Of a stretch of 64,000 nucleotides of DNA, positions 1 to 64,000 are shown one piece after another. Position 1 is the stretch's first letter. Each line of letters starts with the position of its first letter. A model generated the notes under the pieces. It had not been told where the DNA came from. It saw nothing but the letters and a program-made list of their open reading frames with translations, and searched no databases. Origin of the DNA: Dendrobates tinctorius (Eukaryota); contig NW_027361695.1 of assembly GCF_039654945.1 (NCBI RefSeq), positions 6,696,001 through 6,760,000 on the forward strand, given 5' to 3'. Made by a program: the position numbers and the translations under genes.

Positions 1-1935
1 TTACATCCTGTATTATACCCCAGAGCTGCACTCACTATTCTGCTGGTGCAGTCACCGTGTACATACATTACATTACTGTTCCTGAGTTACATCCTGTATT
101 ATACTCCAGAGCTGCACTCACTATTCTGCTGGTGCAGTCACTGTGTACATACATTACATTACTGATCCTGAGTTACATCCTGTATTATACTCCAGAGCTG
201 CACTCACTATTCTGCTGGTGCAGTCACTGTGTACATACATTACATTACTGATCCTGAGTTACATCCTGTATTATACTCCAGAGCTGCACTCACTATTCTG
301 CTGGTACAGTCACTGTGTACATACATTACATTACTGATCCTGAGTTACATCCTGTATTATACTCCAGAGCTGCACTCACTATTCTGCTGGTGCAGTCACT
401 GTGTACATACATTACATTACTGATCCTGAGTTACCTCCTGTATTATACCCCAGAGCTGCACTCACTATTCTGCTGGTGCAGTCACTGTGTACATACATTA
501 CACTACTGATCCTGAGTTACATCCTGTATTATACCCCAGAGCTGCACTCACTATTCTGCTGGTGCAGTCACTGTATACATACATTACTGATCCTGAGTTA
601 CATCCTGTATTATACACCAGAGCTGCACTCACTATTCTGCTGGTGCAGTCACTGTGTACACACATTACATTACTGATCCCGAGTTACATCCTGTATTATA
701 CTCCAGAGCTGCACTCACTATTCTGCTGGTGCAGTCACTGTGTACACACATTACATTACTGATCCTGAGTTACATCCTGTATTATACTCCAGAGCTGCAC
801 TCACTATTCTGCTGGTGCAGTCACTGTGTACACACATTACATTACTGATCCCGAGTTACATCCTGTATTATACTCCAGAGCTGCACTCACTATTCTGCTG
901 GTGCAGTCACTGTGTACACACATTACATTACTGATCCTGAGTTACATCCTGTATTATACTCCAGAGCTGCACTCACTATTCTGCTGGTGCAGTCACTGTG
1001 TACATACATTACATTACTGATCCTGAGTTACATCCTGTATTATACCCCAGAGCTGCACTCACTATTCTGCTGGTGCAGTCACTGTGTACATACATTACAT
1101 TACTGATCCTGAGTTACACCCTGTATTATACTCCAGAGCTGCACTCACTATTCTGCTGGTGCAGTCACTGTGTACACACATTACATTACTGATCCTGAGT
1201 TACATCCTGTATTATACACCAGAGCTGCACTCACTATTCTGCTGGTGCAGTCACTGTGTACACACATTACATTACTGATCCCGAGTTACATCCTGTATTA
1301 TACTCCAGAGCTGCACTCACTATTCTGCTGGTGCAGTCACTGTGTACACACATTACATTACTGATCCTGAGTTACATCCTGTATTATACTCCAGAGCTGC
1401 ACTCACTATTCTGCTGGTGCAGTCACTGTGTACACACATTACATTACTGATCCCGAGTTACATCCTGTATTATACTCCAGAGCTGCACTCACTATTCTGC
1501 TGGTGCAGTCACTGTGTACACACATTACATTACTGATCCCGAGTTACATCCTGTATTATACTCCAGAGCTGCACTCACTATTCTGCTGGTGCAGTCACTG
1601 TGTACACACATTACATTACTGATCCTGAGTTACATCCTGTATTATACTCCAGAGCTGCACTCACTATTCTGCTGGTGCAGTCACTGTGTACACACATTAC
1701 ATTACTGATCCCGAGTTACATCCTGTATTATACTCCAGAGCTGCACTCACTATTCTGCTGGTGCAGTCACTGTGTACACACATTACATTACTGATCCTGA
1801 GTTACATCCTGTATTATACTCCAGAGCTGCACTCACTATTCTGCTGGTGCAGTCACTGTGTACATACATTACATTACTGATCCTGAGTTACATCCTGTAT
1901 TATACCCCAGAGCTGCACTCACTATTCTGCTGGTG
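1..1935 (+). repeat. 86-bp tandem satellite (with 81-bp variant), truncated by window start
   Basis: Unit TTACATCCTGTATTATACTCCAGAGCTGCACTCACTATTCTGCTGGTGCAGTCACTGTGTACATACATTACATTACTGATCCTGAG repeated ~22 times; ORF starts recur every 86 bp; the 81-bp variant lacks one ATTAC. Confidence 0.98.
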
Positions 1936-2854
1936 TATACACTATAACTATAATGACAATACAGGCTCCTTTGACTCCGGAAATGGTAGCTGAGGTGATG
2001 CTGAGGGTCACCATCAGAGTTCCACAAATAGTATTGCTGTGAGGGTCCCAGGAAAATAAATCTAAGACAAAGAGCCCACACAACACTGTGAATTGCCGCC
2101 CGCCGCTCACTATTCACCCCCCACTAAAGATCTGAGAGCAGATTTATCTAAAGACGGTTAAACTGTGTTTGTTGCCTGGAGCAACCAATCACAGCAAAGC
2201 TTTTATTTTGCCTATGCAGATTTAGAACTGAAAGCTGTGCGGTGATTGGTTGTTTTTCACAACAACAACAACAGAGGGAGGACGATTTATCGAAACTGTC
2301 TGGAAACCTGTCTTTGTTTCCCTTAGCAACCAATCACAGCGCAGTTTTCATTTTACCAGAGCTGTTTTAAAAATAAATGCTGATCTCTGATTGGCTGCTT
2401 TGACCGACAGCTTTGATCAATGAGGCGCAATATTGTTTATATATCTGGTCAAAAGTATATAAAGATTATATTGTCAGAGCGCATGGGACGCAGATATAGC
2501 CGCATAAACGAGCACTATATCAGCAAGGTGAATAATTGAGCCTCACGGCGTTAGCTAGGCCGCACTGACCCTCGTGTGTGACCTGGGCCCCTGGTCTTTA
2601 GGCAATTCCAGGAGGAATTAACGCTTCAGCGCTGTCCCGGGACTATATTTGTGATCGGCATCATTATCCGTCGCTCAGCTGTCCTCTACTAATCCTGTGT
2701 GGTGTTCACAACAAGGGCCTAGCGTCTCCTCTAGTAACATCTCCTCCACACCTCTCGCAGCCCCCCGGGACATCTCATCTTATAAATAATGGGTACTGTT
2801 GGATAAAGCTCATAAATACAGGCAATTCTACCATTCACCGTTTGTTAAAATTTT

Positions 2855-3121
2855 CAGCCATTCTTGAGATATTTAACATTGTTATTTTACTTACACCTCG
2901 TTACCTTGGAGACCGACCACCGCTGTTAGAGAGCAAAACATGTGATTGCAAGCTTTTTCTTCTATTCAGCTTGTCAGCACTGTTCTGAAGCTGACCGGGA
3001 TCGATGGAGCGCGCTGTCACCTCCTCCTAATTCTCGCCAGATTCAAGAGTTTACAGTCCAAACAACAGCGGTGGTCGGTCTCCTAGGCAACAGAAAAATG
3101 TTAGCATTTCTTGAACGGCTG
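2855..3121. mobile_element. Degenerate inverted-repeat element (MITE-like)
   Basis: GGAGACCGACCACCGCTGTT (~2908-2927) is inverted at ~3064-3083 as AACAGCGGTGGTCGGTCTCC, with weaker pairing out to CAGCCATTCTTGAGA / TTTCTTGAACGGCTG. Confidence 0.55.
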
Positions 3122-3848
3122 CAATGTTTAAAAAGCAGTAAATTGCAAAAGTGATTGTTTTTACGACTACGATCCGACAATGTATTAATTAATAATAGGG
3201 AAAATTAAATGATGCTTCACTGGGAGCGAATCATCTATTGGGGGGTATAATCCAAGGACTACACTGATCCTCATACACAATGCACTAGACGTTTGAGGTT
3301 TGTTCTCTGGTTCCCAGGCTTTCTGCCCAAATGATGACAGTTTCGAGGGAATGACTGGCAGCCCCGGGTCATTGACCCAATGACGTCATGTGTGCATTAG
3401 TATCCAGGGGGTAAAGTGCCACGGTGGGTAAATAGTGGCTATTTAGCATTTTTATGATGGGCATGGATGCAGGGTCGGACTGGGGTGTCTAGGGCCCACC
3501 AAGGGAATTAATTTTAGGGGCCCACCTACAGTAATGTACAACTCAACATTTAGGCTTTGAGATCGCGGAATTACACCATGGGTTCTTTTGCCGTATATCC
3601 CACACCAAATCTGCATCATTTCAGCATCCTAATTCTACTAAAAGCTGCACCGTTGTTCATATGCTGCAGATCTTTCCGCACTACGATTCATTTAATCCAT
3701 TAGGGCCGCAGGCATGTTTTCACCTTAATGCCCAGGCCATTTTTTGCAAATCTGACCTGTGTTACTTTGAAGTTAAAAAGTGACCCCATTTTGGAATCTA
3801 CACCGCTGGTTACATTGTCTAATAATCATTATATTTTATATATATTTT

Positions 3849-6800
3849 GAACGGAGGTTACTACATCGACATGATACGAGAACGGAGCTTACAAGATAGA
3901 CATGATACGAGAACGGAGCTTACAACATAGACATGATACGAGAACGGAGCTTACTACATAGACATGATACCAAAACGGAGCTTACTACATAGACATGATA
4001 CCAGAACGGAGCTTACTACATAGACATGATACCAGAAGGGAGCTTACTACATAGACATGATACCAGAACGGAGCTTACAACATAAACATGATACCAGAAC
4101 GGAGCTTACAACATAGACATGATACGAGAACGGAGCTTACAACATAGACATGATACCAGAACGGAGGTTACTACATCGACATGATACCAGAACGGAGCTT
4201 ACTACATCGACACGATACCAGAACGGAGCTTACTACATAGACATGATACCAGAACGGAGGTTACTACATCGACATGATACCAGAACGGAGCTTACTACAT
4301 CGACATAATACCAGAACGGAGCTTACAACATAGACATGATACCAGAACAGAGCTTACAACATAGACATGATACCAGAAGGGAGCTTACAACATAGACATG
4401 ATACCAGAACGGAGGTTACTACATAGACATGATACCAGAACGGAGCTTACTACATCGACATGATACCAGAACGGAGCTTACAACATAGACATGATACCAG
4501 AACGGAGCTTACTACATCGACACGATACCAGAACGGACCTTACTACATCGACACGATACCAGAACGGAGCTTACTACATCGACACGATACCAGAACGGAG
4601 CTTACTACATAGACACGATACCAGAACGGAGCTTACTACATCGACACGATACCAGAACGGAGCTTACTACTTCGACATGATACCAGAACGGAGCTTACTA
4701 CATAGACATGATACCAGAACGGAGCTTACTACATCGACATGATACCAGAACGGAGCTTACTACATCGACATGATACCAGAATGGAGCTTACTACATAGAC
4801 ATGATACCAGAACGGAGCTTACTACATCGACATGATACCAGAACGGAGCTTACTACATAGACATGATACCAGAACGGAGCTTACTACATCGACATGATAC
4901 CAGAACGGACCTTACTACATCGACATGATACCAGAACGGAGCTTACTACATAGACATGATACCAGAACGGAGCTTACTACATCGACATGATACCAGAACG
5001 GAGCTTACTACATCGACATGATACCAGAACGAAGCTTACTACATGGACATGATACCAGAACGAAGCTTACTACATCGACACGATACCAGAACGGAGCTTA
5101 CTACATCGACACGATACCAGAACGGAGCTTACTACATCGACACGATACCAGAACGGAGTTTACTACATAGACACGATACCAGAAGGGAGCTTACAACATA
5201 GACATGATACCAGAACGGAGGTTACTACATCGACATGATACCAGAACGGAGCTTACAACATAGACATGATACCAGAACGGAGCTTACTACATCGACATGA
5301 TACCAGAACGGACCTTACTACATCGACACGATACCAGAACGGAGCTTACTACATCGACACGATACCAGAACGGAGCTTACTACATAGACACGATACCAGA
5401 ACGGAGCTTACTACATCGACATGATACCAGAACGGAGCTTACTACATAGACATGATACCAGAACGGAGCTTACTACATCGACATGATACCAGAACGGAGC
5501 TTACTACATCGACATGATACCAGAACGGAGCTTACTACATAGACATGATACCAGAACGGAGCTTACTACATAGACATGATACCAGAACGGAGCTTACTAC
5601 ATAGACATGATACCAGAACGGAGCTTACTACATCGACATGATACCAGAACGGACCTTACTACATCGACATGATACCAGAACGGAGCTTACTACATAGACA
5701 TGATACCAGAACGGAGCTTACTACATCGACATGATACCAGAACGGAGCTTACTACATAGACATGATACAAGAACGGAGCTTACTACATCGACATGATACC
5801 AGAACGGAGCTTACTACATCGACATGATACCAGAACGGAGCTTACTACATCGACATGATACCAGAACGAAGCTTACTACATGGACACGATACCAGAACGA
5901 AGCTTACTACATCGACACGATACCAGAACGGAGCTTACTACATAGACATGATACCAGAACGGAGCTTACTACATCGACATGATACCAGAACGGAGCTTAC
6001 TACATCGACATGATACCAGAACGGAGCTTACTACATCGACATGATACCAGAACGGAGCTTACTACATCGACATGATACCAGAACGGAGCTTACTACATAG
6101 AAATGATACCAGAACGGAGCTTATTACATCGACATGATACCAGAACGGAGCTTACTACATCGACATGATACCAGAACGGAGCTTACTACATCGACATGAT
6201 ACCAGAACGGAGCTTACTACATAGAAATGATACCAGAACGGAGCTTACTACATCGACATGATACCAGAACGGAGCTTACTACATCGACATGATACCAGAA
6301 CGGAGATAACTACATCGACATGATACCAGAACGGAGCTTACTACATAGACATGATACCAGAACGGAGGTTACTACATCGACATGATACCAGAACGGAGCT
6401 TACTACATCGACATGATACCAGAACGGAGCTTACTACATCGACATGATACCAGAACGGAGCTTACTACATCGACATGATACCAGAACGGAGCTTACTACA
6501 TCGACATGATACCAGAACGGAGCTTACAACATAGACATGATACCAGAACGGAGCTTACTACATAGACATGATACCAGAACGGAGCTTACTACATAGACAT
6601 GATACCAGAACGGAGCTTACTACATCGACATGATACCAGAACGGAGCTTACTACATCGACATGATACCAGAACGGAGCTTACTACATCGACATGATACCA
6701 GAACGGAGCTTACTACATCGACACGATACCAGAACGGAGCTTACAACATAGACATGATACCAGAACGGAGCTTACTACATAGACATGATACCAGAACGGA

Positions 6801-9800
6801 GCTTACTACATCGACATGATACCAGAACGGAGCTTACTACATCGACATGATACCAGAACGGAGCTTACAACATAGACATAATACCAGAACGGAGCTTACT
6901 ACATCGACACGATACCAGAACGGAGCTTACAACATAGACATGATACCAGAACGGAGCTTACTACATAGACATGATACCAGAACGGAGCTTACTACATAGA
7001 CATGATACCAGAACGGAGCTTACTACATAGACACGATACCAGAACGGAGCTTACTACATCGACATGATACCAGAACGGAGATAACTACATCGACATGATA
7101 CCAGAACGGAGGTTACTACATCGACATGATACCAGAATGGAGCTTACTACATCGACATGATACCAGAACGGAGCTTACTACATCGACATGATACCAGAAC
7201 GGAGCTTACTACATCGACATGATACCAGAACGGAGCTTACAACATAGACATGATACCAGAACGGAGCTTACTACATAGACATGATACCAGAACGGAGCTT
7301 ACTACATAGACATGATACCAGAACGGAGCTTACTACATCGACATGATACCAGAACGGAGCTTACTACATCGACATGATACCAGAACGGAGCTTACTACAT
7401 CGACATGATACCAGAACGGAGCTTACTACATCGACACGATACCAGAACGGAGCTTACAACATAGACATGATACCAGAACGGAGCTTACTACATAGACATG
7501 ATACCAGAACGGAGCTTACTACATAGACATGATACCAGAACGGAGCTTACTACATAGACACGATACCAGAACGGAGCTTACTACATCGACATGATACCAG
7601 AACGGAGATAACTACATCGACATGATACCAGAACGGAGGTTACTACATCGACATGATACCAGAATGGAGCTTACTACATCGACATGATACCAGAACGGAG
7701 CTTACTACATCGACATGATACCAGAACGGAGCTTACTACATCGACATGATACCAGAACGGAGCTTACAACATAGACATGATACCAGAACGGAGCTTACTA
7801 CATAGACATGATACCAGAACGGAGCTTACTACATAGACATGATACCAGAACGGAGCTTACTACATCGACATGATACCAGAACGGAGCTTACTACATCGAC
7901 ATGATACCAGAACGGAGCTTACTACATCGACATGATACCAGAACGGAGCTTACTACATCGACATGATACCAGAACGGAGCTTACAACATAGACATGATAC
8001 CAGAACGGAGCTTACTACATCGACATGATACCAGAACGGAGCTTACAACATAGACATGATACCAGAACGGAGCTTACTACATAGACATGATACCAGAACG
8101 GAGCTTACTACATAGACATGATACCAGAACGGAGCTTACTACATCGACATGATACCAGAACGGAGCTTACTACATCGACATGATACCAGAACGGAGCTTA
8201 CTACATCGACATGATACCAGAACGGAGGTTACTACATCGACATGATACCAGAACGGAGCTTACAACATAGACATGATACCAGAACGGAGCTTACTACATC
8301 GACACGATACCAGAACGGACCTTACTACATCGACACGATACCAGAACGGAGCTTACTACATCGACACGATACCAGAACGGAGCTTACTACATAGACACGA
8401 TACCAGAACGGAGCTTACTACATCGACATGATACCAGAACGGAGCTTACTACATCGACATGATACCAGAACGGAGCTTACTACATAGACATGATACCAGA
8501 ACGGAGCTTACTACATCGACATGATACCAGAACGGAGCTTACTACATCGACATGATACCAGAACGGAGCTTACTACATAGACATGATACCAGAACGGAGC
8601 TTACTACATAGACATGATACCAGAACGGAGCTTACTACATAGACATGATACCAGAACGGAGCTTACTACATCGACATGATACCAGAACGGACCTTACTAC
8701 ATCGACATGATACCAGAACGGAGCTTACTACATAGACATGATACCAGAACGGAGCTTACTACATCGACATGATACCAGAACGGAGCTTACTACATAGACA
8801 TGATACCAGAACGGAGCTTACTACATCGACATGATACCAGAACGGAGCTTACTACATCGACATGATACCAGAACGGAGCTTACTACATCGACATGATACC
8901 AGAACGAAGCTTACTACATGGACACGATACCAGAACGAAGCTTACTACATCGACACGATACCAGAACGGAGCTTACTACATAGACACGATACCAGAACGG
9001 AGCTTACTACATCGACATGATACCAGAACGGAGCTTACTACATCGACATGATACCAGAACGGAGCTTACTACATCGACATGATACCAGAACGGAGCTTAC
9101 TACATCGACATGATACCAGAACGGAGCTTACTACATAGAAATGATACCAGAACGGAGCTTATTACATCGACATGATACCAGAACGGAGCTTACTACATCG
9201 ACATGATACCAGAACGGAGCTTACTACATCGACATGATACCAGAACGGAGCTTACTACATAGAAATGATACCAGAACGGAGCTTACTACATCGACATGAT
9301 ACCAGAACGGAGCTTACTACATCGACATGATACCAGAACGGAGATAACTACATCGACATGATACCAGAACGGAGCTTACTACATAGACATGATACCAGAA
9401 CGGAGGTTACTACATCGACATGATACCAGAACGGAGCTTACTACATCGACATGATACCAGAACGGAGCTTACTACATCGACATGATACCAGAACGGAGCT
9501 TACTACATCGACATGATACCAGAACGGAGCTTACTACATCGACATGATACCAGAACGGAGCTTACAACATAGACATGATACCAGAACGGAGCTTACTACA
9601 TAGACATGATACCAGAACGGAGCTTACTACATCGACATGATACCAGAACGGAGCTTACTACATCGACACGATACCAGAACGGAGCTTACAACATAGACAT
9701 GATACCAGAACGGAGCTTACTACATAGACATGATACCAGAACGGAGCTTACTACATCGACACGATACCAGAACGGAGCTTACAACATAGACATGATACCA

Positions 9801-12800
9801 GAACGGAGCTTACTACATAGACATGATACCAGAACGGAGCTTACTACATCGACATGATACCAGAACGGAGCTTACTACATCGACATGATACCAGAACGGA
9901 GCTTACAACATAGACATAATACCAGAACGGAGCTTACTACATCGACACGATACCAGAACGGAGCTTACAACATAGACATGATACCAGAACGGAGCTTACT
10001 ACATAGACATGATACCAGAACGGAGCTTACTACATAGACATGATACCAGAACGGAGCTTACTACATAGACACGATACCAGAACGGAGCTTACTACATCGA
10101 CATGATACCAGAACGGAGATAACTACATCGACATGATACCAGAACGGAGGTTACTACATCGACATGATACCAGAACGGAGCTTACTACATCGACATGATA
10201 CCAGAACGGAGCTTACTACATCGACATGATACCAGAACGGAGCTTACTACATCGACATGATACCAGAACGGAGCTTACAACATAGACATGATACCAGAAC
10301 GGAGCTTACTACATAGACATGATACCAGAACGGAGCTTACTACATAGACATGATACCAGAACGGAGCTTACTACATCGACATGATACCAGAACGGAGCTT
10401 ACTACATCGACATGATACCAGAACGGAGCTTACTACATCGACATGATACCAGAACGGAGCTTACAACATAGACATGATACCAGAACGGAGCTTACTACAT
10501 CGACACGATACCAGAACGGAGCTTACAACATAGACATGATACCAGAACGGAGCTTACTACATAGACATGATACCAGAACGGAGCTTACTACATAGACATG
10601 ATACCAGAACGGAGCTTACTACATAGACACGATACCAGAACGGAGCTTACTACATCGACACGATATCAGAACGGAGCTTACTACATAGACACGATACCAG
10701 AACGGAGCTTACTACATAGACATGATACCAGAACGGAGCTTACTACATCGACACGATATCAGAACGGAGCTTACAACATCGACATAATACCAGAACGGAG
10801 GTTACAACATAGACATGATACCAGAACGGAGCTTACTACATAGACACGATACCAGAACGGAGCTTACTACATCGACATGATACCAGAACGGAGCTTACTA
10901 CATCGACATGATACCAGAACGGAGATTACTACATCGACATGATACCAGAACGGAGCTTACTACATAGAAATGATACCAGAACGGAGCTTACTACATCGAC
11001 ATGATACCAGAACGGAGCTTACTACATCGACATGATACCAGAACGGAGCTTACTACATCGACATGATACCAGAACGGAGCTTACTACATAGAAATGATAC
11101 CAGAACGGAGCTTACTACATCGACATGATACCAGAACGGAGCTTACTACATCGACATGATACCAGAACGAAGCTTACTACATGGACATGATACCAGAACG
11201 AAGCTTACTACATCGACACGATACCAGAACGGAGCTTACTACATCGACATGATACCAGAACGGAGCTTACTACATCGACACGATACCAGAACGGAGTTTA
11301 CTACATAGACACGATACCAGAAGGGAGCTTACAACATAGACATGATACCAGAACGGAGGATACTACATCGACATGATACCAGAACGGAGCTTACAACATA
11401 GACATGATACCAGAACGGAGCTTACTACATCGACATGATACCAGAACGGACCTTACTACATCGACACGATACCAGAACGGAGCTTACTACATCGACACGA
11501 TACCAGAACGGAGCTTACTACATAGACACGATACCAGAACGGAGCTTACTACATCGACATGATACCAGAACGGAGCTTACTACATCGACATGATACCAGA
11601 ACGGAGCTTACTACATAGACATGATACCAGAACGGAGCTTACTACATCGACATGATACCAGAACGGAGCTTACTACATCGACATGATACCAGAACGGAGC
11701 TTACTACATAGACATGATACCAGAACGGAGCTTACTACATAGACATGATACCAGAACGGAGCTTACTACATAGACATGATACCAGAACGGAGCTTACTAC
11801 ATCGACATGATACCAGAACGGACCTTACTACATCGACATGATACCAGAACGGAGCTTACTACATAGACATGATACCAGAACGGAGCTTACTACATCGACA
11901 TGATACCAGAACGGAGCTTACTACATAGACATGATACCAGAACGGAGCTTACTACATCGACATGATACCAGAACGGAGCTTACTACATCGACATGATACC
12001 AGAACGGAGCTTACTACATCGACATGATACCAGAACGAAGCTTACTACATGGACACGATACCAGAACGAAGCTTACTACATCGACACGATACCAGAACGG
12101 AGCTTACTACATAGACATGATACCAGAACGGAGCTTACTACATCGACATGATACCAGAACGGAGCTTACTACATCGACATGATACCAGAACGGAGCTTAC
12201 TACATCGACATGATACCAGAACGGAGCTTACTACATAGAAATGATACCAGAACGGAGCTTACTACATCGACATGATACCAGAACGGAGCTTACTACATCG
12301 ACATGATACCAGAACGGAGCTTACTACATCGACATGATACCAGAACGGAGCTTACTACATAGAAATGATACCAGAACGGAGCTTACTACATCGACATGAT
12401 ACCAGAACGGAGCTTACTACATCGACATGATACCAGAACGGAGATAACTACATCGACATGATACCAGAACGGAGCTTACTACATAGACATGATACCAGAA
12501 CGGAGGTTACTACATCGACATGATACCAGAACGGAGCTTACTACATCGACATGATACCAGAACGGAGCTTACTACATCGACATGATACCAGAACGGAGCT
12601 TACTACATCGACATGATACCAGAACGGAGCTTACTACATCGACATGATACCAGAACGGAGCTTACAACATAGACATGATACCAGAACGGAGCTTACTACA
12701 TAGACATGATACCAGAACGGAGCTTACTACATAGACATGATACCAGAACGGAGCTTACTACATCGACATGATACCAGAACGGAGCTTACTACATCGACAT

Positions 12801-15800
12801 GATACCAGAACGGAGCTTACTACATCGACATGATACCAGAACGGAGCTTACTACATCGACACGATACCAGAACGGAGCTTACAACATAGACATGATACCA
12901 GAACGGAGCTTACTACATAGACATGATACCAGAACGGAGCTTACTACATCGACATGATACCAGAACGGAGCTTACTACATCGACATGATACCAGAACGGA
13001 GCTTACAACATAGACATAATACCAGAACGGAGCTTACTACATCGACACGATACCAGAACGGAGCTTACAACATAGACATGATACCAGAACGGAGCTTACT
13101 ACATAGACATGATACCAGAACGGAGCTTACTACATAGACATGATACCAGAACGGAGCTTACTACATAGACACGATACCAGAACGGAGCTTACTACATCGA
13201 CATGATACCAGAACGGAGATAACTACATCGACATGATACCAGAACGGAGGTTACTACATCGACATGATACCAGAACGGAGCTTACTACATCGACATGATA
13301 CCAGAACGGAGCTTACTACATCGACATGATACCAGAACGGAGCTTACTACATCGACATGATACCAGAACGGAGCTTACAACATAGACATGATACCAGAAC
13401 GGAGCTTACTACATAGACATGATACCAGAACGGAGCTTACTACATAGACATGATACCAGAACGGAGCTTACTACATCGACATGATACCAGAACGGAGCTT
13501 ACTACATCGACATGATACCAGAACGGAGCTTACTACATCGACATGATACCAGAACGGAGCTTACAACATAGACATAATACCAGAACGGAGCTTACTACAT
13601 CGACACGATACCAGAATGGAGCTTACAACATAGACATGATACCAGAACGGAGCTTACTACATAGACATGACACCAGAACGGAGCTTACTACATAGACATG
13701 ATACCAGAACGGAGCTTACTACATAGACACGATACCAGAACGGAGCTTACTACATCGACACGATATCAGAACGGAGCTTACTACATAGACACGATACCAG
13801 AACGGAGCTTACTACATAGACATGATACCAGAACGGAGCTTACTACATCGACACGATATCAGAACGGAGCTTACAACATCGACATAATACCAGAACGGAG
13901 GTTACAACATAGACATGATACCAGAACGGAGCTTACTACATAGACACGATACCAGAACGGAGCTTACTACATCGACATGATACCAGAACGGAGCTTACTA
14001 CATCGACATGATACCAGAACGGAGATTACTACATCGACATGATACCAGAACGGAGCTTACTACATAGAAATGATACCAGAACGGAGCTTACTACATCGAC
14101 ATGATACCAGAACGGAGCTTACTACATCGACATGATACCAGAACGGAGCTTACTACATCGACATGATACCAGAACGGAGCTTACTACATAGAAATGATAC
14201 CAGAACGGAGCTTACTACATCGACATGATACCAGAACGGAGCTTACTACATCGACATGATACCAGAACGGAGATAACTACATCGACATGATACCAGAACG
14301 GAGCTTACTACATAGACATGATACCAGAACGGAGGTTACTACATCGACATGATACCAGAACGGAGCTTACTACATCGACATGATACCAGAACGGAGCTTA
14401 CTACATCGACATGATACCAGAACGGAGCTTACTACATCGACATGATACCAGAACGGAGCTTACTACATCGACATGATACCAGAACGGAGCTTACAACATA
14501 GACATGATACCAGAACGGAGCTTACTACATAGACATGATACCAGAACGGAGCTTACTACATAGACATGATACCAGAACGGAGCTTACTACATCGACATGA
14601 TACCAGAACGGAGCTTACTACATCGACAGGATACCAGAACGGAGCTTACTACATCGACATGATACCAGAACGGAGCTTACTACATCGACACGATACCAGA
14701 ACGGAGCTTACAACATAGACATGATACCAGAACGGAGCTTACTACATAGACATGATACCAGAACGGAGCTTACTACATAGACATGATACCAGAACGGAGC
14801 TTACTACATCGACATGATACCAGAACGGAGCTTACTACATCGACATGATACCAGAACGGAGCTTACTACATCGACATGATACCAGAACGGAGCTTACAAC
14901 ATAGACATAATACCAGAATGGAGCTTACTACATCGACACGATACCAGAACGGAGCTTACAACATAGACATGATACCAGAACGGAGCTTACTACATAGACA
15001 TGATACCAGAACGGAGCTTACTACATAGACATGATACCAGAACGGAGCTTACTACATAGACACGATACCAGAACGGAGCTTACTACATCGACATGATACC
15101 AGAACGGAGATAACTACATCGACATGATACCAGAACGGAGGTTACTACATAGACATGATACCAGAACGGAGCTTACTACATCGACATGATACCAGAACGG
15201 AGCTTACTACACCGACATGATACCAGAACGGAGCTTACTACATCGACATGATACCAGAACGGAGCTTACTACATCGACATGATACCAGAACGGAGCTTAC
15301 TACATCGACATGATACCAGAACGGAGCTTACTACATCGACATGATACCAGAACGGAGCTTACTACATCGACATGATACCAGAACGGAGCTTACAACATAG
15401 ACATGATACCAGAACGGAGCTTACTACATAGACATGATACCAGAACGGAGCTTACTACATAGACATGATACCAGAACGGAGCTTACTACATAGACATGAT
15501 ACCAGAACGGAGCTTACTACATCGACATGATACCAGAACGGAGCTTACTACATCGACATGATACCAGAACGGAGCTTACTACATCGACATGATACCAGAA
15601 CGGAGCTTACTACATCGACACGATACCAGAACGGAGCTTACAACATAGACATGATACCAGAACGGAGCTTACTACATAGACATGATACCAGAACGGAGCT
15701 TACTACATCGACATGATACCAGAACGGAGCTTACTACATCGACATGATACCAGAACGGAGCTTACAACATAGACATAATACCAGAACGGAGCTTACTACA

Positions 15801-18800
15801 TCGACACGATACCAGAACGGAGCTTACAACATAGACATGATACCAGAACGGAGCTTACTACATAGACATGATACCAGAACGGAGCTTACTACATAGACAT
15901 GATACCAGAACGGAGCTTACTACATAGACACGATACCAGAACGGAGCTTACTACATCGACATGATACCAGAACGGAGATAACTACATCGACATGATACCA
16001 GAACGGAGGTTACTACATCGACATGATACCAGAACGGAGCTTACTACATCGACATGATACCAGAACGGAGCTTACTACATCGACATGATACCAGAACGGA
16101 GCTTACTACATTGACATGATACCAGAACGGAGCTTACAACATAGACATGATACCAGAACGGAGCTTACTACATAGACATGATACCAGAACGGAGCTTACT
16201 ACATAGACATGATACCAGAACGGAGCTTACTACATCGACATGATACCAGAACGGAGCTTACTACATCGACATGATACCAGAACGGAGCTTACTACATCGA
16301 CATGATACCAGAACGGAGCTTACAACATAGACATAATACCAGAACGGAGCTTACTACATCGACACGATACCAGAACGGAGCTTACAACATAGACATGATA
16401 CCAGAACGGAGCTTACTACATAGACATGATACCAGAACGGAGCTTACTACATAGACATGATACCAGAACGGAGCTTACTACATAGACACGATACCAGAAC
16501 GGAGCTTACTACATCGACACGATATCAGAACGGAGCTTACTACATAGACACGATACCAGAACGGAGCTTACTACATAGACATGATACCAGAACGGAGCTT
16601 ACTACATCGACACGATATCAGAACGGAGCTTACAACATCGACATAATACCAGAACGGAGGTTACAACATAGACATGATACCAGAACGGAGCTTACTACAT
16701 AGACACGATACCAGAACGGAGCTTACTACATCGACATGATACCAGAACGGAGCTTACTACATCGACATGATACCAGAACGGAGATTACTACATCGACATG
16801 ATACCAGAACGGAGCTTACTACATAGAAATGATACCAGAACGGAGCTTACTACATCGACATGATACCAGAACGGAGCTTACTACATCGACATGATACCAG
16901 AACGGAGCTTACTACATCGACATGATACCAGAACGGAGCTTACTACATAGAAATGATACCAGAACGGAGCTTACTACATCGACATGATACCAGAACGGAG
17001 CTTACTACATCGACATGATACCAGAACGAAGCTTACTACATGGACATGATACCAGAACGAAGCTTACTACATCGACACGATACCAGAACGGAGCTTACTA
17101 CATCGACATGATACCAGAACGGAGCTTACTACATCGACACGATACCAGAACGGAGTTTACTACATAGACACGATACCAGAAGGGAGCTTACAACATAGAC
17201 ATGATACCAGAACGGAGGTTACTACATCGACATGATACCAGAACGGAGCTTACAACATAGACATGATACCAGAACGGAGCTTACTACATCGACATGATAC
17301 CAGAACGGACCTTACTACATCGACACGATACCAGAACGGAGCTTACTACATCGACACGATACCAGAACGGAGCTTACTACATAGACACGATACCAGAACG
17401 GAGCTTACTACATCGACATGATACCAGAACGGAGCTTACTACATCGACATGATACCAGAACGGAGCTTACTACATAGACATGATACCAGAACGGAGCTTA
17501 CTACATCGACATGATACCAGAACGGAGCTTACTACATCGACATGATACCAGAACGGAGCTTACTACATAGACATGATACCAGAACGGAGCTTACTACATA
17601 GACATGATACCAGAACGGAGCTTACTACATAGACATGATACCAGAACGGAGCTTACTACATCGACATGATACCAGAACGGACCTTACTACATCGACATGA
17701 TACCAGAACGGAGCTTACTACATAGACATGATACCAGAACGGAGCTTACTACATCGACATGATACCAGAACGGAGCTTACTACATAGACATGATACCAGA
17801 ACGGAGCTTACTACATCGACATGATACCAGAACGGAGCTTACTACATCGACATGATACCAGAACGGAGCTTACTACATCGACATGATACCAGAACGAAGC
17901 TTACTACATGGACACGATACCAGAACGAAGCTTACTACATCGACACGATACCAGAACGGAGCTTACTACATAGACATGATACCAGAACGGAGCTTACTAC
18001 ATCGACATGATACCAGAACGGAGCTTACTACATCGACATGATACCAGAACGGAGCTTACTACATCGACATGATACCAGAACGGAGCTTACTACATAGAAA
18101 TGATACCAGAACGGAGCTTACTACATCGACATGATACCAGAACGGAGCTTACTACATCGACATGATACCAGAACGGAGCTTACTACATCGACATGATACC
18201 AGAACGGAGCTTACTACATAGAAATGATACCAGAACGGAGCTTACTACATCGACATGATACCAGAACGGAGCTTACTACATCGACATGATACCAGAACGG
18301 AGATAACTACATCGACATGATACCAGAACGGAGCTTACTACATAGACATGATACCAGATCGGAGGTTACTACATCGACATGATACCAGAACGGAGCTTAC
18401 TACATCGACATGATACCAGAACGGAGCTTACTACATCGACATGATACCAGAACGGAGCTTACTACATCGACATGATACCAGAACGGAGCTTACTACATCG
18501 ACATGATACCAGAACGGAGCTTACAACATAGACATGATACCAGAACGGAGCTTACTACATAGATATGATACCAGAACGGAGCTTACTACATAGACATGAT
18601 ACCAGAACGGAGCTTACTACATCGACATGATACCAGAACGGAGCTTACTACATCGACATGATACCAGAACGGAGCTTACTACATCGACATGATACCAGAA
18701 CGGAGCTTACTACATCGACACGATACCAGAACGGAGCTTACAACATAGACATGATACCAGAACGGAGCTTACTACATAGACATGATACCAGAACGGAGCT

Positions 18801-21800
18801 TACTACATCGACATGATACCAGAACGGAGCTTACTACATCGACATGATACCAGAACGGAGCTTACAACATAGACATAATACCAGAACGGAGCTTACTACA
18901 TCGACACGATACCAGAACGGAGCTTACAACATAGACATGATACCAGAACGGAGCTTACTACATAGACATGATACCAGAACGGAGCTTACTACATAGACAC
19001 GATACCAGAACGGAGCTTACTACATAGACACGATACCAGAACGGAGCTTACTACATCGACATGATACCAGAACGGAGATAACTACATCGACATGATACCA
19101 GAACGGAGGTTACTACATCGACATGATACCAGAACGGAGCTTACTACATCGACATGATACCAGAACGGAGCTTACTACATCGACATGATACCAGAACGGA
19201 GCTTACTACATCGACATGATACCAGAACGGAGCTTACAACATAGACATGATACCAGAACGGAGCTTACTACATAGACATGATACCAGAACGGAGCTTACT
19301 ACATAGACATGATACCAGAACGGAGCTTACTACATCGACATGATACCAGAACGGAGCTTACTACATCGACATGATACCAGAACGGAGCTTACTACATCGA
19401 CATGATACCAGAACGGAGCTTACAACATAGACACAATACCAGAACGGAGCTTACTACATCGACACGATACCAGAACGGAGCTTACAACATAGACATGATA
19501 CCAGAACGGAGCTTACTACATAGACATGATACCAGAACGGAGCTTACTACATAGACACGATACCAGAACGGAGCTTACTACATAGACACGATACCAGAAC
19601 GGAGCTTACTACATCGACACGATATCAGAACGGAGCTTACTACATAGACACGATACCAGAACGGAGCTTACTACATAGACACGATACCAGAACGGAGCTT
19701 ACTACATCGACACGATATCAGAACGGAGCTTACAACATCGACATAATACCAGAACGGAGGTTACAACATAGACACGATACCAGAACGGAGCTTACTACAT
19801 AGACACGATACCAGAACGGAGCTTACTACATCGACATGATACCAGAACGGAGCTTACTACATCGACATGATACCAGAACGGAGATTACTACATCGACATG
19901 ATACCAGAACGGAGCTTACTACATAGAAATGATACCAGAACGGAGCTTACTACATCGACATGATACCAGAACGGAGCTTACTACATCGACATGATACCAG
20001 AACGGAGCTTACTACATCGACATGATACCAGAACGGAGCTTACTACATAGAAATGATACCAGAACGGAGCTTACTACATCGACATGATACCAGAACGGAG
20101 CTTACTACATCGACATGATACCAGAACGGAGATAACTACATCGACATGATACCAGAACGGAGCTTACTACATAGACATGATACCAGAACGGAGGTTACTA
20201 CATCGACATGATACCAGAACGGAGCTTACTACATCGACATGATACCAGAACGGAGCTTACTACATCGACATGATACCAGAACGGAGCTTACTACATCGAC
20301 ATGATACCAGAACGGAGCTTACTACATCGACATGATACCAGAACGGAGCTTACAACATAGACATGATACCAGAACGGAGCTTACTACATAGACATGATAC
20401 CAGAACGGAGCTTACTACATAGACATGATACCAGAACGGAGCTTACTACATCGACATGATACCAGAACGGAGCTTACTACATCGACAGGATACCAGAACG
20501 GAGCTTACTACATCGACATGATACCAGAACGGAGCTTACTACATCGACACGATACCAGAACGGAGCTTACAACATAGACATGATACCAGAACGGAGCTTA
20601 CTACATAGACATGATACCAGAACGGAGCTTACTACATAGACATGATACCAGAACGGAGCTTACTACATCGACATGATACCAGAACGGAGCTTACTACATC
20701 GACATGATACCAGAACGGAGCTTACAACATAGACATAATACCAGAACGGAGCTTACTACATCGACACGATACCAGAACGGAGCTTACAACATAGACATGA
20801 TACCAGAACGGAGCTTACTACATAGACACGATACCAGAACGGAGCTTACTACATAGACATGATACCAGAACGGAGCTTACTACATAGACACGATACCAGA
20901 ACGGAGCTTACTACATCGACATGATACCAGAACGGAGCTTACTACATCGACATGATACCAGAACGGAGCTTACTACATCGACATGATACCAGAACGGAGC
21001 TTACTACATCGACATGATACCAGAACGGAGCTTACTACATCGACATGATACCAGAACGGAGCTTACTACATCGACATGATACCAGAACGGAGCTTACAAC
21101 ATAGACATGATACCAGAACGGAGCTTACTACATAGACATGATACCAGAACGGAGCTTACTACATAGACATGATACCAGAACGGAGCTTACTACATCGACA
21201 TGATACCAGAACGGAGCTTACTACATAGACATGATACCAGAACGGAGCTTACTACATAGACATGATACCAGAACGGAGCTTACTACATCGACATGATACC
21301 AGAACGGAGCTTACTACATCGACATGATACCAGAACGGAGCTTACTACATCGACACGATACCAGAACGGAGCTTACTACATCGACATGATACCAGAACGG
21401 AGCTTACTACATCGACACGATACCAGAACGGAGCTTACTACATAGACATGATACCAGAACGGAGCTTACTACATCGACACGATACCAGAACGGAGCTTAC
21501 TACATCGACATGATACCAGAACGGAGCTTACTACATCGACATGATACCAGAACGGAGCTTACTACATAGACACGATACCAGAACGGAGCTTACTACATAG
21601 ACACGATACCAGAACGGAGCTTACTACATCGACACGATATCAGAACGGAGCTTACTACATAGACATGATACCAGAACGGAGCTTACTACATAGACACGAT
21701 ACCAGAACGGAGCTTACTACATAGACACGATACCAGAACGGAGCTTACTACATAGACACGATACCAGAACGGAGCTTACTACATCGACATGATATCAGAA

Positions 21801-22253
21801 CGGAGCTTACTACATAGACATGATACCAGAACGGAGCTTACTACATCGACATGATATCAGAACGGAGCTTACTACATAGACACGATACCAGAACGGAGCT
21901 TACTACATAGACACGATACCAGAACGGAGCTTACTACATCGACATGATATCAGAACGGAGCTTACTACATAGACATGATACCAGAACGGAGCTTACTACA
22001 TAGACATGATACCAGAACGGAGCTTACTACATCGACACGATATCAGAACGGAGCTTACTACATAGACACGATACCAGAACGGAGCTTACTACATAGACAT
22101 GATACCAGAACGGAGCTTACTACATAGACATGATACCAGAACGGAGCTTACTACATAGACACGATACCAGAACGGAGCTTACTACATCGACATGATATCA
22201 GAACGGAGCTTACTACATAGACATGATACCAGAACGGAGCTTACTACATAGAT
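3849..22253 (+). repeat. 31-bp satellite, ~594 monomers, with higher-order structure
   Basis: Consensus GAACGGAGCTTACTACATCGACATGATACCA; register preserved from 3849 to 22201 (18352 = 592 x 31). Confidence 0.99.
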
Positions 22254-22269
22254 ACGATACTTACTACTT

Positions 22270-22392
22270 ACACGCAGAATGTAACTATGGCTTCTCCCCT
22301 GTAAATTTGATGCTGAAATAAAAATGTACATATCACACTTTCTGAACATAACTGTGGCTTCTTCCCTGTGTGAATTCCCTGATGTACATTTG
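22270..22392 (-). pseudogene. Decayed C2H2 zinc-finger gene fragment (two linker motifs)
   Basis: Minus strand reads HQGIHTGKKPQLCSES..., then after a frameshift ACA GGG GAG AAG CCA (TGEKP); resembles the HQRIHTGEKPxxCxEC finger-linker consensus. Confidence 0.65.
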
Positions 22393-22477
22393 ATTTCTTT
22401 GGAGTTGATTTGACAGAAACAAATTGTGAGCGAATAATTCATTGATTTTGAATGGAGCTTACAACATAGACATGATA

Positions 22478-22752
22478 CCAGAGGGGGCCACTACACAGCC
22501 CAGGCAGAGAGGGACCCACTACAAGGCCCTGGCAGAGGGGGGCCCACTACATGGCCCGGTAGAGGGGGGCCCACTACATGGCCCGGTAGAGGGGGGCCAA
22601 TACATGACCCAAGCAGAGGGGGGCACACTACACAGCCCAGGCAGAGGGGGGCCGCTACACAGCCCAAGTAGGGGGGGCACACTACAAGGCCCTGGCAGAG
22701 GGGGCCCGGCCCACTACACAGACCAGGCAGAGGGGGGCCCATTGCAAGGCCC
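22478..22752 (+). repeat. GC-rich ~27-30-bp degenerate tandem repeat inside the hAT element
   Basis: ~9-10 copies of a GCAGAGGGGGGCCCACTACA(C/T/A)(A/G)GCCC(A/G/T)G-like unit. Confidence 0.85.
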
Positions 22753-24624
22753 AGCGCAGCATTCCTCCAGAGTCCTCCTGTACATTGGTGGCAGTGTGGG
22801 TGGCACTGCACTTTTACTTACATTAATGCAGCAGCAGGCAGCAGCGCAGCGCTGGATCAGATCATGCAGACTCAGTCAGGCAGCCGAGGTGGTTCTGCAG
22901 AGGCAGCGCGCGTTCCCGGGCTGCACACAGACAACGCGGTCACGTGAGGAGGGACACCAGGGGTGGAGTCGGCGCTGCTTTCCTGCCCTGTGTGCTGTGC
23001 TGTGTGTGGCTGAGTCGAATGGCGGAGGCGGGTGCCGCACTGTACGGGCGGGCCAGGGGCCGGGCAGACGTGATCGGGGCGGCGCCGGAGCTGGATGATC
23101 TGATTCATCAGTGACTCAGTCACAACACAGGTACGACTCAAGCGACCAGTGACTGTGACCTGTGAGTGACAGTGACATTCGGGGGCGGGGCCCACCGAGG
23201 GATCCAACGATACCTCGGTGGGCCAGTCCGAGCCTGCATGGATGTGGCTATCTGATAATATCAAGATTCATGTAATATAGCTCCTGGATTGAGATGGAAG
23301 TTGATTGCCCCCTCCTGAAAGAAATGGCAGACCAAAGTTGATAAAAACAGAAGGACTACACTTTTCACGGAGACACAACAAGCTTGATGGTTGCAAATCT
23401 CACATTAGGCACAGGAGCTTGGTGGTTGCAGTTCTAGCCATGTGACACAACCTGAACAATCCTCAGTTTCCAATATGTATGACGTTCCCAAGCCTTTGTT
23501 AGCTTCACATGGACCTTAGGCTTATGGTCCCTCACACAGACCTGTAGATGGCATTTGCCTGACACCAGTTTGCATTAAACTTTGCAACACACTATCCACA
23601 TGCGACCAAAGGGGAGGTCAAGGTCACTGCTATTCAAGTCTCTATTTCGAGGAGACCTTCAATAATAACTCCCTTCTTACACGCTTCCACCACCCAACAA
23701 GCCGGAACCAGATAGACGAAACTATAGATCTCAGGGCATAACGTTTTCAGCTGCACAATGTTCATAAAGTCCTCCTATGATGATGTCCTTCACAGCCTCT
23801 CTGGAGTCCATCCTGGCCTAACCTGCCCTGCCTCTCTCCCAGGCTGATTCCTTCCCTGTTGACAACTCTCTTTGCCCACACTTTCTCCAGAAAATTTTCC
23901 TTCCACCCTCTTCCACCGCTAGACTAAACCATGCCCCAATTGGTAACGAATTTATAGGTCAGGTCTCCAAAGATCCTGACTTCAGTCTCTTGGTCTTGCT
24001 CCGCCATATCATAGTGTTAACTCTTAAACAGTAGGTTGTCCTAAAAAGTGCCATGTGATACACAGAACAGCGTCTATACAGGCCCCGCGTCACCGTCGCC
24101 CCTCCTACAAAGAACACTCCGCTTCATTCAACAGGCTTCAATATTCCCTGACTAACAAGTCCACACCGGCTCTAAGATCATCAGCACTCCTCTGATGGAC
24201 AGTCCCTAACTCTTCAAATAGGCCAATGCCAACCGCATGTCTCTTTTATGCCACGCACAAACACTCTGCCACCTTGGTGCCAAACCAGTCCCTTATTTCA
24301 TCTCCTCTCTACCTTGACCCAACGTGATGAAGCATTTAGGGGTCATGATGTACACTTCAATGTCAGAGTGCGGCTCCTCATGGGCCTGAACTCATGGTGG
24401 CACCTCCTTCTCTTAGTTGTCAATCAAGAAACTAATCAGTTATGGTGACAGGACATGCTGCCGAGTACTGGCAAACCATTATCCTGCTTATCCAGGAAAA
24501 AACAAAAATGCATAATGACATTTTACACCGAACAACACCATATACAAACAGTAACATACTGTATGTATTACATTTACATAGCAGATTCCAGACAAGAACA
24601 AACAAATGGTAAAGCAGTCTCATC

Positions 24625-24830
24625 CAGGGCCGCCATCAGGGCATGACAGCCCTTACTGCTGTATGGGGCCCGGTGAACAGCAGTACAGAAGGGGGGCCCG
24701 CATGTCAGGGGCCCCACTCCTGTGCTTCTAGTCGTTGGGCCCCAAGTAATGTGTGCTGCGGCCGCCGGCCGGGCCCTAAGTGCTGTGCGCTGTGGCGGCG
24801 CCTGGGGTGCGGCGCGCACAAATCAGAAGA
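24625..24830. mobile_element. Truncated hAT-like MITE end
   Basis: Begins CAGGGCCGCCATCAGG followed by GGGGCCC-rich subterminal sequence similar in style to the 3470 element; no matching right end or TSD found. Confidence 0.4.
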
Positions 24831-24965
24831 GTAGCAACAGCGGCCGACGTCAGACTCTCATCCCTCCAACAACTACAGTTTCCGGTAAGAATCACGTAGG
24901 GGAAATTTTACTATAGTCAGCATGCCTCTAAATTTGGAAATGTTCGTATCTAATTTTTTAAGTGT

Positions 24966-25356
24966 TTAAAATGGACCTGTCACAAAGTCAAAAGTGGCCA
25001 GTTTTTTCTTTTACTTTTTTTCTTTCTGGTCTCCTAAGTTTTCAATTTCCTTTTCCCTTTTTTTAATCCGCCATATGATTCCCGAGACACAGGTCTTTTT
25101 ATTTATTACTAATTGTGATGGTCTTTACCAGAGAGGCAGAGCTCACAGGGTGCAGAGAGTCCTCAGGACACACCCCTGAGGATTCCGTGAGCACCGCCCC
25201 CCTTGTAAAGACCATATAAGTTATCACTAAAGATAAAGGTCCATATCTCTGGATCCGTAGGGTGGATTTAAATAAAAAAAAAAAAGGATTTCTCAGGAGA
25301 GCATCAAATAAGAGAAAAAAATGGTCACTTTTGACCTGATGACAGGTCCTTTTTAA
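24966..25356. mobile_element. TTAA-flanked MITE (T2/Kolobok-like)
   Basis: TTAAAATGGACCTGTCACAAAGTCAAAAGTGGCCA ... TGGTCACTTTTGACCTGATGACAGGTCCTTTTTAA; imperfect inverted arms. Confidence 0.7.
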
Positions 25357-25884
25357 TCACTTTGCAGCTCATCCAGAAAGTGGGCGTGGCTTCTTGTTTA
25401 CAGAGGAACTTTGCTGGAATAGCCTAAAACATGCTCCAAAATGTGACAAAATGGAGACGCAAGTAAAGCGAACCCAGCGGTTTTCCAAAAATAAGCAAAT
25501 GTGTCTAAAAATGTGAAAATTTATTGCGAGGCATTTTTAGACAAGTCTAGGTTTGGGCTATCCATGGTCTTGTTGAGGAGTGCAACGTTTTTATTCCATC
25601 ACTTTTCGCCAGTGTGATGGATCTGATTTTATTCCGTTGTTTGGCCAAGTGTTCATCTGTTATCTCTGATCCGTAATCCAATGATCGGCGATGGTGAATG
25701 CAAGTGCGAGGCTGCATCCTTGTGCTTTTGCCTGTATCTATGTCGATAGCAATAATACGTCTCCTGCATAAGCCTCTTCACTTGTAGTGGCACTCCGGTG
25801 ACCGCGCAGAAAGCTCCATGAACCGGTCTATCCCTGGAACGCTCTAGAAAATGACCACTACGCATTACGCAATGACGAGGGGGA

Positions 25885-26000
25885 GAACCAGCTGTACTCA
25901 AATGTCAAAGCGTTTGCACAGCTGACACCAGTTGCTGAAAACAGGACATGGCAGCAGTGACATAAATTCTCTAGGAGGTCCTCCAGAGCTTAATATAGCA
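25885..26000 (+). promoter_or_regulatory. Putative LMOD3 muscle promoter: E-box cluster and AT-rich TATA/MEF2-like site
   Basis: CAGCTG 25889-25894, CAAATG 25899-25904, CAGCTG 25919-25924, CAGTTG 25929-25934, CTTAATATAG 25989-25998; 120-230 bp upstream of the ATG. Confidence 0.45.
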
Positions 26001-26119
26001 CCGGCCTCAGCCGAAGTGACCGTCGCTTCAGTCACTCATGGTGGCTTCCTCTTGGAGAACGCAACACGCTGCACCGTAACCGCCTGTATCTCTCGCCGTG
26101 TGGACCGTAAAAATTAACC

Positions 26120-26410
26120 ATGTCTCAGCACAGCCAAGACTCCGAGTTGGATGAACTGTTTGCAGATATTGACGAAGATGAGATTTTGGCCAATTTGTCT
26201 CCAGAAGAGCTAAAGGAGCTCCAGAGCGAAATGGAGGTCCTGGCACCAGATCCGAAAGTACCAGTGGGCATGATCCAAAGGGACCAGACGGAGAAAGCAC
26301 CCACTGGGCAATTTGACCACAGATCGCTCATCGATTATTTGCACTGGGAGAAGGAATCTAAACGGATGTTGGAGGAGGAAAGAGTTCCTGTTACGCTTCT
26401 GCCATCAGAG
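26120..26410 (+). CDS. LMOD3: Leiomodin-3, coding exon 1 (tropomyosin-binding N-terminus)
   Basis: MSQHSQDS...[23 protein letters not shown]...[18 protein letters not shown]...[10 protein letters not shown]; ACCATG start; GAG|GTAAGA donor, phase 0. Confidence 0.96.
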
Positions 26411-26450
26411 GTAAGATGGCACCGACTGGAAAAAAAAAATGTCACGCTAT

Positions 26451-26940
26451 AGGGTAAAAAAAAAGAAATAACAAAGGATAAACAAGGCAAAAGAAAAATA
26501 GGTAATAGAAAAATAAAGTAGCATAGGGTGAGAAAAAAGTCAAATTAGGGCTAAAGATAAAAAAAATCGAGGTTAAAGAGGGCAAAAGAAAAAAAGATAA
26601 AAGAAAAATAAAGTAGCATAGGGCGAGAAAAAAGTCAAATTAGGGCTAAAGATAAAAAAAATTATTAAGGGCTAAAAAAATGAAATAACGGTAAACAGGG
26701 CAAAAGAACAAAATATGTAAAAGAGAAGTAAACTAGCATGGGATGAGAAAAAAAGTCAAACTAGGGCTAAAGATTTAAAAAAAAAATCACTAAAGGGCTA
26801 AAAAAGAAATAGCACAGGGTAATAAAAGAAAAATAATGTAGCATAGGGTGAGAAAAAAGTCAAACTAGGGCTAAAGATATAAAAGAAGTCACTAAAGGGC
26901 TAAGAAAAAAAAAAACTAAAGAAAGGGCTAAAGAAACAAA
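26451..26940 (+). repeat. Degenerate A-rich tandem repeat in LMOD3 intron 1
   Basis: Four recurrences of TAGCATAGGGTGAGAAAAAAGTCAAA(T/C)TAGGGCTAAAGAT about 95-125 bp apart. Confidence 0.8.
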
Positions 26941-27739
26941 TTATACTATAAGACAAAAAAAAAAATCAAAATACTGCAGAAAATAAGTAAAATCAACGTT
27001 AAATCTAAAGTATCAAACTTTTTACAAAGTTGCAGTTGTGCCGATGATATAAGTTTCTGTGATGTATACGAAAGAAAGTCAAAAGACTGGAAGTTTGTGG
27101 GTTATTTTCCTTATTTTCCTCCAAAGTCCAAAAATTATCCTTTAATAATAATCCTTCCATCCCCTCTCTGTCACTTTCATGGAAGCCATGTCAGGTCATT
27201 GTCCATCTTTTCATTGCTAGAATCACTTCTCGGTACCGAGAAGATAAGTTCTAATCATCAGCCAGTTTTACTATAATCGATAAAAAGACATTAAAATCAA
27301 TATAATAAACATTCCGTATTTTTTTTTTTTTAAAGGAAGTAACTTATTTTCATTAATAGGTGCAGAAAATCTGCAGCATCAAAAACTCACCAAAAGCTCA
27401 ATGTGGAACATAAGGGAACCCCAATTATTAGGTCAGCTTCTTAGTGACGGATGTAGTTACTGCAACCGATATGGCATATTTCATTTACTGCCCTCACTAC
27501 TGAATGTTTTATGCTGAGACTTGTAGTCATTGGTGTCACATGATGAGTCTGTTATACGAATACCTGACATGTTATATGGCACGTATAGAGACAGTATAGT
27601 CAGAGCTGTCAGAATAGCAGCTGCTCACATGACCCTTCCAGCTGTCCGCTTTTACATTACTGCAATTCACCCAAGAGAATAAATGAGGATGGTAATTTCC
27701 CTTATTATTTTTACTTGCTTTCAGTTTATTTTTTTCTCA

Positions 27740-28527
27740 TGATAACACCTCTATATACAGTAAATAACAGGACCCGCCATTCATTATAGGTGATGTCACA
27801 GCTCACCTCCTCCTCCTGTACAATGACTGATAACACCTCTATATACAGTAGATAACACAGGATCCGCCATTTACAATAGGTGACATCACAGCTCACCTCC
27901 TCCTCCTCCTCCTGTACAATGACTGATATCACCTCTATATACAGTAGATAACACAGGATCCACCGTTCACAATAGGTAATGTCACAGCTCACCTCCTCCT
28001 GTACAATGACTGATAACACCTCTATGTACAGTAGATAACACAGGATCCATAATTTATTCACAATAGGTGATGTCACAGCTCACTTACTCCCCCTCCTGTA
28101 AAATGACTGATATAACACCTATATATACAGTACTTAACACAGGATCCACCACCCCCCTCCTCTACAATGACTCATAACACTTCTATATACAGTAGAAAAC
28201 ACAGGATCCACCATTCACAATAGGTGATGTCACAGCTCACCTCTTTCCCCTCCTGTACAATGACTGACAACACCTCTGTATACAGTACTTAACACAGGAT
28301 TCACCATTCACAATAGATGATGTCACAGCTCACCTCTTCCCCCTCCTGTACAATGAATGATAACACCTCTATATACAGTACTTAACACAGGATCCACCAT
28401 TCACAATTGATGATGTCACAGCTCACCTCCTCCTCCTGTACAATAACTGGTAACACCTCTATATACAGTAGATAACACAGGATCCACCATTCACAATAGC
28501 GGATGTCACAGCTCACCTCCTCCTCCT
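27740..28527 (+). repeat. ~90-bp minisatellite (~9 copies) in LMOD3 intron 1
   Basis: Unit ACACAGGATCCACCATTCACAATAGGTGATGTCACAGCTCACCTCCTCCTCCTGTACAATGACTGATAACACCTCTATATACAGTAGATA; a partial copy recurs near 61768-61793. Confidence 0.92.
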
Positions 28528-29047
28528 ATCTTCATTATGATCTTTACCCATAATTACAGCAAACGATGATTCTATATAAATAAATAGGGTCTGCTTCAGT
28601 CTATTACTGCAAATGTGAAGAACAGGAAGCAGGAATCTAATATTAGGCCTAGTGGTCAATGCGAAAATTGCATGATTTTTGTTTTTTTTTTGTGTAGTTA
28701 CATGAAAAACAAATAAAACAGAAAAAAAATAAAATATGTAGATTTATCCTAAAAACCTATTTAAAAGACTAGAACATTTTATGGTGACACTTTCCCTTTA
28801 AGTGCTTTAATATGATCAGGTGACTAGCACACATTGACCACTCTCACCTGTATTGGCCAATGGTTGTTGGCTGTTTCGGCTGGTTAGTTATGACTGTGCC
28901 CTACTGGTTTTTGCCTCTTCCCCTCTCTGTTAGATTGAACGAAGAGTGGTGCAGGAGATCTGGTGGACCTTCTTTGCATGGGACAACCACCAACCTTTTA
29001 CAAACTGGACACCTCCCATCTAGAGAGGTCTCTAGTTTGTCTATAGA

Positions 29048-30035
29048 GTAATAGAAACGAACCACTATGTATGGACAATCAAAAATATAAAGACAATGGG
29101 ACTGGAATATATATTTAAAAAAAAAATTTTTTTTTTTTTTTTATTCTTTAATGAGTTCAAGTCAGGCAATCATAAAAATAGTGTAAAAGCAAGTGCCAAT
29201 GGCAAACCAAAAAAATATACAATCACAATATACATATATATGATCATTCATACGGACTGTCTAATAAAATGTATCGCAATATAATATAATATATCTCCAT
29301 ATCACACACAGATATCAATAAAGGATTAAGTGTATAAAATATAAACAATATATAAGCTAGAAAATATATCAAATTACCACATACCACAGCAGAATAATTC
29401 TATCCACAATTGGGTTATAAACTAGTATATAAATCCATATTAGTAATATGCCATAGTAGTGAATAGACCTGTAACACAGTGTGTGACCATATAATGATAC
29501 TCAAACTATGGGGAGTGCCGGGCAATACCTTGAGGCTGTCTCCACACTACGGGTATGTTATATTCACATTGGCTCACATAGTTTGAGTATCATTATATGG
29601 TCACACACTGTGTTACAGGTCTATTCACTACTATGGCATATTACTAATATGGATTTATATACTAGTTTATAACCCAATTGTGGATAGAATTATTCTGCTG
29701 TGGTATGTGGTAATTTGATATATTTTCTAGCTTATATATTGTTTATATTTTATACACTTAATCCTTTATTGATATCTGTGTGTGATATGGAGATATATTA
29801 TATTATATTGCGATACATTTTATTAGTCCGTATGAATGATCATATATATGTATATTGTGATTGTATATTTTTTTGGTTTGCCATTGGCACTTGCTTTTAC
29901 ACTATTTTTATGATTGCCTGAATTGAACTCATTAAAGAATAAAAGAAAAAAAAAATAATTTTTTTTAAATATATATTCCAGTCCCATTGTCTTTATATTT
30001 TTGATTGTCCATACATAGTGGTTCGTTTCTATTAC
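29048..30035. repeat. Long near-perfect inverted repeat (arms ~460 bp, spacer 66 bp)
   Basis: 29048-29510 is the reverse complement of 29577-30035 apart from a few substitutions and indels. Confidence 0.97.
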
Positions 30036-30300
30036 AGTACTGAATGATTTCCATTCAAATCTATGACATACTAGGAATAATTTAATATGTACATTATTTG
30101 ATTTCATTATTGTCATTATATGAAGATTGATACAATATTTTATTATTTTCCTACTGTGGTGTCTATTTTGTTACTAATCAACATTTGTCTATAGAGTGCA
30201 GCGTATTGACTTTCTGTACTACAGTTTTGTATTAATTTCAATATTATTTGTATCTGTGACATTTCAAAACTCATCATAAATATTATGTTTTTAATATTAG

Positions 30301-31815
30301 AGAATAATTTCAAGAGTGGAGGAGAAGGAGGAGATGCAACAAGAAGAGAAGACAACCAATGGCCAAGATAACCAAGAAAATGAAGTAGAACCTGAAGAAC
30401 CTGAAGAAAGTCATAATGAAACCTTGGAAGAAGTTTGTGACATAGAAAATGAGATGACCGATGAGACAGAAGAAGAGACAGAAACAAATCAAAACAGCAA
30501 GGCAGAAACAGAATCGGAAAAAGACAAGAAGGGCACTGAAGAAGTTGAGGAGAATTGTCTGGAATCCCCACAGAAGGAAGAGGTTGTGAAGAAGGAACCA
30601 GAACCAGAAGAAGAGAAGAGAAGTCCCACCGCCGATGAAGCCCCAGACCCGGCTGAAAAAGCTGAGGTTAATAAACCACCGGGGAAGATCTCAAAATTAA
30701 ATATACCCAAGAAATTAGCAATGGACTCCAGTTTTATCAAGATGAGCGCGAGGCCTTCTGGAAATCAAACCAACTTGGATAGAACATTGCAGAACATCCG
30801 GGAGAACAGTTCAGATGTGAAAGAAGTCAACTTAAACAACATCGAGAATATTCCAAAGGAGATGCTGTTGGACTTCATCAACGCTTTGAAGAAAAACAAA
30901 CACGTAAAGACTTTCAGTATGACAAACGTAGGAGCCGATGAGAATGCCGCCTTCAACCTGGCCAATATGTTACGAGAAAACAGAAGCATTACCACCTTAA
31001 ACATCGAATCTAATTTTATTACTGGAAAAGGAATTGTGGCCATTGTGCGATGTCTTCAGTTCAACGAGTCCTTGACCGAGCTGAGGTTTCACAATCAAAG
31101 AAATATGTTGGGTCACCATGCCGAGATGGAAATTGCAAGACTTCTGAAGGCCAATAACACGTTGTTGAAAATGGGTTACCAATTCGAGCTGCCAGGTCCA
31201 AGAATGGTGGTCACTAATCTGCTAAGTAGAAATCTGGACAAGCAAAGGCAGAAAAGAAAAGAAGAACAACAACAGCAACAAGTTAAAGAACAGGAAGAGA
31301 TCATTAATATATTGGAAAATGGTCTAAGTATGGGAATTCCTCCAGAACTTTGGGCGATGTTGAACCAACCACCGCCAACTCCAGCTTCCAGGATGCCACC
31401 CCCAACTTCCAACTCAAGAATGTCACCGATTCCAGAGGAACCAAAAATTCCAGTGCCGCCACTTAGAAAAAGTAAACAGAACAGGGTAGAGTTTAACTTG
31501 GAAAATAAGTGCAATTCTGAGCCTCCGCCTTTCCAAGAAGTCAAGCTTAAAAAATTTCAAACAAAATCCACCGCCCAAAAGTTAAGAGATGAAGTAGATA
31601 AGACTAGTTTGCGAGACATGATACAGCTCAAAAGGGCAAAACCCCAGACAAGTGCATCTCAAAATTCAGAGCGGTCAGAGAAAACCAATCTTAAAGACGT
31701 AATAAAAACCTTGAAGCCCGTGCCAAGGAATCGCCCACCTCCTGTTGTTAACTTGACGCCAAGAGATGAGCTTCTTCAAGATATACGCCAGAGTAACGTG
31801 GCCTATCTGAAAGCG
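30301..31815 (+). CDS. LMOD3: Leiomodin-3, coding exon 2 (acidic region, LRR actin-binding domain, Pro-rich region, WH2)
   Basis: TTAATATTAG| acceptor at 30300, in frame with ORF 30316-31824; tropomodulin LRR ([32 protein letters not shown]); WH2 [18 protein letters not shown]; GCG|GTAAGA donor. Confidence 0.96.
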
Positions 31816-32356
31816 GTAAGATGATATTTGGGTGGATGTACGGTATATGTTTGATGTGGTTGATAAATATTTTAGACTACATTTTTCATACTGTTCCTGC
31901 CTTTTTGATAAATCGACCCAAATGTTTTTCATATTTTTACGTCTTTAAACAAGGCTTACACACCACCTTGATGATGAAACTTAATGGGATTGTCCATTAT
32001 TGGTTAACATCTTATTAATGGCCCTGGGGAGGTGGAAAAAAAATAAGATACCTGTCTTCCAGACTGGTGCCAAAGTTTCCTACACTAGGCCGAGAACAAC
32101 ATCTGTCAGAGGCATCACGTGAGCGCTGCAGCCAATCATTGGAAATTAATGGGCTACAACCTGCACACTTTGGCAGAGGTTCTGAGATGAAATGTGAACG
32201 CTGCAGTTGATCAGTGGCCATGGATTAGCTGCAGTTCTCACGTGACGTCCCAGCTGGATGATGATGCCAGGGATCCAGCAGGTGCCGCAGGGTAGAGAAT
32301 AATGGCGTGACGCTATTCCAGGAGGCGAGTATAATTTTTTTTCTTTTATATATGTA

Positions 32357-33341
32357 CTAGCTGAAGAGCCTGGCGTTGCCCGGGCATAGTACCTAACTGT
32401 GGGTCCCGCTCTCTTCCTTAACAGCCCCACTCTCCAGCCGCCATCACGCTCTCTCCTTCCACAGCCCTGCTCTCCAACTGCCGTCCCGTTCTATCCCTCC
32501 ACAGCCGCGCTCTACATCCGTGTCCCGCTGTCCCTCCACAGCCCTGCTCTCTCCCTCCAGAGCCCCGCTCTCTTCTCTCCACCCGCCGTCCCGTTCTATC
32601 CCTCCACAGCCGCGCTCTACATCCGTGTCCCGCTGTCCCTCCACAGCCCTGCTCTCTCCCTCCAGAGCCCCGCTCTCTTCTCTCCACCCGCCGTCCCGTT
32701 CTATCCCTCCACAGCCGCGCTCTACATCCGTGTCCCGCTGTCCCTCCACAGCCCCGCTCTCTCCCTCCAGAGCCCCGCTCTCTTCTCTCCACCCACCGTC
32801 CCGTTCTATCCCTCCACAGCTGCGCTCTACATCCGTGTCCCGCTGTCCCTCCACAGCCCTGCTCTCTCCCTCCAGAGCCCCGCTCTCTTCTCTCCACCCG
32901 CCATCCCGTTCTATCCCTCCGCAGCCGTGCTCTACATCCGTGTTCCGCTGTCCCTCCACAGCCCTGCTCTCCCGCTCTCTCCCTCCACAGCCCCGCTCTC
33001 TCCCTCCACAACCCTGCTCTCCCGCTCTCTCCCTCCACAGCGCCGCTCTCCTTTCCACCCGCCATCCCGTTCTATCTCTCCGCAGCCGTGATCTACATCC
33101 GTGTCCCGCTGTCCCTCTACAGCCCCGCTCTCTCCCTCCACAGCACCGCTCTCTTCCTCCACAGCCCCACTCTCCATGCACTGTCCTGCTGTATCCGTCC
33201 TCAGCCCCGTTCTCCATCCGCGTCCCACTCTGATGCTTCGTGATTGGTTGGTGTCCCACTCTGCTGCTTTGTGATTGGTTGATGATACACACATACATAC
33301 ATACATACATACATACACACATTCACTTTTATATATAGAGA
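32357..33341 (-). mobile_element. Non-autonomous Helitron with internal minisatellite (LMOD3 intron 2)
   Basis: Minus strand A|TCTCTATATATAAAAGTGAATG-(TATG)n ... GCCCGGGCAACGCCAGGC hairpin - TCTTCAG CTAG|T; 5' TC, 3' CTAG, A/T insertion site, no TSD. Confidence 0.8.
32455..33175 (+). repeat. 105-bp C-rich minisatellite built of ~20-bp CCCTCCACAGCC subunits, inside the Helitron
   Basis: 35-aa periodicity in all overlapping ORFs; about 4 clean copies followed by degenerate ones. Confidence 0.9.
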
Positions 33342-33448
33342 TTTTTTTGGAAAGTAGGCAGCAGTGCAAATTTTTATACTCCACTTTCATATAATCCTAA
33401 AAGTGAAATTAGTGCCGACGACTAATTACTGTATTTGGTTTATTACAG

Positions 33449-33475
33449 GTACCACTACCCAAAGAGCTGGAGTAA
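33449..33475 (+). CDS. LMOD3: Leiomodin-3, coding exon 3 (VPLPKELE*)
   Basis: TTATTACAG|GTA CCA CTA CCC AAA GAG CTG GAG TAA; matches the LMOD3 C-terminal LPKEL motif; total 610 aa. Confidence 0.92.
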   Translation, partial: VPLPKELE

Positions 33476-34097
33476 CGGCTGGGCGTGAATGTGATGAAGA
33501 CTCATACATGTAGACCGTGCAAATAATAGTGACCTAACTAAAGACAATGGGCAGACAGCTGAGAGTTCCATGGGATCAACGCAGAATAATAAAAGAGCTG
33601 GATGGATGGACGGACGGATGGAGAGCGAATGCGTCTGTTAACCCCCAGATTCAGACCGGCCACATCGGGATGTATTTATGTATCATGAATGCGAGCTGCG
33701 CCACCATCGCGCTTCAGAGCTACGACTGATATCTCCGTGCCAAAAAGAGGCATGTCTATGTTTTTTTTTTTCTGTTTGTAAATAAATTGCATCACTTGGA
33801 AGCCGGATCCCCCTACTGATACTTTAGCATGCGGCGCCATAAATATTACAAGCCCCTTCCTGTCTGGATTCCGGAGATGTGAAGGAGGGCGCCGTTGACC
33901 GGTTAGGACTTGGCGAATGAGGACGGTGAGGGACACATGTTACTGAAATGTAGAGCGAGGGCTTGGAGTCATCTAAATCCAGTCTGGAAACCCAGTTATC
34001 TAAACATTATTGGCTAGGCATAACATAATTTACCAGTATAAATCAATTTGTTAAGGAAGACCTTTAATTTACAGCAAATATGTAATTTTTACTTGGT

Positions 34098-34348
34098 ATA
34101 AACGCCGCCCTTCTGCTGAATCCGGCGATGTTTTTCTTTTGTTCCTGCGCCTCTCCGTTCCTGAGATATGGTCTCTTTTTTGTATATGAAGTTACTCTTT
34201 TTAGACAAGTGGGAGTGGTCCATAAGAAAAGTTGAGGATCACACCCAGTTGATAAAAAGACAAGGAAGATGAGGCCATATCTCAGGAACGGAGAGGAGCA
34301 GGAACAAAAGAAAAACATCGCCGGATTCAGGAGAACGGCGGCATTTAC
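34098..34348. mobile_element. Inverted-repeat MITE downstream of the LMOD3 stop codon
   Basis: CTGAATCCGGCGATGTTTTTCTTTTGTTCCTGC..CTCTCCGTTCCTGAGATATGG is inverted at ~34273-34330. Confidence 0.75.
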
Positions 34349-35596
34349 AACAGATAAAAAAAAAAAAACCCCTACAAAAAAAACAAGAGTTCACCTACAG
34401 CACCACTACTGGTAAAATGAGGCATTACACAGTTACCAGCAAAATTATAGGGCTGCCTGTGTAATGAACAAGTATACCAGGTCTGAGAGAGAGAGGCTCT
34501 TTGTAGCCACGTAAATGAATGGTCCAAAGTTATTATTTCCTAGTACATATTTATATAGGTTGAAAAAAGACTTGAGTCCGTTAAATTCAACCTTTCTCCA
34601 CCCGTTATACATTTATACTGCCCTGAGTATTGTTTAATTTTTTTAAGTGTGCCATATGGTTCCAGAGACATGTGCCTTTTTATTTAGTGCTATTTTTGAT
34701 GGGGTGTGGCTCACCTAAACACACACCCCCGAGGATCCTGTGAGCAGCACTTGCTTCGTATATGTGAGCCTCGAAATAAAAAGCCCCACATCTTTGGAAC
34801 CATATGGCGGATTTAAAAAAAAAAAAAAAAAATAAATAAAAAATTGAATACTCGGGGCAGTAGCATAAGTGCAAACATTGGTCATTTTTGACCTGGTGGC
34901 AACTACTCTTTTGATCATCAATGGCGTAAAAAGTATTGTTAAGACTTTTCTATACATTGCCTGCAATAGGTGGTCAGGACATGCTGGGAGTTGTAGTTGG
35001 AGACCACTGTGCTATAGATACTAGATAATAAAATGCTCCAGGCATGGCATCAGTCAGCAAAACGATAAACGAGCGTCGCCACAACTGATCCATACGTCCG
35101 TGTGAAAAGGGACGGCGAGACATCTGCACGTGTTCCGTACTAGAATGCTCCTATGGGGACACCACCGTTCTCATCATGTACGGAGCTCAGGCCGGGCAGG
35201 AGAAGAGGACACCACAGATCCAAGATGGAAAAACTGTAAGGAATGTTTGAAGGCAATGGAAACTCTCAGAGAAGTCTCCACGTGTTTGGTACCAAGCACC
35301 AGCGGCCTCACCACATCTGGAAACAGGAGGAGGCGACACCTGACAAGAAGCAGATGGTCCTCAGACATGTGGGCACTCGGGAGAAGAACGGCTTAGGAAG
35401 ACTATAAGTGATTGTGGATGAAATTATATCGGAGTCGTCTCAGTATTTACTGTTTATACAGACATTATACTAAAGGGAAAATAATAAACGTATCTGAACA
35501 TGTCTGTATGAGAGTAATCCCTGTCTAATATATACTTTCCTACAGTACCAACTGGATCATAAAGGGGCAGATGTGTAATGAACAGTTATGTATGTT

Positions 35597-36823
35597 CCAG
35601 CAGAATAGTGAGTGCAGCTCTGGAGTATAATTCAGGATGTAACTCAGGATCAGTAATGTATGAACACAGTGACTGTACCAGCATAATAGTGAGTGCAGCT
35701 CTGGAGTATAATTCAGGATGTAACTCAGGATCATTAATGTATGTACACAGTGACTGCACCAGCAGAATAGTGAGTGCAGCTGTGGAGTATAATACAGGAT
35801 GTAACTCAGGATCAGTAATGTAATGTATGTACACAGTGACTGCACCAGCAGAATAGTGAGTGCAGCTGTGGAGTAGAATACAGGATGTAACTCGGGATCA
35901 GTAATGTAATGTATGTACACAGTGACTGCACCAGCAGAATAGTGAGTGCAGCTCTGGAGTATAATACAGGATGTAACTCAGGATCAGTAATGTATGTACA
36001 CAGTGACTGCACCAGCAGAATAGTGAGTGCAGCTCTGGAGTATAATACAGGATGTAACTCAGGGTCAGTAATGTAATGTATGTACACAATGACTGCACCA
36101 GCAGAATAGTGAGTGCAGCTCTGGGATATAATACAGGATGTAACTCAGGATCAGTAATGTATGTACACAGTGACTGCACCAGCAGAATAGTGAGTGCAGC
36201 TCTGGGGTATAATACAGGAGGTAACTCAGGATCAGTAATGTAATGTATGTACACAGTGACTGCACCAGCAGAATAGTGAGTGCAGCTCTGGAGTATAATA
36301 CAGGATGTAACTCAGGATCAGTAATGTATGTACACAGTGACTGCACCAGCAGAATAGTGAGTGCAGCTCTGGGGTATAATACAGGATGTAACTCGGGATC
36401 AGTAATGTAATGTATGTACACAGTGACTGCACCAGCAGAATAGTGAGTGCAGCTCTGGGATATAATACAGGATGTAACTCGGGATCAGTAATGTATGTAC
36501 ACAGTGACTGCACCAGCAGAATAGTGAGTGCAGCTCTGGAGTATAATACAGGATGTAACTCAGGATCAGTAATGTATGTACACAGTGACTGCACCAGCAG
36601 AATAGTGAGTGCAGCTCTGGGGTATAATACAGGATGTAACTCGGGATCAGTAATGTAATGTATGTACACAGTGACTGCACCAGCAGAATAGTGAGTGCAG
36701 CTCTGGAGTATAATACAGGATGTAACTCGGGATCAGTAATGTAATGTATGTACACAGTGACTGCACCAGCAGAATAGTGAGTGCTGCTCTGGAGGATAAC
36801 ATAGGATCAGCACAGGATAAATG
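35597..36823 (-). repeat. 86/81-bp satellite, same family as 1-1935, opposite orientation
   Basis: Reverse complement of the unit at the window start; ~14 copies mixing 81- and 86-bp forms. Confidence 0.97.
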
Positions 36824-39800
36824 ACATAGTGTGATTTGCAAAGTTATTTGAAACCTTTTATTTATTGCTATGGAATGTGGCTTCAGGGTAAATCAGAGAC
36901 TGGTCTGTCAAGTTAAAACTTTTCTGTATAATTGTGTAGTAGCAGAAGTCTTAGCGTACGCCACACAGATAGAAAATCCTTTGACAAATTTGTTTCTGTA
37001 TTTATTTTTCTCACTTAAAATAAGCCAGTGCCTAAAGGGAAGAGAAATCAATCAGTGCTGCTCTCGAATACCTAAGTGACGGTTGTGATACCGCGCCTAT
37101 AGACTGCAGCCCGTCCTCAGGCTCCCGTGGCAGGTGAGGGGCGTTATAGAGCGCAGCTCAGGAGGTGCCTCCGCCTTCCACCTTATGACGAACGCCGCCA
37201 TAGAGATGTACGTCAGCCATTGACTAACACATTATAAAATTTAAATAAACACCCATAATCCCAGTTTTTGTCAGCTTTCAGTTTATTGGTAAGTTGCTTC
37301 TCGTTTCCCAAGCTTCCATACACATGTGAAATATTGCACTGATACTAGACTTTACACATGCATCGCTGCTAGAAGTTCTGGCTTTTGTCGTTGCCATCGA
37401 GTCAGTAAGGCCTCGGCCCTAGCTATTACTACAAGACCATATTATGTACAGCAAAACTGTGCAATACTGAGAAGAAAATCCTTTATATGAAAATCAGTAA
37501 GAGCAAGCCACCGATATCTTAGAGGAGCGGTCCGAGATTGAAGAAGAAAAAAAAAAAAAAGGAAAGGTCATTTTCCTAGGATGTCCCAGCTCTATACATC
37601 ACATAGTGGTTGTGACTGGTACTTCAAGCGTTCTGATACAATGAATGGGTGGGGAGCTCGCAGTACCCTTCATGACCACTAAACCACGTCACGAGCTGTG
37701 CCACAGCCGCTTCGATCAATTGTGTCGGGAGCCTGGTGCACCTCCTTAAAACTCAAAGTATGAAAATAGTCAAAAAAAATAATGAATGGCGTGGTCTAGG
37801 AGACAATATTCTTAAAACCATGCACATTTATAAAAAGTTGCCATGAGTATTTTATAGAAAATAATGTATGCGGTTTGGGTTGAAAAAGACACTATATGGG
37901 GGGTAAAAGGTTTCCAGAATTTTAGATATGGGATTATAGGAACTAAGGAAAAATTGGGATTTCCCTTAGAAGCCCCAGTACCGACCCTGGCAGGCAAAGG
38001 CACCCACTCCCCGCTGCTCAAGGAGATGTTCTAAGGGGGCAAAAGGAAAATAGTGAATGGATTTTACAGGAGCTCTCTGCCCCCTGAACAACAAGAAGAG
38101 GTTTTCAAAGGAGAGGGAACGTGCTCCAATTTCATATTTAGCAGTGGTGAACCAGGAATAATGGCAGTAAAAAAATGCAAATAAACATCTCCTCGTCTGC
38201 AGACCATGGCCTGTGTTACACACCAAGTCATAGAAGGAGATCCTCTTGGGATGACCAGCTGAGAGGACCGCCCCCGAGGATCAGCATTTATTTTTTTTTT
38301 TTAGGCACTGCTGTACTCATCAGGTTAGTGCTCCTTGGAGGATTTTAAGCGACAGGTGAGGTCTGAAAACAGATTAGACTAATGTGACTCATGGTTGACG
38401 GGATGGAGCAAAAGCAGAGAGGTAGCATAAACGCAGACAATGAAGAAGCCATGGTTACGAGAGAAGCTTTTGTTTTTTTTCCCCCTATTTCTTGTAGGTA
38501 AAGCATCAAATGAACTAAAGGACTTACAGATAGAAATCCCCGGGGCCCCTGTCCTAACCAAAAGTTCCCTCAACTATAAGTCACACCCCTCTCTACCAGC
38601 AGAGACTAATCCCTATAGGAATACAGAAAGGCCATTTCCTAGTTTTTGCAGTATTCTTTAAATCTTAAAAGGTGTTGTCCATTACCTAAATTCTTTAGTC
38701 CCCCATGTAAATGAAAACAGTCAGTGGGTCAAACTCCTCTCACCAGCGTGAGATAGGGATAGGATAAGATTTTTTTTTAATTATTATTCTACATGGGGAA
38801 CTACAGAACTTAAGGGGGTTGTTGAAGTTGTGGACAACTCTTTTAACAATGGGAAAAAAAAAAAAAATGACACCATTCTCACCCTCAGAATCCAGCCTAT
38901 GCTTCAACCATTTCCTGACCACCGGTGACTCGACGGCCGAGGCCAAGGAGTAATTGTGGCATCATCATCTCGCCCGATCCGGCGGAGATGGTCAGAGTGA
39001 CAGAATGGATACTTTCCCAAAAAATTGTTCCCTTCTGTGAAGTTTTACAGTAGAACATAAAACCCCTTTAAACATTACTTTTATGGACAAAATGACCCCC
39101 ATGAAGGTCATCTCTCCACGGGGCTACAGAATAGCCAACTGCTCCACCATCAGTGGGGACGCATGAGGCTTCCAACATTGGGACCATTAGTCGTACGGCC
39201 CGATCTTATTTTCTATACACTTTTACAGAACCTACAAGCATCAGTCACGGAAGGAGCAAGTTTTATTACCGCAGTGGTCCCCCGGCACCAGTCATGCGCT
39301 GCCAGTCGCCAGGTTGTCAGAGCATGCTGGGACTTATAGTTTCCCCACTGCTGGAAAATCAGAAGTCGGAGAGGACTACCCCTCCATATTTACTGCGATC
39401 AGAAAAAATAAAAAAGGCTAACGATCAAATTGCTGTTTCTATAGGACGTAAGGTTTTTGCATAGACTTTGCCTTTTATTCATGTACAAAAATTGCAGGAA
39501 AATATATATTAGGATAAATATAATTAGAAATAAAATATAATATATGAAAGAAAAAAAAAAATGGGAGAAATATAAATATGTAGGGCAAAGAATAGTCGTC
39601 CGAGATTGGAAGAAAAAAAAAAAAAAAAGGAATGCCGGCTTTTTAGTAAGGGCGTCAGTCCCTAATCGTTGTGAGCCACCCCTCGTGCAGCTCATCTGCC
39701 CCATCAGGTCCCCTTAAAGGGTAAGCGTCATCTTGCAACCTGTCGATTTAAACATAACGGCGGCGCTCTGTCCGGAGGGAACATTTACAGAGTCGTCAGC

Positions 39801-39846
39801 GCCGTTCCTAGAGGCTTTTATGGAATTGTTTTTCATGCGTCAGTAC

Positions 39847-40016
39847 TAGTGATGAGCGAACGTGCTGGGATAAGGTGTTATCTGAGCATGCTCAGATGCT
39901 AACCAAGTGACTTCGGCGTGCTCGAAAAATATGTTCAAGACGCTGCGGCTGATAGACAGCCACAACACATGTAGGGGTTACCTGTTTGTTAGGCAATCCC
40001 TGCATGTGTTGCAGCT
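39847..40016. mobile_element. Truncated copy of the TAGTGATGAGCGAA MITE
   Basis: Closely similar to the left part of 53416-53678. Confidence 0.75.
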
Positions 40017-40540
40017 GCCCCTTATGCACACAACTAAAACAGAATGTTATATAGGGACAAGACGAAAACCCCTAAAAAACTGATTAAAATAGATATAGGA
40101 CCCCCTACAAAAACAGGCATTCCTCTGTATCTGCTAAATCAACATTTCCATGACCTGACAATACTTTTTTTCGGGGGGTTGTTAAGAGGGGGGTAGGTGA
40201 CACTTGACTGAGGAGTGGTCCTCCCTATATCTCTAAGACCACACAAGAGGATGTGTCAATAGGTGCTACTGCAAGATGCCAAAAAAAAAAAAAAAAAGCA
40301 GCTGGCCCCATCGTAGAGATAGTAGCGGGGTTACCACGTCACACACAGTACAAAAAAAAAAGATGGGTCTCTGTCGGACCAATGGGATGGGGGGGGGGGG
40401 GGGGAGGAAAGATGGCAGTGAGGTGCTGCCCCCTATACACACACAACTGTAACAGAAAGATAACCTCAGGTGGTACATGACGGAGGAGCGCGGGGTCTGT
40501 GGGGGTGAGGTCGGGGGGGGGGGGGGGGTGTCGCTCGTGC

Positions 40541-40713
40541 TCATTCCTTCACTTTATTTATGACGGCAGCTAATTTTGCAAAGTGTTCCTCCTGCTGTTC
40601 CAGGGCGTCCAGTACAATCCCCATCGGAGTCTTCTTTATGCCGACGCTTTCCATCTTGTTCTCCACCTTGTTCTTGACGTTGCGGAGTCTCAGAGATGCG
40701 TGGACGAACATCA
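40541..40713 (-). CDS. ARL6IP5: ARL6IP5 (PRA1 family protein 3 / JWA), exon 3
   Basis: CTCTAG|TG ATG TTC...; [42 protein letters not shown]...KVKE*; 173 nt. Confidence 0.95.
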
Positions 40714-41136
40714 CTAGAGGGCGGAAAGAGGAAGGCGGGGGGTTATCAACAGCTATATTGCGTCCCGTCTTCATTCTTTGCAAGTCTGTTCTAAATTTTT
40801 TAAAGGAATTGTTTCAAGAAGACCCCCGCTATAAGCGGCTCTCCGGTTCTGGCGGACCCCAGCAGTCCATTCACTACAGATCTGAATGACCCCTTTAGAA
40901 TGGCGGACAATTAAAATCCGATATAGAAAAGTGACTTGTTTAATAAGTAGCTCGTATGGATAAAATACTGAAATTATGACTCCTACAGCAAAGGTAAAAG
41001 GGAACCTGTTGCCTAAACCGCAGCCAGCACGAATCGGGGGTCAGCGTTCCTTTACGTTTTTCTATATCTACCGGCCATTATGGAAAAATACAATCAACTA
41101 TAAAGAACAAAATTAAATAAATCCCCTACGACTTAC

Positions 41137-41354
41137 ATAGAAGTGGGAAGGTAATGCCAAACACGAACACCATCACTCCTCCGAACATGGAGATGACGAA
41201 GTAGCTGGACAGCATGATGGACATGATGAAAAGAGTGGGGTACTGCTTCTTAAATTTACGGACACTATCCTTATTGTGAGACGTCCACACAAACCCGAGG
41301 AAGACCAGGACCACGATGGTGGCGCCAAGGAGCATGTTGAGAGGACTTAGAAAC
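41137..41354 (-). CDS. ARL6IP5: ARL6IP5, exon 2 (transmembrane segments)
   Basis: CCTTAG|G TTT CTA AGT CCT...[10 protein letters not shown]...[12 protein letters not shown]|GTAAGT; 218 nt; phases fit both neighbouring exons. Confidence 0.95.
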
Positions 41355-41464
41355 CTAAGGTGGAAAACACAAAAGAAAGTGTGAAACCGGAAGGAAATTT
41401 ACAGTGGAGCATCACCTACAGTTCATGACGTGTGCACAAAAATCCCATTAATCCACTTTCTTTT

Positions 41465-43076
41465 CTGAGCGACCCGACTCCCCTCCGCCACAGACAGAGA
41501 GAGAGGCGCGCCGCCCTGAGCGACCCGACTCCCCTCCGCCACAGACAGAGAGAGAGGCGCGCCGCCCTGAGCGACCCGACTCCCCTCCGCCACAGACAGA
41601 GAGAGAGGCGCGCCGCCCTGAGCGACCCGACTCCCCTCCGCCACAGACAGAGAGAGAGGCGCGCCGCCCTGAGCGACCCGACTCCCCTCCGCCACAGACA
41701 GAGAGAGAGGCGCGCCGCCCTGAGCGACCCGACTCCCCTCCGCCACAGACAGAGAGAGAGGCGCGCCGCCCTGAGCGACCCGACTCCCCTCCGCCACAGA
41801 CAGAGAGAGAGGCGCGCCGCCCTGAGCGACCCGACTCCCCTCCGCCACAGACAGAGAGAGAGGCGCGCCGCCCTGAGCGACCCGACCCCCCTCCGCCACA
41901 GACAGAGAGAGAGGCGCGCCGCCCTGAGCGACCCGACCCCCCTCCGCCACAGACAGAGAGAGAGGCGCGCCGCCCTGAGCGACCCGACCCCCCTCCGCCA
42001 CAGACAGAGAGAGAGGCGCGCCGCCCTGAGCGACCCGACCCCCCTCCGCCACAGACAGAGAGAGAGGCGCGCCGCCCTGAGCGACCCGACTCCCCTCCGC
42101 CACAGACAGAGAGAGAGGCGCGCCGCCCTGAGCGACCCGACCCCCCTCCTCCACAGAGAGGCGCGTCGCCCTGAGCGACCCGACCCCCCTCCGCCACAGA
42201 GAGAGAGGCGCGCCACCCTGAGCGACCCGACTCCCCTCCACCACAGAGAGAGAGGCGCGTCGCCCCTGAGCGACCCGACCCCCCTCCGCCACAGAAAGAG
42301 AGAGAGGCGCGCCACCCTGAGCGACCCGACCCCCCTCCGCCACAGACAGAGAGAGAGGCGTGCCGCCCTGAGCGACCCGACTCCCCTCCGCCACAGACAG
42401 AGAGAGAGGCGCGCCGCCCTGAGCGACCCGACTCCCCTCCGCCACAGAGAGAGAGGCGCGCCGCCCTGAGCGACCCGACTCCCCTCCGCCACAGACAGAG
42501 GCGCGCCGCCCTGAGCGACCCGACCCCCCTCCGCCACAGAGAGGCGCGTCGCCCTGAGCGACCCGACCCCCCTCCGCCACAGAGAGGCGCGTCGCCCTGA
42601 GCGACCCGACCCCCCTCCGCCACAGAGAGGCGCGTCGCCCTGAGCGACCCGACCCCCCTCCGCCACAGAGAGGCGCGTCGCCCTGAGCGACCCGACCCCC
42701 CTCCGCCACAGAGAGGCGCGTCGCCCTGAGCGACCCGACCCCCCCTCCGCCACAGAGAGAGAGAGGCGCGCCGCCCTGAGCGACCCGACCCCCCTCCGCC
42801 ACAGAGAGAGAGAGGCGCGCCGCCCTGAGCGACCCGACCCCCCTCCACCACAGAGAGAGGCGCTCCACCACAGAGAGAGAGAGAGGCGCGCCACCCTGAG
42901 CGACCCGACCCCCCTCCTCCACAGACAGAGAGACCCTGAGCGACCCGACTCTCCTCTGCCACAGAGAGAGAGGCGTGCCACCCAGAGCAACCCGACCCCC
43001 CTCCTCCAGAGACAGAGAGAGGCGTGCCGCCCTGCGCGACCCGACTCCTCTCTGCCATAGAGGCGCGCCGCCCTGC
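41465..43076 (+). repeat. CpG-rich 51-bp (43-51 bp variants) minisatellite in ARL6IP5 intron 1
   Basis: Unit CTGAGCGACCCGAC(T/C)CCCCTCCGCCACAGACAGAGAGAGAGGCGCGCCGCC, roughly 33 copies; length varies in the GA tract. Confidence 0.97.
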
Positions 43077-45352
43077 ACAACTCGAACTTTAAAAGCAGTT
43101 TGTACTACTGATTATTCGGTTGTCTTGGACCAGACGGCCTAAAACTTCACTGTTTGTGTGTATCAATAAGCCATGGGCGCCCCAAAACCTCATCGCTGGA
43201 TCATGGTTGTTCTTACTCATCTTCCCATGATATTTCCCTCCAACAAGACATGCGGTTTTACAGATACTCTGATGCCGATAAGGGCCAAAATGTGATGTGT
43301 AGATTAGATGAGAGTCACTCGTCTTTTACCCAATTTCCCACTTCCAGCCCATCAACATCAAAGACTGACTGTCCACTCGCCCCCTGCAGGTCCCAGCACG
43401 GAGCGGTTTTAATGTTCTACCTGATCAGTGGATTATATACATATAAAAACGAAAGCCTAAATCAGAAGTGCAGCCGCTCCCCAGGATCCCCCCGCAGCCC
43501 CCAGATCTCTTTACATTACACCAGCCTCCACCTGCTCCGCTCACTCCATCATTACTTGGCCGCCTTCCTCCACCGGCAGTCAACAGCACATCCGAGATTG
43601 GACGTAATAAGCTGCGAGCTAAATATAGCTGACAAATAGTTTCTTATAACGGCCTGGAAAAAGTGAATATCATCAAGACCACAGGAACAGAACGTTAACA
43701 GATGTGCGGCTCACACGGCCAACACCCAAAAGTGAGGAGAAAAAAAAGCTGCGCAGGAGTTGGCGCCGCGCATGAAAATTTTGTACGGCTGCGAACAACA
43801 AACACAACTGCGACGCTCCTCAAGGCAAGAAAAATAACTGAGCACATGTGGATTTACGGTCTGTGTCCTTGTCTACAGCTGCATTCCCAATTCAGAAGGC
43901 TTCAGAGCTAAAATCTCTCCGCATCCAGTGGGGAGGATAAGGTTAGAAGGCCATGGACAGTCGATGTGGCCGTTGGACCAAGCCCCTGTAAAACTTTCTG
44001 CTCAACTCTGTACGTTAGGCACCAAGTGTCCCAGCTATGCCACCAGGCTAGGGCGTAACTGCAAACTTGCTGATTTATCAATGATGATGCAAAGTTATGT
44101 CCCCCTGCTACCAATCCCAAATTCCCCTGTACGAATGGAGCAGTAATGAGCATGTGCGACCATCAGTCCTACAGCCAGTGAACAGATCAGTGGTCGCACA
44201 TGCTCACTATAACCCTACTCAGTTTTGAGCCCCCCATTCTCAGCATTAGTGGAGGTCTCAGTGTTTTGACTCCCGCTAATCAAACATTTATCATTATCTA
44301 TCATGTGGATTGAGGATATGATTTTTTTAGGGCCTGGGACTACCCCTTTAAGTTGAGAGCTGCAATAATAGACAAGACAGTCCTAATCAATCCCTTTAAG
44401 GACTAGATTTTTCCTTAAGCCCTTCCTGTAAATATTAGGGAGGCTGGCAGGAACACTGGGCTATATTTGCCTCCCCGGGGGATGATCTTCTAAGCATTAC
44501 TGCACGGATTAGGAAGGTCACTAGGGATCACGAGTGGTATGAAAGGATTCCCGGGCTTCGCCAATCACTATTGATTGCATCCGGTTCCAAGATCCTCAGG
44601 GAAAACGTAAGTAAAAAGGAGCGAAGAGACGTGAGACACACTGACAACACAAACTGACATTAAACAAGACCGTGGGCATCTGACCATGGCACTGCTGATG
44701 GTCGATGAGAGGGCACAGGAGGGGGATATCTCAGGGGGTGATGAGTGGTCACTAATAAGGTGATAAATGGCAGCAGGGGCACTGCGAGGCCCGAATACAG
44801 AATAATATCCAGGGATTTATTATCCGGCTATAAACAACCCCTGGTTATATGCCAGGAGAACAGCAGCGCAGCGTCAGCCCATCAACACCTGCCCAGGGTC
44901 CCAATCTAAGCAGTACCAAATGCACAAAGGTGGTTGACATCAAAGCCCCCATATAACACTGCTTGGAGCAGTCAGTGGTACCAGCTGTCCCTCACCGGAA
45001 CACTCATAAGGCAGTGCCATGTAAACTACTGCCTACCAAACAGCATGTGTCACGTTATAGCAGTGTCGGTAGAGTCACGCCAATACATAGTAGCGGCCCG
45101 ATTAAAGGGTTTTATAGGACTTTTCCTGATTGTCTCAGAAGGAGTCTCATATGTCCAAGACTCCCATAATTAGTACTTTCTGATTCCCTTTATTCAAGTG
45201 AATGGGCTGAGCTGTAGTACCCGGGCATGGATATACGGGTATCGTATGGGGCCCAACAAGGGGCTCTTCCTTCCAGTGACCATGGAGGGTCCTAGGATCA
45301 GTTCCCCTCGATTGTTAAGAAACGACATTAGTAGGAAATGCATCAAACCCCA

Positions 45353-46207
45353 TTAAAGGGAACCTGTCAGCAGGATTGTGCAGAGTAACCTACAGACAGT
45401 GTCAGGTCGGCGCCATTATACTGATTACAATGATACCTGGTGATGAAATCCGTCTTATGGTCTTTGTTCAATCTTTATTTTTCATTTTTGGGTTAATGAT
45501 ATGCTTGTGCTCCGGGGCAGCCTGTGGGGGTCTTCATGTGGTGCTCGGATTAGCTATTCATAATGCAGACTGTTGACAGGTCGCTGATCGGCCTCCTAGT
45601 TTACATAATGAATATTTTAAATTTTAAATAGAAAAAAAAAAAAAAAAAAAACACATTCAACTGGCAGGCTCTATCAGTGATCCAATAGATGCTACTGCGC
45701 AGTAGCCGCCATCTTGCTAGAGAAAAAAAAAAAATCTTCGTCTCCACCAAGATGGCGCCAGCAGCTACTGCACAGTAGCAGCCGGCGCCATTTTGATACA
45801 ATTTTTTTAAAAAATTTTTCTGAATAAATTTAGATTAGAAAATAAAAAAAAAAAAAAAAAAATACTTTAAACACACGATTATGCTGCAGCGCAGGCGTCT
45901 GCCGTTTGAATGATTTTTTAAAAAAAAATACATATAATCAGTATGTAAACTAGGGGGCAGGTCAGTGAGGGATCAGTGACCTGTCAGCAGTCTGCATTAT
46001 GAACCCCTAATCCGAGCACCACATGAAGACCCCCACAGGCCGCCCCGGAGCACGAGCATATCATTAACCCAAAAATGAAAAATAAAGATTGAACAAAGAC
46101 CATAAGACGGATTTCATCACCAGGTATCACTGTAATCAGTATAACGGCGCTGACCTGACACTGTCTGTAGGTTACTGTGCACAATCCTGCTAACAGGTAC
46201 CTTTTAA
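45353..46207. mobile_element. TTAA-flanked MITE with long TIRs (T2/Kolobok-like)
   Basis: TTAA AGGGAACCTGTCAGCAGGATTGTGCA...TGCACAATCCTGCTAACAGGTACCTT TTAA; arms >200 bp (the same spurious ORF appears on both strands). Confidence 0.88.
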
Positions 46208-48593
46208 TAGATAAGGTTGCGCTGCATTAACTAAAATGTGCCAATCATAGTACCCCAATAATACTGAGCAGTTTTCTCCACAGTCCTGTACTGTCCAAAT
46301 TCAAGGCACGAAAGCAACTGAGGGTATGTTCATTTTTTTTTTTTTAAAACATGGATTTTGGAATCGATCCTGCTCTAAAATCCACAAGGAAAAAAAAATA
46401 AAAAAATCAAAAAGGAGTACGGTATGTTCAACTGTAGGTTTTTTTTTTGGGGGGGGGGCAAAAATCTGTAACAAAATCCACATAGAAAATGCTGCAAGTT
46501 GAGCGCAACCAACAAGTTTCCCATTCATTTGAATAAGAAAAATGCTCAGAAAAAAGAGGTATATGATAAAGTGTCACGGCAATTTTTTTTATTGCGTTTT
46601 ACATGCCTAAATCCCATGTTTTTGCAAAAAAAAAAACAAACAAACAAAACACACACCTTACACTACATCCCATGTTAAAAAGCAGGAAAAAAAAAAAAAA
46701 AAAAAGGATTTTATTTTACAAAGTGGATATTTCAGCCAGATTAATTCACATAAAAAAATCCCTCAGTGTGATCATAACCATCTCCTGTTATTCACTTGTA
46801 TATGAAAAAAACAAAAACAAAAAACAATGTACACAGTTTTTTTTTCTTTTTTACATCCAAGTTGACAAAGCAGCAACATATCAATTCTTTGCACTGGGGG
46901 GAAAAAAAAAAAAAAAATTCCAAATTTGACTTTTTAGGCCACTGAAGCAGAAAAAAAGATTTCCCCATGTGCAAAAAACAGCATTAAGAAAAAAAAAAAA
47001 ACTATTCCAAGACAGAAATAAAATGAATATATAGCCTTCTGTATGTAAATAGGTAAAAGCAATAGTGCATAGAATATTGGGTACTTGGGTTTTGTTAAGA
47101 AAATAAACAAATAAATAAATGAATGAATGAATGAATGAATAAAAGACATCCCACCACATCAAGATGTACTCAGTCAGGACGATCCTAACCTCTAGTATTA
47201 GAGCCTCGCCATGGGTCAAAGTGATGTCAGTGTCAAAAAGGGCCGATCGGGCCCTGAATATGGACACCCGGCTATGGCCGGTCCTGTGTAGTTGGCTGCA
47301 TTTAAAGGGCCGGTCTCATGACTTCCTGCAGCGGGCAGAACTGTGCAGATCCAGGAGGCAGAAGCCATCTAGGCCCGTAATAACCCGCTGGGGAGGATAA
47401 TGTCTCCTGGCACAGCCTCCCGTCTCCGTTGGTCGGAGCTGTGCATTACTCATCTACTTCCCATAAGCAGAGGTGCGGTCCTAAGGACCGAGCCTAAAAT
47501 ACCGCAGGCGGGGGACTGAATGTCATCTGCCAGCAACCATCGCTGCCTCACCCCACCCCAGACTGCGGCGCTGCCCTCTAAAGTGGAGAACGTGCAAAAG
47601 CTCCCAACAGATGAACCACAGGGAGCTGACGTGCCAACGACTGTCTGCAGCGGTCAATAGCGCTAAGAGAAGCCCGAGCTCGTGCTAAATCATTTTTATA
47701 GCAAGTGTCACCTATTTTTTTTTTTCCAAAGCCTACCGCAAACTATTGAATGTCTACGTATACCTCAATTTTACTTTTGCCAAATTTTGCTGTTTTTTTT
47801 TTTTTTTCTTTCCTTTATTCACCTAGACTTCACGATTTTTTTTTTAATTTTCCCAGCTACAGAGTGAGATCATGTGTATTCAGTCTCTGTCCATCCATCC
47901 ACTGCAGCTTGTACTGAGCAGTGCGAGATCTCAGCAGGGAGGAGGGACATTGAGGGGCGATCAATCCGGCTAGAGAAATGGAGACTGGGTTAACCTTTCA
48001 TACAGAATTTAAAACAGCCATTCTGGCATTCCTATCAAAGTAACTATATCTGCTTCATCAGGTCTTTTAAAAAAAAAAAAAAAAAAAAAAAGGACGACAC
48101 TCGTTTTAAAATCTCATCGCCTCCTGCTCTAATCTGAGATGTCGGACCGGTCCGGTTGTGGGTGTCTGACCTCAAAGTCGTCAGTCTCATAGGTAAGGCG
48201 ACCCCGCGGCCGCTCCAGACAGGGCAGTAGTGAGACCATTAAAGTCGGACAGGAAAAATCAGCCTTAAAAAGGAGCCATACACAGTTAATGGTGCGGCCT
48301 GGGGCAACTAGTCACATTGCGCCACGCTACTTGCCCCCGCCACAGGGGGGCGCTCTGGGACTTTTTGAGCACTCACCCCTCTGACCCCTTGTTCCTGACC
48401 CCGGGGTCAAGTCCATACAGGCTGCGGCTGCCACACGTCCAAATGCACAAAACCTAAAATAAGAGGTCCCATATGGTGCCGCCCCTACTGCCTGGCTGTG
48501 GTGTAGAACCACAAGTTGCAGCATGCCCTCCGCGCTGCGCAGGCGCACTGCGCCCCCCATCCTCCCTCCGGTCGCAGCATCCCTCCTGCTCAC

Positions 48594-48769
48594 CCCACCA
48601 GACAGACGACGGCCGCCGCCAGCGCCAGGTAGTTGGTCTGGTAGTACAGCAGATTGCTGACGACTCTGTTGTTCCATCTGGAGATGTCCTTGAAGTCCGG
48701 TCGGCTGAAGCGGTCGGAGCCCGGGAAGAAGTCGTCCCAGGCCCGCAGCGGCGCTAGCTGCACCTCCAT
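48594..48769 (-). CDS. ARL6IP5: ARL6IP5, exon 1
   Basis: [48 protein letters not shown] (PRA1 family N-terminus); GG|GTGAGC donor; 176+218+173 = 567 nt = 188 aa + stop. Confidence 0.96.
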
Positions 48770-49048
48770 GTTCCTTCCTTGCACCCTGCGTGCAAACCTC
48801 TGACAGATACGGCGCATGCGCATCAATCTTCTGCAGCCCTGAAGACGTCAGCCGGCAGCTCAGGAGCGCATGCGCTCAACGTTTTCCTCGACCCAGTTGT
48901 CAAGTCGGACAAACACTAGAGGGCGCCGTGGTTAAAGTCGCCATGTTGTGGCTGGCAAAGGAATGGAAGCGTAATAAACGGAGTGCTGCTGACCACGCTA
49001 TGCAGCCACTTCCGGTGCATTGTGGGAAAGAGAGAGGCTCAGACAAAT
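48770..49048. promoter_or_regulatory. Compact bidirectional promoter shared by ARL6IP5 and UBA3
   Basis: 279 bp between divergent ATGs; CpG-rich; NRF1 palindromes GCGCATGCGC 48812-48821 and 48866-48875; CRE-like GACGTCA 48844-48850; CTCF-like ACACTAGAGGGCGCC 48913-48927; ETS/GABP CACTTCCGGT 49007-49016. Confidence 0.85.
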
Positions 49049-49068
49049 ATGGCGGATGCCGTAGAGCC
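49049..49068 (+). CDS. UBA3: NEDD8-activating enzyme E1 catalytic subunit, exon 1
   Basis: ATG GCG GAT GCC GTA GAG CC|GTGAGT = MADAVEP. Confidence 0.88.
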
Positions 49069-49183
49069 GTGAGTATCTGTGTCAGCAGTCCGGGTCCCCG
49101 TCTCCCTCCGTTCCCCCCTCTGTGTCACAGGCCAGGAGGGCGCACCCCAAAACCCTTCTTTTATTCTCTCTCTCTCTTTTTAG

Positions 49184-49222
49184 GGAGAAGAAAAGAAGGC
49201 GGATAGAAGAGCTGTCTGACAA
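49184..49222 (+). CDS. UBA3: UBA3 exon 2
   Basis: TTTAG|G EKKRRRIEELSD AA|GTTAGT; 39 nt, phase 2-2. Confidence 0.88.
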
Positions 49223-49463
49223 GTTAGTGCTGGCGCAGGGGAGGTGTTAGGACATGGACAGGTTTGAAAGCAGGAACACAAACCACCTTATTACCTAGCA
49301 TCCCTCAAATGTACAAAGGGGCGGGGCTGTCACCTGTCAGTTATGCATGTTAATTTGTTATTGCGCTTTTATTTCCGTTTTAAAGCCTTATGTACTAGGA
49401 AATGACATTAGCAAAGTCATCCTTAAAGGGAGTGTCCATCTCTAGGGCCTTTTTTTTTGTTAC

Positions 49464-49792
49464 TTGAAGGGGTTGTCCATCTTTTGAGTTATCTGAAAAT
49501 TATTCCAGCACAATGGCGTTGTGTCTAAACATACTATTGTACTGCGCCCTGTGAGGATTCTCTGGTGCCAGGAGCGGCGGTCGTGTGACTGCAGGTATGT
49601 GACCTCCATATTTCTGGGTCACATTCCACCTAGACTGTTTCCCGACTGTCTAGTTGGCATGTGACAGCAGATCACGTACCCAGCACACCCGACCATGGAG
49701 AATCCTGGGGGTGCGTGCGATGTGAGGATTCCCAAGTCTGCAGTCACATAATGACTGTAGACTTGTAGCCGAAGACCGGACAAACCCTTTAA
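49464..49792. mobile_element. T2-like MITE in UBA3 intron 2
   Basis: TTGAAGGGGTTGTCC ... GGACAAACCCTTTAA; related to 57758-58088. Confidence 0.6.
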
Positions 49793-50092
49793 TTGACTTC
49801 TGCCGATGCTGTTACACACGCTGAGATTTGTAGATTTACGGGTATTTAGAAGGTGTAATGTGGTGGATCTATAGGCGCCGTGTCTGTGGCCATAATGTAG
49901 ATCGCCTTCTAGAACTGCTGTGTTCTCCACTAGGAGCCTTACAATATTTCCATAAAATGTTTTTCCCTTATTGTAATATCTCATGGTAGCGCAGTGTACG
50001 GTCGCTGCGTTATAGTTAGAGGGTTTCCAAATCCATCAGCTTGCTGTAGGTAAAAATATCGGTTCTTACTCATCATTGAACCAGTCTGGCTT

Positions 50093-50186
50093 TGGTCGAC
50101 GGGCCGCGGCGGTCGGGTCGTGGTCGACGGGCCGCGGCGGTCGGGTCGTGGTCGACGGGCCGCGGCGGTCGGGTCGTGGTCGACGG
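50093..50186 (+). repeat. 28-bp GC-rich tandem repeat (~3.4 copies)
   Basis: TGGTCGACGGGCCGCGGCGGTCGGGTCG repeated exactly. Confidence 0.9.
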
Positions 50187-51764
50187 CATACATGACTTCA
50201 GTATTCAATCACTGGCTAAATTAGCATCTCTGCTGTGCCCATTGTAGTAATGACGTGACCGCTGCAGTCTGTCCAAAAGCAGCGAGGTATGCGATGATTT
50301 TACTATTTTTGTCTAGAACCATCTGATGGAGTGAAAGCTGAGCTCTTCTTTAGAAATGAATTCATTGATTCTCAGGTCACTGTCTCAGTGGTCACATCAG
50401 TATTTTGTGGCAGCCAAATAGGAGTAGTGGAGATTCTAGCGCAGGTAGGAGACGATTTTTAGGGCTGTTGTCGAATACCACAGATTACTGACTTGACTGC
50501 TTGAAAAGTGCCTTGTGAGTAGTAGAATTCATGCAAGGCTCTTTAAAAAGGGGTACTCCCATTTCGGAAAGTGATGTCGGATTGCTCGGATATGCCATAC
50601 TTTTTGGGTCTCTCATTGATCCCTAAAATAAAGATTCCTCAGCTTGGTTCCTTTCACTGTTTTTTTTTTTTTTTTTTTTTTTCTGGTCGGCAGTAGTGGT
50701 GAGTAGAGATGAGCAAACATCGTCGGCTCCCTCCTTACTCGGCAAGCTATAGCGCTTACCGGAGAAGCTGGATACCGGGAACGCTCCTGATAATCAGCTG
50801 TTCGGCTCCGAAGCTGCATGTGTGGTGGATGTGTAACAGGCACAACACACAGGCTCTCCATGCAGGTCATGTGGTCACACATTGCTTCTCTTTCATCATT
50901 GAGGAGTAGAATATGATTGAACCTGCATGTGAATTCTGTGTCCTTTCCCTCTTCTCAATATCTGTGGCAGTCCACAGCAGAAAATCGGCATGCCGGGGAT
51001 GTAAAATCCGCACAGCCGGTCAATTTTAGTGGCAGCTGATACAATACTGGTGCTGTCTAACACACAGTGGATTTTTCTGCCTGCAAATCCACTGCGTAAC
51101 CGACCAGTGTGACCTCGCCTTCATACAAAATCATGGCCTATTACTTGCATATGAAATCTTGTTCTAATCAGCGTGGGTTCAACTTGTAGGATTCCCCACT
51201 GATTCTGAACATGAAGGGGCACTATTTTGGTTAGTCCAGCCAGGCAGGGAAACATTAAGAAAACATTGTACTTCTTTCTGTCATGGATTTTTTTTTTTTT
51301 TTTTTTCTTCTCAAGTAAGTACACCAGCCTCATCAGGTCTTGGAGATCTAATATATGTAGTTTGTACTGTGAGATCTGGTGACTGATCCTTTTAAAATGA
51401 CTGCCCTGGTAATGTACAATTAAACAAACCTTGATTAAAATCCGATCCATTCACCTGAATGGGCTGATTACAGCAGCAAGCCCATGGGTTTCTGTAAGCC
51501 CCGTTAAAATGAATGAGCCAGTCCCATTTCTGCCGTGTGAATGTACTATTGGGGTACACACACAGGGAACATACGGTGCACTCAATTATGTAGATTTTCC
51601 CAAGCATTTGTTTTTTCAGTAAATACACACACTGCAGATGTCAGGTTTGCATTGCTGGTCCATTCCCACCGTGGATTTTCAAGAAATCTCATCCAGAACG
51701 CTGATACTTTATTGCACTAAGGATTTTCTACATAGAATATCTGACCCGTGTGAACACACCCTTA

Positions 51765-52044
51765 GGCTATGTTCACACGTTGCCTCTTTTGCTGCGTTTT
51801 TGTGTGCAAATTTTAAGCTACGTTTTAAAGTAGCAACAAAGGCAATGAGACTTCAGAAATCTCATGCACAAACATTGTTTTTTGTTTTCTTGACTGAATT
51901 GGAAAATTGCTACATTTTTTAAAAAAACTGCAGCATGTCATTTCTTTCAGATTTTTTTTCAGCGTTTTTTTTAAGCAGCTTCTTTACTGCCAAGAAAATA
52001 GGTTTTGCCTACAGAAAAAAAAAATACAACGTGTGAACATAGCC
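51765..52044. mobile_element. PIF/Harbinger-type MITE
   Basis: TIRs GGCTATGTTCACACGTTG / CAACGTGTGAACATAGCC with 3-bp TTA TSD (51762-64, 52045-47). Confidence 0.85.
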
Positions 52045-52600
52045 TTACTATTCCTGAAGCTCTCTTCATGCATCTGATGTGCCCTTTGAACCAGGGTCCT
52101 GTGATTCCTTTTTCAGCCCTATCATCAGTCCTATTAAAGGGGTTCTCGCAGTCTAGCACTTAATCATTTTTCCACAGCTGGAACATCTACTGATCCCGAA
52201 AATGGAGCAATACGTGCTATCTTTCCTTTCATTGTCTTTGGCTCTGCCAGTGCTTGGCTGTCATTGTTGTTAGTACCATAGACAATGAGTGGAGTGGTAG
52301 TAGACATGCTCGTCATCCCTAATAATCTGCTGAACCTCCTAGTCAGGATCGGTGGGGTCCCAGCGGTGGACGAGTGATGACTATTGCTAGAAGCCGTTTA
52401 TGCCAATCACTGAATCACCAATACATTGATGACTTTCCCTCCTAAGGCTTCCCGCTTACTAGTACCCAGTGGTGGGTAGGTGGGCTCCTCGGCTGTCATA
52501 CCCCCAGGACTACTGTATGTGGTGCCTGACTGCTTCTAATGTAACATTCATGTCTGTGTAGCATCGATGTCGGTGGAATAACGCACTGTGTTCTATGCAG

Positions 52601-52721
52601 AATGGCTGTGGATGTTGGGTGTGGGGACACTGGAGACTGGGAAGGTCGCTGGAACCATGTTAAGAAGTTCCTCGAGCGATCGGGACCTTTCACACACCCC
52701 GAGTTCGAACCAAGCAACGAA
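52601..52721 (+). CDS. UBA3: UBA3 exon 3
   Basis: [40 protein letters not shown]; AG/GT boundaries. Confidence 0.95.
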
Positions 52722-53415
52722 GTGAGAACCCCCACCTTTACATTCATGTATTTGTAACTTGCAAATGACGTAAAGTAAGACTTTATTGCCTTGTGATGAG
52801 TTCTGTTCCGCTCGGATAATTTCCAGCATTAGCAATGCAAAACTGGCGGCCGGAGGGTAAAGTCACCGGCTACTTATAGTGAGCTTATTCTGTGGAAACG
52901 AGACACTTCTCAAAGTCATATATGTATCCAATGCATTAAAAATGAATGAAACTTTGCAAAAATATTTATTTTTAAAATGTTTTGTGTTTGTTTTATTTGT
53001 CCTTCTCCCAGGATAGATGGAGGCTCGGACTTCATGGGAGCTGTAAAATCAAAGCAACAGATGGCATTCCCATGTCATACATTTATGGCCTATTCACAGC
53101 GTACGCCATGAAGGTATAGTTGTTGTGGTCCCACCAGCCGGATCGATCATGAGAACTGGGCCCTGACATGAGCCGCTGACAGTGGAGAGGTTTCCTGAAA
53201 TTCCCAGCGTTGATATAGGAAATCTGACCACCTCCATAATGAAAGCGGCGTGTGGCCGGACCCTGTTCTCAACATAGATGCAGGTCCCATTGGTGGATGT
53301 AGCATCTGCCATATACCATAAATGTGTGACACGGGAATACACCTAATACTTGTAGAGTTAGATGATTTCAACATAAATGCTAAAAATGGTTTTCCCACTG
53401 TTGACTGGATACGTG

Positions 53416-53678
53416 TAGTGATGAGCGAACGTGCTGGAATGAGGTGTTATCTGAGCATGCTCGGGTGCTGAGTGTCTTCAGTGTACTCAAATAATATGTT
53501 CGAGTCCCCGCGACTGCATGTCTCGCCTTCTGTTCAACAGCCGCAACACATGCAGCGATTGCCTGTTTGTTAGACATGCAGACGTGGGGACACATTTTTT
53601 TGAGCACGCTGAAGACACTCAGTTAGCACCCGAGCATGCTCAGATCACACCTTATCCCAGCACGTTCGCTCATCACTA
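53416..53678. mobile_element. MITE with TAGTGATGAGCGAACGTGCTGG TIRs (hAT-like termini)
   Basis: ~75-bp imperfect inverted arms; no clear TSD; second partial copy at 39847. Confidence 0.8.
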
Positions 53679-53745
53679 ATAGATTCTCATTTCTTCTTAT
53701 GTCTTTATGTATTATTTTTGCACTAATCTGTTTCTCTCTTTCCAG

Positions 53746-53826
53746 TCTCTGCAGTTTCTCTTAGAAACCTGTAAAATACTGGTTGTTGGAGCTGGGGGAT
53801 TGGGGTGTGAACTCCTCAAAAATCTG
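53746..53826 (+). CDS. UBA3: UBA3 exon 4 (ATP-binding GxGxxG)
   Basis: [27 protein letters not shown]. Confidence 0.96.
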
Positions 53827-55536
53827 GTAATTTATTTTATGTTCTTTGCATCTATAAAGTGAACCTGCTGCTTGAAATCTAGACATCCGCTCTCATTACA
53901 CAGGGATGTCTTAATCTGAAGCGGCTTTGAGTTTACTTGCAACGCACAGAGAGAGGACTCCTAAGGGGGCAACTCCGACTCTGCTCCCTCCACACTAAGG
54001 GAAGAGTCAGATGGCCGTATAACTCTGAGAAGGATCGCAACGCAATGCTCGGACTGACAAAGCACAACAGCTGCACAGAAATGCACATGGTCACACTCGA
54101 GTCGGGACAGCCAACGGCCAGTCTGAGTCTCGCATCGTGATCCCCGTCTGCCTCTTCCCTAATAGGGAGACCTCTGTCAATCAGACTATTCCCTGTGTCC
54201 AGCTTATTTTGCAAGTTTTCTTTGAAACACTGCAGTGAAGCTTTCTGCAATGATGGAGCCCGGTTTTAATTCAATCAACATGAAAGCACCAGACAGGTTC
54301 CCTCTAAATGGTTTCTCTTGCGACCCTTGCTTCTGCTGATGACATTGCATCGACAGGCGCCTGCTAGGACGTGTGCACACCCAGCCTGTATTACGCACGC
54401 ACCCTATGCTAATAGGACCCTGACATGTCTTGACCGACACGTGCCAATATACCGTCATCTGTGTCACTGACCTGCTAATGGTAGGAGCGATCGGCATCAG
54501 AAAGGAGGGTTTCTCATTATTAAAGAGTAAAACTACAAGTAGTTTGTAAAAACAAGCAACTTTGCTATTTACCTCTTATGAAAATCTTGTTCCTGAGGGA
54601 TTATTATTTCGATTGTGTACAGCTCATTGCTTAGGTTACAAGCCTCCGCTGTGGTCTGTCAGAGGTGGTCCGTTTCCTAGGCTCGGAGCGCAGCACTTAC
54701 AAGCTCTTTGCTATGGAGCTCACTAGCCGGATGATTCCTCTGGGGCTGCAAAGGCAAAGCTATCTCTGTTTGCAGCATCTTAAAGTGCGTAATTCAGGTC
54801 ACTATTGAGACAATACCACTGGTCCAAATGGTCAATCATTCAGCCACCCCCCTCCCCCGGGAGACAGAGGTGCTTGTGCTCCTGAAGACCCATCTTGAGG
54901 CGGAACTATTAAGGCTATATGGTGTTTACCATAGTGTTGCACTCAGCAGGTCGTGTCGGGCTCTTACTAGCAAGACTCCACGCAGATGTTTTGTATAGGA
55001 AGACTCCATGCATAGTTAGGTACTCCCTCTATATACGTGATTTAGGTCTTCGCTCTACGTGCATGGCTAGGTCCTCCCTAATGTTGTTTGTGAGGACACA
55101 ACCCCTATATCTTGCTCTGCCTGCTCAGTGGTTACGTTTTCCTTAGATCCTTCCTTTTATAACGAAGTGCAGTTTATATAATTTCCTATTGCACTATAAT
55201 GAGGTCAGTAATTCCCACAAGTCGCATTCCCTCCATCCTAGCATACGTGCTCCTGCCTGCAGCAGAATCAATAGTAAAGAGTCCATCAGGCTGATGTATT
55301 AGGTCATTGGGTTATTCACCTCATTAAAGATGTAGAAGTCCCGTTTTATTCTTCCCTTCCGGGAAATGTGAGTTAATAATAGAAGTGTCCCCTCTGCTCA
55401 GGATCCTCTTCGCCCTGAGCGGTCGCAGTAGCGTCTCTCTGATTTCCATGTCCTCTATCACACACACAACTTTCGGATGTAATGCCCATGTTGAAGCCAA
55501 TGATCTGAACATAAAGGATTTCTCTTTACTCATCAG

Positions 55537-55619
55537 GCCCTCTCGGGATTTCGACAGATCCATGTTATCGATATGGACACCATAGACGTTTCTAATTTAA
55601 ATAGACAGTTCTTATTCCG
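55537..55619 (+). CDS. UBA3: UBA3 exon 5
   Basis: [28 protein letters not shown] (ThiF/E1 motif). Confidence 0.96.
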
Positions 55620-56138
55620 GTAAGTGATGTCGCCATTTCCTTTTTCTTATCTTGTACCTGAGTGTGGGGTCTAGAAAGCATAATTTCTGTAGATAATCCC
55701 TAGCAGCCGACTGGGTTGTTATTTCCAAATATAATTGTCCACCTCGTGACTTTGCATACAGGACACTCGTAGCTGAACTGCTCTGTATTAGGGGCTTAGA
55801 TTTGAGGCCCCCTCTTTCATTGATGGCATCTTTAACCCCTTTTGCGATCTTGGACATATGGGAACGTCCAAGTTCATCTCCCTGCATTTGATGCGGGCTC
55901 TGGCGTTCATGGGAGATGATTTCTGCTGAAGCTCTGTATGTGTAGCACAAGCGATCGGATGATCGCAGCGTCAAGTCTCCTAAGGAGACTACTGAAGTGT
56001 ATTAAAAAATGTATTAAAAGAAATAAAAGTTCAAATCGCCCCCCTTTTGCTTCATTCAAAATAGAACCAAAAAAAAGCAAAACCTATTTGGTATTGCTGT
56101 GTTCGGAAATGTCCGATCCATCAAAATCTAAAGTAAAT

Positions 56139-56500
56139 TACCGTATTTTTGGACCATAAGATGCACTTTTTTTCGGGAAACTGGGGGTGCGTTTTATGGT
56201 CGCAATATACTTACAAATCCTCTGGAGGCGGTCCCATTGCAGCCTCCATTCCCAGGCTGGTGCGGCGGTGTGTCGGCAGCGGGTCACTGTGCTGCGTGCG
56301 GGGCTCTGCCGGCATTTCGTCAAGGCCCGGAATCCCCCGCAGTTCCATTGCTGTGATGCGGTTGGCTCAGGAAAGATGGTCGCTGGAGGCGGCGCATGCT
56401 TAGATTCAAATCTCGGCAACGAGATCTGAATCTGAGCATGCGCCGACCCCGGTGGCCATCTTTCCGGATGCCTCCGCTTCGCAGCAACGCAGCTGCAAGG
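56139..56500. mobile_element. Partial Tc1/mariner-pogo-like MITE (TA-CCGTA end)
   Basis: TA CCGTATTTTTGGACCATAAGATGCAC...GTGCGTTTTATGGTC; only one end recognised. Confidence 0.45.
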
Positions 56501-56659
56501 GCTTTCCAAAAACTGAATATCGCAAGGTGGAGAAGGGGTAATGCTCTATTCCTCCTTATAATAAAAAGTTCTCAAATACTTGTAGATCCTTTCTCATCAG
56601 GGAATGGGTTGTATTTTATTTTTCATACTTTTAATCAATACGTTCATTGTACTTTTCAG

Positions 56660-56740
56660 GCCTAAAGATGTTGGAAGACCAAAAGCCGAGGTGGCGGCTG
56701 AATTTATAAACAGCAGAATACCTGACTGTTGTGTCACACC
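56660..56740 (+). CDS. UBA3: UBA3 exon 6
   Basis: [27 protein letters not shown]; followed by U12-type donor GTATCCTTT. Confidence 0.95.
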
Positions 56741-57010
56741 GTATCCTTTACAGACTTCAATATACACTCGCCAGATTAGAGACCCTTTAACCACTTCCTG
56801 TTGTGCGTACATGCATGTCAGATGTTGGGTGCTGCAGTGTGTGAACCAAGACTCTTAAAAGTCTAACCTATTAAAATATAAAGTTATTTAACCTGTAGAG
56901 AAAATACATACAGTAGACAAAATAAATCTAAATGCCAGAATTGATGCTTGTCGGACACCGTACCTCCTCCACCAAAATGGAATGAAAACTCCTATGTACC
57001 CCAGAATGTA

Positions 57011-57099
<89 letters not shown>

Positions 57100-57590
57100 A
57101 GTATTTTATTTTTTTTATATATTTAGTATCAACATGATCGTAATGCCATCAGGTTGCTGTGATTTCACAGCACAGGGAACACTATAAATACAAAACCCTA
57201 TGGCAGGATTGCCTTTTTTTCCCCCTATTTCTAGTACATTATATGGTAAAACTACAACTCATCCCACAAAAAAATAAATGCCCACTCCACCATGTAGAAT
57301 CAAAAGTAAGGAGAAGGTTCTAAACTTTTAGAAGGGGAAGAAAAGGCCAAAGTGCAAAAAAGAAAACAAAACACAAATTGGTTGCAGCAGGAAGAGGTTA
57401 GGAGAACAGCACAGGTAAAGAAACGGTGGTGTGCAGGGTCTGAGAAGAGTTGAATGCATTTGCGTGCATCATGTGTAACCCCCTCATTGTATCAGTTTTG
57501 TTTGTATTGTTCCTTCTAATTACAAAGATAATTTCTTTGCACGGTTTTCTTACTAGACTGTATCTTGGTGTATGTGTGTGTGTGTATTTA

Positions 57591-57634
<44 letters not shown>

Positions 57635-57674
57635 AATTATTATTTTTGTTTTCTTTAACACCTGGAAATCGAAG
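56741..57674 (+). other. UBA3: U12-type (minor spliceosome) GT-AG intron, UBA3 intron 6
   Basis: 5' site GTATCCTTT; branch site TTCTTTAAC 57651-57659, 15 nt before the terminal AG; no polypyrimidine tract. Confidence 0.9.
56787..57401. mobile_element. piggyBac-like MITE containing a (TA)n microsatellite
   Basis: TTAA CCACTTCCTGTTG ... CAGCAGGAAGAGG TTAG; (TA)n at ~57021-57095. Confidence 0.6.
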
Positions 57675-57718
57675 CCATTACTGTAAGATTCAAGATTACG
57701 ATGAGTCCTTTTACAGAG
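57675..57718 (+). CDS. UBA3: UBA3 exon 7
   Basis: GAAG|C HYCKIQDYDESFYR G|GTAATG; 44 nt. Confidence 0.92.
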
Positions 57719-57757
57719 GTAATGATAGCTCCACCTCATAAAGTACATTTTTTTTTT

Positions 57758-58088
57758 TTAAAGGGGTTGTCCAGGCTTGGGCCACATATTGGCATTCTCT
57801 TCACCGTGCATGCTGTCGGGATTCCTAGCGCCGTGAGCGGAAGATGGGTGCGTATTCAATTTTCATACATGTGGTCACGTACCGACTAGACATGCACTGC
57901 CTCACTCAATACAAGTGAATTGAGCAATATCGGACAAGTCTAGTCTGCATGTGGCCTGAAGTATGCAAATCGCACATTTACGGTCACATGGCTGCCTTCT
58001 CCTGGCGTCAGAGAGTGCTGACTCTGCGCACGGTGAGGATTCACTTAGTCACTGCAAATTTGACCCCGAAACCTGGAAACCCCTTTAA
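57758..58088. mobile_element. T2-like MITE in UBA3 intron 7
   Basis: TTAA AGGGGTTGTCCAGG ... CCTGGAAACCCCT TTAA. Confidence 0.75.
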
Positions 58089-58143
58089 AGTAGACATGTA
58101 TTTTGAGCGTGACTTGATGTTTCTGCTGTTCTCCCCTCTGCAG

Positions 58144-58208
58144 AGTTCCATATTATAGTGTGTGGTCTGGATTCCATTATTGCCCGGCGCTGGTTGAACG
58201 GGATGCTG
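58144..58208 (+). CDS. UBA3: UBA3 exon 8
   Basis: [22 protein letters not shown]. Confidence 0.95.
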
Positions 58209-58874
58209 GTAATATTACTATCAACCATTCATAGTGTCTGAGAAGCAAATGATTAACGTGTTCATGACTCGAAATGTTTAGGGGGGGGGGGGGTCTTTCA
58301 CTCTCTGCATGTGATATCACTTTACATTTGCTAAGGGTCTGTCCTCTGGGACTCCCTTCGATCTACAGGGCTTTGCCTTTTTCTAGCCACTCTTTAAGTA
58401 AATGAGGCTGACTGCAGTTCCTTGGCAGCTTGATAGCTAAGACCCCCAATATGAAGGGGACACGGCAATACTCCGGACTGGTGGGATGTCAGGTGTTAGT
58501 CGCCAGCAATCATTGAGGGATGCGATATGCCATTGCTTTCCTTGATGGGAATATACCCCCTTTAAAGTAGTAAAGTGTACCACCTCTCCATTGTATTAAT
58601 GTCATTGGGAAGAAATTCGGTAGATTTCCCACTGTTAAAAATAAGGTTTTCAAAAACATAAAGCATGCAAAGCGTGTCCTATATAATCGGTACGACTATT
58701 GTGGTACATTAGTAGTCTCTTTCCTACATGTAATTACACCCGCTCTGTGGGGCGTCTCACTGACGACCTTGTATAATGAGCTCCTTTGTAGTGCCTACAA
58801 TTTGCATTAACCTGTAGAAACCTGTTTTTTTTTTGTTTTTGTTTTTTCTTTTAACATTACTTTATATTTCCTAG

Positions 58875-59030
58875 ATGTCTCTTCTGAACAATGAGGATGG
58901 CGTACTGCAGCAAAGTTCTGTGATTCCTCTGATTGACGGTGGTACAGAAGGATTTAAAGGAAACGCCCGGGTTATTTTACCAGGAATGACAGCCTGTGTG
59001 GAGTGTACCCTTGAATTATACCCTCCACAG
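58875..59030 (+). CDS. UBA3: UBA3 exon 9
   Basis: [52 protein letters not shown]. Confidence 0.96.
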
Positions 59031-59452
59031 GTATGTATGCGATTGATATCTCTTAGCCATGCTCTTATTTCAAGTACTGCCCTCCATCTTGACTGCAGCG
59101 CTCTCTCTCTCTCTCTCTCTCCACTCACTTCTATTAGCAAACTTACACCTAAGGTTGTGGGTTTCGTCCATTCCTTCCTGGTGGTCGTGCCCAGTACTGC
59201 AGCCCAGTCCTATTTTAAAGAGGTCATCAGAAAAGTGCGCACGCTGTCTTGTGACCGGAACAATGCGATTTTGGATTTTTCCGGCCACATTTCTAATAGA
59301 CGTGAATTGATAGAGGACAAGTACGTCTAGTCTGCACATGTCCGCACCCTCTCACCAGCAAGACTGAAGAATCCTGACTGCGTGTGCAGCGCACGCTGTA
59401 AAGTTTTGCAAGTCTGTTGTCACATGCCTTGATCAGAAGACTGGCAATCTCT

Positions 59453-60053
59453 TTAAAGGGAATCTGTCAGCAGGATTGTGCACAATAACCTACACACAGT
59501 GTCAGGTTGGCACTGTTATACTGATTTAAATGAAATCTGTCTTATGGCTGTTCTTTAATCTTTATTTTTTTTCAAGTTATTCAGCTAGAGGAAAAAAAAA
59601 AGTCAATTTCAAAATGGCGCTGCCGCGCCTGCTCAGTAGCTGCTATCCTTGTCTGCTGCTGTGATCCGATAGCTGCTGCTGTGCATGCGCTAGCAGCACC
59701 TTCTTACTGGAGAAGAAGAAAAAAATTTCTCCTCCAAAATGGCGCCGCCTGCACAGAAGCAGCACTCGGCTATCTCCGAACTGCTATTGTGCGGGCGGCA
59801 CCATCTTGGAGTAAGATGGCGCCACCGGCGCATGCGCAGTAGTAGCTATCGGATAGCAGCTACGGCGCAGCGGGTGCCATTTTCAAATTTATTTATTTTT
59901 TTCCTCTAGCTGAATAACTTGAAAGAAATAGATTAAAGAACAACCTTAAGACGGATTTCATCAACCAAGGTATCATTTTAATCAGTATAACGGCGCTGAC
60001 CTGACACTGTGTGTAGGTTACTGTGCACAATCCTGCTGACGGATTCCCTTTAA
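59453..60053. mobile_element. T2-like MITE, same family as 45353-46207
   Basis: TTAA AGGGAATCTGTCAGCAGGATTGTGCAC ... GTGCACAATCCTGCTGACGGATTCCCT TTAA. Confidence 0.88.
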
Positions 60054-60250
60054 CTATTTGGAATGAGCTGCAGTATCGGACACCACCACAAAATGTATAC
60101 ATAAATGGCACTGCACCCGCGTAGGGTTCAAAGGTGCCACCGGCTCCTTGGTTCTATTGATCGATTAGGGTCCCTAATGACAGACCATATGTGTTACAAG
60201 TCTCCTTTTAAAAAGTCAGTTTTTGTTTGTGCTTTTGTCGCTTTTTCCAG

Positions 60251-60353
60251 ATAAATTTTCCCATGTGTACGATTGCATCCATGCCGAGATTACCAGAGCA
60301 CTGTATAGAATACGTCCGGATATTGCAGTGGCCGAAGGAGCAGCCGTTTGGAG
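60251..60353 (+). CDS. UBA3: UBA3 exon 10 (catalytic cysteine in FPMCTI)
   Basis: [34 protein letters not shown]. Confidence 0.96.
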
Positions 60354-60595
60354 GTGTGAAATGTCATTTTAATGTCAGGTTGTCGGTAGCTGTCTGCAGC
60401 ATCAGCAGAGCTGAGAAGAAATAAAACCTTGTTGCCTCCATATGCGATTTTTACTGTATTTTGTGTATGCTATGGAGGAATTTTGTAGCACTACTGTTGC
60501 TCCAAGTAATCCACAGTACACTTCTTCTTGTTTCCAAGCAACCCTGCATCCTTTGTGTAAAATTTCATGATGTTTCTTTTTTTTTTTTTTTGCAG

Positions 60596-60709
60596 AGGGA
60601 ATACAGCTGGATGGAGATGACCCTGAACACATTCAGTGGATTTTTAAGAATTCTCTGGAGCGGGCGGCACAGTATAATATCAGAGGCGTAACGTACAGAC
60701 TTACTCAGG
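60596..60709 (+). CDS. UBA3: UBA3 exon 11
   Basis: [38 protein letters not shown]. Confidence 0.96.
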
Positions 60710-61452
60710 GTGAGTACAGGAGACCGAAGCTTCAGAACTAGGAATGGGCTCAGCTGTAAGCAGTCACCTTGCTGCTATGTTGCCAGCTACAGTTCTACTT
60801 TTCCTATATTTTAAAGGGTTTCTCCATGGGAAAAGGAAAAAAAGTTTTCACCTGTCTACAGAATATGATCAGTGGGGTCCGACTGCTGGGACGTTAGATT
60901 GTATCTGCAAAGCTCACATTAGAACGCTGCACCATTCATTTTCTATGTGGCTGCCAAGCACCACTTTCGGCTTTAAGGGCACCCTCGTAGAGACGGAATG
61001 GAGCAGCGATCGGGCATCTGTTCATTCCGATCCAGTCTATAACTGGGATAAAAATTCAGCAGTCTCGACCCCCATACAGATCAATAGGTTGCCACCTAAT
61101 CTGTGGGTATGTGAACACTTCATTTTACTGGACTACCCCTTCACCAATGGAGTGTACATTGCTGTAATACAGATTCCCATTTTCACCTCCATAGTCGGTT
61201 TTTATGAAAAATATGGAAGTGTAATAAGAAGTGTGAACATCGGAGAAATTCCGTCAATGTGAATTTCCATAGATTTGCTGATATACAGTCGTGTTTTCCT
61301 GCACACAGTTTGCCCTTACTTGTCTGTTTGGACATGTATCGTCGGACCTTATTCTTATGGCAAGATGGGCTGAGATTATATTTTCTCCTATTTTACACAT
61401 TAGGTTGCTGCTGTTGGAAGCAGTCTTAAATTTTTTTTGATTTCTTTCTTAG

Positions 61453-61506
61453 GTGTTGTGAAAAGAATCATCCCCGCCGTAGCGTCCACAAATGCAGTAA
61501 TTGCAG
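61453..61506 (+). CDS. UBA3: UBA3 exon 12
   Basis: GVVKRIIPAVASTNAVIA. Confidence 0.95.
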
Positions 61507-62629
61507 GTAAAAGATAGTAACTTGCAGATCTCATTGTATTTTGTGTTATGACAGTCAAGCTCGACTAATGTCTGGTTTGTCGATTTAATACGTACTCTAT
61601 TTATTAAAAAAAAACCTCCTGAAATCTTGCAGTTTTCATTTGGAGCCCTGTGATAGACTGACACTTCGTGTTCTGTGGAGATTGCCCCTCAGTAGTCATT
61701 ATCTCAGGCAGGATTGCAATGGCCAGTACCACCTATATAGAGAGAGCCAAGAAGCCACCATTGGTAGTAGGTGATGTCACAGCTCACCTCCTCTCCCTCT
61801 CTGAACACTGTCCTCTGCACAGTTCACAGAGCATGCCCACAACTCTCCCATAGAAGTCAGTGTTCCATGTGGCTGGTTTAAAGCATATCTCTGCTTTTAA
61901 AGGGATTGTCCACCTTTTTGGGGACTGTAAATGCATGTATATAGGGAAATTTAAGTTGTTGCACCATTTGACTTTTAAAGGCTTTTTAATTTGCAGCACG
62001 TTCAACTTTTTCTGTGGTCTTAAATCAGCGTAGCGGAGCTCAGAAAAAGAGGGGTAAAAAGAGTTGCTCACTGATGGCTTCTCCGTTAGCTCATTATAGA
62101 ACCAGCAATAGACACGGTAACAGAGACTATACCTCCAAATATAAGCATTTGAGAAACAGAAACTGAGCCAAAAGGCGGACATTTGCTTTAAGAATTCACG
62201 TGACCGTACAGTCGCCATATTTTACAGTCTCTGTTCTGACCATTAAATTCAGAGCCTGACTTGAATGAGCAGCCTCATAGACATAAATGGAGATGTTTTT
62301 TCGAGCGGTTTGGCACAGTAATTGCAGACCCTAAAATATGTCCACTATACTGTTGTGTGAATAAGCCTTAACGGAGCAGAGCAGCAGTTCGGGCAAGACT
62401 GCCGCCGCATAGTCACGTTCTGAAAACAAATCTGCAACCAATAAAGAAAAATGTGATGATAAGACTGACGCTTACAGATCCATATACCGACACTCAGCCC
62501 ATATTTGTGTTTTCCTCTTTAGTTTTGGCCCCTCGTTATTGTTGCTTGATACCTATGAAACTTCAGACAAGAGCTGCAGCGAAGGTGTCATGTCTGTCAT
62601 ATATCGCTAACTCCATGTTTTTCTTTTAG

Positions 62630-62666
62630 CCGCCTGTGCCACTGAAGTATTCAAGATAGCCACCAG
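62630..62666 (+). CDS. UBA3: UBA3 exon 13
   Basis: AACATEVFKIAT. Confidence 0.93.
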
Positions 62667-62768
62667 GTAAATGATGCGATCGAGCTTTATAAAATCTGGT
62701 TCATTTATTAAGATTTCATTTCTGGTTTTCATCACAATCTTGTGTTTTGTTTTTTATTTGTGGGGCAG

Positions 62769-62850
62769 TGCTTATTCTCCACTGAACAATTACCTGGTGT
62801 TCAATGACGTGGATGGATTGTACACGTACACCTTCGAAGCAGAAAGGAAG
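62769..62850 (+). CDS. UBA3: UBA3 exon 14 (gene continues beyond window)
   Basis: [28 protein letters not shown]|GTATGT. Confidence 0.95.
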
Positions 62851-63409
62851 GTATGTTGTGTCCAGTCAATTTTACATTGATGCCTTGCGGTTTTTCACTT
62901 TTCATCTGTTCACGTCTATAGATCTGGTTGAGATGACTGATCCAGCAGTCCTAAGGAAATCAATAAAATAGTGGTCACAAATGCACAATACCCCGCTCCA
63001 TTCAGTTTTTAATCTCTGCTCTTGGGTTCAGTGGAAATCCCAGAAGTTGGACCCCCTCCCCCGTGATCATACGTTAGTCTCCTATCTGGTGGTTGATTCT
63101 TCAGGTCTTTCTGGGTTTGTCCTATGCAGTTTAGTCTAGGATGAACCACCATAGGACGCATCCATTAAACATGTCATGTCTAGCAAACCCCTACTTAAAT
63201 GTTATAGTCCCTCATATAAAATACACACCTCTCTCTGACCAGCACTTACATAGCATAATTTTGTCACATGAGCGCTGCAGCCAATCGGTGACCACTGATG
63301 GGCTGCACCATTACTTCCGATAAAACTGTGAAGGCTTCAACTCTCACGTGCCCCTTAACAATGTTACATGAGCGCTAGGACACATCACGGACATTGCTGG
63401 AATATCATG

Positions 63410-64000
63410 TTTACTCTGTCGCCTTATTGGGGGACACAGAACCGTGGGTGTTATGCTGCTGTCCACTAGGAGGCGACACTATGCATAATCTGAAAAAGAT
63501 TAACTTTGGCTCCTCCTCTGCAGTATACACCCCTGGACGGCGTCAGCCTTCTCCAGTTTTTGCTTAGTGTCGCAAGGAGGCACACCTTTTTTTCTTTTTT
63601 TCCTTTCGTCGGAACAGATGAAGAAAAGTGGGTCTCCAGCGAGACTCCCGGCATGGCTCCTTCCTTGGCCCCCTTTTTAGGGGTGCCCAGTTGAAGTAGA
63701 GATGGCGGTTCCCCATGTCGCTCCTTCCCCAGTCCCTCGGGTACTGGTCCGAAGTTGAGACCCCCCCCTCCTTCCCCAACCCCCTTCAGGGTCTGGGTTG
63801 AGGTTGAGGCAAGGATGAAGACCCCCTGACGGTGACAGACGCACCCTCCCTAATCCCCCGCAGGGGGCATTAGGTTGAGACGCTGCAGGTAGGGTCGGAG
63901 TACAGACAGCATTCTGCACCAGGGACCCCAGCCCAGCTGTGGGATCCTGCTGGGGCCGGGGGAGGGTGCAGGCAGACGTGGCACAGCAGAGACAGGGCTT
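63410..64000 (+). mobile_element. Probable terminus of a DIRS-like retrotransposon in UBA3 intron 14
   Basis: TTTACTCTGTCGCCTTATTGGGGGACACAG...CCACTAGGAGGCGACACT...AGTGTCGCAAGGAG resembles, from memory, amphibian DIRS terminal repeats; abrupt rise in GC content; no coding domain visible before the window ends. Confidence 0.5.

What the first reader, a model, noticed from the sequence alone, without database searches (positions are those of the whole stretch)
3462..23244. An 18-kb satellite array packaged inside one hAT-like transposon (TIRs plus perfect 8-bp TSD ~19.8 kb apart)
Seen: CATGGATG|CAGGGTCGGACTGG at 3462-3483 and CCAGTCCGAGCCTG|CATGGATG at 23223-23244, with GGGCCCACC subterminal motifs at both ends and no transposase. 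Established: CAGG...CCTG short TIRs with 8-bp TSDs are hallmarks of the hAT superfamily. Inference: a non-autonomous element of roughly 1.4 kb (excluding the array) acts as a vehicle for satellite DNA. Either it moved carrying an array or, more likely, the array grew >10-fold in place. The intact TSD suggests a young insertion, 2.9 kb upstream of the LMOD3 ATG.
Basis: partly seen in the sequence, partly recalled or inferred. Interest (0 to 1): 0.85.

Follow-up and report, generated by a model that had tools for sequence, protein, structure and literature searches.

The report
Frog transposon carrying expanded satellite array
A short jumping gene with no transposase of its own, inserted 2.9 kb upstream of the muscle gene LMOD3 in the dyeing poison frog, holds an 18.4-kb run of 594 copies of a 31-base unit; this is a very clean example of a process already known from other frogs, in which transposons breed satellite DNA.

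Summary
A perfect 8-bp direct repeat (CATGGATG, 3462-3469 and 23237-23244) flanks 14-bp inverted ends matching 13/14 (3470-3483 and 23223-23236). Between them lie a 379-bp left arm, 593.9 in-register copies of a 31-bp unit (3849-22260, no indels), a 185-bp spacer, one solo 31-mer, ten copies of a 27-bp unit, and a CpG-rich core. No coding domain was found.

All seven GGCCCAC motifs in the 64-kb window lie inside the element, clustered next to both ends. The ends are therefore not a chance pair.

The window is Dendrobates tinctorius, and the LMOD3 start codon lies 2,876 bp downstream.

Best reading: a non-autonomous hAT-type DNA transposon whose internal minisatellite expanded by block duplication. 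Two 5.1-kb blocks are 99.77% identical, and the array edges are the most divergent part.

Superfamily assignment rests on end structure only. Insertion age and how much of the array grew in place remain inferred.

Transposon-borne satellites are already documented in frogs (Xstir/Xmix, miDNA4), and this scan earlier followed up a hAT with repeat arrays on other DNA of this genome. This is a new member of a known kind, of moderate interest.

The parts
3462..3469 (.). Left target-site duplication CATGGATG
   Evidence: Identical to 23237-23244
3470..3483 (+). Left terminal inverted repeat CAGGGTCGGACTGG
   Evidence: 13/14 match to the reverse complement of 23223-23236. These are the only two matches in the window at up to 2 mismatches.
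3470..3848 (+). Left arm, 379 bp and 41% GC. It carries two GGGCCCACC subterminal motifs at 3492-3500 and 3518-3526.
   Evidence: No other copy in the window, no Pfam domain, no degenerate 31-mers.
3849..22260 (+). 31-bp tandem array: 593 full units plus a 29-nt partial unit, consensus GAACGGAGCTTACTACATCGACATGATACCA, 46 variants, no indels, CpG observed/expected 1.18
9739..14853 (+). 5,115-bp block (165 units) repeated at 15598-20712, a lag of 189 units, with 12 differences (99.77% identity)
   Evidence: Seven of the 12 differences are CpG/TpG changes.
15598..20712 (+). Second copy of the 5,115-bp block
22261..22449 (+). AT-rich spacer between the array and the solo 31-mer, with no similarity to the 31-mer
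22450..22480 (+). Solo 31-mer, one mismatch from array variant GAACGGAGCTTACAACATAGACATGATACCA. It runs in phase into the 27-bp array.
22479..22759 (+). 27-bp minisatellite, about 10 copies, GC-rich. It contains the GGGGCCCACTACA motif that resembles the left subterminal GGGGCCCACCTACA.
22760..23222 (.). CpG-rich core. 22851-23250 meets CpG-island criteria. It contains ATGGCGG (23019), three GC boxes and CACGTG (22941). Splice-donor-like sites face away from the core on both strands: minus strand at 22824, plus strand at 23128 and 23159.
23189..23224 (.). Subterminal hairpin formed by two inverted GGCCCACCGAGG motifs
   Evidence: DNA fold -21.8 kcal/mol, z -5.0.
23223..23236 (-). Right terminal inverted repeat (reverse complement CAGGCTCGGACTGG)
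23237..23244 (.). Right target-site duplication CATGGATG
26120..26437 (+). Context: LMOD3 coding exon 1 (start codon at 26120)

Best explanation
A non-autonomous class II transposon of about 1.36 kb, with hAT-type ends, inserted once into unique intergenic DNA 2.9 kb upstream of LMOD3 in Dendrobates tinctorius and duplicated the 8-bp target CATGGATG.

Its interior carried short tandem repeats related to its own subterminal motif. One 31-bp variant then expanded by repeated unequal exchange or replication slippage of blocks of about 17-26, 89-101 and 189 units, giving today's 18.4-kb array. At least part of this growth probably happened at this locus.

The element cannot move by itself. Any mobility would need a hAT transposase supplied in trans that recognises CAGG[G/C]TCGGACT plus the GGCCCAC repeats.

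Shown: the anatomy, the non-chance pairing of the ends, the absence of coding capacity and the recent block duplications. Inferred: the superfamily, the origin of the 31-mer from the 27-mer, and that expansion followed insertion.
For: - Ends: perfect 8-bp TSD and 13/14 TIR. This TIR occurs nowhere else in the window. No comparable complex TSD+TIR configuration appears in shuffles.
- Shared motif: both ends continue into GGCCCACC[A/G]AGG, and all 7 GGCCCAC motifs of the 64-kb window lie inside the element.
- Fit to the published hAT description: TIRs of 10-25 bp and 8-bp TSDs (PMC3942097); short subterminal repeats bound by the transposase BED domain (PMC10368747).
- Abundance: hAT elements make up 3.91% of this genome (PMC11152451).
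- Single insertion: the flanks are unique sequence, and no inner TIR copies exist that would indicate two separate elements.
- Expansion: there are nested higher-order blocks, with 5,115 bp duplicated at 99.77% identity. Units at both array edges are the most divergent, 1.63 and 1.43 against 0.7-1.27 mismatches per unit in the interior bins, as expected under unequal exchange.
- Origin of the unit: a solo 31-mer lies in phase with the 27-bp array. The units align CAGAACGGAGCTTACTACA / CAGAGGGGGGCCCACTACA at 14/19, reached by 15 of 500 shuffles.
Against: - No second copy of either arm, no autonomous partner and no empty site could be examined.
- The TSD CATGGATG fits neither target preference I recall for the hAT Ac group (nTnnnnAn) or Buster group (nnnTAnnn). 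This is from memory, and these are preferences, not rules.
- At 19.8 kb the element is far above the usual 2.5-5 kb for hAT.
- The 31-mer/27-mer similarity is modest.
- Nothing orders expansion relative to insertion.
- Array length in an assembly can be wrong, and this could not be checked.
Confidence: 0.68

Rival explanations
1. The same element transposed as a roughly 20-kb unit that already carried most of the array. It would be a giant non-autonomous hAT acting as a true vehicle, and little growth occurred at this locus.
For: The intact TSD and TIR and the very homogeneous array are both compatible with a very recent insertion. Unchecked notes of this scan list several 9-19-kb hAT-like elements in this genome.
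Against: The last duplication of 5.9 kb differs at only 0.23%, with seven of the twelve differences at CpG sites. Array size therefore changes on a very short timescale, and the present length is unlikely to be the length at insertion. hAT elements are usually 2.5-5 kb. There is no direct evidence either way.
Confidence: 0.22
2. The element belongs to another class II superfamily that makes 8-bp or similar TSDs (P, Mutator-like, Merlin, Zisupton), not to hAT.
For: No transposase is present, so the assignment rests on the ends alone. The TSD does not fit the recalled hAT target preferences.
Against: The TIR is short (14 bp), starts CAGGG and ends CCTG, and comes with short subterminal repeats, which is the hAT pattern. 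From memory, P and Mutator TIRs are longer or start differently.
Confidence: 0.08
3. The TIR and TSD are a coincidence, and the array is an ordinary intergenic satellite with unrelated flanks.
For: Only one instance could be examined.
Against: For a search within about 1.5 kb of each array edge, the expected number of 8/8 + 13/14 configurations is about 5e-6 by my calculation. Twenty block shuffles of the whole window gave only 3 hits in total, even at the looser 12/14 threshold. The shared GGCCCAC motif is confined to the element.
Confidence: 0.02

Closest known systems
MITE-borne satellites of Xenopus: Xstir on the Xmix MITE (X. laevis) and the miDNA4 MITE-driven satellite (X. tropicalis), as summarised in PMC9659126
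   Same: A non-autonomous class II element in a frog carries a tandem repeat born inside the element. The repeat is amplified into arrays and homogenised.
   Different: The review lists miDNA4 as Tc1-mariner and gives no superfamily for Xmix; here the ends are hAT-type. Here a single copy holds about 594 units (18.4 kb) with TIRs and TSD still intact. Family-wide behaviour is unknown.
Tetris foldback transposon and its satellite in Drosophila virilis (PMC4079207, listed)
   Same: Internal tandem repeats of a DNA transposon supply the building blocks of an emerging satellite.
   Different: It is a foldback element with long TIR-derived repeats, in an insect host, and the satellite is documented at many loci.
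Non-autonomous hAT elements such as maize Ds (PMC3260210) and Drosophila hAT MITEs mar and BuT2 (PMC3517528, PMC3942097)
   Same: Short TIRs, 8-bp TSD, subterminal repeats, no transposase, and dependence on a transposase supplied in trans.
   Different: Those are typically 0.4-4 kb without a long internal array, and their autonomous partners are known.
hAT with its transposase between two uniform repeat arrays, found on other DNA of this genome (scan finding s1-362235, follow-up summary)
   Same: Same genome, a hAT-type element, and homogeneous tandem arrays inside the element.
   Different: That copy keeps a (disabled) transposase gene. Its sequence relationship to this element was not testable here.

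Membership tests
hAT superfamily (non-autonomous member) | 8-bp target-site duplication | tested here: met
   CATGGATG matches 8/8 at 3462-3469 and 23237-23244. Definition from PMC3942097.
hAT superfamily (non-autonomous member) | Short TIRs of 10-25 bp, starting CAG/TAG | tested here: met
   14 bp at 13/14, CAGGG...CCTG. Extends to about 24 aligned positions with an 11-bp indel.
hAT superfamily (non-autonomous member) | Short subterminal repeats near both ends (transposase BED-domain sites) | tested here: met
   GGCCCAC occurs twice within 57 bp of the left end and twice within 48 bp of the right end. All 7 window occurrences are inside the element. Protein binding itself is not testable. Concept from PMC10368747.
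hAT superfamily (non-autonomous member) | A hAT transposase (BED, DDE, hAT dimerisation domain) in an autonomous relative with the same ends | not testable with these tools
   None in the element and no such TIR elsewhere in the window. DNA of the frog genomes was not retrievable.
hAT superfamily (non-autonomous member) | Target preference nTnnnnAn (Ac group) or nnnTAnnn (Buster group), recalled from Arensburger et al. 2011 | tested here: not met
   CATGGATG has A at position 2, T at position 7 and GG at positions 4-5. This is a statistical preference, not a defining rule, and it is recalled from memory.
hAT superfamily (non-autonomous member) | Multiple dispersed copies with different TSDs | not testable with these tools
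   No copy in the window. Protein-based detours were blank. The metagenome scan gave only chance bacterial hits.
Transposon-borne satellite (Xstir/miDNA4 type) | Tandem array lies wholly inside the TIR/TSD boundaries | tested here: met
   Array 3849-22260 lies inside 3470-23236.
Transposon-borne satellite (Xstir/miDNA4 type) | Repeat unit derived from the element's own sequence | tested here: inconclusive
   A solo unit lies in phase with the 27-bp repeat. Similarity is 14/19, reached by 15 of 500 shuffles. No degenerate units in the arms.
Transposon-borne satellite (Xstir/miDNA4 type) | Copy number of the unit varies among family copies, and arrays occur at many loci | not testable with these tools
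   No other copies were accessible.
Satellite DNA in the strict sense | Long homogeneous array with higher-order structure | tested here: met
   18,412 bp, with nested blocks at lags of 89-101 and 189 units.
Satellite DNA in the strict sense | Substantial genomic abundance at several loci | not testable with these tools
   All 594 matches in the window are in this one array. Look-ups by sequence in the scan's findings were blank.

The most novel reading that the evidence does not exclude
This element family may be a working vehicle that moves long satellite arrays. On this reading, a roughly 20-kb non-autonomous hAT transposed with its array. It carries a CpG-island, bidirectional-promoter-like core next to the repeats, so it would seed transcribed satellite loci near genes such as LMOD3.
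Probability: 0.12. Interest if true: 0.65.

Novelty: new member of a known kind. Interest (0 to 1): 0.35.

Why it matters
This is an unusually clean intermediate between a transposon and a satellite. The array is already 18 kb long, yet the element's ends and target duplication are untouched, so the array's place of birth is still legible. If the family has other copies with few units, this locus would let array growth be timed and its block-duplication steps be read directly in a 6-Gb frog genome. It would also show how DNA transposons add tandem DNA next to genes. It does not change current understanding.

Tried and rejected
- Other copies in the window: blastn of both arms and the spacer against the window found none.
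- Paralogous empty site: the joined flanks are unique in the window.
- Composite of two MITEs: there are no inner TIR copies at up to 2 mismatches. A weak 10/14 TIR-like stretch at 22867-22880 (I2) is within chance for this GC-rich region.
- Rfam: no family in the whole window.
- Protein detours to find other copies:
  - The right-arm ORF against 5.8 billion proteins was blank.
  - The exact look-up of the 218-aa arm ORF was blank.
  - HMMER against 1.84 billion representatives hit only the low-complexity part encoded by the 27-mer. The best-looking hit, L007, is an unrelated 27-bp repeat with no DNA similarity.
- Metagenome scan for the TIR plus motif: five GC-rich bacterial contigs, all chance matches.
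- Orthologous LMOD3 loci: D. tinctorius, Ranitomeya variabilis and R. imitator returned no DNA because the files were too large. P0004 is only a transcript contig.
- Literature search for the TIR and the 31-mer strings: nothing relevant.
- Degenerate 31-mers in the left arm, spacer or core: none.
- I ran no further search on short non-coding flank ORFs, because the chance of a hit was too low.
Full report
**What is there.**

The window contains no N. Its query translated from 30316-31821, which is almost all LMOD3 exon 2, is 100% identical to leiomodin-3 of Dendrobates tinctorius. The coding exons map to 26120-26437, about 30300-31818 and about 33419-33475.

Reading left to right across 3462-23244:

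| Coordinates | Feature |
|---|---|
| 3462-3469 | Target-site duplication CATGGATG |
| 3470-3483 | Left end CAGGGTCGGACTGG |
| 3470-3848 | 379-bp AT-rich left arm with GGGCCCACC at 3492 and 3518 |
| 3849-22260 | 31-bp tandem array |
| 22261-22449 | AT-rich spacer |
| 22450-22480 | One solo 31-mer |
| 22479-22759 | About ten copies of a GC-rich 27-bp unit |
| 22760-23222 | CpG-rich core |
| 23189-23224 | Hairpin of two inverted GGCCCACCGAGG motifs (DNA fold z -5.0) |
| 23223-23236 | Right end, reverse complement CAGGCTCGGACTGG |
| 23237-23244 | CATGGATG again |

The right TSD ends 2,876 bp before the LMOD3 ATG.

**Is it more than chance?**

- The ends match 13/14 and the duplication 8/8.
- The degenerate end pattern with up to two mismatches occurs only at these two places in 64 kb.
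- I scanned the window exhaustively for an 8-bp direct repeat adjoining a 14-bp inverted repeat of at least 12/14 within 30 kb. It found this pair and otherwise almost only A/T low-complexity runs. Twenty block shuffles gave three hits in total.
- With an 11-bp indel the two termini continue to align through GGCCCACC[A/G]AGG.
- All five exact GGGCCCAC (0.95 expected) and all seven GGCCCAC/GTGGGCC in the window lie inside the element, next to both ends and in the 27-bp repeat.

The two ends therefore belong together.

**What kind of element?**

The literature describes hAT elements as having 10-25-bp TIRs and 8-bp TSDs (PMC3942097). It also describes short subterminal repeats that the transposase BED domain binds (PMC10368747). 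All three features are met here.

The arms hold no Pfam domain and total only 1,355 bp, so the element is non-autonomous. hAT elements make up 3.91% of the D. tinctorius assembly (PMC11152451).

Points against a simple filing:
- The TSD does not fit the Ac-group or Buster-group target preferences as I recall them.
- The element is four times the usual maximum size.
- The defining protein could not be linked to it.

I therefore call it hAT-type by end structure, not a proven member.

**The array.**

The 593 full units stay in register with no indel. There are 46 variants and on average 0.98 mismatches per unit to the consensus.

Units at the two edges are the most divergent, at 1.63 and 1.43 mismatches against 0.7-1.27 in the interior bins. 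This is the pattern expected when unequal exchange homogenises the interior.

Written as a string of variants, the array shows nested higher-order blocks. The strongest lag is 189 units. A 165-unit stretch (9739-14853) recurs at 15598-20712 with 12 differences in 5,115 bp. Further blocks repeat at lags of 98-100 and 89 units at 99.6-99.8% identity.

Seven of those 12 differences are CpG/TpG changes, so the last step, which added 5.9 kb, is very recent. CpG observed/expected in the array is 1.18, again pointing to youth.

This agrees with the scan note s1-377272 on the same stretch.

**Where did the 31-mer come from?**

- The arms, spacer and core hold no decayed 31-mers.
- A solo unit sits 189 bp beyond the array and runs in phase into the 27-bp repeat.
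- The two units align at 14/19, a score reached by 15 of 500 shuffles. By my reading of the fuller 31-mer/28-mer alignment, most of the mismatches are transitions.
- The 27-bp unit itself carries the element's subterminal motif.

An origin of the satellite unit from the element's own internal repeat is therefore plausible, as note s1-377052 proposed, but it is only modestly supported.

**How it most likely works.**

The element inserted once by cut-and-paste, using a transposase supplied in trans. This step is inferred.

Its internal minisatellite then grew by unequal sister-chromatid exchange or slippage of progressively larger blocks. The duplications themselves are shown; the mechanism is inferred.

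Whether most of the growth followed insertion cannot be decided here. The speed of the last duplication makes it unlikely that today's length is the length that transposed.

**Right-arm core.**

- 22851-23250 meets CpG-island criteria.
- It holds a YY1-like ATGGCGG, three GC boxes and an E-box.
- Donor-like sites face away from the core on both strands.

Several unchecked notes of this scan describe such promoter-like cores in unrelated MITEs of this genome. I saw another at about 59455-60045. The simplest reading here is the retained promoter and first exon of the parent transposon. Transcription is untested.

**What could not be done.**

No other copy, autonomous partner, alternate haplotype or orthologous site could be retrieved:
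- The frog assemblies were too large for the contig tool.
- The DNA collections that can be scanned are microbial or viral.
- Protein detours were blank or low-complexity.

**Comparison and novelty.**

Satellites born in and carried by non-autonomous DNA transposons are well documented. Examples are Xstir on the Xmix MITE and miDNA4 in Xenopus, Tetris in Drosophila, and Helitron-borne and pearl-borne repeats in other animals (PMC9659126; PMC4079207). A follow-up in this scan reached the same verdict for another hAT with arrays on other DNA of this genome (s1-362235).

This locus stands out for its cleanliness and size: about 594 units between intact ends. It is not a new mechanism. Verdict: a real feature and a new member of a known kind, of moderate interest (0.35).

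Noticed in passing
window 1-1935 and 35735-36807: An 86-bp satellite (22.6 copies, 97% matches) runs off the window start. Copies of it in inverted orientation (96-98% complementary) lie about 34 kb away, so the two arrays bracket the transposon and LMOD3.
   Followed up: no
window 29248-29839: A near-perfect AT-rich palindrome in LMOD3 intron 1, with 263-nt arms that are 98% complementary and a 66-nt spacer. It looks like a foldback or MITE-like insertion.
   Followed up: partly
window about 59455-60045: A palindromic MITE-like element. Inverted arms enclose a CpG core containing GCGCATGCGC (NRF1-like) and several AAAATGGCG / AAGATGGCG (YY1-like) motifs. It matches the 'portable bidirectional promoter' MITEs noted elsewhere in this genome.
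   Followed up: partly
window 27740-28523: Tandem repeats of about 93-96 bp (and multiples) in LMOD3 intron 1, 81-88% matches.
   Followed up: no
window 32399-33390: Periodic open reading frames on both strands (Pro/Ser-rich and Gly/Arg-rich) indicate a GC-rich tandem repeat in the last LMOD3 intron. The stretch also meets CpG-island criteria at 32351-33250.
   Followed up: no
window 41401-43150: A 1.7-kb CpG-island-like stretch with ORFs of 345-554 aa on both strands. It lies near where the neighbouring PRA1-family gene is annotated on the minus strand. Its nature was not examined.
   Followed up: no
window 26475-26940: An A-rich tandem repeat of 95-121 bp immediately after LMOD3 exon 1.
   Followed up: no
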